The notes under the pieces were generated by a model. The model did no database searches and had not been told where the DNA came from. It worked only from the letters and a program-made list of their open reading frames with translations. The position numbers and the translations under genes were made by a program. From an uncultured Anaerolineales bacterium (GTDB lineage: Bacteria > Chloroflexota > Anaerolineae > B4-G1 > SLSP01), in the NCBI GenBank assembly GCA_964496595.1, contig CAZCAI010000002.1, positions 3,782 to 67,781 on the forward strand: 64,000 nucleotides of DNA. Reading direction: 5' to 3'. Positions within the stretch are counted from its first letter, which is position 1. Each line of letters opens with the position of its first letter. Of the stretch, positions 1-64,000 are shown in pieces.

Positions 1-2
1 GT

Positions 3-638
3 CGCACGCCCACGCAATACGTCGCCAAGCTGGCAAAGATGGGCGTCGCGACGACGACGGATCATGTGCTCAACTCCTCGATTGCCACCGCCGCCTATCT
101 GGTGGAGCACGCGCCCGCGGATGCGGTCATCTATCCCATCGGCGGGCCGGGGATCTTCGATGCGCTGCAAGACCAGGGCTTTCGGCTCTCCGCCGGCGAC
201 CGCGCCGATTATGTGGTCGTCAGTTGGGACCGCGACCTTTCATGGCACAAGCTGGCCGCTGCCACCCGCCTGATCCGCGAGGGAGCGGCCTTCATCGGCA
301 CCAATCCCGACGTCACCTTCCCGATGGAGACGACGTTGGTGCCAGGCGCCGGCGCGCAACTGGCGTTATTGGAGGCCAGCACCGACGTCGCACCGACGGT
401 CATCGGCAAGCCGGAACCCATCCTCTACCAACAGGCGATGGCGCGGATGCAGGCGCGAGCGGAGGAGGTGCTGGTGATCGGCGACCGCTTGAATACCGAC
501 ATCTTGGGCGGCCTGCGCCTGGGAATGATGACCGCGCTGCTGCTCTCTGGCGTCACCACACGCGAGGCGTTGGCGCGCTCGCCCATCCACCCCGATCTGG
601 TCTTCGAGGATCTGGCGGAACTGGTGGCGGCCTGGTAA
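3..638 (+). CDS. HAD-IIA family hydrolase (NagD-like), 5'-truncated by window edge
   Basis: Frame is open from position 3 (RTPTQYVAKLAKMGV...); motifs FIGTNPD, GKPEP and IGDRLNTDILGG typical of NagD/HAD-IIA. Confidence 0.85.
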   Translation, partial: RTPTQYVAKLAKMGVATTTDHVLNSSIATAAYLVEHAPADAVIYPIGGPGIFDALQDQGFRLSAGDRADYVVVSWDRDLSWHKLAAATRLIREGAAFIGTNPDVTFPMETTLVPGAGAQLALLEASTDVAPTVIGKPEPILYQQAMARMQARAEEVLVIGDRLNTDILGGLRLGMMTALLLSGVTTREALARSPIHPDLVFEDLAELVAAW

Positions 639-650
639 CATAGCCAGACA

Positions 651-748
651 AACCTTGCGAAGGTTCCTGGATAATTTTCTATCCAACCTATCTTTCGCTG
701 GGCAGTTATAGCTTAGTTTCAAAGAGCCTATGCAACCTTCGCAAGGGT
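651..748. repeat. REP-like inverted doublet AACCTT-GCG-AAGGTT / AACCTT-CGC-AAGGGT
   Basis: Palindromes at 651-666 and 734-748 in opposite orientation about 67 bp apart; same doublet at 36121-36217. Confidence 0.65.
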
Positions 749-774
749 AAGCGAATCAATGAGGAGGCAATGAG

Positions 775-1005
775 ATGATTCTTTTCTTCGGCACGCGCGA
801 AGTCGCGCACGAGGATAACAATGGTATGCCACAGCGCGGACGTTGCCCGCAGTGCGGTAATCTGGTCACATTCCAGCCCAAACGCGGGCGGACTTATTTT
901 CACTTTTTCTGGATTCCGGTCATACCGCTGGGCGAAGAGCGGCGCTATATCCAATGCCCGGAGTGCAAAGCGCGCTTACTCGTGCGGACGACTCCAAACG
1001 GATGA
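775..1005 (+). CDS. Small zinc-ribbon protein (zinc_ribbon_15-like)
   Basis: MILFFGT N-terminus, CPQC...CPEC pairs, FHFFWIPVIPLG motif; GAGG RBS upstream. Confidence 0.75.
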   Translation: MILFFGTREVAHEDNNGMPQRGRCPQCGNLVTFQPKRGRTYFHFFWIPVIPLGEERRYIQCPECKARLLVRTTPNG

Positions 1006-1044
1006 CCAATAGCACGCATAACATCATCACAAAAAATAAAGGAA

Positions 1045-2088
1045 ATGGCAATGCAACCTAATCTTTACGATCTGACCTTAGAAGAGCTTGAAGCGCTGAT
1101 GGACACCTGGGGTGAACCGACCTATCGCGCCCGCCAGGTGTGGACGTGGCTCTATCAGCATCTGGCGACGGATGTGCAAGAGATGACCTCGCTGCCCAAG
1201 TCGTTGCGCGAGCACCTGGAGCAGGAGACGCGGCTGGAGGCGCCGATCTTGTTGGCGCATCAGACCTCGTTAGATGGCGCCACGCGCAAGGATCTGCTGG
1301 CGCTGGCCGATGGCGAGCAAATCGAGGTGGTGCTGATGGACTACATCGACCGGCACACGGCATGCATCTCCTCGCAGGTGGGATGCTCCCTGGCGTGCGG
1401 GTTTTGCGCCACCGGCCAGATGGGCTTCGAGCGCAACTTGAGCAGCGGCGAGATCGTAGCGCAGGTGCTGCACGTCGCGCGCGTGCTGGAGGCGGAGGAC
1501 AAGCAGCTCACCAACGTCGTGCTGATGGGGATGGGCGAGCCATTCCTCAACTATGACAACGTGATGAGCGCCATCCAGCGCCTGCATGATCCCGACGGCT
1601 TCAACATGGGCCAGCGGCGCTTCACCATCAGCACCGCCGGCATCGTGCCGGGAATGCGGCGCTTCACCGCGGAGGACACCCAGATCAACCTCTCCGTCTC
1701 GCTGCACGCCGCGACCAACGCGCTGCGCAGCGAACTGATGCCCATCAACCAGCGTTACAGCCTGGACGACGTGCTCTTAGCGGTACAGGATTACATCGAG
1801 GCGACGAATCGTCGCGTGACCTTCGAGTGGGCGCTGATCCAAGAGGTCAATGATACCGTGCAGCAGGCCGAGGCGCTGGTTGCACGCATCAAGGGGATGT
1901 TGGTGCACGTCAACCTCATCCCGATGAATCCCACCACCGCCTACGATGCGCGGCCCTCCCATCAAGAGCGCATCGAGGCCTTCACCAAGGTGCTGGAACG
2001 CCATCACATCTCCTACACGATGCGCCTGCGTCGCGGCATCGATATCCAGGCTGGATGCGGGCAACTTCGGCAAAGAGAAGGGAGATAG
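1045..2088 (+). CDS. rlmN: 23S rRNA (adenine2503-C2)/tRNA methyltransferase RlmN, radical SAM
   Basis: CISSQVGCSLACGFCATG, MGMGEP, SLHA and C-terminal IQAGCGQL motifs. Confidence 0.95.
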   Translation: MAMQPNLYDLTLEELEALMDTWGEPTYRARQVWTWLYQHLATDVQEMTSLPKSLREHLEQETRLEAPILLAHQTSLDGATRKDLLALADGEQIEVVLMDYIDRHTACISSQVGCSLACGFCATGQMGFERNLSSGEIVAQVLHVARVLEAEDKQLTNVVLMGMGEPFLNYDNVMSAIQRLHDPDGFNMGQRRFTISTAGIVPGMRRFTAEDTQINLSVSLHAATNALRSELMPINQRYSLDDVLLAVQDYIEATNRRVTFEWALIQEVNDTVQQAEALVARIKGMLVHVNLIPMNPTTAYDARPSHQERIEAFTKVLERHHISYTMRLRRGIDIQAGCGQLRQREGR

Positions 2089-2357
2089 CGGGAGATTTAG
2101 CTATTCACCGTGAAGTTGTGCTCTTTAAATGATCAATATATACTGGGTATATTAACATACAAAAAAAATCAATGCGTACTTACAACCCCTAACCCAGCTT
2201 CATAGAAGGGTTGGTTACGCTCTCCTGAATGGACGTTACTTCCTCTCACCACCTAAATCAACTACCGTTCATCTTGTAAGGAGGTGATTCTCTGAAAAAT
2301 GATCAAAAAGAAGGCCCACAGTTCTATATTCACTCATAATCATAGCAGGAGGTTCAA

Positions 2358-2654
2358 ATGGACTGGCGAGATTTTCTGAGTTTCAAACGTATGATCACCC
2401 CGGTGATTATCAAATTTTTCTTCGCGATAGGCATTGGGATCAGTGTGTTAGTCGGCATTGGGGTCTTTTTTGGGGGTGTTATCGGCGGAATCTCCGAAGG
2501 CAGTTTCGGCGCAGTGCTGGGGGGCTTTATTATGGGCCCGCTCGTGATCGTGCTAGGCGTTTTAAGTGTCCGCATTTACGCCGAGTTGTTGATCTTAGCA
2601 TTTCAAATCAATGAGACCCTCACCGACATACGGAACTTGTTGGAACGGAGATAG
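2358..2654 (+). CDS. DUF4282-like small membrane protein
   Basis: FLSFKRMITPVIIKFFF N-terminus, two TM segments, RIYAELLILAFQINETL motif; AGGAGG RBS. Confidence 0.75.
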   Translation: MDWRDFLSFKRMITPVIIKFFFAIGIGISVLVGIGVFFGGVIGGISEGSFGAVLGGFIMGPLVIVLGVLSVRIYAELLILAFQINETLTDIRNLLERR

Positions 2655-2845
2655 CCCCGTAAGCCTATAGAGCATCAAATAGCCAGGGCGTCCTTGGGAT
2701 GGGGACTAAAACATCGCCTATGTATCCCCCAAGAGCAATTTTAGTCCCCATTTGGCTCCAACGCGCTCTCTACGCGGGGAACATCCCGCCGCCCCATCCA
2801 TCAGCACCCAAGCAATCATCACAACATAAAAAGGAGATTTCCACG

Positions 2846-4495
2846 ATGAATCAGGCATTTAAGCCCCTAATCAAATCTCGTTTCGCTCTGATAATCTTAA
2901 TGATCCTCAGTGTGTGGCTTTCCTCGTGCGCCGGCACTGTCGAAATGGACATCACCGTATATTCCGGCGACCGGTATCAACAGGAGATGATTCTCACCTT
3001 TGCCGAAGAAATGGTGGAACTTTCGGGGGGCATAGAAGAGATCGAGCGCCTGCTGGACGAAATGGTCGCCGAAGCGGAAGCCGAAGGAGGAAGTATCAGT
3101 TGGCGACAAGTAAAAAGTCGGCAAGATGATACTATCCAGTACGAAATCCAGCAGGAGATTACGGACATCACGAACGCAAGCACCGATGGGTTCCGGTGGG
3201 AAGAAATCGACCACAACGATAGCCGGGCTTACAGATTCGAGTATGCCAATATTTCCGATATGGACATGTACTTTCAAGATTTCACCCTCACCCTTCACGC
3301 CGGCAAGATACTGGAGAGCAATGGGGAAGAGGTGGATGCACGTACTGCGCAATGGAAAAATCCAAGCCAATACTCATCCCCTTACGCGATTGTACAACCC
3401 AAAAGCGTTGCGGCATGGCTCCCCTTGGCCGCCGGTCTCTTATTCCTTGCGGCTATCGGAATTGTACTCTTCCTGCTCCGGTCGGGACGCTTGCAAGAGT
3501 GGTTCTCTGCGGGGATCTCAACTGGCAAATGGCGCGTGCAGGCGATGAAATTAAGCAATGAACATACCCATCTGGAAAAGGACAAGAAACAATTAGTCTC
3601 TGAATTGGGGGCCAAGGCCTGGTCCGCGCGCGTCACGCACCCCGATTATGAAGATCTCTACAATCAATTGGAAACGCTAGATGAGCAACGGGCCGAACTG
3701 AAAGAACAGCGAGAAACGGCCGCGCAACAATTACAAGAAGTACAGCAAACGTACGGCCAAACCGAATCCGAATACGCAACCCGCATCAACAACCTGCAAG
3801 AGGAGCTCAAAAACACCAAGAACCATCTCGAACAAATCCGTTCGGATAAAGCCTCCTTTGAGAAGCAGGAGAAAAAGGCGCAGAAAAATCGAGAGGAGAC
3901 CCAGGCAGAAATTCAATCGCTGCGGGATAGATTATCTCAAGTGCCCGCCTCGGATGCGCCGGAAGCGGATGAGCAATCCACAACCCTCACCAACGCAATT
4001 GCGGCGCTTGAGCAATCCCTATCCCAAATGGCGGATGAGATATCACATCTGCAATCAGAGATTCAGCGCTCGGAGACGGAGCAACAGCCCCTGGCAGAAA
4101 AAGTCGATCATCTGAAGCAAAAAATTGAACAAGAGCAAGCGGAAAAACGCGAGGTTTTAGCCCCCTTAGATCGCCAAATAGTGACGCTGCAAGAAGAAAT
4201 CAAAGCCACCGACAAACAGCTCTCTGCGGTCACTCAAGAGATGACGCCCCTCATTGACAATCTGGGGTCGTATGTAGATCGCGCGCGACCCGAATCCCCG
4301 GCGTTATCTGAGCTATACGCGAAGCTCGACCAAGCCTATCGCGAGTTAGCCGGCGCCTCTCAGCAACAGGATCTGCTGAAAGCGCGGATAGGCGCGGCCG
4401 ATGCGGGCGCAGTGCGGAACTTCTATCTATTCATCGGCGGTATGGGCATCGTGTTGATCCTGATTATCGCCTTGTTAATGATTGGCTTAAAATAA
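2846..4495 (+). CDS. Putative lipoprotein: LppM-like extracellular domain, TM helix, ~280-aa coiled coil, C-terminal TM helix
   Basis: AAGGAG RBS before ATG 2846 (ORF track starts at 2699); lipobox LSSC; hydrophobic stretches WLPLAAGLLFLAAIGIVLFLL and FYLFIGGMGIVLILIIALLMIGL; Glu/Gln/Lys-rich heptads between them. Confidence 0.65.
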   Translation: MNQAFKPLIKSRFALIILMILSVWLSSCAGTVEMDITVYSGDRYQQEMILTFAEEMVELSGGIEEIERLLDEMVAEAEAEGGSISWRQVKSRQDDTIQYEIQQEITDITNASTDGFRWEEIDHNDSRAYRFEYANISDMDMYFQDFTLTLHAGKILESNGEEVDARTAQWKNPSQYSSPYAIVQPKSVAAWLPLAAGLLFLAAIGIVLFLLRSGRLQEWFSAGISTGKWRVQAMKLSNEHTHLEKDKKQLVSELGAKAWSARVTHPDYEDLYNQLETLDEQRAELKEQRETAAQQLQEVQQTYGQTESEYATRINNLQEELKNTKNHLEQIRSDKASFEKQEKKAQKNREETQAEIQSLRDRLSQVPASDAPEADEQSTTLTNAIAALEQSLSQMADEISHLQSEIQRSETEQQPLAEKVDHLKQKIEQEQAEKREVLAPLDRQIVTLQEEIKATDKQLSAVTQEMTPLIDNLGSYVDRARPESPALSELYAKLDQAYRELAGASQQQDLLKARIGAADAGAVRNFYLFIGGMGIVLILIIALLMIGLK

Positions 4496-4520
4496 CCCCC
4501 TCACTACCCAAAAACACAAA

Positions 4521-4562
4521 CAGCGGGAGCAGAGGATGCACCTCCGCTCCCGCTGATCTTTT
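4521..4562. terminator. Hairpin/probable terminator between convergent genes
   Basis: CAGCGGGAGC-AGAGG...CCTCC-GCTCCCGCTG followed by a T-run on the + strand. Confidence 0.5.
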
Positions 4563-4584
4563 TCCCCAGGCGGCCCGCAGCCCG

Positions 4585-6318
4585 CTACATACTATCGATC
4601 TCCTCCTGCTGGCGCTCCAGCCACTTCTGGATGATCTCGAACTCCTCGCGGGCATTCTCCAGATGCTTCCGCTCCGAGCGGATGAAGCGCGTGTAGGGCG
4701 CGATGGCGGCATCGATCTCGCGCAGGCTGCGCGCTAACTCCTTGTCGAATTGAGCGCTCAGCACATGCACCAACTGATCGCGCATCATGGCGATGTTCTC
4801 CTTCAGCTCTTGCTTGAGCCGCCGCCGTTTGTGCGGGATGACGAACAAGCCCATCACGGCGACGGATCCCGCCGCGATAATGCCGGTCAAGTCGGCTGCC
4901 GCCGTCGTCGCCAATGTGGTGACGATGGCGCCCAATCCAATCGCGCCCATCTCTACCAGCGCCGTGCCGGCTACCGCCTGCTGCATCGATTCCGCAATCC
5001 GATCCGCCTCATCATCCTCATCGTAATTCATCGTCGTCTGCTGCACCACGCGGCTCACACCCTCGATCAGGCGCGTGCGATCATAGGCGAAAGAGCCGCC
5101 TACCTGCCCCACTATGTGATCGGCGTGCTTCTCGCGTCGGCTGTTGACATGCTCCATCACCGCTTGCCACTGATGTAACGTGCAGGCCACCAGCCAATCA
5201 ACCAATTCATTGACGCGCGTTTCGATGATTTGAGGCGCATCATCGATGACCTGACGCTCGAAATCCTCGCCCAACTTATCCCGATTGATCAGATCAAAGA
5301 TACGCCCCAGGCGAATCGTCTCATCGAAGTACGCCATCCCCCGGCTCTCGAACTCGTAGAGCACATTATCCACATCTGATAACCGCATCTTGAAATTCGT
5401 GCGCATATCCTCCTCATACATGCGCAACTCGCGCTCCACATCCGCCAGCACCTTGAAATCCTCCCGCAATAAGATCAACCGATCTTCAATAATCTCTAAA
5501 TAGCGCTGGGACAGATGCACACCCACGCCGATGGGATTGCTCAACTTGAGACGGATGCGCTCTTCCTCATCCAACGTGTCAATGATGTAGCGCTCCAGCG
5601 CCGGGAAGCCACTCTCCGCCAGCAGCGCCTCATCCTCCGCCTCCTTAGCCTGTAACGCCATCCGCGCCGAGATGGGGAAAATCTCCGGCTCGAAGCCCAG
5701 CAACGACTCAGCGTTCTTCGCGATGAACGACTCAATATCCGCGACATCGTCCGCCCCTTCCAAGATATCGACCTTGTTGAGGATCACGATGACCTTCTTG
5801 CCCCACTTGCGGATGCGATCCATAAAGACGCGCTCGCTCTCCGTAAAAGGCCGATCCACCGAGGTGACGAAGAGCACCAGATCGGAGCGGGGGACAAACT
5901 CCTGGGTGAGGGTCTCGTGCTCGCGATGGATGGCGTTGGTGCCCGGCGTATCCACGATGTTGATCTCTTCTAATAGCCCGACCGGGGCCGTATAAACATC
6001 CACCGCCGACTCGAACGCCACCCGCTCGAAGCGCGGGCCATTCTTGAGAAGCTGAATACGCGAGGTTGTCGGCGTGACGCCCTCCTCCAGCCATTTCTTG
6101 CCGAAAAGGGCATTAATGAAAGCGCTCTTCCCCGCGTTGAACTCCCCCACAACGACCAGGAGAAACAGCTCATCAAGTTGGCGCACCGAGCGCTCCAATG
6201 TCGCGCGATCCTCGGCGGACGCGCCGAATTTAGCCAGCGCAAGCTGGAAGCTCGTGAGCCAGTGGCGCTCAACGTTGAGTAGGATTTCTTGCTGTTCCGT
6301 CAGGATCTTACGATGCAT
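4585..6318 (-). CDS. Bacterial dynamin-like protein (BDLP/LeoA-like, single GTPase domain)
   Basis: G1 GEFNAGKS, G2 GVTPTT, G3 DTPG, G4 NKVD; hydrophobic hairpin near C-terminus; GGAGG RBS before ATG 6318 (MHRKILTEQQ). Confidence 0.85.
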   Translation of the reverse strand: MHRKILTEQQEILLNVERHWLTSFQLALAKFGASAEDRATLERSVRQLDELFLLVVVGEFNAGKSAFINALFGKKWLEEGVTPTTSRIQLLKNGPRFERVAFESAVDVYTAPVGLLEEINIVDTPGTNAIHREHETLTQEFVPRSDLVLFVTSVDRPFTESERVFMDRIRKWGKKVIVILNKVDILEGADDVADIESFIAKNAESLLGFEPEIFPISARMALQAKEAEDEALLAESGFPALERYIIDTLDEEERIRLKLSNPIGVGVHLSQRYLEIIEDRLILLREDFKVLADVERELRMYEEDMRTNFKMRLSDVDNVLYEFESRGMAYFDETIRLGRIFDLINRDKLGEDFERQVIDDAPQIIETRVNELVDWLVACTLHQWQAVMEHVNSRREKHADHIVGQVGGSFAYDRTRLIEGVSRVVQQTTMNYDEDDEADRIAESMQQAVAGTALVEMGAIGLGAIVTTLATTAAADLTGIIAAGSVAVMGLFVIPHKRRRLKQELKENIAMMRDQLVHVLSAQFDKELARSLREIDAAIAPYTRFIRSERKHLENAREEFEIIQKWLERQQEEIDSM

Positions 6319-6337
6319 ATCGACCTCCTGTCCTGCA

Positions 6338-7297
6338 TCAATCCATGGCCCAGGCGCTGAGATCATCCAACGCCGCGACCTCGTCATCTGTCAGGCGCCA
6401 GCCCAGCGCGCCGGCGTTCTGCTCCACGTGGCGCACGCTCTTGACGCCGGGGATGGGCGCCGCGCCCTTGCAGATCGTCCAGTTCAGTGCAACCTGGACG
6501 GGCGTCTTATCGCCGTGCGCCGCGCCAATCTCCCGCATCTCTGCGATCAAGGGCTGCACGCGCTCCAGAAACTCGCGATTATAGATCCGCGAGCGAGGGC
6601 CGGGCGGCGGATTCTCCGGTGTATATTTGCCGGACAAAATCCCCTTGGCCAGTGGACTGTACGCGATCAGCGTCACATCTAAATCACGGCAAAGTTGGAG
6701 CACGCCGTTGATCTCCGGCTGACGATGCAGGAGACTGTACTCCACTTGATTCGAGGCCAGCGGCACACCTCGCGAGGCCAGTTCACGATGCGCCTTGCCC
6801 ATTTGGACCAAATCGTAATTCGAGACGCCGACCGAGCGCACCAAGCCGTCGGCCACAGCATCAGCCAGCGCATCCATCCACGCAGCGATCGGGATCGGCG
6901 GCAGGGGAAAGTGCATCTGATACAGATCGACCCGCGCCATATCTAAGCGCTTCAAGCTGTGGCGCAGCGCGCGACGCAGGAAGAACTTACCCAATCGAAA
7001 CGGGAACGGCATAAATTTGGAGCCTATGACCAGATCCTCTGGCGCGACCTCCGGATCTTCGCGGATGAAGCGCCCTAACATCCGCTCGGAACGCCCCAGA
7101 CCGTAGACCTCCGCTGTATCGAAGAAATTCACGCCCGATGCGATCACCGCCTCGAAGGCTGCGCGCAGATCCGATTCGCCATACTCCTTGCCGTAGCCCC
7201 ACATCACCGGATCGCCCCAGGCCCACGTCCCGAAGCCCAGCGGGGAAATTTCAATATCCGTCGCTCCTAACTTTATGCGATCTAGCATCTCGGCCAT
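6338..7297 (-). CDS. Aldo/keto reductase
   Basis: GFGTWAWG, FFDTAEVYG, DLYQMH, VGVSN, IAYSPLAKGILSGKY; start overlaps ldh stop (TAATG). Confidence 0.9.
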   Translation of the reverse strand: MAEMLDRIKLGATDIEISPLGFGTWAWGDPVMWGYGKEYGESDLRAAFEAVIASGVNFFDTAEVYGLGRSERMLGRFIREDPEVAPEDLVIGSKFMPFPFRLGKFFLRRALRHSLKRLDMARVDLYQMHFPLPPIPIAAWMDALADAVADGLVRSVGVSNYDLVQMGKAHRELASRGVPLASNQVEYSLLHRQPEINGVLQLCRDLDVTLIAYSPLAKGILSGKYTPENPPPGPRSRIYNREFLERVQPLIAEMREIGAAHGDKTPVQVALNWTICKGAAPIPGVKSVRHVEQNAGALGWRLTDDEVAALDDLSAWAMD

Positions 7298-8244
7298 TAT
7301 GCCTTCTCCGTGACGTGCTCAATTGCCCGGCGAATCACCTCGGCGCTGTTGCGCAACGCCTCCGTCTCCTCGGCATCCAGGTGCAGCGGCAAGGTGGCCA
7401 GGATGCCATCTCCGCCGACCAGGTGCGGTAGGGAGAGCGTCACATCCTCCACACCCTCGACCTCCGCCATCGGCGCGCAGACGGTCAACAGCGCCCGGTG
7501 ATCGTGCCCGATAACATCGACGATGTGCGCCAGCGCGCTCCCGATCCCATAGTAGGTCGCGCCCTTGCCCGCAATGATCTCATAGGCGGCATTGCGCACC
7601 GCGTCGTCGATCTCCTGCTGCTTCTCGGCGCTTAGATCGATGCCGCAGGCGCGCACATACTCCGGCAAAGGCAAACCGCCCACATCCACCAGCGACCAGG
7701 TCAACACCTCAGAATCGCCGTGCTCACCCACGACGTAGCCGTGCACGTGTTGCGCATCGACGCCCAAATGCGCGCCCAGCAGTGCGCGAAAGCGCGCCGT
7801 ATCTAAGGTCGTGCCGGAGCCGAGCACACGCTGGCGGGGCGCGCCCAACTCTTCCGCCGTGGCCGCCGCCAGATGCACCATCACATCCACCGGGTTGGTG
7901 GTGATAAGCAACACCGCCTCCGGCGCGTACTCAAGCACCTGGGGCACAATCTGACGGATGATCGCCGCGTTGCGTCCCACCAACTCCAGGCGCGATTCGC
8001 CCGGCTTCTGGCTCACACCGGCGGTGATGATCACCACCTCGCAGCCGGCCAGATCCGCGTAGCCGCCGGCGCGCACATCGGCCGGATGTACAAAAGGCGC
8101 CGCGTGCAAAATATCGGCGGCCTCCGCCTCCGCCCGCGTCCGATTCAGATCGACCAGCACAATATCGCTCGCCACGCCGCGCATCACCAGCGCATACGCC
8201 GCCGTCGAACCGACAAAACCAGTTCCTACAATACCAACTTTCAT
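7297..8244 (-). CDS. ldh: L-lactate dehydrogenase
   Basis: GTGFVG Rossmann motif, [13 protein letters not shown] (Gln at specificity position indicates LDH rather than MDH), LDTARF, GEHGDS. Confidence 0.9.
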
Positions 8245-8648
8245 CGCTCCTCCTTATCCCGACCCGCTTGTGTACCGGAAGAACCCATACGACACGCCTC
8301 CTGAATCGCCTCCAAGAGCTGATCCATATCAAACGGCTTGGCGATGCACCGATCCGCGCCCATCTCCAACGCCCGTTTTTCATTCTTAGAGTTCGTCCAC
8401 GCCGACAGTACAATGATGGGTATATGGCTGATCTCATTATCCGCCCGAATTTTCTCAATGGTCTGGAACCCATCCATCTGCGGCATCTTCAAATCCATCA
8501 AAATCACATCGGGATGCCCCGCCTTGGCCTTCTCATACCCGATCACGCCATTGCGCGCCAACTCAACATCGATGCTCGCCAACTTCAACAGATGGTTGAT
8601 CAGCTCTCGTTGAGAAGGTTGATCTTCTACATATAATACTTTGACCAT
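8241..8648 (-). CDS. Single-domain response regulator (CheY-like)
   Basis: [23 protein letters not shown]; GGAG RBS before ATG 8648; stop overlaps ldh start (ATGA). Confidence 0.85.
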
Positions 8649-8716
8649 CTTGCCACCCTCCACTTTTAAGTCCCGACCTGTGCGGGGGACCGCCCCCCCC
8701 AACTGAAACGATACTG

Positions 8717-10633
8717 TCAAGGTCCGATTTCAACCTGGGTTAAAGGAAACGCATCTCCGATAACCTGCCCCTCTTGGGTGATGGGGAGCCGCGTCCCGCC
8801 GAAATCATACATGCCCGCATAGAGTGTATAATGACCAGGGGCTAACGAAGCGGGCAACCACACGCCATAGCGATCCACGATGCGCTCGTTGACCGGCCAG
8901 CGATCCGTGGGCCAAAAGCCGCCCCTCGGTTCCGCATCCACCTGCGCAGCTAACGCGCTATTCGCATCCAACAGATGCACAAAGATCTTGTACCGCGTCG
9001 CAGGCGGCGCTTCCGCGCGCCAAAAGAGCGTCAAGGGGATCACATCGCCCGCCGCGTAGATCTGTTTTGGCAACGCATACCCTTCTAGTCGAATCGCGTC
9101 GCCCAACCGGGCGGACAACGACGTCGCCGGGCTGATCGGCAACGGCCCTGTCCCATAGCGCGCCAATCGCACCTGCCCGATCCAGCGATCGTCCGCCTTG
9201 TAGGCCAACTGCGCCAACAACGGCTCGATGCGCCGCTCCGGGTCCGATTCCGTATCCCCCCAGAAGAGGACGAAGAGCCGGGGGTGCTGCTCCACAATCT
9301 CCTCGATCCACGCCCGCGCTTCCAACTGCGTAGGACGATAGGGCGCTGGATAGACCGCCATCGGGCCGCGATAGTAGTAGGTGAAGACCTCCCACTGATT
9401 CGGCGCGCTCAAGAGCACCGCGTCTTCGGGCCGCCCTTGTTCCGCGATGTGGGCCGCGATCCCGCGATAGTCGTCTCGCGCGTAGGCCGGATCGGTGTAG
9501 AGATGGTGCAGCGCCACAATTTGCGTCGGCAGCAGCGCCAAAAGCAGCCCCAGCCCCATCCAGCGCCGGCGAGCATCCTTTAATGGCAAGGCCAACGTCA
9601 CGCCCAGCGGCCCCACCGACATCATCAAAAATTTAAGGTAAGCGGGTCGATAAAGGCCAAACCCCGCGATCAGTAGCGCGGGCAGCAGCGCCATACTCAC
9701 AGCCGCGAGGGCTTCGTTTAGCGGACGGGGATCTAACGATCCCCTTGGAGCGATTAGCGATTCCTTGAGAGCGGATAGCGATTCCGCGACCCCGGCCAAC
9801 GCCAAGAGCAGGAGCACGCCCAGCGGCGCGCCCCACATCCACCAGGGCAGCGTGTCGCGAGGCAACGTCACGCCCGCGACCAACGTGCGCGCCAGGGCGG
9901 GAGCCGCGGCCTCCGCCGCCAGATCCGGCGGGCGCCAGCCGCTCGCCCGCAGCGCGATCGGCGCCCAGGGCGCGAAGAGCACGCCCGCCAGCGCGTGCGC
10001 CACAATCCACACCCCCAAGGTTCGCCAGCGTCGACGGCCCCTGACAAAATCGAGCAGCCACAGCAGGCCAAAAGCCGCGTTCAGGCTCGCCAGCGCCAGG
10101 ATATAGGCATATTGCGTGTACAATCCCAGCGCGATGCACAACGTCAACCGAACAATCCACCGGGCGGGCGATTTCGAGATCGGACGGGACGCGGCCCCGA
10201 GCGTCAGCACGGAGACCAGGCCCAACAGCGCGTACATCCGCGCCTCCTGGCCGTAGTAGACCGCCAGCGGATGCGCCGCCACGAAGAGCGCCGCGCCTAT
10301 TGCAGCCCAGCGCCCACCGGCGCGTCGCGCCGCCGAGGCCGTCACAGCGACGGTGAGCACCCCGCACAGCGCCGAAAATCCCCGCAACGCGAATTCCGAT
10401 TCGCCCGCGAGCGCGCGCCAGCCGTGCAAGAGCACATAATAGCCGGGCGGATGGATATCGCCAGCCGCGCCCGCGATGATCAGAGAAAACGGGCGCTCGA
10501 CCAATCGCGCCGTGTTGCCCTCATCATTCCAAAAGGATTGCGCCGTCAAGCCGTAGAAGCGCAGGGCCATCGCCAGCACCAACAGCGCCAACAGGAGCCA
10601 GCGCTCAAGAGCAAATCGCCGCGCCGTGATCAA
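8717..10633 (-). CDS. GT39/PMT-like multi-TM glycosyltransferase with Chloroflexota-type C-terminal soluble domain
   Basis: QSFWNDEG, DIHPPGYY, YYGQEARMYALL motifs; many TM helices; TTG start overlapping tsaC stop (TTGA). Confidence 0.8.
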   Translation of the reverse strand: MITARRFALERWLLLALLVLAMALRFYGLTAQSFWNDEGNTARLVERPFSLIIAGAAGDIHPPGYYVLLHGWRALAGESEFALRGFSALCGVLTVAVTASAARRAGGRWAAIGAALFVAAHPLAVYYGQEARMYALLGLVSVLTLGAASRPISKSPARWIVRLTLCIALGLYTQYAYILALASLNAAFGLLWLLDFVRGRRRWRTLGVWIVAHALAGVLFAPWAPIALRASGWRPPDLAAEAAAPALARTLVAGVTLPRDTLPWWMWGAPLGVLLLLALAGVAESLSALKESLIAPRGSLDPRPLNEALAAVSMALLPALLIAGFGLYRPAYLKFLMMSVGPLGVTLALPLKDARRRWMGLGLLLALLPTQIVALHHLYTDPAYARDDYRGIAAHIAEQGRPEDAVLLSAPNQWEVFTYYYRGPMAVYPAPYRPTQLEARAWIEEIVEQHPRLFVLFWGDTESDPERRIEPLLAQLAYKADDRWIGQVRLARYGTGPLPISPATSLSARLGDAIRLEGYALPKQIYAAGDVIPLTLFWRAEAPPATRYKIFVHLLDANSALAAQVDAEPRGGFWPTDRWPVNERIVDRYGVWLPASLAPGHYTLYAGMYDFGGTRLPITQEGQVIGDAFPLTQVEIGP

Positions 10634-11259
10634 TCTTTGACAAACGGAGCGAGACACGCGCGAATTTTGTCCTCGGAGATAACGCCGCGCCGGAGGATTT
10701 TCGGCGGCGACGCGACACAATCCACAATCGTCGAAGGAATGCCTAAGGGTGACTGGCCGCCATTCAAAATCAAGCCGACCTCCTCCGCGAAAAAATCCGC
10801 CGCCTCTTGGGCCGTGATCGCCGGGGGATACCCCGAACGAATCGCGCCGGTGACTATCAAATAGCCACCGGTCGCCTCCAACAACGGCATTAAATCGGGA
10901 TAGTGAGGGACGCGCAGCGCAATGGGGCTGGCCCGCAACATCGCGCTCTCATTGGGGCCGGGGGCCAGAATGATGGTCAAAGCGCCGGGCCAAAATCGTT
11001 GCGCCAGGCGCTGGGCCGCGGGCGTCGGGCGCGCCAACGTCTCCATATAGCTGCTGTCTGCCATCAAAAACGGGATCGCCGGCTCCGGCTTGCGCCCTCG
11101 CACCTCATAGATGAGATCAATACTCCCCGGGGATCGCGGCAGCGCCACGAGGCCGTAGATGGTATCGGTTGGCGCGATGATCAGCTCCCCGGCCTCAAGA
11201 GCAGTGACAGCTTGCGCAACAGCATCAGGATCACGAATCGATAGAATTGGCGCGTCCAA
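10630..11259 (-). CDS. tsaC: L-threonylcarbamoyladenylate synthase (Sua5/YrdC domain)
   Basis: PTDTIYGL, FWPGALTIIL, ALRVP and PSTIVD motifs. Confidence 0.85.
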   Translation of the reverse strand: MDAPILSIRDPDAVAQAVTALEAGELIIAPTDTIYGLVALPRSPGSIDLIYEVRGRKPEPAIPFLMADSSYMETLARPTPAAQRLAQRFWPGALTIILAPGPNESAMLRASPIALRVPHYPDLMPLLEATGGYLIVTGAIRSGYPPAITAQEAADFFAEEVGLILNGGQSPLGIPSTIVDCVASPPKILRRGVISEDKIRACLAPFVKD

Positions 11260-11272
11260 AGCATCCTCCGAA

Positions 11273-11304
11273 AATTAGTCGTGTAGTCAAATAGTCGGGT
11301 GGTC
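11273..11304. repeat. Degenerate 8-mer tandem repeat (nnnT[A/G]GTC x4)
   Basis: aattagtc gtgtagtc aaatagtc gggtggtc in the Cof-tsaC spacer; same unit at 13993-14054. Confidence 0.55.
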
Positions 11305-12103
11305 AGTCGTGCAAGATGAAGCGCTCTATCGCTATCGCGGCTCCATCCGCCGATAACGGCGGGGCGACCCAATCGGCGGCGGTTTGGACTTGGGGCGTCG
11401 CGTTACCCATCGCCACGCCGACGCCAGCCCATGCGACCATCGAGAGATCGTTCTCCTGATCGCCTACAGCCATCACCTCCGATTGGGGAATCTCCAGGTG
11501 CGATGCGAGCCACGCCAGCGCCATCCCTTTGGTCGCCCCCAGCGGGACCACCTCGATAAATTTCGCGTGCGATTGCACGATCTCAGCCTCGCCCTCGAAA
11601 TAACGCTTCAGGGTCTGGGCCATCTCGGGGATCGCCTCCGGGGCGGCGATGAAGAGCACTTTATCGGGCACATGCTCGGCCAGGATTTCCATCCAGGGCC
11701 TTCCTACCGTGATATCGGCGCCTAACAGCCGCTCGTAGAACGATGGGGCGTACAGTTTCTCTCGCAAATAGACGTGGCCGTCAGCGTAGAGCACCGTGTG
11801 CCAGCCCTCGTCACGGGCCAATGATAGGGTATTTTGGGTTATTCCTTTGGATAGGGGGATTCTGTGTTGCGGCTCATCATCCGCCACGCTTTGCACCCAT
11901 CCCCCTTGATAGCAGATGAGCGGGGCCGTGATCTCCAGATCCTCGGCGAAGGCGCGCGTCGCCGCGAACATCCGGCCCGTCGCTAAGGTGATCACAACAT
12001 CACGCCGTTGCGCCGCGGCAATCGCCTGCCGCACGCGCGGTGAGAAACGCTGATCCTCGCCCATCAACGTGCCGTCCAGATCGAAGGCGGCCAAGCGGAT
12101 CAT
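11303..12103 (-). CDS. Cof-type HAD-IIB hydrolase
   Basis: MIRLAAFDLDGTL, LATGR, KGMAL and AVGDQENDLSM motifs; ATGA overlap with upstream gene. Confidence 0.9.
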   Translation of the reverse strand: MIRLAAFDLDGTLMGEDQRFSPRVRQAIAAAQRRDVVITLATGRMFAATRAFAEDLEITAPLICYQGGWVQSVADDEPQHRIPLSKGITQNTLSLARDEGWHTVLYADGHVYLREKLYAPSFYERLLGADITVGRPWMEILAEHVPDKVLFIAAPEAIPEMAQTLKRYFEGEAEIVQSHAKFIEVVPLGATKGMALAWLASHLEIPQSEVMAVGDQENDLSMVAWAGVGVAMGNATPQVQTAADWVAPPLSADGAAIAIERFILHD

Positions 12104-13005
12104 GGTTGATTCAAAAGCACGGTCAAAAGTGCGGCCCATACGCCTCCTTCTAGCATCAATAGCCCGCTCCACAGAAAATACGCTGCCACCCGCACACGCT
12201 GATAGAGCAACAGCCCTAATCCCCCGTTGAGCAGCAGGAAAACTCCCCCCATCAAGCCGAAGTAGAAGATTCGCGCTTCGCCGGTAACTAAGAGCGTCTC
12301 GCCCTCCGGGCCAAAGCGCATCACAATCTCGGAAGGAAGCGCGGGATAAACTCCACAAATCACGGCCAACAACAGCACCAGCGATCCCAGGCCGATGGCC
12401 AGCGGCCCCCAGACCATGCGATCCTGCCAGAGCCACCAATCCAAAAAGCCGGGATGTGTGGAGGCCTCTTCCACCTCCTGCGTCGGCCCCATCTCCATGC
12501 GCTCGCGGAACGCGGTGAGGAATTCCTCCAAATCCGCCGGGGAGATGGCGTAGGACAGGCTGCCGGTGCGAATGATGACCAACTTCTCCAAGGGCGCGGT
12601 TGCGTAGAACAGGATCGGGCCGAGATCCTCGGCCTCGCCAGCGCCGACGAAGTAACCGGGCCAACGCAGGCCGGGCCGCATCGCAAGGCCGGCGACCTTC
12701 TCGCCGGAGAAGACCTCGCGCACCGAGGCCATCGGAATTTGATGCTGGCTCAATCCCCAGTGAATCGTGATGGCGTTGCGATCCATCTCATAGGCGGCCT
12801 GCACCACATTCCAGAGGTGCAGGCTCACCCAGGTCAAGAGCAACATTGCCAGCACGGCCCCCAAACTCATCAGGAAGGTCCAAATCGAGATGAGGATCTG
12901 GGTCACGCCGAAGAGCAATCCGCCGGCCGTGATCAGGAGCACGGCGGCGATCAGCAGGCCGATGCGCCAGCCGCGCTGGATGTTCGGTTCCCACAGGTTA
13001 CGCAT
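12100..13005 (-). CDS. Membrane protein with bacterial PH-like domain
   Basis: Two N-terminal and three C-terminal TM helices around a soluble segment (LRWPGYFVG, LVIIRT...YAISP); overlaps recR stop. Confidence 0.6.
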   Translation of the reverse strand: MRNLWEPNIQRGWRIGLLIAAVLLITAGGLLFGVTQILISIWTFLMSLGAVLAMLLLTWVSLHLWNVVQAAYEMDRNAITIHWGLSQHQIPMASVREVFSGEKVAGLAMRPGLRWPGYFVGAGEAEDLGPILFYATAPLEKLVIIRTGSLSYAISPADLEEFLTAFRERMEMGPTQEVEEASTHPGFLDWWLWQDRMVWGPLAIGLGSLVLLLAVICGVYPALPSEIVMRFGPEGETLLVTGEARIFYFGLMGGVFLLLNGGLGLLLYQRVRVAAYFLWSGLLMLEGGVWAALLTVLLNQP

Positions 13006-13621
13006 CGCCGAATTCCTGTCGGGATTCCAGCGCGCGCGTCAATGTGACGGCGTCCGCGTATTCGAGATCCCCGCCCATCGGCAGCCCGCGTCCCAACCGC
13101 GTGATGTGCAGATCGAGGGGTTTGAGCCGTTGTAGCAGATAGGCGGCGGTGTAATCGCCCTCGCTGGTGGGATTGGTCGCCAGGATAATTTCCTTGATGG
13201 CCTTATGCTCTGCGGCATGGATGCGCGAGATTAACTCGGCGATACGTAAGTCCTCGGCGAAGATGCCCTCCAACGGAGAGAGCGCGCCATGCAGGACGTG
13301 GTAGACGCCCTTGTACTGCTCCGTCCGCTCGATAGCTAAGACATCCATCGGCTCCTCGACGACGCAGACCACGCTATGATCGCGCGTCTCGTCAGCACAG
13401 ATAGGGCAGGGATTGTCCTCCGTCACATTGTGGCAGATAGAGCAGAAGCGCGTGCGCTCGACGAGGCCGGTAAGGGCCTCCGCCAGGCGCAGCGCCAACT
13501 CCGACTTGCCTCGCAACAGGTAAAACGCCAGGCGCGAGGCGGTCTTCGGCCCGATCCCCGGAAGCTGTGAGAGCGTCTCGATCAGCTCGGTGACGGAAGG
13601 GGGAACTGCGGTGCTCGCCAT
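12998..13621 (-). CDS. recR: Recombination mediator RecR
   Basis: LPGIGPKTASRLA HhH, CSIC...CPIC zinc finger, YHVLHG, EGDYTA, EYAD TOPRIM motifs. Confidence 0.97.
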   Translation of the reverse strand: MASTAVPPSVTELIETLSQLPGIGPKTASRLAFYLLRGKSELALRLAEALTGLVERTRFCSICHNVTEDNPCPICADETRDHSVVCVVEEPMDVLAIERTEQYKGVYHVLHGALSPLEGIFAEDLRIAELISRIHAAEHKAIKEIILATNPTSEGDYTAAYLLQRLKPLDLHITRLGRGLPMGGDLEYADAVTLTRALESRQEFGDA

Positions 13622-13625
13622 AGGC

Positions 13626-13973
13626 TCAGAGGCCGGGGATTCCTAACCCGCCGGTGAAAGCGGACATCCGCTCCGCCATCAACTCCTGAGCTTTCTGGAT
13701 CGCTTCATTGACTGCCGCGAGCACCAAGTCCTGCAACATATCCACATCTTCAGGGTCAACGACCTCCGGCTTGATGGCGATGTCCTGAATTTCCAGCCCG
13801 CCGGTGATAGTCACCTCGACCATCCCGCCGCCGGAAGAGACGGTCAAAACCTCCTGCTCGACCTCGGCCTGAGTCTTCTGCATCTCCTCCTGCATCTTCT
13901 GAACCTGACGCATCATCCGGTTAGGATCTAACCCACCCATACCACCACCACCACGACGTCCTCGACGTCCCAT
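13626..13973 (-). CDS. ybaB: YbaB/EbfC nucleoid-associated protein
   Basis: GGGMVEVT, DPEDVDMLQDLVLAAVNEA; canonical position between dnaX and recR. Confidence 0.95.
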   Translation of the reverse strand: MGRRGRRGGGGMGGLDPNRMMRQVQKMQEEMQKTQAEVEQEVLTVSSGGGMVEVTITGGLEIQDIAIKPEVVDPEDVDMLQDLVLAAVNEAIQKAQELMAERMSAFTGGLGIPGL

Positions 13974-13992
13974 AGTTAAATTACCTCCTTTA

Positions 13993-14054
13993 AAATAGTT
14001 AAATAGTCAGATGTCCTATAGTCAAACAATCTTTGGTCAGATAGTCAAATAGTC
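13993..14054. repeat. Degenerate 7/8-mer tandem array (A[A/G]ATAGTC, about 8 units)
   Basis: aaatagtt aaatagtc agatgtcc tatagtc aaacaatc tttggtc agatagtc aaatagtc fills the dnaX-ybaB spacer. Confidence 0.6.
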
Positions 14055-14059
14055 AACGG

Positions 14060-15838
14060 CTACTCATCGGCGGTAACCACCGCGCCTAGCTCCTCCTCGG
14101 CGCGGCGCACGAGTTCGTCCTCATCTTCTTCATCAGGTGAGCTTGCCGCCCTGGTATTGCGCTGCGCTTGTGGGGATGTCGAAGCAGGTTGGGCTTCGGC
14201 GGGTGAAGGGGAAGGCGAGGGTGCGTCTTTCTGCGGCGCGGGTTTGGGTGTGGGTTTAGAAGATGAAGTCGAGGCGGCCGGTTGCGTGGGCGGCTGCCAA
14301 CTGTCCGCCTCGCAGCGCACGATGATCTTCTGGGAGAACATATTGGAGAGGATGTCCTCCACCTGGCGGCGGTTCTCATCCTGCTGCACGCGATTGCGAT
14401 GGAATTCGTGACGGAAACCCATCACAAGTCGCCCCTCAAGATCGACGCCCAAGGGCCTGGCGCCGCGCAGGAGCGCGCCTAAGCTCACGTTCGCCGACTG
14501 CACGCGCCCGACAATTTCACGCCAATACTCGTGGATTTTCCCCATCGTTTCTGGCGCCAGGCCCGACACGGACGATGGTTCAGGGGCCGGTTCTTCAGCG
14601 TCCGAGGAAGCGGCTTCTCGCCCGGCATCCTGCTGTGAGGGGCGGTCAGGCTGGATTTTGCGCACGCGGCGCGCCTGGCGCTGCTGCGTTGAACCTTCCC
14701 GAACCGTAGCAGCGTCCTTCTCGGGCGCTTGCTGGACGATCACCTGCGTTTCGACGGGTTCCGGCTCCAGTGTCGCCTCCACAAAGGCCAACTCCAGCGG
14801 CAACTGGGCCAGCCAGCCGCTCCGGCGCGCCGACGCGACCTCACTAAAGCGCCGCGTCGCCTCGACCAGGCGGTTGGGCTTCGTCTGCTGGGCCATCTCC
14901 TGGAGGAGCGGGCGCTCCTCCGGTGTGGGATCGGTCCACGTATCGCCGGCGCCCAGGCGCATCAACAACAGGCCGCGCAGGAAGTCCGCCGTCTGTCCGG
15001 CCAATTGACGCGGGTCCGCGCCGCTATCGACCGCGTGATTCACGATCTGCAATCCCTTGTCCAGGTCGCCATCCAACCAGGCCTGCACCAACGACTGTAC
15101 TACATCGCGTCGCTCAGCGCCCAACATCGTCCGCACATACTCCACCGTCACGCTGCCCCCCGCCGCCATCTGATCGAAGAGGCTGATCGCATCGCGCATA
15201 CTACCGGTCGCTGCCCGCGCGATCAGGTCTAACGCCTCCGGGCCGACATCGACCTCTTCCTCCTCGGCGATCCGCTCCAACCGGGTCACGATCTCCCGCA
15301 AGGGAATACGCCGGAACTCAAAGCGCTGACATCGCGAGATCACCGTGGGGAGGATTTTGTGCGGCTCGGTCGTCGCCAGTACGAAGATCACGTGCTCCGG
15401 CGGCTCCTCCAACGTCTTCAACAGCGCGTTGAAGGATTGCGGCGATAGCATGTGTACCTCGTCGATCACGTAGACCTTGTAGCGCGCGCGGGCGGGATGA
15501 AACCCCACCTTCTCCAACAGATCGCGGATATTGTCCACGCCGGTATTGGACGCCGCGTCGATCTCGACAAGATCCATCAGTTGCTGATTGGCAATCGCCC
15601 GGCAAATCTCACATTGGTTGCATGGGCGATTTTCGATGTCTGGATCCACGCAATTGACCGCCTTGGCGATGAGTCGCGCTGTCGTCGTCTTACCCGTCCC
15701 TCGTGGCCCGGCCAGTAGATAAGCGTGATGGATGTGGTCCGTGTGCAAGGCATGGCGCAGGGTGCGCACGATATGCTCCTGCCCCACGACATCATCAAAG
15801 GTTTGTGGACGCCATTTGCGGTATAAAGCCTGTGCCAT
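14060..15838 (-). CDS. dnaX: DNA polymerase III subunit gamma/tau
   Basis: ALYRKWRPQTF, GPRGTGKTT, EIDAAS, IDEVHML and SRCQRF; Pro/Ser-rich C-terminal linkers. Confidence 0.97.
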   Translation of the reverse strand: MAQALYRKWRPQTFDDVVGQEHIVRTLRHALHTDHIHHAYLLAGPRGTGKTTTARLIAKAVNCVDPDIENRPCNQCEICRAIANQQLMDLVEIDAASNTGVDNIRDLLEKVGFHPARARYKVYVIDEVHMLSPQSFNALLKTLEEPPEHVIFVLATTEPHKILPTVISRCQRFEFRRIPLREIVTRLERIAEEEEVDVGPEALDLIARAATGSMRDAISLFDQMAAGGSVTVEYVRTMLGAERRDVVQSLVQAWLDGDLDKGLQIVNHAVDSGADPRQLAGQTADFLRGLLLMRLGAGDTWTDPTPEERPLLQEMAQQTKPNRLVEATRRFSEVASARRSGWLAQLPLELAFVEATLEPEPVETQVIVQQAPEKDAATVREGSTQQRQARRVRKIQPDRPSQQDAGREAASSDAEEPAPEPSSVSGLAPETMGKIHEYWREIVGRVQSANVSLGALLRGARPLGVDLEGRLVMGFRHEFHRNRVQQDENRRQVEDILSNMFSQKIIVRCEADSWQPPTQPAASTSSSKPTPKPAPQKDAPSPSPSPAEAQPASTSPQAQRNTRAASSPDEEDEDELVRRAEEELGAVVTADE

Positions 15839-15858
15839 AATGCCTCCTGATTATGGTT

Positions 15859-15886
15859 AGTCTATCACGGATAGCACGGATCGCAA
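15859..15886 (-). promoter_or_regulatory. Candidate sigma70 promoter of dnaX (TTGCGA-N16-TAGACT with extended TG)
   Basis: Minus strand reads TTGCGA...GTGA-TAGACT ending 20 nt before the dnaX ATG. Confidence 0.4.
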
Positions 15887-15966
15887 ATGGATGGGCGCCG
15901 CTTTGGGGAGAGGAGAAGGCAAGCGCGGAAGTTCAAGACTACAGATTCAAGGATGATCTGTGACGC

Positions 15967-15996
15967 AAAAAATCGAGAGCACGGGCATGCTCTCGA
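15967..15996 (-). terminator. Intrinsic terminator upstream of dnaX
   Basis: Minus strand TCGAGAGCA-TGCCCG-TGCTCTCGA-TTTTTT. Confidence 0.65.
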
Positions 15997-16051
15997 CAGT
16001 CATCGGAATCTGAAAAATCTTGTCGGGACAACAGGCAACCTTTTCAAGACA

Positions 16052-16141
16052 GCAAAAGGCCGGGGGTTGTCCCAGTACCCCCGGCCTCATCAGAAGGAGG
16101 AGAATCATTTTGCTTTGATGTGGGCCCCGATTCCCACTACG
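16052..16141 (-). ncRNA. Candidate small RNA, sibling copy 1 (anti-SD core, intrinsic terminator)
   Basis: Minus strand -10 TATAGT (16147-16152), 5' hairpin GTGGG/CCCAC, ATTCTCCTCCTTCTG core, 10-bp GC stem + TTTT; 74-nt core differs at one position from copy 2. Confidence 0.6.
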
Positions 16142-16172
16142 CTTTTACTATACTACATTCTTGTACCTGATA

Positions 16173-16200
16173 CTTGACGCGAATCTGACGCTTTTCTTAC
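16173..16200. promoter_or_regulatory. Conserved 28-bp box containing TGACGC-N5-TGACGC direct repeat (copy 1)
   Basis: CTTGACGCGAATCTGACGCTTTTCTTAC identical at 16411-16438; both lie exactly 20 bp from the -10 box across a non-conserved spacer. Confidence 0.6.
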
Positions 16201-16287
16201 GATACGGAGCGTAAGATAAAAATCATCAGGATCATAACGGGTACTATGCCGCAGAGATTTCGAGGGAAAGTAACACGTCCCCTCCCC

Positions 16288-16379
16288 AAAAAAAGAAGGC
16301 CGGGGCGTTCTATTAGCCCCGGCCTCATCAGAAGGAGGAGAATCATTTTGCTTTGGTGTGGGCCCCGATTCCCACTACG
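16288..16379 (-). ncRNA. Candidate small RNA, sibling copy 2
   Basis: -10 TATAGT (16385-16390), same core as copy 1, 9-bp GC stem with different loop followed by TTCTTTTTTT. Confidence 0.6.
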
Positions 16380-16410
16380 CTTTTACTATACCGCACCCTC
16401 TTATTTTCTG

Positions 16411-16438
16411 CTTGACGCGAATCTGACGCTTTTCTTAC
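16411..16438. promoter_or_regulatory. Conserved 28-bp box containing TGACGC-N5-TGACGC (copy 2)
   Basis: Identical to 16173-16200. Confidence 0.6.
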
Positions 16439-16581
16439 ACAATTTTTACGGGGAGATAGATCTGGAGCGTCTCCCTGGATGAAAAGCCAACCCGACCCTT
16501 TGACTTTTTACTTTGCTGTGGCAAAATCTGGTTGATGAATTCCACGCTATATCAGTATATGAGATAACCGGAGGCAACTAC

Positions 16582-17814
16582 ATGAGAGAGGATCTATCGC
16601 GCTTGATGGCCGAGCGCAATTTGGACGCTATCGTGATCAGCGGTAAGGTGCACGGCAACCCGCCGCTCACCTATCTGACGAAAGGCGCAGGTCTCACGCA
16701 AGCGTTGATCATCCAGAAACGCGGAGATGGCCCGCAGGCGATCATCAACCCGATGGAGCGCGAGGAAGCTGCCATTCTGGGGTATCCGTTGACGCTCAAC
16801 TCACGCTATAAGTTTCACGAATTGCTCCGAGAGCACGACGGCGATGCGCTGCGCGCGACCGTGGCCTACTACGCCCGCATCTTTGAGGATTTGGACGTCC
16901 AGGGCCGGGTGGGATTTTACGGGTTGGCGGATCAGGGCCAGGCTTACGCGCTGCTCACGGCGTTGGCTGCCAACCTGCCGAATATTCACATCGTCGCGGA
17001 GTTCCAAGATGATCTATTCAGCGCGGCGCGGACGACGAAGGACGCCGCCGAGGTCGCGCGCATCCGTGAGATGGGCCGGCGCACGGCGGAGGTCGTCCGG
17101 CAGACAGAGGCCTTCCTGCGCGAGCACGCGGTCGATGCCGACGAGCGACTCCGCCGCGCCGACGGCGAGATCCTCACCGTGGGCGATGTCCACGCCCACA
17201 TCCGCCGCCTGATCGCGCTCCAGGGGCTGGAAGATCCGGAGGGCTTTATCTTCGCCACCGGGCGCGACAGCGGCATCCCGCACAGCAAGGGCGCGCTGGA
17301 GAAGCCAATGCGCCTGGGCGAGAGCATCGTCTTCGATATCTTCCCTTGCGAGGCGGGCGGCGGCTATTTCTTCGATATGACGCGCACCTTCTGCCTGGGG
17401 TACGCGCCGGACAAGCTCCAACGCATCTACGATGATGTGTTCGCATGCACGCGCCACATCATCGCTAACCTGGAGGTCGGCGCCGCCACGCGCCGCTATC
17501 AGCAGATGACGTGCGCCTTCTTCCGCGAGCGCGGCTACGCCACCGTCGAGGAGGATGCCTCGGCGCTCTCCGGCTACATTCACAGCCTGGGCCACGGCGT
17601 CGGGCTGGAGCTGCACGAGGCGCCGATGTTCCGCGATACACCGGATAACACCGCCCAGATCGCGCCGGGGCACGTCTTCACGGTGGAGCCGGGCCTCTAT
17701 TATCCCGATGAGGGGATGGGCTGTCGCATCGAGGACGTCATCTACGTCGATCCCGAGGGCAATTTCCAGAACCTCACCGCGTATCCCTATCAATTGGTCA
17801 TCCCGATGGCGTAA
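16582..17814 (+). CDS. M24 family (Xaa-Pro) aminopeptidase
   Basis: IPHS, FDIFP, DMTRT, HSLGHGVGLELHE, TVEPGLY and RIED pita-bread motifs; GGAGG RBS before ATG 16582. Confidence 0.9.
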   Translation: MREDLSRLMAERNLDAIVISGKVHGNPPLTYLTKGAGLTQALIIQKRGDGPQAIINPMEREEAAILGYPLTLNSRYKFHELLREHDGDALRATVAYYARIFEDLDVQGRVGFYGLADQGQAYALLTALAANLPNIHIVAEFQDDLFSAARTTKDAAEVARIREMGRRTAEVVRQTEAFLREHAVDADERLRRADGEILTVGDVHAHIRRLIALQGLEDPEGFIFATGRDSGIPHSKGALEKPMRLGESIVFDIFPCEAGGGYFFDMTRTFCLGYAPDKLQRIYDDVFACTRHIIANLEVGAATRRYQQMTCAFFRERGYATVEEDASALSGYIHSLGHGVGLELHEAPMFRDTPDNTAQIAPGHVFTVEPGLYYPDEGMGCRIEDVIYVDPEGNFQNLTAYPYQLVIPMA

Positions 17815-17821
17815 ATCAATC

Positions 17822-17841
17822 GCTGGATCTAGCGATCCAGC
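17822..17841. repeat. REP-like palindrome GCTGGAT-CTAGCG-ATCCAGC
   Basis: Perfect 7-bp stem; related palindromes at 9727-9744, 47241-47257, 47266-47285. Confidence 0.5.
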
Positions 17842-17867
17842 TAAAGCAGGCAACAGGAGCAAAGCTT

Positions 17868-18887
17868 ATGGCGATCCGAATTTTAGGCATCGAGACCTCA
17901 TGTGATGAGACGGCGGCGGCGGTGGTGGAGGATGGACGACACATCCTCTCCAACGTTATCGCCTCTCAGGTGGAGCTACACGCCGAGTACGGCGGCGTGT
18001 ACCCGGAGATGGCCTCCCGCGAGCACATCAAGGCCATCATTCCGGTGACCGAGCAGGCGCTGGAGGAGGCCCACGTCGGCTGGGGCGATCTCACCGCCAT
18101 CGCCGTCACCTACGGGCCGGGGTTGCCCGGATCTCTGCTGGTGGGTCTGAACTTCGCGAAGGGCGCGGCGCTGGGACATGATCTACCGCTGATCCCCGTC
18201 AATCACCTGGAGGGCCATCTTTACGCGCATTGGCTGTACACCGAGGCAGACGGCGGATCGAACGCGGTGTTGGAGTTCCCCCTGCTCGTCCTCATCGTCT
18301 CCGGCGGGCACACGGAGCTGGTAATCGCGCACGATCACGGCGCCTATGAGCGCCTGGGCGGGACGTTGGATGACGCGGCGGGCGAGGCCTTCGACAAAGT
18401 CGCGCGCATGTTGGATCTGGGCTATCCCGGCGGGCCGGCCATCGAGAAGGCCGCGAAGGAAGGCCAGGCCTATGCCTTCGATCTCCCGCGCGCGTGGCTG
18501 CCCGGCACCTACGATTTCAGCTTCAGCGGGTTGAAGACGGCGGTGCTGCGCCAACTCCGCCCCTATAGCGGCCCGCGTCCGCCGCGCCTGATCGCCGATA
18601 TGGCCGCCGCGTTTCAGGCCTCGGTGGTCGAGGTGCTGGCCGAGAAAACGGCGCAGGCCGCCGCGGAGTTTGACGTCACCGCCGTGCTGCTCTCCGGCGG
18701 CGTCTCCGCGAATCAAGCGCTGCGCCGGGCCGTGCGCGAGCGCGTCGCTCTGCCCGTCCACGCCCTGCCGCTGGTGCTCTGCACCGATAACGGCGCGATG
18801 ATCGCCGCCGCCGGGACCTACCATTATCCAGCCCAAGCATACACTGCCTGGGATTTGGACATCGAGCCGGGGTTGGCGTTGGTATAG
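17868..18887 (+). CDS. tsaD: tRNA N6-threonylcarbamoyladenosine transferase TsaD
   Basis: ILGIETSCDETAAA, GPGLPGSL, VNHLEGH, VSGGHT, DDAAGEAFDK, CTDNGAMIA. Confidence 0.97.
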   Translation: MAIRILGIETSCDETAAAVVEDGRHILSNVIASQVELHAEYGGVYPEMASREHIKAIIPVTEQALEEAHVGWGDLTAIAVTYGPGLPGSLLVGLNFAKGAALGHDLPLIPVNHLEGHLYAHWLYTEADGGSNAVLEFPLLVLIVSGGHTELVIAHDHGAYERLGGTLDDAAGEAFDKVARMLDLGYPGGPAIEKAAKEGQAYAFDLPRAWLPGTYDFSFSGLKTAVLRQLRPYSGPRPPRLIADMAAAFQASVVEVLAEKTAQAAAEFDVTAVLLSGGVSANQALRRAVRERVALPVHALPLVLCTDNGAMIAAAGTYHYPAQAYTAWDLDIEPGLALV

Positions 18888-18939
18888 GGGGAGGGAGTAG
18901 GCAGTAGGAGGAGCGAGAAGCTTTCTCAAGGTAAAATCA

Positions 18940-18967
18940 AAGAATGAAGAATGAAGAATGAAGAATA
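18940..18967. repeat. Heptamer tandem repeat (AAGAATG)3 plus one degenerate unit
   Basis: Direct reading of the tsaD-folC spacer. Confidence 0.7.
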
Positions 18968-19001
18968 AAAAAATGAGAAAAGAATGGAAAAGGATAAAGC
19001 A

Positions 19002-20396
19002 ATGAAGATGACTTATCATGACACACTTCGCTATCTCTACGGGTTGGTGGATTACGAGAAGCGCCGCATCGAGCGCTATTCCCCCCGCGAGTTCAAGCTC
19101 GACCGCGTTGAAGAACTGCTGGAAAAGCTGGGGGACCCGCACAATCAGTATCCGACGTTACACATCGCCGGCACTAAGGGGAAAGGGTCCGTCTCCGCGA
19201 TGCTGTCCGCGGTGGCGCAGGCCGGCGGCCTGCGGGTGGGATTGTACACCTCGCCGCATCTCCACACCTATCGCGAGCGCATCCTGATCAACCAGATCCC
19301 TATCTCGCGCGCCGAGATGACAGCGCTGGTCAACGAGATCCAGCCCGTGGTGGAGAGCGATCCCAAGCTGACGACCTTCGAGGTCACCACTGCCCTAGGC
19401 TTTTTATACTTTGCGCGCCAGGAGGTCGATCTCGCGGTGATGGAAGTGGGCCTGGGCGGGCGCCTGGACGCCACCAATGTCATCACGCCAGAGATCAGCA
19501 TTATCACCTCGCTCAGTTTGGATCACACCGAACTGCTGGGCGACACGATTGGCGAGATTGCGCGCGAGAAGGGCGGGATCATTAAGCCGCGCGTGCCGGT
19601 CATCACGGCGCCCCAACCGCCGGAGGCCATCGCCGAGTTGACGGCCATCGCCGAAGCGCACGAAGCGCCGCTGACGCAGGTCGGACGCGATTGGGTGTGG
19701 GAGCCGGGTGAACGCCATTTCAGCGGGCAGACGATCACCGTACATCGCACAGGCTCACCCTCGGCGTTCGATGGCACCTACGACGTGGCGATGTTGGGGG
19801 ATTTCCAACAGGAGAATGCATGTGTGGCCATCGCCGCGACGGCGAACTTACACCAGACCGGGCACGAGTGGGCGACGCCGGCGGCGCTACGCGCCGGGCT
19901 GGCGGAGGTCACTTGGCCCGGGCGACTCGAGGTGCTCCATCGGGAGCCGCGTCTGGTCGTCGATTGCGCCCACAACCCCTACTCGGCGGAGAAGCTGGCC
20001 GAGTCGTTGCGCACGTGGTTCCCGGACACCAAATGGGTATTGATCTACGGCGCCTCTAGCGACAAGGACATCGCAGGAATGCTCGACGCACTGATCCCGC
20101 TCAGTGCGCATATCATCGTCACGCGCTCCTACCATCCGCGCGCAGCGACGCCCGCCAAATTGGCCGATCTGTGCGCCGATCTAGGGCAGGGGGCAGAGAT
20201 TGCCATCAATCCGCGCCGCGCGTTAGAGCAAGCGGGGCGGCATCTCCGGCCGAATTGGGGGATTCTTGCCACCGGGTCCATCTTCGTGGTGGCCGATGTG
20301 CGGGAAGCGTGGAGCAAACGCGCCAATCTCCGGCTCCCGCTAGGCGATTGGGTCGATGAGCCGTGGAACGCGGAGGAACACGGAGGCGACGGTTAA
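19002..20396 (+). CDS. folC: Bifunctional folylpolyglutamate synthase/dihydrofolate synthase
   Basis: HIAGTKGKGS, YTSPHL, EVGLGGRLDATN, IAREKGGIIK, WPGRLE, DCAHNP; start may be 18984, 19002 or 19008. Confidence 0.93.
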   Translation: MKMTYHDTLRYLYGLVDYEKRRIERYSPREFKLDRVEELLEKLGDPHNQYPTLHIAGTKGKGSVSAMLSAVAQAGGLRVGLYTSPHLHTYRERILINQIPISRAEMTALVNEIQPVVESDPKLTTFEVTTALGFLYFARQEVDLAVMEVGLGGRLDATNVITPEISIITSLSLDHTELLGDTIGEIAREKGGIIKPRVPVITAPQPPEAIAELTAIAEAHEAPLTQVGRDWVWEPGERHFSGQTITVHRTGSPSAFDGTYDVAMLGDFQQENACVAIAATANLHQTGHEWATPAALRAGLAEVTWPGRLEVLHREPRLVVDCAHNPYSAEKLAESLRTWFPDTKWVLIYGASSDKDIAGMLDALIPLSAHIIVTRSYHPRAATPAKLADLCADLGQGAEIAINPRRALEQAGRHLRPNWGILATGSIFVVADVREAWSKRANLRLPLGDWVDEPWNAEEHGGDG

Positions 20397-20406
20397 AAAG
20401 CAGCCG

Positions 20407-22314
20407 CTAGAAAAATCGCCACGCGCCCAGGAGGTTCCAATACTCCAGCCATCCCAGGAAGATCAACGCGGCTAAGGTGACGAGGGTGTAGTGCAAGCGC
20501 TCGCTCACACTCCAGTAGCGATCCCGCCATGCGATGAGGGTGAAAATAACAGCGCCGACCAACGGCAGAATCAGCGCCATCATCACAAACGGCGCTAAAA
20601 TCTCCAGGCTGGGCGCGCGCCGCACCAAAATCGTGAGCGCGATGATCAACATTGCGACGGGATAGAGAAGATTGGCCGCGCAGAGCACTTTGAGAATCCG
20701 CCGCCCTTCCGCGCTGAGCATCCCCTGACGTGCATCTCCGCGCTGAGAGCGCCATGTGAACAGCGTGAGGAGAAAGAGCGCCAGACATACGCCCGCCACG
20801 CTGATGTGCACGGTGGGGTAGCGATACCACGGCAATTTAATGAGCGCCTCGTGCGGATCGAAGTCATAGAAAGCGCGCGTCACCTCGCCCTCGTCGTCGT
20901 GCTGGAAAGCGATATGGCCCTCACCGCTCACGCCCTGGAAAAACGAGGGCGACACTTCCACGTAGGACGCTCCCAACAATGTGATGCTGCCGTCGGATTG
21001 CGCATCGATGCTGTGCGTGCGGGCAAAGGCGTAAAGAAGTTTATCCACGGTGGTGTGCGCCCAGCGACTCTCGCGATAGACGCCGGTGAAAAGGTCGACA
21101 CGCTCTTCGTGGTTGGACATCGGTTGCGGCGGCGCGGATTCCGCCGGATAATACCGATCCAAGAAATCCTGGCGCAGCTCACGCCCCGCCTCGGATTCGC
21201 TCTTTTTGTTGTAGATCACGAACAGACCTACGTCGTGCTCCGGCAGGAGGAAGAGCATGCTCTGGAAAAGCGAGGTGCTGCCGCCGTGCCAGAGCATCCG
21301 CTGGCCGTTGCGATCCCACTCGACGAAGCCGTAGGTCACGCCGGTCAGACGGGGATCGTGTGTGAATTGCTGGCGCTGCATCATCCGCGCCGTCTCCGGC
21401 TGGAGGATGCGCGCGCCCTCAAATTCGCCCGCGTGCAGATGCGTAATCATAAAGTTGGCCATGTCCGTGACCGTGGCGCTCATCCCCACCAGTGGCGCGC
21501 TGGGGAAATACTCTCGGATAGGGACGACATCATCCAGGATGCGCAGATGGCCCAGCGCCTCGTCATCGGCCAAAGAGGCAGGCAGCGGGTGCCGGATGGA
21601 GGCGTATTCCATTTGGAGCGGCTCTAAGATGTGCGTCTCGATGTACTGCTCGTAGGACATCCCAGATGTCTCCTGAATGATATAGCCGGCCAGGGCGGCG
21701 CCATAATTGGAGTAGGCGATGATCTTACCGGGAGGGTAAGCGCGCGCCGGGAGTTGCTCGTGAATGTACTGCGGCAGGGGCACGGCGTCATAACGGCTGA
21801 TGCGATAGAGGTTGCCGATGCGATCCTCAAAGCCGGGAGTGTGGGTGAGCAGATGGTGCAACGTGACCGGCTCTGGATAGGTATTGGGGATTTGAAAATC
21901 GGTATCGGCGAGGTAGGTGTTGACGTCCGTGTGAAGCTCCAAGATGCCCTCTTCGACTAATTGCATCACCGCCGTCCAGGTGAAGAGTTTGGTGATTGAG
22001 CCGATATGGAAGAGCGTCTCGTCGGCGACGACCGGATGCTGACTGCGCGTGTCGGCGATGCCGTAGCCCTGGGCGAAGAAGAGCCGGCCATCCTTCACCA
22101 CCGCAATCGCCGCGCCGGGGATCTCATAGCGCGCCATCTGCGCGGGCAAATAGGCATCGAAGAACGTCGCCATCTCCTCCGGGTCTTGGGGGCCTGGAAC
22201 AACGATGTCATCCTCCAGCCCTTCCTGCGCTCTCACCAGCCCGGCGCCGCCAGGGGCAAACAGAACCGCCAGACCGATGATCATTCGTATCCAAGGATAG
22301 TTTCTCATACTCAT
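20407..22314 (-). CDS. Serine hydrolase (class C beta-lactamase/PBP fold) with signal peptide and C-terminal TM helices
   Basis: SxxK (GSITK), YSN, LWHGG; signal peptide ending AQE; four C-terminal hydrophobic helices; start 22314 or 22308. Confidence 0.85.
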   Translation of the reverse strand: MSMRNYPWIRMIIGLAVLFAPGGAGLVRAQEGLEDDIVVPGPQDPEEMATFFDAYLPAQMARYEIPGAAIAVVKDGRLFFAQGYGIADTRSQHPVVADETLFHIGSITKLFTWTAVMQLVEEGILELHTDVNTYLADTDFQIPNTYPEPVTLHHLLTHTPGFEDRIGNLYRISRYDAVPLPQYIHEQLPARAYPPGKIIAYSNYGAALAGYIIQETSGMSYEQYIETHILEPLQMEYASIRHPLPASLADDEALGHLRILDDVVPIREYFPSAPLVGMSATVTDMANFMITHLHAGEFEGARILQPETARMMQRQQFTHDPRLTGVTYGFVEWDRNGQRMLWHGGSTSLFQSMLFLLPEHDVGLFVIYNKKSESEAGRELRQDFLDRYYPAESAPPQPMSNHEERVDLFTGVYRESRWAHTTVDKLLYAFARTHSIDAQSDGSITLLGASYVEVSPSFFQGVSGEGHIAFQHDDEGEVTRAFYDFDPHEALIKLPWYRYPTVHISVAGVCLALFLLTLFTWRSQRGDARQGMLSAEGRRILKVLCAANLLYPVAMLIIALTILVRRAPSLEILAPFVMMALILPLVGAVIFTLIAWRDRYWSVSERLHYTLVTLAALIFLGWLEYWNLLGAWRFF

Positions 22315-22400
22315 ATTGTAGCAGTTCAATCGTATGCGTAAAACTTCAAGCTCTTATGGATGAGGCGTCCGAGCAAGTTCGCGGCGTCTTTTAAAACACG

Positions 22401-22426
22401 CCAGGGGCACGCTGGCGTGCCCCTGG
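22401..22426. terminator. 12-bp GC-rich hairpin downstream of hpf
   Basis: CCAGGGGCACGC-TG-GCGTGCCCCTGG. Confidence 0.45.
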
Positions 22427-22456
22427 TTCCTTTTCCCAATCTATCTGACAGAACGA

Positions 22457-23005
22457 TCAATATCGCGGTTTCAGCAACCCGTAGTCGCCGGTCTTGCGCT
22501 TGTAGACGACGCTCAGCCGGCCGTCAGTGCCATCCAAGAAGACGTAGAAGTGATGTCCAAGCAGTTCCATTTGCTCCACGGCATCCTCTGGGGGAATGGC
22601 GCTGACTTCAAATTCCTTGATGCGCACGATGTCCGATTCTTCTTCGTGCAGTTCTTCTTCTTCCGTCAGGACATCCTGCAACACTTCCGTTGTCGCCCGG
22701 CGCGCCTGCTGGCGGCGCCCTTTATAGCGCTCAATACGACGATACATCTTATCCATAACTGAGTCGACAGCACTGAAGATATCTCCCGCGTGCTCCTCAG
22801 CCCGTAGAATCGCCCGCGGCACATAGACTGTAATCTGAGCGACCATCCGTTGCGAACTATCGCGGGCATTGCTCTCCGAGAGATCCACCCGGACGCTATC
22901 CAATTGGGGAAGATAGCGCTCGAATTTGGAGACCTTGGACTCCACATAATCCCGTAGGCGCTCGTTCAACTCCAAATCCCGAGTGTAAATTTGTAACGAC
23001 TCCAT
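22457..23005 (-). CDS. hpf: Long-form ribosome hibernation promoting factor (HPF/RaiA)
   Basis: LRDYVESKVSKFERY, AVDSVMDKMYRRIERYK, DAVEQMELLGHHFYVF, VVYKRKTGDYGLL; AGGAGG RBS before ATG 23005. Confidence 0.93.
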   Translation of the reverse strand: MESLQIYTRDLELNERLRDYVESKVSKFERYLPQLDSVRVDLSESNARDSSQRMVAQITVYVPRAILRAEEHAGDIFSAVDSVMDKMYRRIERYKGRRQQARRATTEVLQDVLTEEEELHEEESDIVRIKEFEVSAIPPEDAVEQMELLGHHFYVFLDGTDGRLSVVYKRKTGDYGLLKPRY

Positions 23006-23033
23006 AGATCTACCTCCTTGAAAGTATGTTAGA

Positions 23034-23747
23034 TTATGGCGCACGCGCCAAAGTAAACGCACTGACACGTTCTGCCCCATGAGCCAATAGTACATCCGCG
23101 CAAGCCTCTAAGGTTGAGCCGGTTGTGGCGACATCGTCCACTAAGGTAAGCTTGATGCCATGCAATGGGACATCCGCCGTGTAGGTAAATGCCCCGCTCA
23201 CATTTTTACGTCGTTGCTCGCGATCCAGCTTCGTCTGGGAGATGGTGGCCCGAGATCTCCTCAGCAACCGACTGGCCACCGGCACATCCAACGCCTTCCC
23301 TAAAGCCCGCGCCAACAGATCAGCCTGATTATACCCGCGTTTTGCCTCACGGCGAGGATACAATGGCACGGGTACCAATAGATCGCTGTCCAATTTGGCG
23401 CGCTGCCACGCTGCTACCATCTGGGATGTTAAAGGTCGAATCACTTGATGGCCGCCGCCGCGATATTTCAAGGCGTGCAGCACGTCGCGGATCTCGTCCT
23501 GAAAGAGAAAAGCAGAGCGAATGGGGGCTACTTGGAGTGGCGCTTCGCGGCAGATGGAGCATAGACCTTCGCCCTCCCATGGCCGGCCACAACGTGGGCA
23601 TTGGGGCGCCACCCACAGAGGGATTTGCTGGGCGCATGGGACACAAAGCCAAAGACCCACTTTCCCACACCCCACACATTGAGGCGGCAGGACGAGATCA
23701 ATCCCCCATCGATAGGCGCGCCAAGCCCACTTTAACAGATGTTCCAC
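23034..23747 (-). CDS. comF: ComF family protein (double zinc ribbon + phosphoribosyltransferase)
   Basis: CVGC, CVPC, CPRC, CSIC; VPVPL...RGYNQA; LVDDVATTGSTL. Confidence 0.92.
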   Translation of the reverse strand: MEHLLKWAWRAYRWGIDLVLPPQCVGCGKVGLWLCVPCAQQIPLWVAPQCPRCGRPWEGEGLCSICREAPLQVAPIRSAFLFQDEIRDVLHALKYRGGGHQVIRPLTSQMVAAWQRAKLDSDLLVPVPLYPRREAKRGYNQADLLARALGKALDVPVASRLLRRSRATISQTKLDREQRRKNVSGAFTYTADVPLHGIKLTLVDDVATTGSTLEACADVLLAHGAERVSAFTLARAP

Positions 23748-23763
23748 AGCCGCGCCTGGAGAT

Positions 23764-24684
23764 TTAACTACTATCCATGTTCTTGAATTTGATGACCGCT
23801 GGCCCCATCAACACGATGAAGAGGGGCGGAAAGACCAAGAATACCAGCGGGATCATCATCTTAACAGGGGCCTGATTAGCTTTCTCCTCCGCGCGCTGGC
23901 GACGCTTCATCCGCATCGTATCCGACTGGATGCGCATCACCTTGGCCATGCTGACGCCCAATTGATCCGCCTGGACAATCGCGGCTACGAAGGTGGTGAC
24001 ATCCGACACATCCATACTCATCGCCATATCTCGCAGGGCTTCACGCCGCGTCTTACCCAACTGCATCTCTTGAACTGTCCGCTTAAATGCCAAACTTAAC
24101 TCATTATCCCACTTTTCGGCAACCTTCGACATCGCCGCGTCGAAACCCAGACCGGCCTCCACGCAAATGGTTAAGAGATCCAAGGCATCGGGTAAGGCTT
24201 TGATGACCTCGCCTTGGCGCTGAGATATTTTGGATCCTAGCCAGATGTTGGGGAGATAGTAGCCGAAGATAAGGCCAAAGACCACCGCGCCAAATTTCTG
24301 CCAAGCTGGTAGGGCCATAGACAGCACGAGGACAATCGCTACTGCGCCTAACCCCAGCGCTGCGGCTAATCGATAACCAGAGAACTGCACCGCCGAGACT
24401 TGATGAGCCATACCGGCTAATTCAAGCTGATGCCGGGACTCTTCCATCACCTGATCGGGGGTAAAGCGCTGGGACATCTCGCTGAGACGTTCGATCATCG
24501 GCACAATGACCCGTTCGGAAAAGGGTTGAGAAAGCTCTAGTTGCTCCAATGTTACAGGTTCCCCCAGAGCCGCCAGTTCGTTGAGACGATCTTCAATACT
24601 TTGAGTTTCACGTGTGCCGCGTAGCACCATCACTGCAACAACGCCAATGACGATAACGACAACGCCTATCACAAACGGAAGCAT
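23764..24684 (-). CDS. tadC: Tad pilus assembly platform protein TadC (T2SSF family)
   Basis: LPDALDLLTICVEAGLGFDAA, QADQLG, AEEKANQAPVKMMIPLV. Confidence 0.92.
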   Translation of the reverse strand: MLPFVIGVVVIVIGVVAVMVLRGTRETQSIEDRLNELAALGEPVTLEQLELSQPFSERVIVPMIERLSEMSQRFTPDQVMEESRHQLELAGMAHQVSAVQFSGYRLAAALGLGAVAIVLVLSMALPAWQKFGAVVFGLIFGYYLPNIWLGSKISQRQGEVIKALPDALDLLTICVEAGLGFDAAMSKVAEKWDNELSLAFKRTVQEMQLGKTRREALRDMAMSMDVSDVTTFVAAIVQADQLGVSMAKVMRIQSDTMRMKRRQRAEEKANQAPVKMMIPLVFLVFPPLFIVLMGPAVIKFKNMDSS

Positions 24685-24693
24685 AACGCCCTC

Positions 24694-25641
24694 CTAAACC
24701 TCGATGGATACTATCTTATTCATCGCAAAGTATCCTAACCCAATCATAATCAAACTGACGGCGATCATAATCCAACCACAAGGATCCTCTATGAGCAGAC
24801 TGACGTAAGAGGGGTTAACCAGGGAGATGAATCCTGTCACGGCAAAAGGTAAGCCTGTAACCAGAATACCGGTGATGCGCCCTTGGGAGGTCATAGATTT
24901 GATCTCGCCCTTGATGCGCACACGCTCTCGAATCGTCTCGCTGATGGAATCAAGCACCTCAGCTAAGTTGCCGCCGACCTCGCGCTGGACGCTCATCGCG
25001 GTCACAATCAAGTCCATATCAGCGCTCGGTATACGACGGAGCATATTTTGCATCGCCGTATCGAAGTCAACGCCCAACTGAAGTTCTAGAACCACACGCC
25101 CAAACTCCTCAGAGATGGGCGGCGGCATCTCGTTGGCGATGCTTTCCATCGCCTGCATTGTACTATACCCGGCCCGCAGAGAGTTGACCATGAGATTCAA
25201 AGCATCGCCCAACTGCGTATTGAAATCCTTCAAACGTTTGTTGCGTTGCATACCAACGTAGAAGCGGGGAACCAAGAATCCGCCCAAGAAGCCTACGGGG
25301 ATGAGAAACGCGCGATTGATCAAGTAGAGAACTACCGAGACGCCCAGTGCTATGGTGGCGGACATTGTCAAGAACTCACCGACCGTCCATTTCAGGTTGG
25401 CTCGCGCTAATTGCGTCGCCAGATTCTGCGCAAAGCCTTGCCCCTCAACGGCCCTATCCACCGCAGCGCCGATGACCGACTCACCGTGTCCCTCTTTTTT
25501 CTTTTTCTTCTTTTTTTTCTTGTCCTCGCCGCCGATACGATCTTCGACGAGGTCTTGCCCGGCAGGGCCTTGAGAAAGCCCCACAACAAGCAAAACAACG
25601 GCCAGGACAACTACTATACCAACAACAATAAAGACTGTCAT
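24694..25641 (-). CDS. tadB: Tad pilus assembly protein TadB (T2SSF family)
   Basis: QLGDALNLMVNSLRAGYS, QREVGGNLAEVL, IRERVRIKGEI; Lys8 tract near N-terminus. Confidence 0.92.
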   Translation of the reverse strand: MTVFIVVGIVVVLAVVLLVVGLSQGPAGQDLVEDRIGGEDKKKKKKKKKEGHGESVIGAAVDRAVEGQGFAQNLATQLARANLKWTVGEFLTMSATIALGVSVVLYLINRAFLIPVGFLGGFLVPRFYVGMQRNKRLKDFNTQLGDALNLMVNSLRAGYSTMQAMESIANEMPPPISEEFGRVVLELQLGVDFDTAMQNMLRRIPSADMDLIVTAMSVQREVGGNLAEVLDSISETIRERVRIKGEIKSMTSQGRITGILVTGLPFAVTGFISLVNPSYVSLLIEDPCGWIMIAVSLIMIGLGYFAMNKIVSIEV

Positions 25642-25652
25642 GGACCCTAACC

Positions 25653-25712
25653 TCCTAACATGGTCGAGCCATCCCCAAAAGCGCCCTATCTTCTATCAAA
25701 TTCTTGTGTACA
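25653..25712 (-). repeat. Partial copy of the ~80-bp dispersed repeat, abutting the tadB RBS
   Basis: TCCTAACATGGTCGAGCCATCCCCAAAA aligns to CCCTAACGTGGTCGAGCTATCGCCAAAA at 29783. Confidence 0.55.
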
Positions 25713-25830
25713 GTACGCTCAACCTTCCCAATATTAACTAAAGTCTCAAAGAAATCAGCGTTCAAACGTGGAAGTCGTCCCTACGTGTCTATGCCCCCAC
25801 GCGCTCATCGTGATTGAGCGTTCTGCGCTG

Positions 25831-27219
25831 CTAGAAGCGTCGATTCTGGGATACGCCAAAGATGGAGGGGGGAAGACTGATACCGGCCTCTTCAATCTTG
25901 GACATAAATTTGGGCCGGATGCCCGTCGCGCGTAACGAACCGATGATCTTGCCATCTTCATAACCGCTGTGCTGGAACTTGAAGATATCCGCGGTGGTGA
26001 TCACGTCGCCCTCCATCCCTTGGATCTCGGTGATGGCGATGACGCGCCGCGAACCATCGCGGAAGCGGGATAACTGGACGATCATATCTACCGCCGAAGC
26101 AACTTGCTCTCGAATAGCCCGCTGCGGCAGTTCCATGCCGGCCATCATCACCATCGTCTCCAAACGAGCAAGGGCGTCACGAGTGTTATTCGCGTGAGCC
26201 GTCGTCATACTGCCCTCGTGCCCGGTGTTCATCGCCTGGAGCATATCGAGCGCCTCGCCGCCACGACACTCGCCCACGATGATTCGATCGGGACGCATTC
26301 GCAAGGAGTTGATCACCAAATCGCGAATGCTGACCTCGCCCTTCCCCTCAACGTTCGGGGGGCGAGATTCCAATGTAACAATGTGTTCCTGACGAAGCTG
26401 CAACTCTGCCGCGTTCTCAATCGTCACAATCCGCTCGTCAGATGGGATATAGCCGGAAAGGACGTTTAAGAAGGTCGTCTTGCCAGTCCCGGTCCCGCCC
26501 GAAACGATGGTGTTGAGCGCGGCGATAACGCAGGCCCGCATAAATTCCATGCTTTCTTCCGTCACCGACCCAAAGCGAATTAGATCCTCAACGGTCAGGG
26601 GGTCCTTAGAGAATTTTCGGATGGTAAGCACGGGGCCGACCAAGGAAATGGGGGGGATGACGGCGTTGACACGCGATCCATCTTTCAAGCGCGCGTCGAC
26701 CGTGGGGCTGCTCTCATCAATACGGCGGCCCAGCGGCGCGACGATGCGCTCGATGATGCGCATCAAATGCTCGTCAGATTCAAAGGTGATATTGACGCGC
26801 CGAATTTTACCCTTGCGCTCGACGAAGATCTTCTTCGGGCCATTGACCATGATCTCAGTGATGGAATCATCGGCCAACAAGGGTTCCAAAGGGCCAAGGC
26901 CCAAAATTTCCGCGACAATTTGCTCAAAAAGCGCGTCCCGTTCCCGTCGCCCAAGGACAACGCTTTCTTCTTGCAATATCTCATTATACATACCGCGGAT
27001 TGTCTCACGCACTTCGGCGGTCTGGGACACATCCATCGAGGGATCAAGCTCCGTGATCAATTGATTCTGCACACGGCCCTTTAAATCTCGATAGGCATCT
27101 CGCGCCCGGGGCACAGATCGCCGCTGAACTTGACCGCCTTCGCGATCAGAAGCAGCGGGGGTGGACCGCTTAGAAGATGAAGGGGTATCCTTTCTCTCGA
27201 TTCTTCGCAGGAGGGACAT
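25831..27219 (-). CDS. cpaF: Tad pilus ATPase CpaF/TadA
   Basis: [48 protein letters not shown]. Confidence 0.95.
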
Positions 27220-27250
27220 TTCTACTTACCTCGCTATATAGATTCCAAAA

Positions 27251-28543
27251 CTACAATAAACGACCTAAACCAACCCGCTTTTGCGACTCTTCCTCTGCGG
27301 CGGCTTCTTCTTCCTCAGCTCTCTGAGCAAAGCGATTGTGAATTTTCTTCGCCAAACCAAGAACTGCTTGCCCGATAAGAGATCGAGCGTCTTTTAAGAC
27401 GAAAGGCTCTCCGTAATTCGCCGCTCGCAAAGCGGTTCGTTCGTCCAGCGGGAGATGGGCGATAGCCGGCATCATAGCGCGTTCGATAGCCTCCGGCTGA
27501 ATGCCCATCCGTTTATTATCCACACTATTAATGACCAAATCTACGTGCTCCATCGGATATTCGAGCTTCTGCAACAACTCGACGAACATCCGCGCCCCCC
27601 GAATCTCCGGGATGACTGGCCGGGTGAGGACTAGCAGCATATCATTGACGTCCAACGCAGCCAGGATGATATCATCGATATGGTGGGCTGTATCGATGAT
27701 GATGTAATCGAATTCCTGCTGAACGAAATTCAAAATCGCCTTCATCGCGTGATTGCCGCCGCTCTCCTCAACACCGGCCTCTTGAAACATCTCTGCTTCT
27801 TCAGGCGAGGCTGGGGCCGCCAGGACCCCCACACCGGAGGAGTGCGTGGCGATGACCGTGCGCAACAAATTGGGGTCTAAATCCTGCACATGCGGGGCCA
27901 AATCTGTCAAGGTGCGGGTAGCTTGCAGCTTCAAGAAAATCGACACATCGCCAAATTGCAAATTCGCATCGACGAGACAAATTTTTGCATCTGCACCGAG
28001 TAGCGTCTGAAGCGCGATAGCTAAATTGACAGCCACCGTTGTACATCCGGTCCCACCTTTAGGACTAAAGACAGTGAGGACTTTGGCCTGTCGCGCCGGC
28101 GTTGGTTCGGCTGCCGCCTGCCTGCCCGGCGCGCCCGCTTGGGTCAACGGCCCGGTTCCCATTTTTTGCCGCAATTTATAGGTGCGATGAATGGTATTCA
28201 ACAGATCATCGGCGCTGGGGGGTTTGGTGAGATAATCCCGCGCGCCAGCCATCATCGCTCGGCGCATATAGTCGCTTTCGCCCTGGACGGAGAGCATCAC
28301 GACCTGAACGGCCGGCATAATCTCCACAATCTTACCGGTGGCTGTGATGCCATCTATACCGGGCAGGTTGATATCCATCAACACTACATCGGGTATGGCC
28401 TTCGGCACAACGGAGACAGCTTCCTCGCCGCTGCCCACCATTGCCACAACTTCGATATCCGGATCAAATGACATAAGTTTGCGGAGTTGCTCGCGCGTCT
28501 CCGCAACATCATCGACGATCATTACACGTATTTTTTCAGGCAT
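27251..28543 (-). CDS. cpaE: CpaE/TadZ-like protein: receiver domain fused to MinD/ParA-type ATPase
   Basis: N-terminal REC (VDD, LMDINLPG, KP) then FSPKGGTGCTT and DANLQFGD. Confidence 0.85.
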   Translation of the reverse strand: MPEKIRVMIVDDVAETREQLRKLMSFDPDIEVVAMVGSGEEAVSVVPKAIPDVVLMDINLPGIDGITATGKIVEIMPAVQVVMLSVQGESDYMRRAMMAGARDYLTKPPSADDLLNTIHRTYKLRQKMGTGPLTQAGAPGRQAAAEPTPARQAKVLTVFSPKGGTGCTTVAVNLAIALQTLLGADAKICLVDANLQFGDVSIFLKLQATRTLTDLAPHVQDLDPNLLRTVIATHSSGVGVLAAPASPEEAEMFQEAGVEESGGNHAMKAILNFVQQEFDYIIIDTAHHIDDIILAALDVNDMLLVLTRPVIPEIRGARMFVELLQKLEYPMEHVDLVINSVDNKRMGIQPEAIERAMMPAIAHLPLDERTALRAANYGEPFVLKDARSLIGQAVLGLAKKIHNRFAQRAEEEEAAAEEESQKRVGLGRLL

Positions 28544-28553
28544 TAGGAAGCTC

Positions 28554-29744
28554 CTACTCTTGCGCGTCTTCGGGCGTAACCGGTGTCTGGAGCGGCAATT
28601 CTAACGGCTGTCGCACCTCTTTTGGTGCCACAGGTAAATCCGGCATTGTATCTGGCAACTGATAGCGCTCAATCACATAGCGTAACCATACCGGTTGCGT
28701 TTGCATAACTCTATCTGTAAATCCGGCAGGTCGCAGAACGAGATCTAAATCCGCGCCCATCTCCAAGAGATATTTTAGTACCAGGACATCCTCGCGGGTC
28801 ACCAGCAAGGTCACCGGCTCGATATTCCCATACGTGTCCGCTTCGGGTATAGGCGTTGCGACGACCGCTGGCTCTCCACCACCCCCCATAAAACCGCCGC
28901 CGCCTTCCGCCTCACCTTCAGTTTCACCTTCAGCTTCCGCTTCGGCCTCTGCATCGCCTTCGACGCTGGGAACCGCTCTTGTAGCGGGGGTGGCTGCTTC
29001 ATCTTCATCTAGCTTCTCCCACGTTCCTATTTTCCAGACGACGGCATCCTGCACGGTAAGTTGGACTAGCAGGTTAGGCAATTGATTCATCGCCGTGTTC
29101 GCCGGCGAGATTGCAGCGACGCGACCATTGGGCAAGGTTTCAAAGCTCCCAAATACGCCGGTTTGATCGGGTTGCTCCAACTCCGAGAGATAGGTGAATT
29201 GCTGCAACGCCTCTTGTGTCCCGCTCGCGGGAACCATCTTCAACGCCGCGACGACATCTACATGATCGCCGGGACGAATACCCCACGCCACACCGCCCTG
29301 GATATCCATGGGGATGGCATAGGCGACGCGATCATTGGGTTGGAAGAGTGAATTGGAGCCGGCGGGCATCGAAAGTGTGTCGCCTCTATCGGCTAACATA
29401 TCGGGCATAACGGGCATACCCCGCGGTATATCGAGCCGGGAGATCTTACCCTCGACCTCATCTAATGACTCGAAATACTCAAGCGGCAACGAAGAATCCG
29501 GCCATTTTCTCAGCCTGACCGCCGGCGCATCCCCTTCCGTGGTAATTCTCGTGCCAAGATTGATATTCTGCACCGCCACGACAATCTCGACCATATTACT
29601 CGGCGTAGGGGTCGGGAGCATTTCCTCAGCAGCCGGTTCTTCGCCGTCTCCCGGAGATAGCACAAAATAATATGCACCAAGGAAGACCAAGGTCAATACA
29701 ATCAACACACCTGCGATGATAATCAAGGTCCTATTACCTCGCAT
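28554..29744 (-). CDS. cpaB: Flp pilus assembly protein CpaB/RcpC
   Basis: N-terminal TM, SAF-like EIVVAVQNI, VAWGIRPGDHVDV, VTLLVT; PTPTP and acidic/Gly linkers. Confidence 0.8.
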   Translation of the reverse strand: MRGNRTLIIIAGVLIVLTLVFLGAYYFVLSPGDGEEPAAEEMLPTPTPSNMVEIVVAVQNINLGTRITTEGDAPAVRLRKWPDSSLPLEYFESLDEVEGKISRLDIPRGMPVMPDMLADRGDTLSMPAGSNSLFQPNDRVAYAIPMDIQGGVAWGIRPGDHVDVVAALKMVPASGTQEALQQFTYLSELEQPDQTGVFGSFETLPNGRVAAISPANTAMNQLPNLLVQLTVQDAVVWKIGTWEKLDEDEAATPATRAVPSVEGDAEAEAEAEGETEGEAEGGGGFMGGGGEPAVVATPIPEADTYGNIEPVTLLVTREDVLVLKYLLEMGADLDLVLRPAGFTDRVMQTQPVWLRYVIERYQLPDTMPDLPVAPKEVRQPLELPLQTPVTPEDAQE

Positions 29745-29782
29745 CCAAAACCTCCTTAAGGTTGGAATTAGCGCAAGTCAGG

Positions 29783-29864
29783 CCCTAACGTGGTCGAGCT
29801 ATCGCCAAAAAGAGTCCTGTCCATCAAACACTTGTACATTCGACACGAATTTGATGGATTAGGC
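29783..29864 (-). repeat. 82-bp dispersed repeat upstream of cpaB
   Basis: 60/82 ungapped identity (hand count) to 35239-35320. Confidence 0.7.
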
Positions 29865-30117
29865 TCGCGTCTCATTCAATTCACATCCGCCGAACAAGAG
29901 TTGGTTACCAGAGATTCTTTTAGTAAGGTATTAACCAGGTTAGGATACTTGCAAAAGATGGGAGGCAATATAATATAAAGCCGCCACATCTATTCACAGA
30001 AACTTAAATACTATGACTCATCTCAAGTTTATCACGGGCTAGAAGGGTTGTCAATTCAAAACAACACACGTTTGAGATAAAATCATACTTCTGACAAGGT
30101 TATAAACAGGTTTAATT

Positions 30118-33100
30118 TCACCCACTCAACGGCGTGATAACCCGCAAGTTCTGCTTGCCGACCAGAGACTCAACGCGCTCGCGCAAGTTCAGGCTATAGC
30201 GCGTGCTGGCCTCCGGGAAGGATAGTTGAATCTTCTGATACCCCGCCCCCTCCAACACGACAATGAATCGATCTCCGCCAGGAGATTGACACAGAAGCTG
30301 ATGAATCTCTGCTAACGTATCAAAATCTCGCTGATGATCCCCAGAGCGTTGGAGGGTGATGTAAAGTGTGCTCGGCGGGGATGGCGGCTCGTCCGGTGGC
30401 GGCGGCGGTGTCCCATGCCCCCCATTATCGCGTCCTAAAGCCGATGGGTCTGAGGTCGCCTGGGCATACATCGCGCCCTCATCTTGCTGCGGCCCCTGCG
30501 AGCCATTGGCGTGATACGTGGTATGATGATCGTTAGAATACGAAGGCTCCATTCCATAATCTCCTTGTTCTACTTGATCTACTTGACCTACTTGATGAAC
30601 GTTATTCGTCGGATGTAACATCTGCTCCGGAAGCTTGAACCAGTCGGCCAGGAGGGGATGCGACTCGCGATCTTGCCGGTCGTCCAGCTTACCGCTGACG
30701 ACCAGAGTCTCATCCTGGATCAACAACGATTTGAAGCGCTCGTACGCCTGGGGAAAAACGACCACATCTAATGTACCGCCCGAACCCTCCAGTGTGACGA
30801 AGGCCATGGTGGCGCCCTTCTTCGTGTTGATGCGTTTGACGCGCTGTACCATACCGACCAACGCGATCTGTTGTCCGAGTTGCTCAGTAGCGACCTGCGC
30901 GATGGTCGTGCTGATCATGCCCTTAGCCTGAAGTTCACGCTCTTGACGCTCAAGCGGATGCTCGGAAAGGTAGGCGCCCAATAGCTCTTTCTCCCAGGCG
31001 AGCAACTGCCGATTATCAATCGGCGGCGCGAAGGCCGGTAGCGTGATCCGCTGTGTGCTGCCCATCGCATCGCCAAAGAGCGTGATCTGTCCCACGTCGC
31101 GCGCGTGATGAATTTGGCTGCTGGCCCCGATCAGCGCGTCGATTAGCGTGAGCAGCTTGGGCCGCTCTCCAAATGGATCCAACGCGCCCGCCTGGATGAG
31201 ACACTCCAGCGTCTTCCGGTTCACCTTCCGCAGATCGACGCGCTCCGCAAAATCATCCAGCGACGCGAACGGGCCGCCCGCGCGGCGCGCATCGACGATC
31301 ACCTGCATCGCATCGTCGCCGACGTTTTTGATCGCGCCCAGGCCGATGCGAATATAACGCCGCCCATCTTTTTCGTGACCGATGGAAAACTCCACATCAG
31401 AGGCATTGATATCCGGGCCGCGCACCTCCAAATCGTTGCGCCGCGCGTCGGTGATGAGGTAGCCTAACTTTTCGACGTTGTGGCGCTCGGTCGTCATCAG
31501 GCCGGTCATAAATTCTAAGGGATAGTGGGCCTTGAGGTAGGCGGTCTGCGCGGTGATGACGGCGTAATCGGTGGCGTGAGCGCGGTTGAAGCCGTAGCGC
31601 GCGAAGAATTCAATGTCGCTCCAGACGGCGTTGGCGATTTCGGCGGCGATGCCCTTCTTGATCGCGCCCTCGCGGAACAGCTTCTTGTGCTTCTCCATCA
31701 ATTTCTTCTTCTTCTTCGCCACCGCCTTGCGGATCATGTCCGCTTCGCCAGGTTTGTAGCCCGCCATCTGCACCGCGATCTGCATGATCTGCTCTTGATA
31801 CACTATGATGCCGTACGTATCTCCCAAAATATCTTGTAAAATCGGATGATGATACTTTACCTCCTCCTCACCGTGAAGGCGGCGGATGTAGGTCGGGATG
31901 TTCTCCATCGGGCCGGGGCGATAAAGCGCCAGCACGGCGATGATGTGCTGGAATTCCTGCGGGCGCAACTCGTTCAGCGTCCGGCGCATGCCGGCGCCCT
32001 CCACCTGGAAGACGCCCGTCGTCTCGCCGCTGGCCAACAGTTCGTAGAGCTGCTTGACCTTGGCATCCTTTTCTGGATCGTCGGGCACGCGCTCGTAAGG
32101 AATGGTAAAAAGATCCAGTTTGACGCCATGCTCCTTCTCAATCCACTCGCACGTTCGGCGCATCGAGGTCAGCGTGCGCAGGCCCAGGAAATCGACCTTG
32201 AGCATGCCCATCGCGTCCACAATCTCCATCGGCCACTGCGAGACGCGCTCCACCGGGCTGCCCTCGCCGCCGCCTTTAGTCGGCCGATGCAACGGCAGAT
32301 ATTCGACTAAGGGCTTATCGGAGACCAGAATGCCGGCGGCGTGCGTGCTGGCGTGGCGCGTGGTGCCCTCGACCTGCTGCGCGGTATCCAGCAGCCGCTT
32401 GATGTACATTGTGCTATCGTAGACCTCGCGCAGTTCGGAGACCTGCTCCAGCGCCTGTGCAATCGAGACGGGCTTGCCGGGAACGTTCGGCACCATCCGC
32501 GCGACGCGGTCGACTTCGCCCAGAGGGATGTCTAAGGCGCGGCCCACATCGCGGATCGCGGCGCGCGCGCCCAACGTCCCAAAGGTGATGATCGCCGCGA
32601 CGTGATCGGCGCCGTAGCGCTCCACGGTGTAGGCGATCAACTCCTCGCGCCGGTCGTCGGGATAGTCCAGATCGATATCGGGCATATTGACGCGGGCCGG
32701 ATTCAAGAAGCGCTCAAACATCAGCCGATTTTTGAAGGGATCGACATGCGTGATCTCCAACGTGTAGGCCACGACGCTGCCCGCGCCCGATCCGCGGACA
32801 TTCCACCAGATGTCGCGCTCTTTCGCCGCCTTGCAGAGATCCCAGACGATCAAGAAATAGTCATCGAAGCCCATCTCGTGGATGACGCCTAACTCGTGCT
32901 CCATCCGCTCGATCACCTCGGGTTCCCTGGCGCGCGCCTCGCCGTAGCGCATCACCAGCCCCTCGTAGCAGAGATGACGCAGGTACGCCTCCGAGGCGCC
33001 GCATCCTTCCGGGACGGGGAACTGGGGCAGGTGATAGGGCGGCGCGAATTGAATCTCGACGTTGCATTGTTCGGCAATCTTGACGGTGTTCTCCAACGCC

Positions 33101-33873
33101 TCCGGGATGTCGCCATATAGCTCCCACATCTCCTCCGGGGAGCGCATATAATAAGAGTTATCCGTCATCCGCATCCGCTTCGTCTCATTGACGCTCTTCC
33201 CGGTGCCGATGCAGAGCAGCACATCGTGCGCCTCCGCCTGATCCGGCCTGGCGTAGTGAATGTCGTTCGTCGCCGCCAGCGGGACATTCATCTCGCCGGC
33301 GAGCGCGATCATCTTCTTGTAGGTCGCGTCAAATTCCGGGATCTCGTGCGTCTGCAATTCGATGTAGAAGCGATCGGGGAAGTGCTCCTGATACCAGCGG
33401 ATAGCCTCGCGCGCCTTCTCGTCCCGACCCTCGTGCAGCAATTGGGGAATTTCTCCTTGCACGCAGGCCGTGAGCGCGATGACGCCCGCGCTGTGCCGGG
33501 CCAATGTCTCCTTATCGATGCGGGGCTTGTAATAGAACCCTTCCAACTGCGCGAGGCTCGCCAACGCCAGCAAGTTCTGATACCCGGTCTGATTCTGGGC
33601 CAAGAGCACAATGTGATACGGCTTTCCATCATCTCGATTCCGACTGTGGCGCGAGGTGCGGGCCACATACGCCTCGATGCCGATGATGGGCTTAATGCCC
33701 GCCGCCTGACACGCCTGGTAAAAATCTACCACGCCAAACATCACCCCGTGATCAGTGATGGCCAACGCATCCATGCCCAACTCGACGGCGTAATTCGCCA
33801 ACTCGCGCGGGCTGCTCAACCCATCTAATAATGAAAATTCCGTGTGGGTATGAAGGTGTACGAAATTCGACAT
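30118..33873 (-). CDS. dnaE: DNA polymerase III alpha subunit
   Basis: PHP FVHLHTHTEFSLLDG, RGSGAGS, PDIDLD, KVDFLGL, YQEQIM, FNRAH; OB fold; low-complexity C-terminal linker. Confidence 0.97.
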   Translation of the reverse strand: MSNFVHLHTHTEFSLLDGLSSPRELANYAVELGMDALAITDHGVMFGVVDFYQACQAAGIKPIIGIEAYVARTSRHSRNRDDGKPYHIVLLAQNQTGYQNLLALASLAQLEGFYYKPRIDKETLARHSAGVIALTACVQGEIPQLLHEGRDEKAREAIRWYQEHFPDRFYIELQTHEIPEFDATYKKMIALAGEMNVPLAATNDIHYARPDQAEAHDVLLCIGTGKSVNETKRMRMTDNSYYMRSPEEMWELYGDIPEALENTVKIAEQCNVEIQFAPPYHLPQFPVPEGCGASEAYLRHLCYEGLVMRYGEARAREPEVIERMEHELGVIHEMGFDDYFLIVWDLCKAAKERDIWWNVRGSGAGSVVAYTLEITHVDPFKNRLMFERFLNPARVNMPDIDLDYPDDRREELIAYTVERYGADHVAAIITFGTLGARAAIRDVGRALDIPLGEVDRVARMVPNVPGKPVSIAQALEQVSELREVYDSTMYIKRLLDTAQQVEGTTRHASTHAAGILVSDKPLVEYLPLHRPTKGGGEGSPVERVSQWPMEIVDAMGMLKVDFLGLRTLTSMRRTCEWIEKEHGVKLDLFTIPYERVPDDPEKDAKVKQLYELLASGETTGVFQVEGAGMRRTLNELRPQEFQHIIAVLALYRPGPMENIPTYIRRLHGEEEVKYHHPILQDILGDTYGIIVYQEQIMQIAVQMAGYKPGEADMIRKAVAKKKKKLMEKHKKLFREGAIKKGIAAEIANAVWSDIEFFARYGFNRAHATDYAVITAQTAYLKAHYPLEFMTGLMTTERHNVEKLGYLITDARRNDLEVRGPDINASDVEFSIGHEKDGRRYIRIGLGAIKNVGDDAMQVIVDARRAGGPFASLDDFAERVDLRKVNRKTLECLIQAGALDPFGERPKLLTLIDALIGASSQIHHARDVGQITLFGDAMGSTQRITLPAFAPPIDNRQLLAWEKELLGAYLSEHPLERQERELQAKGMISTTIAQVATEQLGQQIALVGMVQRVKRINTKKGATMAFVTLEGSGGTLDVVVFPQAYERFKSLLIQDETLVVSGKLDDRQDRESHPLLADWFKLPEQMLHPTNNVHQVGQVDQVEQGDYGMEPSYSNDHHTTYHANGSQGPQQDEGAMYAQATSDPSALGRDNGGHGTPPPPPDEPPSPPSTLYITLQRSGDHQRDFDTLAEIHQLLCQSPGGDRFIVVLEGAGYQKIQLSFPEASTRYSLNLRERVESLVGKQNLRVITPLSG

Positions 33874-34033
33874 TCACATCCTCCAACGATAAATTTGTAT
33901 CTGAGAGATAAATTCAAGGCGAAGATAAAAGAGGGTCGTTCATCCCTGATTATATCACAAAGGCCCCACTCGGATAATATCTGATCACAAATGACGCCTT
34001 TCATTACCCCTAACTTAGGAAAGGAGAGAAACC

Positions 34034-34585
34034 ATGTTAGTCAATCGCATCATTGGCGTTTTCAAGCTGGATCGGCAGACCTTCGCGGAGATCGAGCACG
34101 ACGAGTCGGCCCTCACAGAAGCCGCCATCGTGGTCGCCATCGTAGCCTTCCTCTCCGCGATTGGAACGCTACTCAACGCCTTCATCGGCGATACAGGCGC
34201 TGGCGGTGTTCTGATGTCCTTCATCGGCGCCTTCATCGTGACTTTCATCAACTGGTTCGTCTGGTCCGCAATCACCTATTTCGTCGGCACCAGTCTATTT
34301 GGCGGAGAAGCCGATTTACCTGAGATGATGCGCGTGATCGGGTACGCTTACGCCCCCCAGATGCTGGGCATCATTCCCTGCATCGGCGCACTCGTCGGCG
34401 GGATTTGGTCCCTGATCGCCAGTTATTTCGCGATCAAAGAGGGGCTGGATCTGGACGATGGCAAGACGATTGCGACGGTATTGATCGGCTGGTTGGTCAC
34501 CATCGCCATTAGCCTCCTCCTTGGCCTCCTGGGCATCGGCGGCGCCATAAGTATTGGGGCGCTCACCGGCGGGTTCGGCGGCTAA
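34034..34585 (+). CDS. Yip1 family membrane protein
   Basis: FAEIEHD...EAAIVVAIV, MRVIGYAYAP; five TM helices; AAGGAG RBS. Confidence 0.8.
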   Translation: MLVNRIIGVFKLDRQTFAEIEHDESALTEAAIVVAIVAFLSAIGTLLNAFIGDTGAGGVLMSFIGAFIVTFINWFVWSAITYFVGTSLFGGEADLPEMMRVIGYAYAPQMLGIIPCIGALVGGIWSLIASYFAIKEGLDLDDGKTIATVLIGWLVTIAISLLLGLLGIGGAISIGALTGGFGG

Positions 34586-34609
34586 GGTCAATTTTTCACA
34601 CAATCACAC

Positions 34610-34642
34610 AAAAACTGCCCTGAGTATTCAGGGCAGTTTTTT
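34610..34642. terminator. Bidirectional intrinsic terminator
   Basis: AAAACTGCCCTGA-GTAT-TCAGGGCAGTTTTTT. Confidence 0.8.
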
Positions 34643-34692
34643 CTTTTCTCGGCAGATCCATCCTCGAACGTCCGCTCTTCCTGCTATCCCAT

Positions 34693-34735
34693 AAAAAAAG
34701 CACGCTTCTTTCTAGTATCATAGAAAGAAGCGTGC
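34693..34735 (-). terminator. Intrinsic terminator of the SRPBCC gene
   Basis: 15-bp stem GCACGCTTCTTTCTA/TAGAAAGAAGCGTGC with A7 on the + side. Confidence 0.75.
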
Positions 34736-34768
34736 TATGAAAATAATAAATGTAGTTCGACGAGGTAA

Positions 34769-35200
34769 TTAGCCCTCAGTCATTACCTTGACATTCTGCA
34801 ACGTCTTGTCGGCCATATCCGCAAAACTGCGGGCGACCATCCCCTCGGCCACTTTAGCGGCGCCTTTAAGATCCGCCTCGATGTGGAATGAGAGCTTCGT
34901 GCGCACCCCCATCGACATATAGGTGAAGAGCATGTGCCCTTCTGCCAGGCCGGGGCTTTCAAACTCTCCGCGCCACAATTTACCGGGATCGATTTCCGAT
35001 ACCGTGAGGCGCGAGGGTAACGGCAAATTGGCGACCGACATCGTCAATTCGACGGTCGTGCCAACATCGCCATTCCCCTCCACAAACTTAGGCGTCGAGG
35101 CGCCTTCGAACCAATGGGGCCAACTATTGGGGTCTTTGACGCTATCCCAAATCTTTTCCGGGGGGGCTTTAATCGTGATACTTTTTTCCACTGCTGCCAT
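34769..35200 (-). CDS. SRPBCC/polyketide cyclase family protein
   Basis: VEKSITIKAPPEKIWD...DPNSWPHW; AGGAGG RBS. Confidence 0.8.
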   Translation of the reverse strand: MAAVEKSITIKAPPEKIWDSVKDPNSWPHWFEGASTPKFVEGNGDVGTTVELTMSVANLPLPSRLTVSEIDPGKLWRGEFESPGLAEGHMLFTYMSMGVRTKLSFHIEADLKGAAKVAEGMVARSFADMADKTLQNVKVMTEG

Positions 35201-35238
35201 AATTTTCCTCCTGCAAGGTGAATAGAATCAACAGTGTA

Positions 35239-35320
35239 GGCTAACCAATCAAATTCGTGCCAAACAGACACGAATCTGGTAGACAGGAGCCTTTTTAGTG
35301 ACGGCTTGTCCACGTTAGGG
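35239..35320 (+). repeat. 82-bp dispersed repeat
   Basis: GGCTAAC...CCACGTTAGGG; homologous to 29783-29864. Confidence 0.7.
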
Positions 35321-35378
35321 ATTCTCCTCTTCAAATTATATCGTTTTTGGATTAGAACACAATAGCAAAAAAGTACTG

Positions 35379-36083
35379 TTATCTATCTGGAACCAGCGAC
35401 TCCTTATCCTCACACACATCACATGTGCCGAAAGGATCAAGCGTTGCAGTAGCCGATGACGAGGGGGAAGAGGTCGCAGTCGGAGAGGGTAAAGGCGTGG
35501 CTGCCGGCGTGATCATTGTCGTAAGTTCGGCCCATCTGGCCTCGTCGATCTCGATTGCAGCTTCCGCGCGTCGCTGCGCCATCCACTCGGATGGATCTTG
35601 GTCTTGGGATGCTGTGAGTTGCGCCTGCGCGGCCTCCACGGTCAGGAGACGGTGCATTGTCTGGGTCAACACCGCGCCTGGAAGATCGGCGGCGCGCAGA
35701 TGGGCCACCAACGTCGCATCATCGACGCCCCAACTGGATTGGAACGCTGCGATTCGCTGCCGCACCTCCGCATCGGTCGGCGGGTCCGGGGGGCGATAGG
35801 ACTGGAGCAACAGCGTCTCGTTGATGAGCCGATCCAAGGTCTCGCGCGGCGGGGGCGATGCCTGGCCCGCCAATTGACTCATCACCTGATCCAGTCGATA
35901 TTGCTCCGCCCAGAAATTGACCCCGAGCATCTCGCCTTCGACCGTGGCCAATGCCACATCGGTCGGGGGGGGCGTCGGCGTCGGAACAACCTGCGGCTCT
36001 TGATCCAACAGAAACAGCGATCCCAGGAGCAATCCCCCCGCGATCACCAACACGGCCAAAATCCCGAAAACGCGCGTCTTCAT
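35379..36083 (-). CDS. Membrane-anchored SurA N-terminal-domain-like protein
   Basis: N-terminal TM, PTPTP linker, VALATVEGE, TLDRLINETLLLQ; Thr/Ser/Pro tail ending CDVC. Confidence 0.6.
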   Translation of the reverse strand: MKTRVFGILAVLVIAGGLLLGSLFLLDQEPQVVPTPTPPPTDVALATVEGEMLGVNFWAEQYRLDQVMSQLAGQASPPPRETLDRLINETLLLQSYRPPDPPTDAEVRQRIAAFQSSWGVDDATLVAHLRAADLPGAVLTQTMHRLLTVEAAQAQLTASQDQDPSEWMAQRRAEAAIEIDEARWAELTTMITPAATPLPSPTATSSPSSSATATLDPFGTCDVCEDKESLVPDR

Positions 36084-36120
36084 CCATCCGCCTCGATTTC
36101 TTTGCATTCTAACGACAAGC

Positions 36121-36217
36121 AACCCTTGCGAAGGTTCCAGACGGCTTTAATACAACGTTATCTCCGGTGGAGACCCCCCCTGGACTAAAAGTCTCTTTCG
36201 CAACCTTCGCAAGGGTT
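36121..36217. repeat. REP-like inverted doublet AACCCTTGCGAAGGTT / AACCTTCGCAAGGGTT
   Basis: 36121-36136 is the exact reverse complement of 36202-36217. Confidence 0.7.
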
Positions 36218-36233
36218 CCGCCCAGATCCTTGC

Positions 36234-37889
<1,656 letters not shown>

Positions 37890-37931
37890 AGCAAACCTCC
37901 TTTTCATCTCGTGATATCAGAGCCTATATAC

Positions 37932-37964
37932 AAAAAGGCCAGTCACATTGAAATGTGCTGGCCT
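37932..37964 (-). terminator. Intrinsic terminator after the Roadblock gene
   Basis: Minus strand AGGCCAG-CACAT...ATGTG-A-CTGGCCT-TTTT. Confidence 0.6.
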
Positions 37965-37988
37965 CTTAATCCAAATAAGTGCAGATAA

Positions 37989-38360
37989 TCAGAGCAAGTC
38001 AGTAAGTGAGTCAACCGCCCGGCGCATCTCCAGGAAAACCAAACCCAACTTAGCTTTGGAATGCGCCAAGGCCGTTAAAACCGCCTCCTGTCCAACCGAC
38101 ATCAAAATCACATATCCCTGGTCGCCTTTGACATAAACCTGTTCCAAATTGCCGCGCCCCAGTTCAATCGCAATGCGCTCACCCAGGGAGAGCATCGCAG
38201 CGGACATAGCGGAAACGCGGTCTTCTTCGGAACCAGAGGGAAGGGCCGAGGCAATAATCAGGCCGTCCACGCTAACAATGGCGGAGGCTTCGATGTCTGG
38301 CGTACCAACTTGAAGGTCACGCAGCGCTGTGGTCAGTTGATCAACACGTGATGCGGGCAT
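37989..38360 (-). CDS. Roadblock/LC7 domain protein (MglB-like)
   Basis: ASAIVSVDGLIIASALP, DRVSAMSAAMLSLGERIAIELGRGNLEQVYVKG, KLGLVFLEM. Confidence 0.92.
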   Translation of the reverse strand: MPASRVDQLTTALRDLQVGTPDIEASAIVSVDGLIIASALPSGSEEDRVSAMSAAMLSLGERIAIELGRGNLEQVYVKGDQGYVILMSVGQEAVLTALAHSKAKLGLVFLEMRRAVDSLTDLL

Positions 38361-38464
38361 AAATCCTCCTTAGATCGAGCAGGAATTTTATAAACATTGT
38401 TAAGAAAAAATCTCCCCAAAAAACGAGTCGAATTGGGGAAATGATGATGTAATTTTACCTTCCT

Positions 38465-38611
38465 GGTTCTTTAGGAATTCGCCGAGGGGCAATCGTATCA
38501 TCCCATCCACAACCTGCTAACACGCAAACAGGTCTGTGATCCTTGCAAACACACGAATCGTGGCTGCTGTTAGGGCTACTGGGGGAATTATCCGGCAAAA
38601 TTCAAAAGGCC
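38465..38611 (+). mobile_element. ISL3-type miniature inverted-repeat element, copy A (147 bp)
   Basis: Ends GGTTCTTTAGGAATTCGCCG and CCGGCAAAATTCAAAAGGCC; perfect 8-bp direct repeat ACCTTCCT at 38457-38464 and 38612-38619. Confidence 0.8.
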
Positions 38612-38784
38612 ACCTTCCTCAGATTGTATTGAAGAGGGTATTGACTGCCCTTAATAGTACCATACTTGCAAGGGGGTGTCAATTTGACAGCGAGCTTTTT
38701 AATTTTACAATCAAGGGGACGCGCCAGAGAGATCAACACGCCTCACCAACCCCACAATGTCAAAAATTGACCAAGGAGTCTAAC

Positions 38785-39516
38785 GTGGATCAGATCAGCG
38801 ATAAAGCCGCCTCACGAGGGAATCCTTCCTTTGTATGGCGCGCAGGACAAGAGCGGCGATTTCAGTTAGTTCGCCAGCACATCGATCTCCACGGCAAGGC
38901 GATTTTGGATGTGGGATGTGGCGTGGGGATGTACACCAACGCCTTCTCCCGGCACTCGCCCCACGTCTACGGCGTCGAGATCGAGGGCGAGCGCGCTCAG
39001 GAAGCCCGCGACCGCGCGCGCGCCGTGATGCAAGCCGTGGGCGAGGCGCTTCCCTTCGCCAGCCACGCCTTCGACGTGACCTTCTCCCACGAGGTGCTGG
39101 AGCACGTCGCCGATGACCGGCGCTGCGCCCGCGAGATGGTCCGCGTCACCCGGCCCGGCGGAAACATCGTGATCTTCGTGCCCAATCGGCTCTACCTCTT
39201 CGAGACGCACGGCATCTACTGGCGCGGACGTTATCACTTCGGCAACAAGCCGCTGGTCAACTGGCTGCCCGATCCCCTGCGCGACCGCCTCGCCCCCCAC
39301 GTCCGCGCGTACACCGCCGCCGACCTGCGCCGCCTGTTCCGCGATCTGCCCGTGCGCGTGCGCGTCCACACCCAGATCTACCCCGGCTACGATAATATCG
39401 TCGCGCGACGCCCGCGGCTGGGCCAACTGCTGCGCCGGCTGACCTATGAGATGGAGCGCACACCGCTGCGGCATTTTGGGCTGTCCCATTTCCTCGTGTT
39501 GGATGTGCTCAAGTGA
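38785..39516 (+). CDS. Class I SAM-dependent methyltransferase
   Basis: ILDVGCGVG, ALPFASHAFDV, EVLEHV, VTRPGG; AAGGAG RBS before GTG 38785 (the ORF-track start 38536 lies inside MITE A). Confidence 0.88.
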   Translation: MDQISDKAASRGNPSFVWRAGQERRFQLVRQHIDLHGKAILDVGCGVGMYTNAFSRHSPHVYGVEIEGERAQEARDRARAVMQAVGEALPFASHAFDVTFSHEVLEHVADDRRCAREMVRVTRPGGNIVIFVPNRLYLFETHGIYWRGRYHFGNKPLVNWLPDPLRDRLAPHVRAYTAADLRRLFRDLPVRVRVHTQIYPGYDNIVARRPRLGQLLRRLTYEMERTPLRHFGLSHFLVLDVLK

Positions 39517-39539
39517 AAAACTTCTCACGCACCCTTTAG

Positions 39540-39614
39540 GTCTAACTTCCGAACAACCTCTAAGGTTTTTTGAGGAACGAGCAAAAATTTGGTGACGGCT
39601 CGTCCAAGTTAGGG
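39540..39614 (+). repeat. Divergent 75-bp member of the ~80-bp dispersed repeat
   Basis: GTCTAACTT...GGTGACGGCTCGTCCAAGTTAGGG; 3' end matches copy 35239-35320. Confidence 0.55.
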
Positions 39615-39632
39615 CCACGAGAAACATCTTTT

Positions 39633-39667
39633 AACTTGCAACTTGCAACTTGCAACCTATAACTCAT
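39633..39667. repeat. Heptamer tandem repeat (AACTTGC)3 plus two degenerate units
   Basis: Direct reading upstream of the purB RBS. Confidence 0.7.
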
Positions 39668-39684
39668 TTTTTCAGGAGATACCC

Positions 39685-41097
39685 ATGCCTGATCCCTATG
39701 TCTCACCCTTTACGTGGCGCTACGGCTCCGAGGCGATGCGCGAGATCTGGAGCGAGCGCACTAAGCGCCGCTGGTGGCGTCGCATCTGGGTCGCGCTGGC
39801 CCGCGTACAATCGCGCTTCGGGGCGGTGACCGAGGCGCAGGCGGCCGATCTCGCCGCGCATCAAGATGAGGTCGATTTGGCGCGCTCCTTAGAGATCGAG
39901 GCGGAGATCCACCACGACCTGATGGCCGAGGTGCGCGCCTACGCCGCGCAATGCCCCGTCGGCGGCGGGATCATCCACGCGGGCGCCACCTCGATGGATG
40001 TGAAGGACAACGCGACGATCTTACAGATGCAGCGCGCCTTGGATTTGATCATCGAGCAATTAGCAGAGCTGCTCGCCGCCTTCGCTGATCAGATCCACCG
40101 CTGGGCCGATACGCCCTGCATGGGCTTCACCCACCTCCAGCCCGCCGAGCCGACCACCGTCGGCTATCGCCTGGCCGGCTACGCCCAGGATTTTCTAGAG
40201 GATCACCGGGCGCTGACGCGCCTGCGAGAAGAGCTGCGCGGCAAGGGCTTCAAGGGCGCGGTGGGGACCTCGGCCTCGTACGCGATGCTGCTGCCGGACG
40301 AGGTGACGCCCGCCGAATTCGAGCGCGCGGTGATGGACGAGTTGAGCCTGCGGACGTGGGCGGTCGCCAACCAGACCTACCCCCGCCGGCAGGATTGGGC
40401 CGTGCTCTCCGCACTGGCCGGGCTGGGCAGCGCGGCCTATCGCTTCGCGCTCGACCTGCGCCTGCTCCAGAATCCCACCATCGGTGAGTGGTCGGAGCCG
40501 TTTGGCAGCCGCCAGGTCGGCTCCTCGGCGATGCCGTTCAAGCGCAATCCCATCCGCGCGGAGAAGATCGATAGCCTGGCACGCTATCTGGCGCAACTGC
40601 CGCGCGTCGCCTGGGATAACGCGGCCCACTCCGCGCTGGAGCGCACGTTAGATGATTCGGCCAATCGGCGCGTGATTTTGCCCCAAGCGTTCCTCGTCGC
40701 CGACGAGGTGTTGCGCGTGACGATCCAATTAGTAAGCGACCTGCGGGTCGACGAGCGCGCTATCCAACACACCTTGGAAACCTACGGCCCTTTCGCCGCC
40801 ATCGAGCCGCTGCTGATGCGCCTGCTGCAGGCCGGCGCCGACCGCCAGGCGATGCACGAGACGTTGCGCGCGATCGCGATGCAGGCGTGGGAGGAGATCG
40901 AGGCCGGGAAGCCCAACCCGCTGCCGGAGCTACTCGCCGCCGCGCCGGAGATCACGGCGCACCTCCCGCCGGAGCAGATCCGCGCCGCGTTAGACGCGCA
41001 CGCCTATGTCGGGGACGCGCCCCAGCGCGCTCGGACATTGGCGGCTCACATCCAATCACATCTTGCCAAAACGGAAGCCCTCCAAGACAACTTATGA
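39685..41097 (+). CDS. purB: Adenylosuccinate lyase
   Basis: YVSPFTWRYGS, HDLMA, GATSMDVKDN, GFTHLQPAEPTT, signature GSSAMPFKRNP, ERTLDDSANRR. Confidence 0.92.
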   Translation: MPDPYVSPFTWRYGSEAMREIWSERTKRRWWRRIWVALARVQSRFGAVTEAQAADLAAHQDEVDLARSLEIEAEIHHDLMAEVRAYAAQCPVGGGIIHAGATSMDVKDNATILQMQRALDLIIEQLAELLAAFADQIHRWADTPCMGFTHLQPAEPTTVGYRLAGYAQDFLEDHRALTRLREELRGKGFKGAVGTSASYAMLLPDEVTPAEFERAVMDELSLRTWAVANQTYPRRQDWAVLSALAGLGSAAYRFALDLRLLQNPTIGEWSEPFGSRQVGSSAMPFKRNPIRAEKIDSLARYLAQLPRVAWDNAAHSALERTLDDSANRRVILPQAFLVADEVLRVTIQLVSDLRVDERAIQHTLETYGPFAAIEPLLMRLLQAGADRQAMHETLRAIAMQAWEEIEAGKPNPLPELLAAAPEITAHLPPEQIRAALDAHAYVGDAPQRARTLAAHIQSHLAKTEALQDNL

Positions 41098-41203
41098 TCC
41101 GGCCTTGGATGACACGATCCCAACGCCTATCGAGAGGGCGGGGGCAGCGGGGTCTGCCTCTGCACCACACTTTTCGAAGCGCCCTACTGTGAGGACTTCG
41201 ACT

Positions 41204-42304
41204 TTGAACATCCTGCTGATCGCGCCCTATTTCGGCGGCAGCCATCGCGCTTGGGCGGGGGGCTACGCCCGGCACAGCCGCCATCGCGTCGAGGTGCTAC
41301 GCCTACCCGCGCGCTTCTGGAAGTGGCGGATGCAGGGCGGCGCGGTCACGTTGGCCGCACGCGCGCGCAAACTTTCTACCAAACCGGATCTACTGTTGAC
41401 CACGGATATGCTCAACCTACCCGCCTTCTTGGGCCTGAGCCGCGATAGGCTAAGCGATGTGCCGGTAGCGCTCTACTGCCACGAAAATCAACTCACCTAC
41501 CCGATGCCGCCCGGCGAGAAGCGCGATCTCACCTACGCCATGATCAACTGGCTTTCGATGTTGGCGGCGGATCGGGTCTTCTTCAATTCCGCGTATCATC
41601 GGGCAGATTGGTTCAAGGCGCTGCCGCGCTTCCTCAAGCACTTCCATGATTTCAAGCACGTGCATCGGATTGCGGCGGTGGAGGCCAAGTCCGCCGTCCT
41701 GCCCGTCGGCTGCGACCTGGCGCGCCTGGATCGCGCCCGGCCCGAGACCTACCCCAACGCCGCCGGCCCACCCATCATCCTGTGGAATCAACGGTGGGAG
41801 TACGACAAAGCGCCCGCCGTCTTCTTCCGCGCGCTGGACGCCTTAGTCGCCGAGGGGATCGAGTTTCGCGTTGCGCTGGCGGGCAGCAACGTCCGCCAGC
41901 AGCCGGAGGAGTTCGAGGCGACGCAGGAGCGCCTGGGCGCGCGGGTGATCCACTACGGGCGCGCCGACGCGGCAGATTACGCGCAGCTCCTCTGGGCTTC
42001 GGACATCGTCGTCAGCACCGCGCGCCACGAATTCTTCGGCATCGCCGTGGTGGAGGCGATGTCCGCCGGCTGCTTCCCCGTACTGCCGCATCGCCTGGTC
42101 TATCCAGAGCTTGTGCCGCCCGCGCATCACGCCCGCTGTCTCTACGCGAATTTCGAGGAGTTGGTCTCTCGCCTGCGATGGGCCATCCACGAGGTCGCAG
42201 CGGCGCGCGCCCTCGCCTCCGAGCTGCGGACCTCGATGGCAAAATTCGATTGGGCTACGATGGCGCCGCGCTACGATGACACCTTCGAGACTGTGCCTGG
42301 ATAG
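41204..42304 (+). CDS. DUF3524 GT-B glycosyltransferase (GTDC1/QTMAN-like)
   Basis: YFGGSH, LPARFWKWRMQG, YCHENQLTYP, NSAYH, LWNQRWEYDK, STARHEFFGIAVVEA; TTG start 41204. Confidence 0.85.
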   Translation: MNILLIAPYFGGSHRAWAGGYARHSRHRVEVLRLPARFWKWRMQGGAVTLAARARKLSTKPDLLLTTDMLNLPAFLGLSRDRLSDVPVALYCHENQLTYPMPPGEKRDLTYAMINWLSMLAADRVFFNSAYHRADWFKALPRFLKHFHDFKHVHRIAAVEAKSAVLPVGCDLARLDRARPETYPNAAGPPIILWNQRWEYDKAPAVFFRALDALVAEGIEFRVALAGSNVRQQPEEFEATQERLGARVIHYGRADAADYAQLLWASDIVVSTARHEFFGIAVVEAMSAGCFPVLPHRLVYPELVPPAHHARCLYANFEELVSRLRWAIHEVAAARALASELRTSMAKFDWATMAPRYDDTFETVPG

Positions 42305-42330
42305 TTGAATCCAAGAAAGCAAACGAAGTC

Positions 42331-42491
42331 GGGTCTTTTGGATTTTGCCGGGCAATCTCCTCAGTAGCCCTAAAAGCAGCCAAGAATTGCGTGTTTGTGG
42401 GGATTACAGACCTTTCTTGCGTCGCTCCTGGGTTGCAGGTGGGGGGCGCAATAGCGCTTGACGATTGCACCCGACGAATTCCTGAAGAGCC
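42331..42491 (-). mobile_element. ISL3-type miniature element, copy B (161 bp)
   Basis: Imperfect IRs GGGTCTTTTGGATTTTGCCGG / GGCTCTTCAGGAATTCGTCGG (15/21); perfect 8-bp direct repeat ACGAAGTC at 42323-42330 and 42492-42499. Confidence 0.85.
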
Positions 42492-42750
42492 ACGAAGTCA
42501 AAGTTGATGTGCGGGACAGCGCAGCTTCGTGGAGCTTGTCCCCTGGGAACTGCTTCATTTATACCTTCATACCTTCTTCTAATCTCTCTTCGATAACTTG
42601 ATTTTTCCGCAAGCCATTCTATACTACCATCTCAGTGCGAGTGAATCCAAGCGATATATCTCCATCAGCTTATGGTAATCATGCAAATCGTGACGGGAGT
42701 AAGCGCCTGATATGTGGATGGTTAAACTTGTCAATCGCCCAGGATAGGAC

Positions 42751-43425
42751 ATGAGAAAAGCAACACTTTTGGCTCTGGCGGGGATTTTCATTGTCGGTGT
42801 GCTCGTAGGGTTTCTGGCTACAGCAACGTTACCCGATCTGGCCTTAGTCAATCTCTATCAACAGTGGGGCTTTTTGGGCCTGATCGGGCGCGTGGCCATC
42901 GCCCTGATGCTGTTGGGAATTCCCCTTACTTATACCGCGTGGATCATTGGTGGTATCGTTCAGATATCGCGACCCCACCAGCCTACGGAAAATGAGAGAT
43001 TATCGGAGCTTCCAGAAGGACAAGGAGAGTATCAGCATGTTCTGGTGCCTGCCGGTGGAGGGCCACATGCTTTGCTGGGCCTCCGACTGGCGACAAAACT
43101 CACCAACGGCACGGCCAAACACGTCACTTTGTTTCGCGTCATTCCTCCCGCTTCAGAATCAGAGATTTCTGATCAACAATACCGACTACAACAGATAGTT
43201 GAAAAGAATCTCGGGCCAGAGTACAAAATTGATATTCGTGTGCGCGTCAATGATTCAGTCATCCATGCTATTCGCGATGAAGTTCGCACCGGGGACTATG
43301 ATCTTCTCGTCATAGGCGCCTCGAATCGTTCCACCATTGCATCGCTGCTATTTGGCACGATCCCAGATGTGTTGGGTGAACAGATCACTTGCCCAATCCT
43401 GGTCGTGCGCGCGGGGACGTCATGA
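42751..43425 (+). CDS. Membrane protein with C-terminal universal stress protein (USP) domain
   Basis: Two to three N-terminal hydrophobic segments; HVLVPAGGGPHA, DLLVIGAS, LFGTIPD, CPILVVR. Confidence 0.8.
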   Translation: MRKATLLALAGIFIVGVLVGFLATATLPDLALVNLYQQWGFLGLIGRVAIALMLLGIPLTYTAWIIGGIVQISRPHQPTENERLSELPEGQGEYQHVLVPAGGGPHALLGLRLATKLTNGTAKHVTLFRVIPPASESEISDQQYRLQQIVEKNLGPEYKIDIRVRVNDSVIHAIRDEVRTGDYDLLVIGASNRSTIASLLFGTIPDVLGEQITCPILVVRAGTS

Positions 43426-43587
43426 CCTGGCTGGCATCTCTTATCTTTTTTATTTGGCCAGTCTCTCCTGATCACAACGATGAAAGCCAGCGGGGGTTCG
43501 CTGTGTAGGCAGGAAATGTGCAACAGTAGAACTGCATGTTTTACCTCGCTAAACTATCGCTCATAGTATTCTGCGAAAGGAGAAATT

Positions 43588-45408
43588 TTGACACTAGAAC
43601 AGGGCCTTGTCTATGCCGTCATTGTGCTGACACTGACGATGCTTGCGCTGCAGATCTGGCGCTATGATATGGTGGCGCTTATCGGTATGTTGTTGCTTGA
43701 GTTTATAGGGGCGGTCTCTGTCGAGGAAGCTCTGGGTGGGTACGGCCATTCCGCCATCGTGACCATCGCGGTGGTGCTGGTTGTCAGTCGCGGTCTGCAG
43801 AACACGGGCGTGGCCGATATGTTTGTTAAGTGGATGTCGGTTGCCGGGAAACGTCTAGCTGCGCAACTGGCTATGCTGTGCACCCTGGTGGTCCTCAGCT
43901 CCGCCTTTATGAACAATCTCGCGGCCCTGGCTCTCTTTATTCCGGTGGCTGTGCGGATCGCCAGAAAAAACAATCACGCTACCTCACTGTATTTGCTGCC
44001 GATGGCATTCAGTTCTCACTTTGGGGGTCTGATCACACTCATCGGAACGCCGGAAAACCTGATCGTCTCCGCGCTGCGGGTTGAGCACGGCGGGGAACAC
44101 TTTGACATGTTCGCGTTCGCCCCGGTGGGGATTGCGATCTCGGTGGTGGGGGTCGCGTTCATCACATTCCTTGGCTGGCGCCTCATTCCAAAGCGCGAGG
44201 GTGAGACGTCAGCGCAGGATAGCGTTCAGAACGTGGACTTTGTGACAGAAGTGCAAGTTCCCCCTGAGTCTGCATTAACCGGCCAGAAGTTGCGTAATCT
44301 GAAGTCACTCACCGATGCCGATCTGTGGGTCGTTGCCATTATACGCGATGGGAAACGTATCTCCTCACCCAAGGGAAACGATAAAATACGGGCGGGTGAC
44401 ATCCTTCTGGTGCGCGCCGAAGCCGCGGCCCTGCGGCAGTTCGCCTACGATACGGCCGTTGTATATCCGGAGTGCAAGCCACTTGAGTGCCCGAAGGAGA
44501 ACGGCCGCGAGCGCACCGATGGCTGGGAGCAACTCAAGGCCAGCCTGCACGCTGACGATGTTGAGATTGCCGAAGTCATCGTTGCTCCAGGCTCGATGAC
44601 CATAGGGAAGACTGCGCGTGACCTTAATCTGCGCGCGCGTTACGGCATCAATCTCCTGGCCATATCGCGGGCTGACGAAAACTTGCACTCTTCTGTGGGA
44701 ACAACCCCCCTGAAATCCAGTGATGTGCTACTGGTGCAAGCACATCATGAAGAAATGGCAGAAACACTGAAGACGCTGGGATTCATACCGTTGACGCAAC
44801 AAGAAATTCACCTGCAGCCACACAACACAGTCCTGGGATTGGCTATCTTCCTGGCCGCACTTCTCAGCGCAAGTTTTGGAATCCTATCGGTGCCCATCGC
44901 AATGACCGCGGCCGCTATCGCAATGGTGATCACGGGGCTTGTATCCTTGCACGAAGCCTACCAGAGCGTCGAGTGGCCGATCATTGTGCTGCTGGGCGCG
45001 ATGTTGTCGATGGGAGCCGCCCTGCAAAACACCGGCGGGGATCAATTCATCGCCGATCAGATTTTGCGGGCCGCCGGTTTTCTCTCGCCCCCCATGCTCC
45101 TGATCGTCGTCCTGCTGGTAACGATGATTCTTTCCGACATCGTGAACAACGCGGCCGCCGTTGTGCTGATGGGATCGATCGCGATCAGCGTAGCGCAGGG
45201 CCTGGGCGTCTCGACCGATCCGTTTCTCGTGGCCGTTGCGGTGGGCGGTTCCTGCGCCTTTCTGACGCCCATTGGTCATGAAGCGAATGTCCTGGTTTTT
45301 GAGGCCGGTGGGTACGAGTTCGGTGACTACTGGCGGCTGGGTCTACCGCTCGAACTGCTGATTACAGCCGTCACCATCCCCGTTTTGCTTTGGGTCTGGC
45401 CGCTCTAA
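43588..45408 (+). CDS. SLC13/CitMHS-type permease with two TrkA-C (RCK_C) domains
   Basis: WRYDMVALI, SAFMNNLA, TLIGTPENL, SDIVNNAAA, FLTPIGHEAN, YEFGDYWRLG; TTG start with AAAGGAG. Confidence 0.9.
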   Translation: MTLEQGLVYAVIVLTLTMLALQIWRYDMVALIGMLLLEFIGAVSVEEALGGYGHSAIVTIAVVLVVSRGLQNTGVADMFVKWMSVAGKRLAAQLAMLCTLVVLSSAFMNNLAALALFIPVAVRIARKNNHATSLYLLPMAFSSHFGGLITLIGTPENLIVSALRVEHGGEHFDMFAFAPVGIAISVVGVAFITFLGWRLIPKREGETSAQDSVQNVDFVTEVQVPPESALTGQKLRNLKSLTDADLWVVAIIRDGKRISSPKGNDKIRAGDILLVRAEAAALRQFAYDTAVVYPECKPLECPKENGRERTDGWEQLKASLHADDVEIAEVIVAPGSMTIGKTARDLNLRARYGINLLAISRADENLHSSVGTTPLKSSDVLLVQAHHEEMAETLKTLGFIPLTQQEIHLQPHNTVLGLAIFLAALLSASFGILSVPIAMTAAAIAMVITGLVSLHEAYQSVEWPIIVLLGAMLSMGAALQNTGGDQFIADQILRAAGFLSPPMLLIVVLLVTMILSDIVNNAAAVVLMGSIAISVAQGLGVSTDPFLVAVAVGGSCAFLTPIGHEANVLVFEAGGYEFGDYWRLGLPLELLITAVTIPVLLWVWPL

Positions 45409-45525
45409 TCATGCGGGCGCTACTGAAAATATATACTTACGCCTGATGTTGTATAAATGATCAAAGTGAGTTATAGTACAGTTTGATTTTAGAGAGAACA
45501 GGAGAATAAGAGAACAGAGGAAGTT

Positions 45526-46233
45526 ATGGAAGATACTTACGCAAATGATCATGAGGAGGACGATAGTATCGCTGACGAGCCGCTAGAAATACGCCCAGAT
45601 TTGGCGCCTCAGGGACGGCGTTGGTACAAACTTCCGCCTTCGTTGAGGGCGCGGCTTCGACAGGGGCATGAATACATCGAGATCTCGGGAGTTGCCGAGA
45701 TTGCGCGGCGGGCATTTGGGAAAAACGCCTTCGATGGAGTGTTGACTATGATGGGGGTGGTGATGGGCAGCTTTGTGGTGGGGATAGAAGACCCTGCCGT
45801 CATCATCATCTCCGGCATCTCAACCTCTGTGGCCCTGGGCATCTCCGGCGGATGGGGCGCTCAACTCTCCGAGTCGGCTGAACGGCGCCTTGATATCATT
45901 AAACTCGAAAAAATAATGTTGACTCCGCTGACCGAGACAAAGATCGGCCATGCATCTCGTATGGCCGTGTGGGTCGTCACCGCTGTAGATGGTCTGTCTC
46001 CCTTCCTCTCGGCTTTCTTCGTTGTCATACCTTTCTTTTTAACGCCACTCTTACCCACTATTGACTATGCTTATTATGCCTCGATGGGCATGGCCCTTGT
46101 CACCCTCTTCGTGCTGGGCATCTACTTAGCCTACGTCGGTCATGAAGATAAGGTAAAGTTTGGTATTAAGACGATGATCGCCGGTATCGTCGCGATCATT
46201 GTCAGTTTTAGCCTTGAGCTATTGACACCGTAG
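45526..46233 (+). CDS. VIT1/CCC1-like membrane protein (TIGR00267-type), paralogue 1
   Basis: IARRAFGKNAFDGVLT, GAQLSESAERR, DGLSPF; acidic N-terminal extension. Confidence 0.75.
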   Translation: MEDTYANDHEEDDSIADEPLEIRPDLAPQGRRWYKLPPSLRARLRQGHEYIEISGVAEIARRAFGKNAFDGVLTMMGVVMGSFVVGIEDPAVIIISGISTSVALGISGGWGAQLSESAERRLDIIKLEKIMLTPLTETKIGHASRMAVWVVTAVDGLSPFLSAFFVVIPFFLTPLLPTIDYAYYASMGMALVTLFVLGIYLAYVGHEDKVKFGIKTMIAGIVAIIVSFSLELLTP

Positions 46234-46342
46234 AGGCGTCGCGAGGACTTTACTTTGGCATGGATCTCATTGGCGCTTAATTGTGGCTTAATCGGAGACG
46301 CTGAACCGGAGATATTTATACGTAGCGTAAAAAGGGTCAGAG

Positions 46343-46945
46343 ATGAAACATTTCTTCATTAGAAGGTTTAAGATATGGCGTGAATACATCAAGATCTCAG
46401 GGGCCGGAGAGATTGCGCGGCGCGCATTTGTGAATAACTCATTCGATGGGGTGCTGACCATGGTAGGGGTAGTGATGGGAAGCTTCGTGGCCGGCATTAA
46501 GGATCCCAACGCGGTATTCATCACCGGTCTATCGACGGCGTTCGCGGTTGGAATTTCCGGTTTGTGGGGATCCTACCTTATCGAGGCAGCCGAGCAACGT
46601 CACGCGATAGTTGTCCTGGAAAAGCAACTTATGAGGCCGCTTAATAAGACGAGAATCGACCGCGCGGGCCATGTTGCCGTGTGGTACGTCTCCATTGTTA
46701 ACGGAGTATCGCCTTTCCTTGCCGCTTTGATTATCATCATACCTTTTCTTCTTGTCCCGCTCTTGTCCCACATTGACTATGCCTATTACACGTCCCTTGT
46801 GCTGGCGCTGATATCCCTCTTTGGCCTCGGCGTCTACCTGGCTCAAATTTCTCACGCGAGCAAGTTCCGGTTTGGCATCAGGGCTATGATCGCCGGTATT
46901 ATCTCGATTGCGGTTGGCTTCGGCATCGAGTTGGTCACCTCGTAG
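46343..46945 (+). CDS. VIT1/CCC1-like membrane protein (TIGR00267-type), paralogue 2
   Basis: IARRAFVNNSFDGVLT, GSYLIEAAEQR, NGVSPF; same fold as the preceding gene. Confidence 0.75.
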   Translation: MKHFFIRRFKIWREYIKISGAGEIARRAFVNNSFDGVLTMVGVVMGSFVAGIKDPNAVFITGLSTAFAVGISGLWGSYLIEAAEQRHAIVVLEKQLMRPLNKTRIDRAGHVAVWYVSIVNGVSPFLAALIIIIPFLLVPLLSHIDYAYYTSLVLALISLFGLGVYLAQISHASKFRFGIRAMIAGIISIAVGFGIELVTS

Positions 46946-47055
46946 GCGGAGCGCTGATAGCGTGATTCGGTTTTCAATTCTCCGGCTACATAGTTTGTAT
47001 AGAGTTCGTCTTACTCATAGAATGACAGTAGCGTTCATCTGATAAATGTTATTTT

Positions 47056-47343
47056 GGCTCTTCAGGAATTCGCCGGGTGCAATCGCACCCATACCCCCCC
47101 CGCGACCTCGTAACAACGCAGAAAAAGTCTGTGGGTTCCACAAACACACAAATCTTCGCTATTTTTAGGGCGACTGAGCGAGCTATCCGGCAAAATCGTT
47201 ACCGTCACAAAGTCTTCGCCACCTGGCCCCCTGGCTCCGAGGGGATTGCTAATCCCCGCCTAACCGCCGGATTTAGCAATCCGGCGAGAGCCTGGCACGA
47301 CATGGCGAATACTTTGAGATACAAGCCAAAATCCAAAAGTTCC
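47056..47343 (+). mobile_element. ISL3-type miniature element, copy C (288 bp including nested insertion; 152 bp without)
   Basis: Starts GGCTCTTCAGGAATTCGCCGG, ends CAAAATCCAAAAGTTCC; perfect 8-bp direct repeat GTTATTTT at 47048-47055 and 47344-47351. Confidence 0.85.
47198..47326. mobile_element. Second MITE (129 bp) nested inside the terminal IR of copy C
   Basis: 7-bp duplication CAAAATC (47191-47197, 47327-47333); 24-bp imperfect IRs GTTACCGTCACAAAGTCTTCGCCA / GCTTGTATCTCAAAGTATTCGCCA; internal REP-like hairpins. Confidence 0.75.
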
Positions 47344-47435
47344 GTTATTTTTAACAAGGTTACCTCGCTGTTTATGGAGTAGTAGCCTCAGTTCCGTCAT
47401 ATAATCCAAATATAATCAAAAAGGAGAAACAAGTT

Positions 47436-50207
47436 ATGAGTGCATGGCATACAATGACACGCGAGCATGCCCTGGAGAAGCTCAACGCCGTTCCCGAGGG
47501 GCTATCCTCAGATGAAGTTGAGGAGCGTTTGGCCCAGTATGGGTCTAACGAACTGGAGGAACGAGGATTACGCAGCCCGTGGAAGGTGCTGATAGGACAA
47601 TTTACAGAGATCATGGTCGTGGTGCTGCTTATTGCCGCGGGGATTTCCCTGGCTATGAGCCATACCACTGATGCGATTGTGATCCTCATCATCGTGATCC
47701 TCAATGCAATCCTCGGCTTCACGCAGGAGTACCGCGCCGAGCGGGCGATGGCCGCGCTTAAGGAGATGTCAGTTCCCACAGTTCGGGTCCGCCGCGATGG
47801 GCAGATTCGGGAGGTCGAGGCTACCAGCCTCGTGCCGGGGGACATTATTCTGCTGGAAGCCGGGGACCGGATCCCCGCCGACGCTCGCGTTATCGAGTCG
47901 GTTAACTTACGAATCGAGGAAGCGGCGCTGACCGGAGAATCCGTGCCGGTAAGCAAATCGGAGGCTCCGTTTGAGGACGAAGGCCTACCTCTCGGAGATC
48001 GCCGCAATATGGTCTTTATGGGCACGGCCGTTACCTATGGGCGCGGCACTGCGCTCGTCGTCGAGACGGGCATGGAGACAGAGCTGGGCAACATCGCCGA
48101 CATGCTCCAACAGGTCTCGGAGGAGCGGACGCCACTGCAACGCAAGATGGCAGAGCTGGGCAAATGGCTGGCGATTGCTTCCATCGTTTTAGTCAGCATC
48201 GTCTTTGCCGTCGGCGTCTGGCAGGGCGGCAGCATCGGCGAAATGTTCCTGACCGCCGTCAGTCTCGCCGTGGCCGCAGTTCCAGAAGGCCTACCGGCGG
48301 TAGTTACCATCGCTCTGGCTCTGGGCGCGCAGCGTATGGTCAGGCGTCAAGCCCTCATTCGCAAGCTGCCCGCTGTGGAGACCTTAGGCTCAGTAACGAC
48401 CATCTGTTCAGATAAGACGGGCACGCTGACCGAAAACCGCATGACGGTGACGGTTCTGGATGTGGCGGGGAAGACTCTGAATCTCACCACCCATCTGAAG
48501 CACACCGGTGCGACCCTCTCACCTGACGACGAGCCGATTGTCGAACCTGATCCCCAGATCGCCCTGTTGTTGGCCGGCGGCGCGATGTGTAACGATGCCA
48601 GTCTTGAACCTGTGGATGACAAACCCAACGCTTACGAAGCCCTGGGCGACCCCACAGAAGGGGCAATCGTCGTCGCCGCAGCCCGATTGGGAATGTGGAA
48701 GGCCGAGATGGAAAAGCTTATGCCGCGGGTCGCCGAGGTGCCCTTCACCTCAGAGCGCAAGCGAATGACGACGGTCCATCGCGCACCCCAGACATCCGAA
48801 CTCTCCGGTAACAGTCAATTGAGCTACCTGCCGGCAGACATCCCGAAGAGCGGCTATGTACTCTTCACCAAGGGCGCGGTCGACCAGATGCTGGGTATTT
48901 GCGACCGCGTCTGGAACGAAGGGGAGATCGAGCCATTGGACGAGACGTGGCGCTCCCGCATCGAGCAGGCTAACAATGAATTGGCCCAGGACGGGATGCG
49001 CGTCTTAGGCGTGACAATGCGCCACCTGGACGAGGCGCCTGATCAAGCTGATGAAGAGGCCATCGAGGCTGAGGAAATATTCATTGGTCTTATCGGCATG
49101 ATCGATCCCCCACGTTCCGAGGTGCGCGACGCGGTGGCTGAATGCCGCACCGCCGGCATCCGCCCGGTGATGATCACTGGCGATCATCCCCTAACGGCGC
49201 TCCATATCGCCCGCGATTTGGGCATCGTCCAGGCCGGTGAAGAGGACGATCACCACGTAATCACAGGCAAACAACTGGCCAAGATGTCAGTCGCAGATTT
49301 GGAGGAACACGTCCGCGAGATTTCAGTCTATGCCCGCGTCAGCCCGGAGCACAAGGTCAAGATCGTGGAAGCCTTGAAGGATCAAGGCGAAATCGTAGCG
49401 ATGACCGGGGATGGGGTCAACGACGCCCCGGCCCTCAAGCGCGCCGACATCGGCGTCGCGATGGGCATCACGGGCACGGACGTGAGCAAAGAGGCCGCTG
49501 ATATGGTGCTGTTAGACGACAATTTCGCGACCATCGTCCATGCCGTTGAAGAGGGGCGCACCATCTACGAGAACATCCGCAAGTTCGTCAAGTACACGAT
49601 GTCCAGCAACATCGGAGAGATTCTGGTGATGCTGGTGGCGCCGTTGGCCGGTCTCCCCATCCCGCTGAATGCGATCCAAATCCTGTGGATCAACCTGGTG
49701 ACCGACGGCTTGCCGGGTCTGGCGCTAAGTGTAGAGCCTGCTGCGCCTGATACGATGCAACGCCCCCCGCACGCGCCCAACGAAAGCGTGCTGGCGCGCG
49801 GGCTGGGAACGTACATGTTATGGGTAGGGCCTCTGATGGGCCTCGTTGCCCTCCTTCCCGAGTTCTTAGCGGCGGCGGGCTTGGGTGGCATGACGCTAGA
49901 AGGCGAAGCGTTCCATACGGTGGTCTTTACGACGCTGGCGCTGGCGCAGATGGGGAATGCCTTAGCCATCCGCTCCGACCGCCTCATGCTGATGCAACTT
50001 GGCCTCTTTACGAACCCCTTCCTGCTAGGCTCCGTAGCCCTGACCTTCCTGCTGCAAATGGCCGTCGTCTATGTGCCCTTCCTGCAGAACATCTTCGATA
50101 CTGTCCCCCTCAGCTTGGAGCAACTCTTAATCAGCCTGGGCTTCAGCACTATCGTCTTCATCGTTGTTGAAGTGGTGAAGTGGATCCGGCAGCAGATCGA
50201 AAAGTGA
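47436..50207 (+). CDS. Cation-transporting P-type ATPase, P2A (Ca2+/Mn2+, PacL/YoaB-like)
   Basis: [64 protein letters not shown]. Confidence 0.95.
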
Positions 50208-50294
50208 GCGCCGTCTACGACGAACCGTTGAGTCCCAGCCGCCAGAGCTCCAATCCCGGCGGCTGGACTCAACCGACGTACTTGAGATGGCGTC
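50208..50294. other. Extended stem-loop in the ATPase-permease spacer
   Basis: Inner stem TTGAGTC(C)CAGCCGCC/GGCGGCTGGACTCAA inside outer GCGCCGTCT/AGATGGCGT. Confidence 0.5.
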
Positions 50295-50337
50295 AAGGTC
50301 GCGCGTTTTGTGGAGAGTTACTTGTGTTTAAGGAAAT

Positions 50338-52698
50338 ATGATGAATATGATGAACGAACGTCATTTAAGGCGTGAACTCAATCTCCCTCAGGTGCTTATG
50401 TTGGGCACAGCGGGCACGATTGCCGCAGAGATCTTTGTCCTCACCGGCCACGCGGCCGGAAAGGCCGGGCCTGCCAGCGTGCTCGTCCTGCTCTTAGTAG
50501 GTCTGTTGAGTAGCGCCTTTGCCCTGAACTACGCGGAACTGGCCACCACGTATCCCGTGGCAGGAGGGGCGCTCACCTACGTGCGTCGAGCCTACGGCAA
50601 CGGATTGCGCGCCTTTCTCGTAGGCTCGATGGACAGCCTGTCCAGCGCCTTCTACGCGGCGCTCTCTGCCGTGGGTTTCGCTTACTCACTGAGAATCTTT
50701 TTGCCCTTTATCCCTATCGTTCCGACAGCGCTGATGGTCGTGCTGGCTTTCACGATATTGCATCTGTTTGGCGTGAGCAACGTAGGCCGTGCGCAGATGA
50801 TCCTGGGCGGTATCTTGCTCACACTGCTAGGAATCTACGTGGTAGCCGGGCTGATACTGCCCCATGGTTTCAGCTGGGAGCGGTTTGCGCCGGGGGGTGA
50901 GGTTTTCGTCTACGACGGTATCGGCGCCAATATTGCGATGATGTTGGGCACCATGGCCCTTATCTTTAACGCCTTCGTTGGCTTTGAACTCATCGCCGAC
51001 GACGCCGAGGAGGTGTCGAATCCTTCCCGCAATATACCCATCGCACTATTGGGCAGTCTGGCTGTCATCACGCTCATTTACACCGTGGTTACGCTGGTTA
51101 CCCTGGGCACAGTACCGTGGCAGGAGCTGGCGGGCTCGGAGGCAGCCCTGACCCAAGCCGTCACGCGATTCCTACCAGGTGTCGGCCCGGTACTCATCGG
51201 CATCGCCGGCATCATCGCCACTCTGACGAGCATCAATACGGCGATGTTGAGCGCCACACGTGAGGCAATGACCTTGAGCCGGCTGGGACTGTGGCCCAAA
51301 GCTATGGCGCGTCTGGGCCGGCTGCGCACCCCTTACGTCGCCATCCTCCTCATCGGCGCCGTGGTCGGTCTTGTGTCGGCCTTAGGGGTGGTCACTTTAC
51401 TGGGCTACATCTCCAGTTCGGGCTATCTGTTCGTTATGTTTTGGTCCGGTTTGGCCATGGTTCGGCTCCGTCGGCTGGAGCCGGATGTCGAGCGCCCTTT
51501 CCATGCGCCTCTTTTTCCGATCACGGCCTACGTTCAGGTCGGTACCTGCGTCGTGGTCATTGCCTTTACTGCGCCGCAAGCGCTCGCCTTTGGCGGCGCC
51601 GTGCTCCTTATCCTCACTGCCATCTACTATATGCGGCGGCCCCTTGCGGCCGCCGCGAGCGGGCGCACCGCGGCGGCGGAGCGAGCCCGCGATCGTCTGT
51701 TGGTGGCTGTAGCTAACCCCAGCACGGCGGACAGCCTGGCGCGTCTCGCAGCCAATCTTTCGGAGGAACAAGCCGGCAGTCTCATGGAGATTCTGGCCGT
51801 CGCCCCGATGAATGGGCAGAATTGTGCCCCAGGCGCCTTGGAACGCGAGTGCACTCAAACTCAAAGGGCCCTGCTGAGCCAGGTAGCCAAGGCAATGGCG
51901 GATCGCAATGTGCCCTTCTACACCGAGGTCCGCACAGCGGACGACGTGGTCGGCGGCATCCTCGAAGAGATCAGTTATCGTGACGACATCCGGCTCCTGC
52001 TGATGGGATGGCCGGGGCGACTGGACCTTGCGGCGCAGCAGGAACACCCTGTCGCGCGCTTGCTGAGGGAGTGCCCTGTGGATATGGCTGTCTATCTCAA
52101 CCGCAGCATCGTCGAGCACCCCCGGCGCGTGCTGGTGCCTTTTGGCGGCGGCGTCCATGCCCGCCTGGCGCTGAGACTCGCCGCTCAGTTGGTCGCGCCG
52201 CAGGGAGGTGAAGTAGTAGCGCTTCGCTTCCTCGAGACGCTCGCAGGGGAGATCCCTGTGGAAGAGGCGGTGATCGAGGGCAACGAGATGGTGGACGTGG
52301 TTGGCGAGGGATTGCCAGATGGCGACGATGAGCTGCATGACGAGTTGATGTTGGCTTACGAGGAGATCGAGGCCGGTCTCGGTTACGTGCCCGACAACGT
52401 GAGCGTGAAGGTTGTGGTTGACACAGACATCGCTCAAGGCACACGGGAGGAGTTGATGACAGGGGATTATGACCTGGTCGTCATCGGGGCGGCCCTGGCC
52501 TACGCCATGGAATCGGATCTGTTTGGCTCGTTGCCCACAGCGGTGGCGGAGTCGGCGCCCACCTCGGTACTCTTGGTACGGCGGTACGAACCGGAACCGG
52601 TGACCTGGATGCGGCGGCATGTCAAGGAAATCGTTGAGACCCACCGGAAAACCAATCGTGATACGGAGACGTTTGTAAACACAAAGCTAGCTACCTGA
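50338..52698 (+). CDS. APC-family permease fused to tandem USP domains, paralogue 1
   Basis: GTAGTIAAEIF, YAELATTYPVAGGA, FVGFELIADDAEEV, ATREA, VERPFHAP; C-terminal LLVAVANP, RVLVPFGGGVHA, TSVLLVR. Confidence 0.88.
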   Translation: MMNMMNERHLRRELNLPQVLMLGTAGTIAAEIFVLTGHAAGKAGPASVLVLLLVGLLSSAFALNYAELATTYPVAGGALTYVRRAYGNGLRAFLVGSMDSLSSAFYAALSAVGFAYSLRIFLPFIPIVPTALMVVLAFTILHLFGVSNVGRAQMILGGILLTLLGIYVVAGLILPHGFSWERFAPGGEVFVYDGIGANIAMMLGTMALIFNAFVGFELIADDAEEVSNPSRNIPIALLGSLAVITLIYTVVTLVTLGTVPWQELAGSEAALTQAVTRFLPGVGPVLIGIAGIIATLTSINTAMLSATREAMTLSRLGLWPKAMARLGRLRTPYVAILLIGAVVGLVSALGVVTLLGYISSSGYLFVMFWSGLAMVRLRRLEPDVERPFHAPLFPITAYVQVGTCVVVIAFTAPQALAFGGAVLLILTAIYYMRRPLAAAASGRTAAAERARDRLLVAVANPSTADSLARLAANLSEEQAGSLMEILAVAPMNGQNCAPGALERECTQTQRALLSQVAKAMADRNVPFYTEVRTADDVVGGILEEISYRDDIRLLLMGWPGRLDLAAQQEHPVARLLRECPVDMAVYLNRSIVEHPRRVLVPFGGGVHARLALRLAAQLVAPQGGEVVALRFLETLAGEIPVEEAVIEGNEMVDVVGEGLPDGDDELHDELMLAYEEIEAGLGYVPDNVSVKVVVDTDIAQGTREELMTGDYDLVVIGAALAYAMESDLFGSLPTAVAESAPTSVLLVRRYEPEPVTWMRRHVKEIVETHRKTNRDTETFVNTKLAT

Positions 52699-52712
52699 CA
52701 CTTTCATATCTA

Positions 52713-52812
52713 AACCTCCCGCAGGCTTGGATTTGCCTCGTGATAAGCATGATGGGTACTTTTAGAGGCTTTTTTCGGTCAATTGTGCTCAACCTTCAAC
52801 CTGCGGGAGGTT
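52713..52812. repeat. REP-like inverted doublet AACCTCCCGCAGGCT / AACCTGCGGGAGGTT
   Basis: Near reverse-complement pair about 70 bp apart between the two APC paralogues. Confidence 0.55.
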
Positions 52813-52855
52813 GGCAAACTGTCGGGTGGCTAGAACACAAAGGAGACTTAACTTA

Positions 52856-55153
52856 ATGAATATGGTACGTCGACTGGAGAGAGAGCTTGGATTGGGGCAT
52901 ACCATTATGTTGGGGACGGCGGGAACAATCGCGGCGTCGATCTTTGTGTTGACAGGTCCGGTGGCAGAGCGCATGGGGCCGGCCAGTGTGGTTATGCTTC
53001 TGCTTCTGGGTATCCTCAACATCAGCGTAGCTCTCAACTTCTCTGAACTCAGCACAACCTATCCTGTGACCGGTGGAGCCTTGACCTATGTCAGAGAGGC
53101 TTATAGCGCGGGATTATTGGCCTTTCTGGTCGGCTCGCTGGATTGTCTGTCGGGCACCTTTTATGGCGCTCTTTCAGCCATTGGCTTTGCGTACTCCCTT
53201 GAGGTTATCTTGCCATGGATTCCCATCGTCCCCACAGCTCTCGCGGTCATCGCGCTGTTTACCGTCCTGAATGTGCTGGGCACCAACTATGTAGGCCGGG
53301 CTCAACTGCTGCTCGGCGGTGTATTGATAGCGATGCTGATTGGCTATATCGTGGTGGGCTTCCTAAGCCCCACCGGCTTCTCATGGAATACTTACATACC
53401 CACAGACGACTTTTTCATCCACGACGGGTTTAGCGCTAATATCCTGGCCTTGTTCGGAGCATTTGCGCTCATCTTCAATGCATTCGTTGGCTTCGATATC
53501 ATCGCGGACGACGCTGAGGAGGTCATCAATCCTAACCGCAATCTTCCCATCGCCATACTCACCAGCCTGGGCCTGGTTACCGTCATTTACGTGGGCGTCA
53601 CACTGGTCACGCTGGGCACAGTCCCGTGGTTTGAATTGGCCGGTTCAAACCAGGCCTTGAGTACGGCGGCGGACAAATTCCTACCGCGCTGGGGGGCGCC
53701 GCTTATCGCATTCACCGGCATCATCGCCACGTTGACCAGCGCTAACACCGCCATCCTGGCTGCCACCCATGAGTCGCTATCGCTGGCCCGCGATGGCTTG
53801 TGGCCACGCTTTATGAGCCGCCTGGGGCGCATGCGCACGCCCTACGCCGCCGCCCTATCGATGGGGGCCATTGCAGCCGTTATGTCCACGATAGGCGTGG
53901 TTGAGTTCTTAAGTTACATTTCCAGTACCGGGTACCTCTTTGTTACTTTCTGGGCCAGCGTTGCCATGCTCCGCCTCCACAAACTCTATCCCAACATCGA
54001 GCGACCTTTCAAGGCGCCGTTTTTCCCATTGACGCCCTACCTTGCAATGGCTACAAGCGTGATCGCCACCGCCTTCGCCTCACCGGTGGCGCTGGCATTT
54101 CTCGGCGGCTTGCTCATCGTCTTAACCGCCGCTTATTTTCTACGCTCCCCCCTTGCAACGATGGCCCGAGAGCGCGCCACAGCGGCAGAAAAAGCCCGCG
54201 ACCGTCTATTGGTGGCCGTGGCTAACCCCAGTACAGCAGATGGTCTGGCGCGTCTCGCGGCCAATCTTTCGGAGGAACAAGTCGGCAGCCCGATGGAACT
54301 CCTGGCCGTAGTTCCATCCTCAACACAAGCCGATCAGGCGCAGCGCTTCACCGAAATTCAGAGCACCCTGCTGGACAAGGTGTCCGAGTCACTGCAAGGC
54401 CGCAACGTACCCTTCTACACCGAGGTCCGCACAGCAGACAACGTGGTCAGCGGCATTCTCCAAGAGATCAATTATCGTGACAACATCCGGCTCTTGCTGA
54501 TGGGATGGCCGGGGCGACTGGACCATGAGGCGCGGCAAGAAAACCCTGTCGCGCGCTTGCTGAGGGAGTCCCCGGTGGATATGGCCGTCTATCTCAACCG
54601 TTGCACCGTCGAACGCCCCCGGCGCATTCTGGTGCCCTTCGGCGGCGGCGTCCATGCCCGCCTGGCGCTGAAACTCGCCGCCAAGCTGGTGACGCCGCAG
54701 GGAGGTGAAGTAGTAGCGCTTCGCTTCCTCGATACGCTCGAAGAGGATATCCCTGCGGAAGAGGCGGTGATCGAGGACGACGAGATGGTGGACGTGGCCC
54801 TTGCAGAGCTATCGGATGAACACAGCGAGCTACACGACGAGCTGATGTTGGCTTATGAGGAGATCGAGGCTGGCTTTAGACTCGTGCCTGACAACGTGAG
54901 CGTGAAGGTCGTGGCCGGTACAGACATCGCTCAAGGTACGCGGGAGGAGTTAATGACGGGGGATTATGACCTGGTCGTCATCGGGGCGGCCCTGGCCCAC
55001 ACGATAGAGTCGGATCTGTTTGGCTCGTTAACCATAGCGGTGGCCGAGTCGGCGCCCACCTCGGTGCTCTTGGTGCGGCGGTACGAACCGGAACCGGTGA
55101 CCTGGATGCGGCGGCAGGTCAAGGAAATCGTTGAACCTGCCGACGAAAAATAA
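52856..55153 (+). CDS. APC-family permease fused to tandem USP domains, paralogue 2
   Basis: Same motifs as 50338-52698; AAGGAG RBS before ATG 52856 (or 52862). Confidence 0.88.
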   Translation: MNMVRRLERELGLGHTIMLGTAGTIAASIFVLTGPVAERMGPASVVMLLLLGILNISVALNFSELSTTYPVTGGALTYVREAYSAGLLAFLVGSLDCLSGTFYGALSAIGFAYSLEVILPWIPIVPTALAVIALFTVLNVLGTNYVGRAQLLLGGVLIAMLIGYIVVGFLSPTGFSWNTYIPTDDFFIHDGFSANILALFGAFALIFNAFVGFDIIADDAEEVINPNRNLPIAILTSLGLVTVIYVGVTLVTLGTVPWFELAGSNQALSTAADKFLPRWGAPLIAFTGIIATLTSANTAILAATHESLSLARDGLWPRFMSRLGRMRTPYAAALSMGAIAAVMSTIGVVEFLSYISSTGYLFVTFWASVAMLRLHKLYPNIERPFKAPFFPLTPYLAMATSVIATAFASPVALAFLGGLLIVLTAAYFLRSPLATMARERATAAEKARDRLLVAVANPSTADGLARLAANLSEEQVGSPMELLAVVPSSTQADQAQRFTEIQSTLLDKVSESLQGRNVPFYTEVRTADNVVSGILQEINYRDNIRLLLMGWPGRLDHEARQENPVARLLRESPVDMAVYLNRCTVERPRRILVPFGGGVHARLALKLAAKLVTPQGGEVVALRFLDTLEEDIPAEEAVIEDDEMVDVALAELSDEHSELHDELMLAYEEIEAGFRLVPDNVSVKVVAGTDIAQGTREELMTGDYDLVVIGAALAHTIESDLFGSLTIAVAESAPTSVLLVRRYEPEPVTWMRRQVKEIVEPADEK

Positions 55154-55354
55154 TCACAAGACAAAAGCCGCCTAAAACAGAGCCGTCTAAATAAGTAGAC
55201 GCGCGATTGGGAAGACGGAAAGCCTTAACAAATCCACCAACTTTTCCACGCTGGCGACCTTTGATGTGCTCAAAAGCTGATCGCGGAGCTGCACAAAGCC
55301 ATCGTGCAGCGGATAGACTGAATAATGTAGAAACCACTCGCATTCGAGCCTATC

Positions 55355-55390
55355 AACGGGTGATGCCGCTACCGGTATCACCCGTTTTTT
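55355..55390 (+). terminator. Intrinsic terminator
   Basis: AACGGGTGATGCCG-CTAC-CGGTATCACCCGTT-TTTT. Confidence 0.75.
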
Positions 55391-55515
55391 CGACTCGCAT
55401 CACGACGCTGGTTGCCAGGCGAGGTTGTCTATTTGAGCAAGAAGTTATACACTGGGATCAAGTTGAAAGCCCACGCGCCCTTACAAATAAAAACCCACAA
55501 GGAATTAGAGAAACT

Positions 55516-56442
55516 ATGAACATCACAGATAATTTGGAAAAGCGACGCCTCTATCTGTACCTGGCGATCTCCTTTGGCATCGCCTGGGCGACCTTCCTGG
55601 CGATCTATCTCACCGGCGGCCTGGTCGATAGCCCGCTGGTCTTTCCCGAGGCCAACATCTCGCTCGCGTTGCTCCTGATGGCCGGGCCGGTGATGTCCGC
55701 GCCGGCGATTGCGCACCTGCTGACGCGCATCATCACCCGCGAGGGCTGGGGCGACGCGCGCTTACGGCCCCGCCCTTCGCGCAACTGGCTTTATTGGGCC
55801 ATCGCCTGGTTCGCGCCGGGGATTCTGTCCATCTTGGGGGCAGCACTTTTCTTCTGGCTCTACCCCCGTTATTATGACCCCTCGCTCTCCATGCTGCAGC
55901 AGATGCTTGAGGAGAGCGCCGTCAACGTCGAGGCGACCAATCTCTGGTACTTGATCGGCGCGCAGATTTTCCAGGCCATCATGATCGCACCCGTGCTCAA
56001 CAGCCTGGCCACCTTCGGCGAGGAGTTCGGCTGGCGCGCCTATCTCCAGCCCAAGCTGATGCCCCTGGGCCGGCGCCGCGCCTACCTGCTGACCGGCGTC
56101 ATCTGGGGCGTCTGGCATTGGCCGGCCATCGCGATGGGCCACAACTACGGCTTCGACTATCCCGGCGCGCCCATCACGGGAATCTTGATGATGATTTGGT
56201 TCTGCGTCACGCTGGGAGTGCTGTTCGGGTGGCTCGCCGATCAAGCCAAAAGCGTGTGGCCGGCCGTCATCGGCCACGGCGCCATCAATGGGATCGCGGG
56301 CCTGGGCGTGTTGTTCGTGCAAGGCCAACCCAACCCCCTCCTGGGGCCGATGCCCGTAGGCTTCATCGGAAATCTGGGCTTCACCATCGTCGCCTTAGTC
56401 CTGTTCTTCCTCGTCATTCCGCGCGAGCATGCGCCCTCGTGA
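55516..56442 (+). CDS. CPBP family intramembrane glutamic endopeptidase (CAAX protease/Abi-like)
   Basis: FGEEFGWRAYL, WGVWHW, IGHGAING motifs; multiple TM helices. Confidence 0.9.
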   Translation: MNITDNLEKRRLYLYLAISFGIAWATFLAIYLTGGLVDSPLVFPEANISLALLLMAGPVMSAPAIAHLLTRIITREGWGDARLRPRPSRNWLYWAIAWFAPGILSILGAALFFWLYPRYYDPSLSMLQQMLEESAVNVEATNLWYLIGAQIFQAIMIAPVLNSLATFGEEFGWRAYLQPKLMPLGRRRAYLLTGVIWGVWHWPAIAMGHNYGFDYPGAPITGILMMIWFCVTLGVLFGWLADQAKSVWPAVIGHGAINGIAGLGVLFVQGQPNPLLGPMPVGFIGNLGFTIVALVLFFLVIPREHAPS

Positions 56443-56497
56443 GGCCTATGTCCATCGAGGCCCCGGGCCTTTCAATTGCGCCAAGATAGAGTAAGAT

Positions 56498-57352
56498 ATG
56501 GGTATGGAAGATGCAAGACATATCACAGAAACGAATTTATACGCCGGATTTGGCAAGATCACCCGCCCGGTGCTCAAGTTCTGGAAGAATCACATCGTCA
56601 AGATCGGCGCGCGCCGTAAAACCGACTCGGCCTTAGCGAAGATCAACCGGGATCTACGGACGCACAACGTGGTGATCTTCTTCGATCATCACTACGCCTT
56701 CGACGCGCTGCCGGCCGCCTTGACGTTAGGCCACGCGCTCGATAACATCACAGCGGCGCTCATCCCCTACGCCGTGCATCTGGATATGGGGGTCGATCGG
56801 GAAGGGCTGCCCTCCAAGCGCTATCGCATCCGCACCAAGGCCTTCCAATGGCTGACGAGGAACATCCACAAGAGCAACCACGACGTGCGATTTTTGCCGG
56901 TCGCGCGGGAGTTCGAGATGGAAACGCCCCGACTCCGCGCCATCGTCGATGATAAGTTCCCCGGCGCCAACCTCCAATATCTCAAGGCGCTAGTGCAATT
57001 CTTCGATCCTCAACAGGTGGGGCGGGTCTGCATCCTCTCCCCCATGGCCGGGCTGGCGCTGCCGGGTAAACCGGCTTTGCACCCGCAGCTCTACAAATCG
57101 ATGAAGCTGGTGCAGACGCGCTGGGATCAGATGCTGCCCTTCTATCTGGTGGGCGCCTACACGCGCTTGAAGAAGGACTTTCACTACTTCGCCCCGCTAC
57201 TGACGAAACATACCTTCGTCGCCGAGGGGCCATTCACCCTACCCACCGACGGCTACGAACCCGCCTCGCAGGTGATCGCGCAGCATCTAGAAAGGCTGCG
57301 ATCGGCGGCCAACTTCATCCCCCCGGATTACAGTCGCGTCAGCCGTAAATAA
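56498..57352 (+). CDS. Hypothetical protein, possibly a divergent lysophospholipid-acyltransferase fold
   Basis: Clean ORF; VVIFFDHHYAFD gives HX4D after a beta strand; FLPVARE and ILSP motifs resemble PlsC blocks. Confidence 0.5.
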   Translation: MGMEDARHITETNLYAGFGKITRPVLKFWKNHIVKIGARRKTDSALAKINRDLRTHNVVIFFDHHYAFDALPAALTLGHALDNITAALIPYAVHLDMGVDREGLPSKRYRIRTKAFQWLTRNIHKSNHDVRFLPVAREFEMETPRLRAIVDDKFPGANLQYLKALVQFFDPQQVGRVCILSPMAGLALPGKPALHPQLYKSMKLVQTRWDQMLPFYLVGAYTRLKKDFHYFAPLLTKHTFVAEGPFTLPTDGYEPASQVIAQHLERLRSAANFIPPDYSRVSRK

Positions 57353-57354
57353 CC

Positions 57355-57384
57355 AGGCCCCCAGCGCTTAGCTGGGGGCTTTTT
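57355..57384 (+). terminator. Intrinsic terminator
   Basis: AGGCCCCCAGC-GCTTA-GCTGGGGGCT-TTTT. Confidence 0.75.
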
Positions 57385-57508
57385 GTAACGTACATTTGTA
57401 ATTATCTTCGATCCGATTGGCTTATGTTCAATGTCTGCGCCAGAGCGCTTTGTAGCCCGCACAATGCGGGAGAAAGCCCTCTGGCGCGTTTTTGTTTGGA
57501 TGCAAATC

Positions 57509-60500
57509 CTACCGCCGGACGATCACGGGCAGGTAGATCTTACCTCCTGGGATTTCGACGGTGTGGGTGATTGTTATGGGATATGGCGCTGCTGAATCCG
57601 CGTAGACATCGATCCAAGCGGTGTTGGTGATGAGATCCCCGGATTTTGCTGTGTCAGTCACTTGGACGGTGAAGATGATGCGTGCGGCTTGATTCGCGAC
57701 CAGATCGCCGGCCCACGTGATGCGTTGCTGGTCTGGATCGAATATGGGCGCGGGTAGTTCCGGGATGATGTGCAGGCTAGCGGTGCGGTAGGTCGTGAGT
57801 GGGGGTAAGGTGTCGGTTATCGTGACGCGCGCAATCCCCGCCGAGGTGTTGGTGAGCGTGATGGTGTAGGTGATCGGAGCGCCGGGCGCGACCGTATCCG
57901 TCGGAATCGCGCGCTTCTGCGCGGTCAGCGTTGGCGCAAGGACGGTGTTGTTGGCGGCGGGATGGCGGACTTCGTAGGGCGTCGTCACCTCCGCGATGTT
58001 GCGGATGATGGCGCCGCCCGGCGTGCCCGGCGCGACGTCCACCGCGAAGGTGAGCGTCACGACGTGCGCGGCGCTGAGTGTGCCCTGCCACGTGATTACG
58101 CCAGCCGTGTAAGTCGGCGGCGCGTATCCGGCGGGCGCAAGCGCGAGGCTGTCGGGCGCGTAGGTCGTGTGCGTGGGGATGGCGTCGCTAAGTTGGACAG
58201 TCGTCGGGGCGCTGCCGACGTTGCGAATCGGAATGGTGTAAGTCAGGCGCGTGCCCGGCAGGACGTCGCCGGCAGGCGTGGCCAGCTTCTCCGTCTCTAA
58301 GACCGGGACGCCGATGTGATTGATGGCCGTGACGTCGGTTAGCGACGCGCCGCTCAACTCGCGGATCTGCGCGGTGTTGGTGATCATCGCAGGCGCGTCC
58401 TGATCCACCGTCACGGCAAAAGTCAACGTCATCGCCGCGCGCGGCCCGATCTCGCCCTCCCACGTGATCTTATCCAGAGCGTAGGTGGGGGGCGTGTGAC
58501 CAATCGGCGCGATTGCGATGCTGTCGGTGACATAGGTCGTGTGCGTGGGAATCGAGTCACTGAGTTCGACGCTGGCGATGCCCGCCCCCGGATTACGCAG
58601 CGCGACGGTGTAGGAGATCCGCTCGCCAAAGCCGACGTAACCCGTCGGCGTCGAGGTCTTGGTCGCCTGGAGCGCGGGCGCGCGCAGGGTGTGGGTCGTA
58701 ATCACTGTGACAGAGGAAGGATCGCCCGCATAACTCGTCTCCTGGAGCGTGGCCGCGTTGGTGATGACCGTGCCCGCCGGCGCGCCCGGCGTCACATCAA
58801 CCTGGTAGGTCAGCGTGGCGATTTCACCGTTCGTGATGGCGTCCGCCCAGATGAGGGCATCCGCGCCCGCGTCGTAGGCTGGCGGCGCGTAGCCGTCGGG
58901 GATGAGCGCGACGCTGTTCGCGACGTAGGTCGTGTGCGTGGGGATGGGGTCGCTGAGTTCGACGTGGGCCGGGGCGCCGCCGATGTTGCGCATCACGACG
59001 GTATAGGTGATCCGCTCGCCGACCACGACCTCGCCCGTTGGCGCGGCCATCTTCGCGGCGCGCAGCGCGGGCGCGACGACGGTGTTCGTCGCGGTGACGG
59101 TGAAGGGCGCGCCCGGCTCGTTCCGCTCCTGGAGCAGCACCTCGTTGACAACCACGGTGTTGGAGATGGTATCCGGCCGCACTCGCACCCGGAAGGTCAA
59201 GGTGACGGTGGTGTGGGCGGGGATGTCATCTTCCCACGTGATGTGCAGATCATCGTAGAGCGGCGGCGCGTACCCGGCGGGCGTGATTCCCACGCTGCCG
59301 GCCTCGTACTCGGTCTCTGACGGCAGGGTATCGGTGAGGATGGTGTTAGCGGGCAGCCCGCCCAAATTCTGCATCACGATGGTGTAGGTGAGATCATCGC
59401 CCGCAAGGATAGGGCCGGCCGGCTGCACCGCCTTGGTCGCCGTCAGCAGCGGCGCGCTCAACAGGGTGGTGGTCGCCGCGCGCGTGTAGACGACGCCCGC
59501 GCCGCCGATGTGGGCCGTGTTGGTCACCACGCCGGTCGCTGTCTCCGTGATCTGCGCCCGGAAGGCCAACGTCGCTTCGCTCTCGCCGTCCAGTGTGCCC
59601 GTCCAGGTTAAGATGCCGCCGGCATGGGCATAGCTGCTCCCCATCGGCGCGTCTATGACGTCGCTGAAGGTGGTGTTGGCGTCCAGCGTGTCGGTGACGG
59701 CAAAGGTGGTAGATAATTCTCCGGTGTTGCTGACGGTCAGCGTGTAGGTCAGCGTCTCGCCCGCGCGGGCGGTCTTGCGATCCACACGCTTGGTGGAGGC
59801 GGCCAAGTTCGGCTCGGCGATGACGTGCACGGCGGTCGTGCGCGTGAAGTGTGTGTTGACGCCATCGTAGATCTGGGCGACGTTGGGCACATCGCTGCCC
59901 GGCTCCGCCGTAATCGTCACCGGGATGCGAACCACGACGCTCTGCCCCGCTCCCAGCGGCCCCTGCCACGTGATGGTCGGCGCGGTGGTGGTGATCAATT
60001 GCCCAAGTTGCAGCGTGCTGCCCACCAGTGTAGCCTCGGCGCCGCCGGCGTAAGTCCCGCCCTGGATGACGTCCGTCATCATCGCCGACGTGGCAACGCT
60101 GGGGCCGGCGTTGTGGATGGTCACCGTGTAGATAACCCGCTCGCCCGTGAGGATGCTGGCGGCGCTGGCCGCTTTGGTCGTCTGCCAATTATCCAAATTC
60201 GGCGCGGTGACGCTGACCTCGACGCTGCGTTGCAGGTGGACGCCGGCGCCGTCGTAGATGTGGGCCATGTTCTCGAAGCTGACGCCCGGATTGGCCGTGA
60301 CTTCCACCGGCAGGGTGATCGTCACGCTGCCGCCGGGTGTGATCTCGCCCGTCCAGGTGAGGGGGTCGCTCGCGCTTAGCGCGCCGCTCGACGCCTGCCC
60401 GCCGCCGTGATAGGCTACCTGGGATGGCAGATCATCCTCCATTCGTGCCTGGGCCGTCGCCTCGCCGCTGTTGCTCAGCACGATGGTGTAGGTGATCGTC

Positions 60501-63500
60501 TCGCGCGGGTTGGGCTGCGCGTGGCTGACCGATTTGGTGGAGCCTTCCAGGTTTGGGCCGGTGAGGGTCACGGGCGCGCTGCGGAGGAAGGTCTGCACGC
60601 CGTCGGAGATCGCGGCGGTGTTGGTGATGACCGTGCCGCGCGGCAGCGGCCCGGCATCGGCGATGGTGACTTGGAAGGTGAGGGTCACGGTATGGTTGCC
60701 GGTGACGGCGCCCGTCCAGGTGATGGCCTCGGTCGCGGGGACGTAGGCGATGTCGCCGGCGGTAGCATGCACCGAGTTGGGGATGTACGTCGTGTGCGTG
60801 GGGATGGAATCGTGGACAAGAACGTTCTCCGCATCATACGGGCCGGCGTTCGGCAGGATGATCGTGTAGGTCGCCGGCGTATCGGCGCCGACGTGGAGGC
60901 TGCTCGCGCCGTTGACGCACTTGATCGCGCCGCTCAGATCGAAGCCGACGGGCGTCCGCCAGCGGCTGTCGTTGTCGGTGAGATCGCCATCGTAGGATGT
61001 GCTGGCGAGTTCCGCGCGATTTTCCAAGAAGATGCCCGGTTGCGCATCCGCCGAAACGCTTAGGACCAGGGTGAAGGTCACGCCCGTGGTCTGGCTGGGG
61101 AGCGTGCCGACGTCCCAGGCGATCCAATCGGGGTCGGTGGCGAAGGTGATGGGGCCGGTGTGGGTGACGTAGGTGGTGCTGACCGGCAGCGTGTCGGTGA
61201 GGCGCACGCCCTCGGCGTCTAGCAGGCCGGGATTGCCATACTCAAGGGTGTAGGTGAGGTGCTCGCCCGGCAGCGCCAGGGAGGGACCGGTCTTGTGGAT
61301 GTAGGGCGCGGCCAGCGCGACGGTGCTGGCGACCTCGTCGCTGTTGGGGTCGTGGATGGGCGGCTCGCCGGTGAGCGTGCTGATGCGCACCTGATTGCGC
61401 AGCACGGGTCGCGCCGGCCAGGTGTGCGCCGGATCTAAGCGCCCCGTGATCGTCAGCCAACCCGTGTGCTCGGCGGCCAGGTTGCCATCCAGACGCCAGA
61501 CGCGGAGGCGGTCGCTGGCCTGGAGAAGCTCGAGATCTAAGCTGTCGGTGATCCACGCGATGTCGGTCAGGCCGGCGGGCAGGGTATCGGTGATGCGCAC
61601 CCCCTCCGCCGCCAGATCGTCAGTGTTGCGGACGCGCACGGTGTAGGTGAGGGCGTCGTCCACGCGCAGCGTCGTCGTGGGCGCGACCACCTTAGCGACG
61701 GTGACATCGGCGGCCTTGAGCGTGACCGTGACGGCGTCGCTATCGTTGGTGGTCGTGATGTTATCGCCGGTCGTGGTGATCGTCGCGCGGTTGACGAGTT
61801 GCGTTCCCGGTGGGGTGTTCTCATCTACCAGGACGCGCACGGACGTCCAGCCATTGAATCCAGAGGGGAGCGTGCCGATGTTCCAGGCGACGACGCCGGT
61901 GGTTTGGGTCTGCGGCGGGGTGCTGCCGTGCGCCGGCCCGGCCTCCAACAGCGTGACGAAGGCGGGCGGCAGCGTGTCCGTCAGTACAACGTTCTGGGCT
62001 GCGCCGCGCCCGTGGTTGCCGTAGTTGATCCAGAAGGCATAATCGCCGCCCGGCTCCGGATCGACGGTATTGCCAAAGGCATCTTCCTCCGCCCGTTTCT
62101 CCACCCACACATCGGGGCGCGTGTCGACGACGAGGGTCGTCACGCTGTCGTCATCCCCGCTGGCCTCAGCGAAGCGCGTCAGCGGCGCGGTGGTCGTCAC
62201 CGCGATGGTGTTGGTCAACACTGTGCCCAGGGGCATCGTCAGCGGCACGCTGATGGTCAAATTGAAGTCTACGGCGTTCCACTCGCCGTTGTGCAGCGTC
62301 GCCAGCGTGTAGACGACGGTGTCGCTGGTGGGCTGGGACCAGTTGGGGCCGTCGGTGCCCACAAAGAGAACGCCATCCGGCAGCGTGTCGGTGATCACCG
62401 TGTTGGTGATGGGGACGTTGCCGGCGTTGAAGAGGTAGATGTCGTACTCGATGGTCTCGCCCGGGCCGACCTCTTCGGGGCCATCTTTATAGATGCGGTA
62501 TTCGAGGCGCGGCTCGGTGATGACGGTCGTGTGGGTGACGGTGTTGTTATCAAACGGCCCGCGCTCGATGCTGCCCAGCGTCGTGATCGCGGCGGTGTTC
62601 TCGATGACCGTGCCGGTGGGCACATCGCGGGGCACGAACATCTCTAAATAGAGTTCCTCAGTTCCAATGCCCAGTTCTCCATCGCCGTTCACGGTCCAGG
62701 TGAGCATCGTCGCGCCGTCGAGGTTCGTGCCGGTGACGACCTCGCCGCCGGGTTGAATGTTCACCAGCGTGACGGAGAGCGGCAGCGTGTCGGTCACCTG
62801 GACGTCGTGGGCCGGCGCGCCGCGCCCGCTGTCCTCGTAGGCGCTGTTGGCGGCGGAGATCGCGTAGCGGAAGTAACCGCCGGGCGCGGGCGGCTCATTG
62901 GGGATAATCCGCTTCGCGACGTGGAGATCGCGCTGAGCGACGCCGTAGGTGAGCGTGACGGTGTTGGTGATGGTGGGCGAGGTGTGCGCGGTTGCCGTCA
63001 GATAGATCGTCGCCAGATCCGACCAGGCGGCGGTGATGGGGATTGTCACGTAGATGGGAATGTCGGTATCGCTGAGATTGATGATGGACACTGGCGTCGG
63101 CGGCGGCAGGATGATGGTGCCGGACATCTGCGTGTCGGCGTAGGGCGGCACGGCGATGGGCCAGAGCGTGGGCGTGGGGACGACGCTGGAGCTGACGCGC
63201 AGAGTGTAGGTCAGCTCGAAGTAGTCCGTGATGCCGGTCATATTGATGAGTTCCGCCGTCATCTGGCCGCTTTCGCCCGGATCTGCCCACCAAGGCTGCG
63301 TGGGCGGATTGAGGATTACGCGCCCAAAAATCGAAACGCCGGGATCGTAGAGCACGGCTAGCCGGTTATCCAGCGCCGTATTCTCGCCGAAGAAGCTCTC
63401 GTAATAGGCCGCGCCATCATCGCCAGCGGCATTTTCGATGCCGGCGACGACGTAGTTGTTCCGATTAGAAAGGTAGCGAATTTGACGGTATTGCGTGAGG

Positions 63501-64000
63501 ATGCGGCCATCGGGATAAAGAACGATTTCAAAGGTGTGCGAGTCGTTCAGGCCACAGCACCACTGCATATCGAGAAATTGGATGACGGTGCGGCGCGGGT
63601 TAGTTTGGTGCTCGACGTAGACGCGGGAGACCTGAGGATGCATGAAGAGATCCGCGCCAAAGGGGGCGATGAAATTGTTCGGGGGGGTGGTGGGGCCATA
63701 TTCACCGTTGATGAGGTTGGGCGTCTGGCGTCCGTCGTCGGCCGAGCCATCGAAGTAGATGTAGCCGTTGGTGCTGACGCGGAAGCTCTGATAGACGTTA
63801 TCGAAGAAGGGAAAGTTGAAACCGATATCGACAGGGTCGGAGCCGGCGTCATCGCCCTGGAGACCAATTCGGGCGCCTGAACCACTGATTTCCACCCACT
63901 CGTAGGGGATGCCGCCGCTCACACTGTCGCTGATCACGTAGGTGGGCGTGGTAGTCGTCTGGCGGAGCGGGGCCTGGGGCGCGCGCGGCGCTTGCGGGCG
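57509..64000 (-). CDS. Giant cell-surface protein: nidogen(NIDO)-like domain plus >10 DUF11 Ig-like repeats; 5'-truncated by window edge
   Basis: Frame stays open from 63937 to 64000 (RPQAPRAPQAPLRQTTTTPTY); DIGFNFPFFDNVYQSFRVSTNGYIYF; repeated K....PG..ITYTI.L.N.G...A..V.ITD.LP units; ends GGKIYLPVIVRR. Confidence 0.88.
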   Translation of the reverse strand, partial: RPQAPRAPQAPLRQTTTTPTYVISDSVSGGIPYEWVEISGSGARIGLQGDDAGSDPVDIGFNFPFFDNVYQSFRVSTNGYIYFDGSADDGRQTPNLINGEYGPTTPPNNFIAPFGADLFMHPQVSRVYVEHQTNPRRTVIQFLDMQWCCGLNDSHTFEIVLYPDGRILTQYRQIRYLSNRNNYVVAGIENAAGDDGAAYYESFFGENTALDNRLAVLYDPGVSIFGRVILNPPTQPWWADPGESGQMTAELINMTGITDYFELTYTLRVSSSVVPTPTLWPIAVPPYADTQMSGTIILPPPTPVSIINLSDTDIPIYVTIPITAAWSDLATIYLTATAHTSPTITNTVTLTYGVAQRDLHVAKRIIPNEPPAPGGYFRYAISAANSAYEDSGRGAPAHDVQVTDTLPLSVTLVNIQPGGEVVTGTNLDGATMLTWTVNGDGELGIGTEELYLEMFVPRDVPTGTVIENTAAITTLGSIERGPFDNNTVTHTTVITEPRLEYRIYKDGPEEVGPGETIEYDIYLFNAGNVPITNTVITDTLPDGVLFVGTDGPNWSQPTSDTVVYTLATLHNGEWNAVDFNLTISVPLTMPLGTVLTNTIAVTTTAPLTRFAEASGDDDSVTTLVVDTRPDVWVEKRAEEDAFGNTVDPEPGGDYAFWINYGNHGRGAAQNVVLTDTLPPAFVTLLEAGPAHGSTPPQTQTTGVVAWNIGTLPSGFNGWTSVRVLVDENTPPGTQLVNRATITTTGDNITTTNDSDAVTVTLKAADVTVAKVVAPTTTLRVDDALTYTVRVRNTDDLAAEGVRITDTLPAGLTDIAWITDSLDLELLQASDRLRVWRLDGNLAAEHTGWLTITGRLDPAHTWPARPVLRNQVRISTLTGEPPIHDPNSDEVASTVALAAPYIHKTGPSLALPGEHLTYTLEYGNPGLLDAEGVRLTDTLPVSTTYVTHTGPITFATDPDWIAWDVGTLPSQTTGVTFTLVLSVSADAQPGIFLENRAELASTSYDGDLTDNDSRWRTPVGFDLSGAIKCVNGASSLHVGADTPATYTIILPNAGPYDAENVLVHDSIPTHTTYIPNSVHATAGDIAYVPATEAITWTGAVTGNHTVTLTFQVTIADAGPLPRGTVITNTAAISDGVQTFLRSAPVTLTGPNLEGSTKSVSHAQPNPRETITYTIVLSNSGEATAQARMEDDLPSQVAYHGGGQASSGALSASDPLTWTGEITPGGSVTITLPVEVTANPGVSFENMAHIYDGAGVHLQRSVEVSVTAPNLDNWQTTKAASAASILTGERVIYTVTIHNAGPSVATSAMMTDVIQGGTYAGGAEATLVGSTLQLGQLITTTAPTITWQGPLGAGQSVVVRIPVTITAEPGSDVPNVAQIYDGVNTHFTRTTAVHVIAEPNLAASTKRVDRKTARAGETLTYTLTVSNTGELSTTFAVTDTLDANTTFSDVIDAPMGSSYAHAGGILTWTGTLDGESEATLAFRAQITETATGVVTNTAHIGGAGVVYTRAATTTLLSAPLLTATKAVQPAGPILAGDDLTYTIVMQNLGGLPANTILTDTLPSETEYEAGSVGITPAGYAPPLYDDLHITWEDDIPAHTTVTLTFRVRVRPDTISNTVVVNEVLLQERNEPGAPFTVTATNTVVAPALRAAKMAAPTGEVVVGERITYTVVMRNIGGAPAHVELSDPIPTHTTYVANSVALIPDGYAPPAYDAGADALIWADAITNGEIATLTYQVDVTPGAPAGTVITNAATLQETSYAGDPSSVTVITTHTLRAPALQATKTSTPTGYVGFGERISYTVALRNPGAGIASVELSDSIPTHTTYVTDSIAIAPIGHTPPTYALDKITWEGEIGPRAAMTLTFAVTVDQDAPAMITNTAQIRELSGASLTDVTAINHIGVPVLETEKLATPAGDVLPGTRLTYTIPIRNVGSAPTTVQLSDAIPTHTTYAPDSLALAPAGYAPPTYTAGVITWQGTLSAAHVVTLTFAVDVAPGTPGGAIIRNIAEVTTPYEVRHPAANNTVLAPTLTAQKRAIPTDTVAPGAPITYTITLTNTSAGIARVTITDTLPPLTTYRTASLHIIPELPAPIFDPDQQRITWAGDLVANQAARIIFTVQVTDTAKSGDLITNTAWIDVYADSAAPYPITITHTVEIPGGKIYLPVIVRR

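Follow-up and report, generated by a model that had tools for sequence, protein, structure and literature searches.

The window examined here, a 64,000-nucleotide stretch of DNA from an uncultured Anaerolineales bacterium, carries two near-identical units side by side on its minus strand (16052–16450), and they raise the question of whether these are genes in their own right and, if so, what they encode and what switches them on. We consider it probable that each of the two is a separate gene, driven by an activator and read from the minus strand, whose product is a trans-acting small RNA of ~80–90 nt that would act by blocking ribosome-binding sites. The RNAs belong to an apparently undescribed, strongly conserved family with a dedicated operator. 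The kind of system is known; the family is new.

A repeat finder delimits the units as two direct repeats of 137 nt at 16064–16200 and 16302–16438 (minus strand), 87% identical and spaced by 238 nt. Each begins with a 28-bp box, GTAAGAAAAGCGTCAGATTCGCGTCAAG, that is identical at 28/28 positions (16438–16411 in unit A and 16200–16173 in unit B, minus strand). A spacer of equal length, 20 nt, follows (16391–16410 and 16153–16172, respectively); it is unconserved, with an information content near 0 across the family units aligned below, and the two spacers match at only 9/20 positions. Then comes the -10 hexamer TATAGT (16385–16390 and 16147–16152), and in the minus-strand reading a TTGACA-like -35 element is absent upstream of it in both units. 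The 74-nt blocks 16152–16079 and 16390–16317 differ at a single base, T versus C (CACAUC/CACACC). The original prediction had listed exactly these features, namely an identical box, a diverged spacer of equal length, TATAGT without a -35 and a core differing at one base, and the minus-strand reading and the repeat finder confirm them all. It had also described the box as a pair of hexamers. Both hexamers are there, but a third lies 11 bp further upstream in each unit. The array of unit B (16173–16201, minus strand) reads CGTAAG (16201–16196), CGTCAG (16190–16185) and CGTCAAG (16179–16173). That of unit A (16411–16450, minus strand), also with an 11-bp period, reads TGTAAG (16439–16434), CGTCAG (16428–16423) and CGTCAAG (16417–16411), with a weak CGTAAA (16450–16445) in front.

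Small RNA A is predicted to span 16288–16378 (minus strand; ~91 nt), its start being placed 7 nt past the -10, and to consist of a 5´ hairpin (16375–16358), the seed GAUUCUCCUCCUUCUG (16344–16329), a terminator stem-loop (16324–16298) and a U tail (16297–16288). The predicted small RNA B (16053–16140, minus strand; ~88 nt) has the same parts: a 5´ hairpin with the stem GUGGG/CCCAC (16137–16120), the seed (16106–16091), a terminator stem-loop (16086–16058) and a weak U tail (16057–16051). The two score 68.8 and 84.4 bits, respectively, with the covariance model R1 described below. The GC hairpins of the two units, GGCCGGGGGU-ACUGGGACA-ACCCCCGGCC and GGCCGGGGC-UAAUAGAAC-GCCCCGGCC, differ in stem top and loop and retain their pairing, as had been claimed. 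The further claim, that a U-run follows the stem, holds well for unit A and less so for unit B, where the run is weak (UUUUGCUGUCUUG). Both hairpins have the form of intrinsic terminators, with a 9-bp stem followed by UUCUUUUUUU in unit A and a 10-bp stem followed by UUUUGC, the weaker of the two, in unit B. The conserved terminator loop UGGGAC is kept in unit B (16073–16069), and unit A has AUAGAAC. A second terminator-like hairpin with a T6 run (15972–15997, minus strand) lies between small RNA B and the promoter of dnaX, and it may be a back-up terminator that catches read-through from the weak terminator of small RNA B.

The same promoter organization recurs throughout the family. We gathered 97 distinct family units from the loci of an exact-pattern scan and aligned them on the last hexamer, CGTCAAG, which was the sole hexamer in the search pattern. 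Hexamers 1 and 2, at -22 and -11, were outside the pattern and are 88–100% conserved per position, the middle hexamer being the best conserved of all (98–100%). The ~18 nt downstream of the array carry no information, and a TAnnnT -10, mostly TATAGT or TATAAT, stands 19–21 nt after CGTCAAG in 97/97 units. What is conserved is the array of hexamers together with -10, seed and stems; the spacer is not. The operator is made up of at least three hexamers with an 11-bp period (CGTAAG/CGTCAG/CGTCAAG), with AAGYAN at the -35 position. Promoters whose -35 is replaced by direct repeats with an 11-bp period are characteristic of OmpR/PhoB-type response regulators, and the promoters of the family have this form in sequence: 3–5 hexamers as direct repeats in the place of the -35, with a recognisable -10. 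By this analogy, the array-binding protein is most likely an OmpR/PhoB-type response regulator. In a genome of another family with up to 7 RNA copies (G116, family f13), both inspected copies (L230 and L231) are without a hexamer array. A consensus TTGACT-N17-TATAAT promoter is present in one of them and possibly in both, as is to be expected if the array substitutes for the -35 elsewhere.

The operator is coupled almost exclusively to the RNA, with hardly any instance away from the RNA genes. In the genome of the window, which is metagenome-assembled, 5.0 Mb in size and 88% complete, a 33-nt position weight matrix derived from the 97 units scores only the two small-RNA promoters, with 56 of a possible 57 bits for unit B and 48 bits for unit A; the next best site reaches 7.7. 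Neither the weight-matrix scan nor the regular-expression scan of this genome revealed other regulon members. One further site on the plus strand (C11:34458–34486) fits a generic three-hexamer pattern, CGTTGG-N5-CGTTAG-N5-CGTTGG. Lying across the stop codon at the end of an ORF of 891 aa and 22 nt short of the next gene's start, it has no -10, is probably due to chance and was rejected as a regulon member. In the family, the strict array CGTNAG-N5-CGTNAG-N5-CGTCAAG occurs 70 times in 60 of 71 genomes (reversed control, 0), and TTCTCCTCC is found 41–71 nt downstream in 66/70 cases; at least one of the four seedless arrays sits at a contig end (G852:C177:29–57). For the class, CGTAGG-N5-CGTAGG-N5-CGTCMAG has 41 occurrences in 37/181 genomes (control, 0). 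When such CGTAGG-type arrays were searched for by the array only, 29/30 of those sampled had YTCTCCTCC and a terminator 37–144 nt downstream. The genome scan for further copies and boxes that the original prediction had proposed yields two units only, with the box nowhere else in the same genome.

Within the transcribed part, GAUUCUCCUCCUUCUG and the terminator stem are kept in the family while the rest of the RNA body varies, with at least three types of 5´ domain. The flanks of the seed (GAUU..., ...CUG) are likewise conserved within the family, and the class-wide core UUCUCCUCCUU is at least 90% invariant. The estimated length of the RNA in family units is 64–88 nt (median, 81). RNAalifold applied to 54 family sequences supports the terminator, with compensatory changes in 6/10 pairs. 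In the class-wide alignment, 10/10 terminator pairs change on both sides and 98.8% of the cells are paired, counts that are somewhat inflated because this alignment was fitted to a covariance model; the covariation score of the terminator is 0.726 here, compared with 0.19 for shuffled and at most 0.175 for slid versions. The 5´ hairpin of the main subtype covaries as well (GUGGG/CCCAC, UACGG/CCGUA, UGCGG/CCGCA, AGCGG/CCGCU). G-U pairs outnumber A-C pairs by 23 to 3, and the -10 and the U tail are on the same strand, which fits the minus strand as the RNA strand. The U tails are short in many copies; in family units, the last 2 nucleotides at the 3´ side of the stem and the 8 that follow contain a median of 6 T.

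Unit B, folded to minimum free energy, has a single-stranded seed between two hairpins. An alternative fold of unit A pairs a G-run in the 5´ domain with the seed, and RNAalifold proposes the same GGGG:CUCC helix, which is beyond covariation testing because it is invariant. The G-run itself is an invariant part of the 5´ domain (16128–16125 and 16366–16363), and these folds suggest that it could pair with the seed and mask it. A small ORF (MILLLLMRPG..., a 53-codon frame in unit B) was considered and rejected, as its opening AUG before the seed is missing in most relatives. Long forms of ~150–190 nt are found in other Anaerolineae families (L124, L128, L129, L150, L245–L249 and L260–L261) and have an extra conserved 5´ domain, GGCAUGGCCCAUGGCGGGCGAGCAACC...CAUGGGCCAUGC (GGCAUGG...CCAUGCC), between promoter and seed.

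The original prediction spoke of a system of "this lineage", which underestimates its scope. By BLAST, the unit is present in 33/37 sampled genomes of the same GTDB family and in 0/24 from two sister families, and of the 89 stretches that an exact-pattern scan found in public genomes, almost all come from metagenome-assembled genomes of Anaerolineae or Chloroflexota. The genome of the window has only two copies; family genomes have 1–4, commonly with two or three in tandem, and the maximum in the class is 7. Covariance model R1 was built from the transcribed part of family units only, leaving the promoter array outside, and its E-values, like those of the model that followed, are rough. It matches 73/401 genomes sampled across the class and only 2 non-class genomes in a sample of the phylum. 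Its matches in at least 10 other families have the seed UCUUCUCCUCCUUUUG and the terminator and, upstream, 3–5 CGTAGG-type hexamers with an 11-bp period that end in CGTC(A/C)AG ~20 nt before a -10. As the model had never seen these arrays, they testify independently to the association of promoter and RNA. A second model, R2, was rebuilt from 67 sequences from across the class and matches 283/401 class genomes (71%) and 159/216 genera; in the phylum sample it finds 38 further class members and only 9 of ~355 non-class Chloroflexota. Four of the non-class matches were inspected, of which one has an array and three are without one and look spurious. The units are conserved as promoter-plus-RNA modules across the class Anaerolineae, and full modules are present in four complete genomes.

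A few individual matches deserve comment. An array of four CGTAGG hexamers, together with a -10, CCUCUCCUCCUUUG and a terminator, is also present at one locus in another class of Chloroflexota (L222 in G459), which may mean either that the module extends past Anaerolineae or that it was transferred. A perfect Anaerolineae-type unit on a 1364-nt contig labelled Lentisphaerae (L080) probably reflects a binning error. Matches on contigs labelled Hadarchaeota and Flavobacteriales (L041 and L110) were dismissed as fortuitous, lying within other sequence. The R1 matches at 658 kb of the complete genome G073 turned out to be ORF-end terminators, and the true copy, at 2.94 Mb, was found with R2.

Other readings of the box and of the units' position have to be weighed. 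GTAAG...CGTC loosely resembles the -35 and -10 elements of ECF promoters, and the box might therefore be an ECF-type sigma promoter (GTAAG-N16-CGTC); alternatively, it might hold a divergent sigma-70 promoter on the plus strand (TTGACG-N18-TACGAT), a pair that scored 9/12. We give these readings little credence. The middle hexamer, which would fall within the spacer of an ECF promoter, is the best conserved of all, other families have three to five evenly spaced hexamers, the TAnnnT -10 keeps a fixed distance downstream, and the 20 nt past the box are unconserved. The plus-strand pair in the window is what hexamers 3 and 1 look like in reverse complement, and no TAnnnT results when a CGTAGG array is read on its opposite strand. 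A divergent promoter would, moreover, make only antisense RNA at the 64 loci at which rlmN lies upstream on the same strand. These loci belong to a conserved synteny, rlmN-RNA-dnaX-ybaB-recR, in which dnaX is found at 39 loci. In Firmicutes, the equivalent position upstream of dnaX is held by the SRP RNA gene. In the window, dnaX-ybaB-recR (12998–15838, minus strand) lies downstream of the small RNAs, and the upstream position, occupied by rlmN in most relatives, is taken by a divergent gene (16577–17814, plus strand) that reads like an M24/Xaa-Pro peptidase. The conserved order of RNA and dnaX could mean that the units work in cis, as leaders or attenuators of whichever gene follows them (dnaX here and a response regulator elsewhere, as in one genus with a regulator gene after a copy whose hairpin is without a U-run). 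We find this scarcely credible, and the same goes for functionless degenerate repeats: dnaX is ~215 nt away, behind the second terminator and with its own promoter (TTGCGA-N17-TAGACT, ~15880–15852), and copies are scattered over many unrelated loci and also arranged in tandem. The conservation pattern and the covariation rule out junk repeats, and neither terminal repeats nor target duplications are present.

In the mechanism that we favor, the array would be occupied by an activator that binds direct repeats, most likely a response regulator of the OmpR/PhoB type in its phosphorylated form, which would recruit RNA polymerase to a promoter with a good -10 and no -35. The RNA would expose the pyrimidine tract GAUUCUCCUCCUUCUG (core UUCUCCUCCUU) between a variable 5´ domain and the covarying GC terminator hairpin, and the tract is predicted to pair with AAGGAGG-type ribosome-binding sites and to block the initiation of translation. 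The prediction follows from the presence in the tract of CCUCC, the canonical core of the 16S anti-Shine-Dalgarno sequence; the 16S gene is absent from the assembly of the window. The pairing would probably proceed without Hfq. The Hfq domain PF17209 is absent from the window's genome (88% complete) though it was detected in 5 control genomes, tblastn was negative too, and CsrA and ProQ were not detected in this genome; KhpA was found. A duplex scan of the genome gave 11–13-nt sites overlapping the Shine-Dalgarno sequences of rpsC, metG, two genes for ABC substrate-binding proteins, a phosphoribosyltransferase gene and others, which are leads only, since any strong Shine-Dalgarno sequence scores well.

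That the same scan found no single long perfect target would also suit an RNA that acts as a global mimic of the 16S 3´ tail and, when induced, slows translation in general by titrating Shine-Dalgarno sequences throughout the genome. The CCUCCUU within the invariant core is similar to the canonical 16S 3´ tail, a tract of 11–16 nt that is invariant across >20 families would suit many partners, and there are up to 7 copies per genome. Extended to the class, the idea becomes a one-regulator, one-RNA-family circuit whose operator array serves essentially these RNA genes alone and in which the RNA mimics the 16S 3´ tail and a signal triggers a general brake on Shine-Dalgarno-dependent initiation, a proposal to which we give an outside chance. 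Mimicry as such seems unlikely for reasons of stoichiometry, as the RNA would need to be as abundant as the ribosome-binding sites on mRNA. The family-conserved flanks of the core (GAUU..., ...CUG) suggest extended, specific duplexes instead, and multi-target seeds are highly conserved in ordinary small RNAs too. Base-pairing might also be dispensed with altogether, the RNA sequestering a protein by its pyrimidine tract or its G-rich loops (UCGGGG, UGGGAC). G-runs or GGA-like motifs are indeed conserved in both hairpin loops, and the multicopy layout resembles that of sponges of the CsrB/RsmZ type. The candidate clients CsrA, Hfq and ProQ are those not detected in the genome, with only KhpA remaining; each RNA has a single pyrimidine tract and at most two GGA motifs, and it is the loops that vary between subfamilies and the tract that is constant, all of which makes a sponge distinctly improbable.

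An activator-driven RNA that pairs with ribosome-binding sites has its closest counterpart in the csRNAs of Streptococcus. These depend on CiaR, number 2–6 per genome and are 51–202 nt long; in their promoters the CiaR box, a direct repeat NTTAAG-N5-TTTAAG, replaces the -35 and lies 10 bp upstream of the -10, and two stem-loops flank an unpaired stretch with complementarity to the Shine-Dalgarno sequence, after which comes the terminator (PMC3091779). The Anaerolineae RNAs are similarly multicopy, have hexamer-N5-hexamer repeats in place of the -35 and, as folded for unit B, leave an anti-Shine-Dalgarno stretch unpaired between the 5´ stem-loop and the terminator. Unlike the csRNAs, they have a box of CGTNAG in at least three copies that ends 19–21 nt before the -10, and which is not a CiaR box; they lack a conserved anti-AUG element, share no sequence or Rfam similarity with csRNAs and belong to a different phylum. 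CiaR also drives ~10 promoters of protein genes, whereas the Anaerolineae array is found almost only at RNA genes.

Comparable features are spread over several other systems. LhrC1–5 of Listeria are siblings, partly in tandem, that are induced by the two-component response regulator LisR, act independently of Hfq and use C/U-rich motifs to pair with ribosome-binding sites; they present three short UCCC motifs in loops and a single-stranded stretch, whereas the Anaerolineae RNA has one long invariant UUCUCCUCCUU tract. RsaE/RoxS of Bacillales, controlled by an OmpR-family regulator (ResD/SrrA) and by Rex, directs C-rich motifs to Shine-Dalgarno regions and is likewise conserved at an unusually high taxonomic rank. 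It gave no Rfam match here, however, and has several CCCC motifs, is usually single-copy and answers to regulators with large regulons, in contrast to the multicopy RNA and RNA-dedicated array described here. OmrA and OmrB of E. coli are adjacent, tandem-duplicated siblings under EnvZ-OmpR, each with its own OmpR-dependent promoter, and in this resemble the two units of the window; their seed is 5´-terminal and not anti-Shine-Dalgarno, they depend on Hfq, and OmpR has many other targets. The "cuckoo" RNAs CcsR1–4 of Rhodobacter (CCUCCUCCC motif) are tandem siblings with an anti-Shine-Dalgarno motif of the CCUCCUCC type, but the motifs are in hairpin loops and the RNAs are co-transcribed with a small ORF from one RpoHI/HII promoter; a match to the cuckoo RNA of Rfam is absent even at E ≤ 10.

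More generally, Rfam 15, with its csRNA, LhrC, RsaE, OmrA-B and cuckoo families, has no match at gathering score in the whole 64-kb window, and at E ≤ 10 there are sub-threshold matches only, such as ncr982 with 22.6 versus 50 bits. Fifteen class-level variants gave no Rfam match except an unrelated partial T-box. A full-text literature search found no description of this RNA family and no report of small-RNA regulation in Chloroflexota. The claim that the system is undescribed therefore stands, with no Rfam family and no paper matching it. The companion claim, of a regulator-driven system of sibling small RNAs analogous to csRNAs and LhrC, is supported at the level of sequence by conserved modules, covarying stems and an operator tied to the RNA. 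In kind, these would be activator-dependent, multicopy, anti-Shine-Dalgarno small RNAs, in a phylum almost unexplored for riboregulation.

Sediments, digesters and wastewater sludge are rich in Anaerolineae, and the module offers a concrete entry point to the small-RNA biology of Chloroflexota, as the RNA is found in ~70% of sampled class members, several complete genomes included. Base-pairing small RNAs conserved at the rank of class are few, and it is unusual for a transcription factor to have its sites almost exclusively at small-RNA genes; if true, the whole output of the regulator would run through post-transcriptional control. The covariance model could enter Rfam as a new family and improve the annotation of metagenome-assembled genomes, and the 11-nt invariant seed can be used for target searches. 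The sharply defined operator should allow the regulator to be identified.

As to candidates for this regulator, neighborhood analysis found no conserved two-component system near the RNA loci. Copies of subtype c (5´ domain GCGCAGGAACGCAAGCGACA; L027, L034, L058, L089, L094 and L117), all from one genus (g8), have a gene for an OmpR-type regulator 50–250 nt downstream on the same strand, and in the two that were inspected (L027 and L034) the hairpin is without a U-run. Autoregulation of the adjacent gene by read-through is possible in this genus, judging from the arrangement. The adjacent regulator was rejected as the universal activator: its best match in the window's genome (C1:88734–89531) is only 42–44% identical and has its own orthologues elsewhere in other genomes, at 74–81% identity, so that the regulator of genus g8 is a lineage-specific paralogue. 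The region of this best match (C1:86930–89531, minus strand) contains the OmpR-type regulator, 74–81% identical across the family, followed by a small-GTPase-like gene and two genes that read as Hsp20-like.

Follow-up and report, generated by a model that had tools for sequence, protein, structure and literature searches.

Three short elements lying within 9 kb of one another in the window (the whole 64,000-nucleotide stretch of DNA analysed) are most probably, at a rough probability of 0.85, copies of a non-autonomous MITE family that descends from an insertion sequence of the ISL3 family. The host is a 5.0-Mb Chloroflexota (Anaerolineales) MAG, labelled G000, which is 88% complete and has a GC content of 60%. 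The elements belong to a family with many dispersed copies in this genome, they are flanked by 8-bp direct duplications, one of their insertion sites is empty in related species and their ends resemble those of ISL3 elements from sister genera. The family is limited to one uncultured Anaerolineales genus, in which it had already split into subfamilies and was mobile after the four sampled species diverged.

The coordinates and exact 8-bp flanking duplications given for all three elements in the preliminary description, which was made from the window alone, were reproduced to the base. Copy 1 (147 bp, plus strand) occupies positions 38465–38611, between the 8-mer ACCTTCCT at 38457–38464 and the same 8-mer at 38612–38619. 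Copy 2 (161 bp, minus strand), a member of the young 161-bp subfamily, occupies positions 42331–42491 and is flanked by ACGAAGTC at 42323–42330 and 42492–42499, while copy 3 (288 bp, plus strand) occupies positions 47056–47343, with GTTATTTT at 47048–47055 and 47344–47351. The three copies can be aligned over their whole length through conserved termini and one internal block, and this three-way alignment contains the end motifs, together with the internal blocks GTCTGT, CAAACAC and TTAGGGC.ACTG, that had been reported as common to them. Among the full copies, copy 1 has diverged furthest (its identity is 76% with the consensus and 78% with its nearest relative); copy 2 and its nearest relative (C19:14940-15102) are 97% identical. 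The length of copy 3 results from an unrelated 129-bp element of a second MITE family, B, which sits inside its right end (47198–47326, plus strand) and interrupts its right inverted repeat. Copy 3 thus consists of a 152-bp body, the nested element and the 7-bp duplication of the latter, CAAAATC, found at 47191–47197 and 47327–47333. Family B has at least 22 near-full copies genome-wide with 91–96% identity, each with a 7-bp duplication of its own.

A genome-wide search, proposed with the preliminary description and here carried out with an nhmmer profile, found 139 copies of the main family dispersed over more than 100 contigs; 74 copies are full length (150 or 161 bp). Left ends with no more than three mismatches number 97 in the genome, and the family amounts to ∼0.4% of the assembly. 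From the 139-copy count, 0.25 copies are expected per 8.9-kb interval (Poisson P ≃ 0.002 for three or more); since the genome comprises ∼565 such intervals, the clustering of three copies in 9 kb is not significant by itself. The consensus element is ∼150 bp in length, with a 161-bp variant, lacks an ORF and is bounded by imperfect terminal inverted repeats (GGCTCTTCAGGAATTCGCCGGGTG... and ...CCGGCAAAATCCAAAAGACCC). The left end is identical to the reverse-complemented right end at 17 of 24 bases. Per-column conservation across the 74 full-length copies is highest at positions 1–30, 131–150 and 61–90, the termini being the most conserved columns of the family alignment.

The flanking 8-mers match at seven or more positions in 49 of 73 scorable copies (8/8 in 37 copies, or 38 with the boundary of copy 1 shifted by one base, and 7/8 in 12), compared with none of 219 offset controls. 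The duplication is exactly 8 bp long, with the ninth base agreeing only at the chance rate, and the target sites are AT-rich and asymmetric (consensus A-T-A-A-T-C-Y-T) despite the GC content of the genome. Approximately 18 copies are pairwise 98–100% identical and each has a different perfect duplication, although identities of 100% between copies may be slightly inflated if the short-read assembler homogenized repeats. Across the genome, the integrity of the duplications drops as the divergence of the copies rises. Stop-free stretches of 200 or more codons contain only 7% of the insertion sites, as against 82% of random sites. Classical bacterial MITEs such as Correia, RUP and Nezha are likewise small elements bounded by terminal inverted repeats, amplified in trans and mostly intergenic, but they stem from other IS families and have other duplication lengths.

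The intergenic location could also reflect a structured repeat selected by the host (REP/BIME-like, or a small-RNA or terminator cassette) instead of a transposon, and on the minus strand the conserved internal block does form a hairpin with a T-run behind it, which was flagged as terminator-like in copy 3. This explanation is scarcely credible, being contradicted by the fixed 8-bp duplications and the clean empty sites. Moreover, the fold energies of the elements are no better than those of shuffled sequences (z ≃ 0), no Rfam match was obtained and the internal hairpin displays no compensatory changes, and an RNA gene or riboswitch was rejected on these grounds. A sequence scan found no outward σ70-like promoters within the MITEs. 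The identification as a MITE stands on small size, the lack of coding capacity, terminal inverted repeats, a fixed duplication length, ∼140 dispersed copies and empty sites in sister species.

The connection with ISL3 comes from a comparison with elements from sister genera belonging to the same Anaerolineales family, which contain Zn_ribbon_ISL3, HTH_Tnp_ISL3 and DDE_Tnp_ISL3 domains (Pfam E values of 1e-60 to 1e-68; PF01610 in the elements compared, plus PF14690 and PF13542 where tested). The insertion sequences L093 (from genome G462), L012 (G028), L003 (G006) and L005 (G032) are 1.27–1.44 kb long, autonomous or degenerate, and encode a transposase of 430–500 amino acids, whereas the MITE is non-coding. 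The elements end in GG[C/G/T]TCT[T/C]..GGA.TT sequences, and their terminal 24 bases are identical to the MITE ends at 15–21 positions, at both ends of L093, L012, L003, L005 and L004 and at one end of L006. Both MITE ends match to this degree in all the fully bounded ISL3 elements from the bacterial family. Random 24-mers agree at 6.3 positions on average and reach 15 in 0.016% of cases, and the similarity is comparable to that between the two ends of the MITE itself. One end of L093, CGGCGAAATCCAAAAGAGCC, is a single base away from the sequence with which many MITE copies end on the right, and L012 is flanked by a perfect 8-bp duplication, GAAATGAG. Significant resemblance is restricted to the terminal 24–30 bases: a 56-nt local alignment was obtained between the MITE and the end of L093, which without the terminal 24 nt is no better than alignments to shuffled sequences (p ≃ 0.24), and the subterminal part does not rise above shuffled controls. 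All of these insertion sequences lie outside the MITE's own genus. Many MITE-like ends also occur in G032; their origin as simple deletion derivatives of the IS in that genome was rejected because the left end of this IS recurs only three times.

A published pair provides a close parallel. In Microcystis, a 187-nt MITE and ISL3 elements share inverted terminal repeats starting with GGCTCTTCG and generate 8-nt direct repeats (PMC11448079). The M. aeruginosa MITE, which ISL3-family transposases mobilize, resembles the present family in being non-coding, in having terminal repeats that begin with GGCTCTTC, in its 8-nt repeats, in its many copies and in its restriction to one genus (PMC11448079). 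It differs in host phylum (Cyanobacteria versus Chloroflexota), in length (187 versus 150/161 bp) and in internal sequence, and its ISL3 partner with matching ends is found in the same genome (PMC11448079), whereas none was found in the Anaerolineales MAG. An ISL3-derived MITE (ISMac21) is also listed for Methanosarcina acetivorans; it too is short and non-autonomous and has been attributed to an ISL3 partner, but is archaeal, 179 bp in length and present in only six copies with 7-bp direct repeats (PMC3852290). The ISL3 label attached to the elements at the outset is thus well supported at the level of sequence by the similarity of the ends, the duplication of L012 and the Microcystis pair, although the cognate transposase has not been found. 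Conceivably, the family is a genuine MITE that originated from and was mobilized by another IS family that duplicates 8 bp (e.g. IS1595, IS256, ISAs1 or IS66), with the likeness to ISL3 being convergent. The missing cognate transposase in the genus and the lack of significant similarity beyond the terminal repeat speak for such an origin. We consider it improbable, however, given the agreement of both ends with every fully bounded ISL3 element of the bacterial family, the publication of the GGCTCTTC start together with 8-bp repeats for ISL3 (PMC11448079) and the failure to find a long element of any family with these ends.

The ISL3 transposase with matching ends that the preliminary description suggested looking for was not found in G000 or in three congeners (G001, G002 and G003). 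Neither the DDE domain (PF01610) nor a fragment of it was detected in G000 or in the three congeners, all four of which are incomplete MAGs, and no long element with the family ends was found in them. In the host genome, tblastn with six ISL3 transposases gave nothing below E = 0.4, left and right family ends paired at distances of up to 6 kb enclosed no element of coding size and a self-megablast of the assembly revealed no multi-copy IS-like repeat of any family. In 61 relatives, and in the complete set of 71 genomes from the bacterial family, ISL3 elements were confined to other genera. An exact 28-mer from the family end, searched in 185,579 species representatives, occurred only in three congeneric MAGs, in every case in MITEs; it had no matches in JGI metagenome contigs, where a 20-mer gave 22 chance matches within coding sequence. 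The family end was also absent from viral contigs, from a plasmid collection and from 400 genomes across the class. The missing partner is weak evidence because the assembly is an 88%-complete MAG. IS copies are expected to drop out of such data, since the four MAGs of the genus are 69–88% complete and 24 of the 658 contig ends in G000 stop within the MITE repeat. As the MAGs are incomplete and derived from short reads, an unassembled or unbinned IS copy is the most likely source of the transposase.

In the proposed mechanism, an ISL3-type DDE transposase, possibly still present and provided in trans, would bind both ends of an element, excise it and insert it with an 8-bp stagger, preferably at AT-rich sites; repair of the resulting gaps would give rise to the 8-bp direct repeats. 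An unlikely alternative is that the family is active in four species that truly lack a chromosomal ISL3 transposase. The driver would then be carried by a phage, a separate replicon or a co-resident organism, or the elements would be cross-mobilized by a transposase with different native ends, and at some loci, such as that of copy 1, the conserved internal hairpin and T-run may have been co-opted to act as portable terminators or leaders.

Comparison with the three congeneric species, another of the checks suggested initially, provides evidence for the timing of transposition. The site of copy 1 is empty in all three, with one related 8-mer in each and flanks that are 85–91% identical; for copies 2 and 3, no orthologous site in these genomes could be aligned. 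The congeners contain 64–154 MITE candidates each, and all 35 congener copies inspected were short MITEs, most with their own duplications. Several resolvable congener loci are empty in G000 and none of those resolved is filled, so that species-specific insertions occur reciprocally among species with 10–15% divergence in the flanks. The empty site 1, the congener insertions missing from G000 and the subfamily of 98–100% identical copies indicate that transposition went on after speciation.

These observations also bear on the proposal that the copies are fossils, i.e. immobile relics left behind after the genus lost their ISL3 partner, with duplications that have not yet decayed. Such a history would fit the missing transposase in four MAGs, the fall in duplication integrity with divergence, as expected for ageing relics, and the right repeat of copy 3, broken by another element. 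It is nonetheless unlikely in view of the ∼18 nearly identical copies with distinct perfect duplications and the reciprocal species-specific insertions, and the dropout of IS copies expected from these assemblies could itself account for the missing enzyme. An ISL3-derived MITE family that kept moving after speciation is the reading that we prefer. The earlier suggestion that an already diversified family was mobilized recently in trans holds for copy 1, which has only 78% identity to its nearest relative yet occupies a site that is empty in three congeners, and for copy 2, a young-subfamily member that shares 97% identity with its nearest relative. Elsewhere in the genome, most divergence reflects age, since the integrity of the duplications falls with copy divergence.

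Copy 1 is located in a divergent intergenic region, with a Roadblock/LC7 gene (37989–38360, minus strand) on one side and a methyltransferase gene on the other, and lies between a conserved promoter-like site (38654–38682, minus strand) and the LC7 gene. A GTG 'start' at 38536 of the methyltransferase ORF falls within the element. Copy 2 lies 27 bp past the stop codon of a QTMAN_N/GT4 glycosyltransferase gene and 260 bp ahead of a Usp gene, at the left edge of a segment of ∼13.2 kb (about 42305–55490, plus strand, limits approximate) that is missing at this locus in G002 and G003. Copy 3 lies 111 bp past a VIT1 gene and 93 bp ahead of a P-type ATPase gene. The transport cluster in this region is the species-specific 13.2-kb segment, which contains genes for Usp, a CitMHS/TrkA_C transporter, two VIT1 proteins, the P-type ATPase and two amino-acid permease-Usp proteins and has a GC content of 50–61% compared with 63–67% in the flanks; no repeat was found at its right junction. 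A reading of copies 2 and 3 as the ends of a composite transposon with the four intervening genes was rejected: each is framed by a matching duplication of its own, and the segment runs well past copy 3 to the right junction without a repeat. The locations upstream of genes and at or within the transport cluster, to which attention had been drawn, are correct; they carry no signal because the family is almost wholly intergenic. Effects of the copies on neighbouring genes may nevertheless occur.

The elements represent a well documented, ordinary kind of mobile DNA and reveal no new mechanism, as MITEs that stem from ISL3 and share the end motif and the duplication length have already been published. 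Their description is of value for annotation and delimits a repeat family of high copy number in an uncultured genus of the Anaerolineales. Since it terminates contig ends, the family fragments short-read assemblies, and its copies can yield false ORF starts, such as the GTG codon in copy 1. The insertions serve as species-specific markers, and the results show ISL3-type MITEs to be widespread in the order.

Rereading of the sequence gave exact agreement with the coordinates and octamers of the preliminary description: copy 1 (38465-38611, plus strand) is flanked on both sides by ACCTTCCT, copy 2 (42331-42491, minus strand) by ACGAAGTC and copy 3 (47056-47343, plus strand) by GTTATTTT. The common termini and internal blocks described for these MITEs are present in a MAFFT alignment, with GG[C/T]TCTT[C/T]AGGAATTCG... 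at the left and ...CCGGCAAAAT[C/T]CAAAAG..CC at the right. The extra length of copy 3 comes from a different, 129-bp element nested in its right terminal repeat and bounded by a 7-bp duplication of its own, CAAAATC (47191-47333 with duplications). This element belongs to an unrelated MITE family, family B (129-130 bp, imperfect ~20-bp terminal repeats, 7-bp target duplications), with at least 22 near-full copies of 91-96% identity genome-wide (e.g. C86:9211-9339 and C6:36509-36638). Copy 3 is older than the nested insertion; with its right repeat interrupted in this way, it is probably immobile.

A genome-wide BLAST search, proposed as a check of the repeat family, found 72 near-full-length copies in the MAG (5.03 Mb, 329 contigs, 60% GC, 88% complete); an nhmmer profile gave a total of 139, including 74 full-length copies (150 or 161 bp). 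The window occupies C2:3782-67781 of this assembly. Flanking octamers are identical at 8/8 positions in 37 of 73 scorable full copies (38 with the copy 1 boundary shifted by one base) and at 7/8 in a further 12, and none of 219 offset controls reaches 7/8. As the ninth flanking base matches at the chance rate only, the duplication length is exactly 8 bp. The target sequence is AT-rich (8-34% GC at positions 1-5) and asymmetric relative to element orientation, with consensus A-T-A-A-T-C-Y-T. The family is genus-restricted: three congeners, each a different species, carry 64-154 candidate copies each, a sister genus (n = 1) shows faint similarity to the right half only and no similarity was found in 55 other relatives. 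Among 185,579 species genomes, the exact 28-nt left end is confined to three MAGs (Anaerolineales bacterium binchicken_co8_377, Chloroflexi bacterium GSL.Bin35 and Anaerolineales bacterium D1M03_10), and a sample of 400 genomes from across the class does not contain it. Since 24 of the 658 contig ends of the assembly stop inside a copy (e.g. C4:35-54, C36:74-93, C102:73-92 and C139:12812-12831), the family contributes measurably to its fragmentation.

The most conserved parts of the element are positions 1-30, positions 131-150 and an internal block, GAAAAAGGTCTGTGATCCCCACAAACAC, at positions 61-90. On the minus strand this block could fold into a 7-bp hairpin with a T-run after it, a feature marked as resembling a terminator in copy 3. 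As variation breaks the hairpin pairs and does not compensate them, folds of the whole element do not exceed shuffled sequences in stability and an Rfam search gave no match, there is no evidence of an RNA function.

End sequence and duplication length both give good support to the ISL3 assignment originally proposed, with the cognate enzyme not among the assembled genes. Of 71 genomes from the same bacterial family, 12 have ISL3 transposase genes, none of them from the genus itself. Sister-genus ISL3 elements with both ends assembled span 1.27-1.44 kb, and their ORFs carry Zn_ribbon_ISL3, HTH_Tnp_ISL3 and DDE_Tnp_ISL3 domains. Their ends are GGCTCTCTGGTAGTTCGCAGG... and GGCTCTTTGGGATTTCGCAGGGT... 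in L012 (genome G028), GGTTCTTTGGGAATTCCCGTGGTG and GGCTCTTTGGGAATTGGCGTGGTA in L003 (G006), GGCTCTTTCGGAATTCACGGGGTA and GGGTCTCTAGGAATTCACGGGGTA in L005 (G032), and GGCTCTTTTGGATTTCGCCGGGTA and GGGTCTCTGGGATTTCGCCGGGAA in L093 (G462). The MITE ends share 15-21 of 24 bases with these, compared with an average of 6.3 for random genomic 24-mers; this match is as good as that between the MITE's own left and right ends (17/24). One L093 end, CGGCGAAATCCAAAAGAGCC, is a single base off the right end of many MITE copies, and L012 has a perfect 8-bp duplication around it. In Microcystis, ISL3 elements and their associated 187-nt MITE are reported to have the same ITR start, GGCTCTTCG, and 8-nt direct repeats (PMC11448079) as the MITE described here, and another ISL3-derived MITE is on record for M. 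acetivorans (PMC3852290). Ends of the form GGCTCTT..GGA.TTCGC..GGT, 20-70 per genome and in inverted pairs ~115-130 bp apart, were also seen in seven relatives from other genera of the same family or order (G005, G006, G018, G027, G032, G041 and G043); these look like sister ISL3-type MITE families, and no ISL3 transposase was shown in G005, G018, G027 or G043.

None of the sister-genus elements is likely to be the parent, since significant similarity stops at the terminal repeat. A search for an ISL3 transposase with the same ends found none in the assembly or the genus (MAGs 69-88% complete). The MAG contains no ISL3 DDE domain, no trace in tblastn with ISL3 transposases and no assembled multi-copy IS of any kind, and paired family ends enclose nothing larger than a nested MITE. 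Species-genome contigs bearing the exact 28-nt left end contained only MITEs, JGI metagenomes gave no matches and then chance matches only, and viral contigs and plasmids yielded no parent element. Failure to find the enzyme in four short-read MAGs, 69-88% complete, is weak evidence that it is truly absent.

The suggested comparison with sister genomes bears on the age of the insertions. The site of copy 1 is uninterrupted in all three congeners, with a single related octamer (...CGTAATGCTCCCTTCGT|TAGGAAG... in G002) where our genome has octamer-MITE-octamer. Conversely, several congener loci whose flanks are both collinear in our genome are empty there, and no resolvable congener locus has a filled counterpart; other loci have flanks on different contigs, which fits the 24/658 contig ends that stop in the repeat. 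About 18 copies of a 150-bp subfamily are 98-100% pairwise identical, each with a different perfect duplication. Together with the species-specific insertions, this indicates transposition after species divergence, in part very recent. Perfect duplications flank 22 of the 29 copies that have a nearest neighbour at ≥95% identity versus 4 of 18 below 85% (5 of 18 after the copy 1 boundary correction), and most copy divergence is therefore post-insertion ageing. The earlier idea that an already diversified family was mobilised recently holds for copy 1: although no copy in any of the four genomes is more than 78% identical to it, it retains a perfect duplication at a site that is empty in congeners whose flanking DNA is 85-91% identical. 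Copy 1 is thus an exception to the ageing pattern, and its source must have diverged before insertion. The idea also holds for copy 2, which is 97% identical to its nearest relative and young.

Pfam assignments give the gene order urocanase and Roadblock/LC7 (both minus strand), copy 1, SAM methyltransferase, lyase (Lyase_1/ADSL_C), QTMAN_N/GT4 glycosyltransferase, copy 2, Usp, CitMHS/TrkA_C transporter, two VIT1 genes, copy 3, P-type ATPase, two amino-acid permease-Usp fusions and CAAX protease. In two congeners (G002 and G003) the CAAX-protease gene directly follows the glycosyltransferase gene, so that the entire transport cluster, 13.2 kb at ~42305-55490, is specific to our genome at this locus. 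GC content of the segment is 50-61%, below the 63-67% of its flanks, and its right junction showed no integrase, tRNA or repeat. Two copies do lie at or within the transport cluster, copy 2 at the left edge of the segment and copy 3 inside. Movement of the segment by the MITEs as a composite transposon is rejected, since every copy is bounded by a matching duplication of its own. At its 3' end the glycosyltransferase gene has an imperfect tandem 14-nt repeat (GCTACGATGGCGCC / GCTACGATGACACC, 42254-42283). That all three copies lie upstream of genes is true but carries no signal: only 7% of reconstructed insertion sites fall in stop-free stretches of at least 200 codons, versus 82% of random positions, and such placement is expected.

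No sigma-70-like promoters were found inside the three copies. Just right of copy 1, at 38654-38711, is a divergent pair of strong sigma-70-like matches (plus strand, TTGACA-16-TACAAT; minus strand, TTGACA-17-TACTAT with TG) within a stretch that is conserved across the three congeners; from these predicted promoters, copy 1 may lie in the leader of the LC7 gene. At ~38395-38400, between 'aaacattg' and 'ttaagaaaaa', the congeners have an extra intergenic segment of ~55-115 bp, including a GC-rich hairpin-like sequence, that is absent from our genome, an indel unrelated to the MITE. The longest methyltransferase ORF (38536-39516) starts at a GTG inside copy 1; the gene must in fact start downstream of 38619, and automatic annotation could over-extend it into the MITE.

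The MITE observation is thus confirmed and its interpretation supported, with the cognate transposase not found. The genus-specific family is new, and ISL3-derived MITEs as a kind are already described. The family reveals no new mechanism; its value lies in annotation and assembly.

What the first reader, a model, noticed from the sequence alone, without database searches (positions are those of the whole stretch)
47191..47333. A MITE inside a MITE, upstream of the P-type ATPase
Seen: the right IR of copy C is interrupted by a 129-bp element with 24-bp imperfect IRs (inner TC[A/T]CAAAGT[C/A]TTCGCCA conserved), a 7-bp duplication CAAAATC, and an internal inverted REP-like doublet (GGGGATTGCTAATCCCC / GCCGGATTTAGCAATCCGGC). 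Removing it restores 152 bp, in line with copies A and B (147 and 161 bp). Inference: this fixes an order of events, should have immobilised copy C, and reveals a second unclassified MITE family that carries REP hairpins. It ends about 110 bp before the ATPase start.
Basis: seen in the sequence. Interest (0 to 1): 0.65.

Follow-up and report, generated by a model that had tools for sequence, protein, structure and literature searches.

The report
IS256-type MITE nested in ISL3-type MITE
A 129-base non-coding mobile element, a miniature relative of IS256-family insertion sequences, has jumped into the end of an older miniature ISL3-type element upstream of an ion-pump gene. This is ordinary selfish DNA, but the same spot in that older element has been hit repeatedly in this group of bacteria.

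Summary
Window 47198-47326 is a 129-bp element with 24-bp imperfect inverted repeats (IRs) and an exact 7-bp duplication (CAAAATC). It interrupts the right IR of a 152-bp outer element, 47056-47343, which has an 8-bp duplication (GTTATTTT).

Both are real MITE families in this Chloroflexota MAG. The inner family has about 22 copies at about 96% pairwise identity; 14 of 21 have exact 7-bp duplications. The outer family has about 167 hits at about 79% identity, with 8-bp duplications.

I could classify both families. The inner IRs and the 7-bp duplication match a 1.37-1.40-kb IS256-family insertion sequence found in family-mates and in many cyanobacteria. The outer IRs and the 8-bp duplication match ISL3-family elements in family-mates. 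Neither transposase is in this 88%-complete assembly.

The two hairpins are real and highly conserved. They are not the REP types that flank this genome's three RAYT-like genes.

New here: the same site in the outer element's right IR was hit independently at least four more times by other IS256-type miniatures in this genus, far more often than a target-motif model predicts.

No effect on the ATPase is shown.

The parts
47048..47055 (.). Left copy of the outer element's 8-bp target duplication (GTTATTTT)
   Evidence: Read. The same 8-mer is at 47344-47351. An 8-bp duplication is the family rule.
47056..47197 (+). Outer ISL3-type MITE, copy C, left 142 bp. Left IR is GGCTCTTCAGGAATTCGCCGG at 47056-47076. 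Its last 7 bp, CAAAATC, are the inner element's target.
   Evidence: nhmmer family of about 167 hits. Ends and duplications. IRs match ISL3-family IS ends in family-mates.
47191..47197 (.). Left copy of the inner element's 7-bp target duplication (CAAAATC), part of the outer right IR
47198..47326 (+). Inner 129-bp IS256-type MITE
   Evidence: 26 genome hits. 7-bp duplications. IRs and duplication length match 1.37-1.40-kb IS256-family ISs.
47198..47221 (+). Inner left IR, GTTACCGTCACAAAGTCTTCGCCA
   Evidence: The IS ends are GTTRGTGTC-N8-TTCGCCA.
47241..47257 (+). Hairpin 1, GGGGATT-GCT-AATCCCC
   Evidence: Fold. Stem invariant in 28 copies from two genera.
47265..47286 (+). Hairpin 2, CGCCGGATT-TAGC-AATCCGGCG
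   Evidence: Fold. Stem nearly invariant.
47303..47326 (-). Inner right IR (reverse complement GCTTGTATCTCAAAGTATTCGCCA)
47327..47333 (.). Right copy of the inner 7-bp target duplication (CAAAATC)
47334..47343 (+). Displaced outermost 10 bp of the outer MITE's right IR (CAAAAGTTCC; family consensus CAAAAGACCC)
47344..47351 (.). Right copy of the outer 8-bp target duplication (GTTATTTT)
47436..50207 (+). P-type cation ATPase gene (923 aa), 110 bp downstream of the inner element
   Evidence: Pfam E1-E2_ATPase, Cation_ATPase_N/C and Hydrolase.
46343..46945 (+). Upstream co-directional VIT1-family gene
   Evidence: Pfam PF01988.
42331..42491 (-). Outer-family copy B with an uninterrupted CCGGCAAAATCCAAAAG site; serves as a paralogous empty site
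   Evidence: 8-bp duplication GACTTCGT.
38465..38611 (+). Outer-family copy A, uninterrupted
   Evidence: 8-bp duplication ACCTTCCT.

Best explanation
The 129-bp insert is a non-autonomous miniature element (MITE) of an IS256-family (Mutator-type DDE) insertion-sequence lineage. It keeps only the roughly 24-bp terminal IRs that the transposase recognises, around a core of two GC-rich hairpins.

A transposase supplied in trans moved it. By analogy with IS256, this would be copy-out/paste-in through a circular intermediate. The transposase made a 7-bp staggered cut at an AT-rich target, CAAAATC, which lies inside the right IR of an older ISL3-derived MITE.

The insertion split that IR: 10 bp stay at the tip and the rest is displaced by 136 bp. 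This very probably ended the outer copy's ability to be mobilised.

Shown here: both families, their ends, their duplications, the matching transposase families, the order of events, and recurrent use of the same site.

Inferred: the transposition mechanism, the immobilisation, and any effect (none shown) on the downstream ATPase.
For: Inner family:
- 26 hits, about 21 full length at 91-96% identity.
- 14 of 21 have exact 7-bp duplications, and none has an 8-bp one.

Nested insertion:
- The rejoined outer sequence equals the consensus of uninterrupted copies.
- Alignments of other outer copies to copy C stop exactly at 47197.

Autonomous relative:
- G111:C82 (L011 395-1767) is 1373 bp with IRs GTTAGTGTCTTAAAGTATTCGCCA and GTTAGTGTCACGAAGTATTCGCCA.
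- It encodes a 427-aa protein hitting PF00872 at 9.6e-52 and NF033543 (IS256) at 203 bits, above the 150-bit cut-off.
- 39 related loci were found in Chloroflexota and Cyanobacteria.
- At least 10 full-length ISs have exact 7-bp duplications and GTTRGTGTC-N8-TTCGCCA (GGTAGTGTC..TTCGCAA in the Ardenticatenaceae copies) ends.

Outer family:
- About 167 hits with 8-bp duplications.
- ISL3 (PF01610) elements in family-mates have IRs GGCTCTTTGGGAATTCGCTGG and GGCTCTTTTGGATTTCGCCGG, and one has the 8-bp duplication AAAAATCC.

Ages: outer median pairwise identity 78.6%, inner 96.1%.

Mechanism: a circular intermediate for the IS256 family is stated in PMC3942029.
Against: - No IS256-type or ISL3 transposase gene, and no fragment of one, is present in this assembly. 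Mobilisation in this genome is therefore not demonstrated. The MAG is only 88% complete, and ISs are often lost from bins.
- Similarity between the MITE and the ISs is limited to about 24-26 terminal bases, so the MITE is not a simple internal-deletion derivative of any IS seen.
- IS256-family elements are, to my knowledge, usually described with 8-9-bp duplications. The 7-bp rule here rests on this lineage's own copies.
- No empty-site allele of this locus could be found.
Confidence: 0.9

Rival explanations
1. The 129-bp unit is a REPIN-like doublet mobilised by a RAYT (Y1 transposase), and the IS256-like ends are incidental.
For: The core is an inverted hairpin doublet flanked by GCTCCRAG and its complement. 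Similar doublets occur free-standing and as the core of a 144-bp family. The genome has three Y1_Tnp genes.
Against: The copies have 7-bp target duplications and 24-bp IRs that match an IS256-type IS. As far as I know, RAYT/IS200-type mobilisation makes no duplication. The hairpins flanking the three Y1 genes are of other sequence types.
Confidence: 0.03
2. This is a chance palindrome plus a local tandem duplication of CAAAATC, not a mobile element.
For: The outer IR itself contains two similar heptads, CAAAATC and CAAAAGA.
Against: There are 21 other full-length copies at unrelated loci, each with its own different 7-mer duplication.
Confidence: 0.01
3. The element, or the composite, has been co-opted as a cis-regulatory or RNA-stability element for the ATPase transcript. 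In this reading the two stable hairpins would sit in a 5' leader or in an intercistronic region of a VIT1-ATPase operon.
For: The element lies 110 bp upstream of the start codon, between co-directional genes. It folds strongly: -54.5 kcal/mol, z = -5.4. The hairpin core is more conserved than the spacer across two genera.
Against: No Rfam family matches beyond a sub-threshold hit at E = 0.065. No promoter-like site was found, and no terminator-like site on the + strand within the element. Other copies sit at unrelated loci.
Confidence: 0.06

Closest known systems
IS256-family insertion sequences (Mutator-type DDE; Pfam PF00872, NCBIfam NF033543), specifically the 1.37-1.40-kb lineage in Chloroflexota and Cyanobacteria (for example on Acaryochloris and Kovacikia plasmids, annotated 'IS256 family transposase')
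   Same: The terminal IR pattern is the same (GTTRGTGTC-N8-TTCGCCA). The target duplication is 7 bp in both, and both prefer AT-rich targets.
   Different: The MITE has no transposase. Only about 24-26 terminal bases are shared, and the interior is a hairpin doublet. To my knowledge the family as usually described makes 8-9-bp duplications, whereas this lineage makes 7.
ISL3-family insertion sequences and their MITE derivatives
   Same: The outer element has GG-started IRs (GGCTCTTCAGGAATTCGCCGG) and 8-bp duplications. ISL3 elements in family-mates carry near-identical IRs.
   Different: It has no transposase, is 150-170 bp long, and has about 167 hits in a 5-Mb genome. No ISL3 transposase is in the assembly.
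IS insertion into REP elements (Tobes & Pareja 2006, PMC1525189) and MITEs inserted in other transposons (MITEPsy1 inside ISPsy17, PMC3189936)
   Same: One mobile element repeatedly uses another dispersed repeat as its landing site.
   Different: Here the target is a specific 7-mer in the IR of another MITE family, and the invaders are several non-autonomous relatives of one IS lineage.
REPINs (Bertels & Rainey 2011, PMC3116915)
   Same: The core is two short GC-rich palindromes in inverted orientation with a short spacer.
   Different: No associated RAYT was found. This element also has terminal IRs and target duplications, which I do not know REPINs to have.

Membership tests
MITE (non-autonomous DNA transposon) | Small size, no coding capacity, terminal inverted repeats | tested here: met
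   129 bp, 24-bp IRs matching at 17/24, no ORF of its own.
MITE (non-autonomous DNA transposon) | Multiple dispersed copies, each with its own target-site duplication of fixed length | tested here: met
   About 22 copies. 14 of 21 have an exact 7-bp duplication, 3 have one mismatch, and the 7-mers all differ.
MITE (non-autonomous DNA transposon) | An autonomous element with matching IRs and the same duplication length exists | tested here: met
   ISs of 1366-1398 bp with GTTRGTGTC..TTCGCCA ends and 7-bp duplications. None is in this genome.
IS256 family (for the autonomous partner) | Single Mutator-type DDE transposase matching the curated family models above their cut-offs | tested here: met
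   PF00872 at 9.6e-52 (176.6 bits, cut-off 21). NF033543 at 202.9 bits (cut-off 150).
IS256 family (for the autonomous partner) | 8-9-bp target duplication (as generally described; from my own knowledge) | tested here: not met
   This lineage gives 7 bp in at least 10 full-length copies. I treat it as a lineage variant, because the transposase passes the family models.
IS256 family (for the autonomous partner) | Transposition through a circular intermediate | not testable with these tools
   Stated for the family in PMC3942029. Not tested for this lineage.
ISL3-derived MITE (outer element) | GG-started IRs similar to ISL3 IS ends, and an 8-bp duplication | tested here: met
   Outer ends are GGCTCTTCAGGAATTCGCCGG and GGGTCTTTTGGATTTTGCCGG (reverse complement). 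8-bp duplications are seen in most full-length copies. ISL3 ISs (PF01610) in family-mates have IRs differing at 3-5 of 21 positions.
REP / REPIN | Association with a RAYT gene flanked by the same palindromes | tested here: not met
   Three Y1_Tnp genes were found. Their flanking hairpins are GCGACTGAAGTCGC-type and CCCGTGGATGAAGTCCACGGG-type, not GGGGATT..AATCCCC. The MAG is incomplete, so absence is not final.
REP / REPIN | No terminal IRs and no target duplication (from my own knowledge) | tested here: not met
   The element has both.
Known structured RNA family (Rfam) | Match at or above a family's gathering score | tested here: not met
   The only hit is c4-a1b1 at 17.7 bits against a gathering score of 46.7, E = 0.065.

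The most novel reading that the evidence does not exclude
The right IR of the ISL3-type MITE is a preferred docking site for the IS256-type transposase. It would be a TE-on-TE 'safe harbour' that is used again and again, and that incidentally disables the older element.

At least five independent nestings at the identical position were seen in this genus, involving 129-, 64-, about 300- and 191-bp elements plus one more event shared between two species. A motif model predicts about 0.015 such events among 34 insertions in this genome.

A further layer is possible. The hairpin doublet may itself be an independently spreading REPIN-like module that entered a 64-bp minimal IR pair, which would give three levels of nesting.
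Probability: 0.3. Interest if true: 0.5.

Novelty: new member of a known kind. Interest (0 to 1): 0.3.

Why it matters
On its own this is a tidy textbook case of nested transposition in a bacterium. It gives a relative time order and shows two MITE families whose parent IS families (IS256 and ISL3) can be named. Neither family name appears in the main text of a recent prokaryotic MITE review.

It also documents an IS256 lineage that is shared by Chloroflexota and Cyanobacteria, makes 7-bp duplications, and has spawned several miniature derivatives.

The recurrent use of one 7-mer in another MITE's IR, if it reflects real targeting, would be a simple natural system for studying target choice by Mutator-type bacterial transposases and competition between mobile elements. 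It has no demonstrated consequence for the ion-pump gene.

Tried and rejected
- Rfam scan of 46900-47500: nothing meaningful.
- Promoter and terminator scan: no promoter-like site. The only terminator-like hairpin inside the composite is on the minus strand of the outer element.
- ISL3 and IS256-type transposases were searched in the own genome by profile, protein and tblastn: none found.
- Longer elements sharing the IR (C20, C115, C111, C178) were inspected for a transposase. They are further non-coding MITE families or run off contig ends.
- Empty-site test in congeners: the locus is not conserved closely enough.
- Empty-site and filled-site junctions in metagenome contigs: no match for either, so this test says nothing.
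- Exact-protein look-ups: two Logan contigs carry the upstream VIT1 gene, but both stop inside the outer MITE's left IR. The ATPase is not on record.
- Covariation in the hairpins: the stems are invariant, so nothing can be said for or against a selected structure.
- A possible duplication around the hairpin doublet (CCTGGC at element positions 25-30 and 94-99) is not kept in the G020 copies, so I dropped it as evidence for a third nesting layer.

Full report
**The observation**

- CAAAATC is at 47191-47197 and again at 47327-47333.
- Between them lies a 129-bp element, 47198-47326.
- Its ends, GTTACCGTCACAAAGTCTTCGCCA and GCTTGTATCTCAAAGTATTCGCCA (reverse complement of 47303-47326), match at 17 of 24 positions and at 15 of 17 in the inner block.
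- Two hairpins sit inside, at 47241-47257 and 47265-47286.
- Deleting 47198-47333 leaves a 152-bp element, 47056-47343, flanked by the 8-mer GTTATTTT (47048-55 and 47344-51).
- Copies A (38465-38611, duplication ACCTTCCT) and B (42331-42491, duplication GACTTCGT) are as stated.
- The P-type ATPase (Pfam) starts at 47436, and a VIT1-family gene ends at 46945.

**The inner element is a real MITE family**

The window lies in a 5.03-Mb, 329-contig, 88%-complete MAG.
- blastn finds 26 hits to the 129-mer, about 21 of them full length at 91-96% identity, at unrelated loci.
- Of the 21 full-length copies with flanks, 14 have an exact 7-bp duplication and 3 have one mismatch. None has an exact 8-bp duplication, and every 7-mer is different.
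- The targets are AT-rich in a 60% GC genome, with a loose palindromic consensus near TTG|CAAATTG|CAA.
- Several copies lie in AAAGTTG heptad arrays.
- The same element, at 80-88% identity and again with 7-bp duplications, has more than 20 copies in one other genus of the same family (G020). It is absent from three congeners.

**The nesting is precise**

The rejoined outer sequence CCGGCAAAATC|CAAAAG occurs exactly in dozens of uninterrupted outer copies, including copies A and B in the window. When the region is searched against the genus, alignments of other outer copies to copy C stop exactly at 47197. The outer family is old: median pairwise identity is 78.6%, and copy C is 75% identical to the rest. 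The inner family is young, at 96.1%. So the outer element came first and the inner one later. The composite junction is unique in the genome, so the composite has not spread since.

**Which transposase families**

The inner IR pattern GTTASTGTCWYARAGTMTTCGCCA occurs in 19 of 145 genomes of the order, all within the window's own family, and mostly as pairs 60-300 bp apart.

One pair in G111 bounds a 1373-bp element. NCBI labels this genome "Thermoflexia bacterium G713", DUEJ01000002. The element is filled by a 427-aa ORF. The ORF hits Pfam Transposase_mut (9.6e-52) and NCBIfam IS256 (203 bits against a cut-off of 150).

A scan of one genome per species found 39 related loci in Chloroflexota (Anaerolineae, Thermoflexia, Ardenticatenaceae) and many Cyanobacteria. 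The full-length copies are 1366-1398 bp, with one of 1790 bp. They end in GTTRGTGTC-N8-TTCGCCA (the four Ardenticatenaceae copies end GGTAGTGTC..TTCGCAA). At least ten have exact 7-bp duplications. The same lineage sits on Acaryochloris and Kovacikia plasmids, annotated as IS256-family transposase.

The inner element is therefore a miniature derivative of this IS256 lineage. IS256-family elements transpose through a circular intermediate (PMC3942029), and I infer the same here.

The outer element has about 167 nhmmer hits and ends GGCTCTTCAGGAATTCGCCGG ... CCGGCAAAATCCAAAAGACCC, with 8-bp duplications. ISL3-family elements (PF01610) in family-mates carry IRs such as GGCTCTTTGGGAATTCGCTGG and GGCTCTTTTGGATTTCGCCGG, and one has the 8-bp duplication AAAAATCC. 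The outer element is thus an ISL3-type MITE. This agrees with an earlier first-reader note on the same three copies.

Neither transposase, nor any fragment of one, is in this assembly. For a MAG, that does not prove absence.

**The hairpins**

The element folds into a Y shape: an IR stem plus two hairpins, at -54.5 kcal/mol and z = -5.4. Across 28 copies from two genera the hairpin stems are essentially invariant, while the spacer next to the left IR is diverged. This is strong conservation, but without covariation it does not demonstrate a selected structure.

The same design, GCTCCRAG-GGGATY..RATCCCC-spacer-SCGGATY..RATCCGS-complement, forms the core of a separate 144-bp MITE family and also occurs free-standing.

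The genome has three Y1/RAYT-like genes flanked by REP-type hairpins of other sequences. So "REP-like" holds for the shape, but REP/REPIN membership is not met. One of those other REP types does lie inside a different, roughly 300-bp MITE family that has the same IS256-type IRs.

**A recurrent landing site**

The same position in the outer element's right IR (after CCGGCAAAATC) carries other IS256-type miniatures.

| Place | Inserted element | Notes |
|---|---|---|
| G000 C2 (this window) | 129 bp | duplication CAAAATC |
| G000 C18:3807-3870 | 64 bp | duplication CAAAATC/CAAAACC |
| G000 C20, ending at 27667 | about 300-bp type | its far junction is lost to a deletion |
| G003 C14 (L116 259-449) | 191 bp | duplication CAAAATC/CAAAACC; the outer copy has its own 8-bp duplication TCCTATGA |
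| G001 C76 and G003 C120 | one shared event | the two loci are orthologous |

That makes at least five independent events. A position-weight model was built from the other insertion sites. It gives the 109 outer sites about 0.04-0.05% of the genome's target weight. The expectation is therefore about 0.015 such hits among 34 insertions, against 3 observed in this genome.

There are caveats. The model rests on 16-25 sites, the test is post hoc, and selection removes insertions in genes.

**Effect on the ATPase**

None is shown. No promoter-like site was found in 46900-47500. The only terminator-like hairpin inside the composite is on the minus strand of the outer element.

**Verdict**

This is a real, well-defined nested MITE. 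It is ordinary selfish DNA of known kinds. The one feature worth following up is the repeatedly used insertion site.

Noticed in passing
G000 contig C279:150-420 (outside the window); compare C84:880-930: A Y1/RAYT-like transposase gene is interrupted near its 5' end by an outer-type (ISL3) MITE. The intact paralogue in C84 shows the uninterrupted sequence.
   Followed up: partly
G000 C115:14079-14222 (outside the window): A 144-bp MITE of a third family (about 60 copies, with its own hairpin doublet GGGGATCGTCAGATCCCC / GCGGATCTGACGATCCGC) is nested in a roughly 300-bp IS256-type MITE. It duplicates CTAG (or TA). Nesting is common in this genome.
   Followed up: partly
window 47127-47145 (minus strand), and the same block in the outer-family consensus: The outer ISL3-type MITE carries a conserved terminator-like hairpin followed by a T-run, in one orientation only. 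In copy C it faces away from the ATPase.
   Followed up: no
G000 C7:28290-28450, C73:23150-23300, C3:43670-43830, C6:56190-56350: Four copies of the 129-bp MITE sit in or beside arrays of the heptamer AAAGTTG, with the duplication in phase with the heptad. The outer-MITE site (CAAAATC CAAAAGA) also looks like two heptads.
   Followed up: partly
G000 C72:8744-8873: One copy of the 129-bp MITE has the loop of hairpin 2 inverted (GCTA instead of TAGC). This would be expected from template switching or conversion within a palindrome.
   Followed up: no
L011 402-430 (G111) and L020/L021: The IS256-type transposase ORF ends inside the right IR. The conserved GGCGAA of the IR encodes the last residues (..VANTS* or ..MAKT*).
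   Followed up: no
window 47077-47382: A 101-codon ORF listed mechanically runs through both MITEs. It is almost certainly spurious.
   Followed up: no
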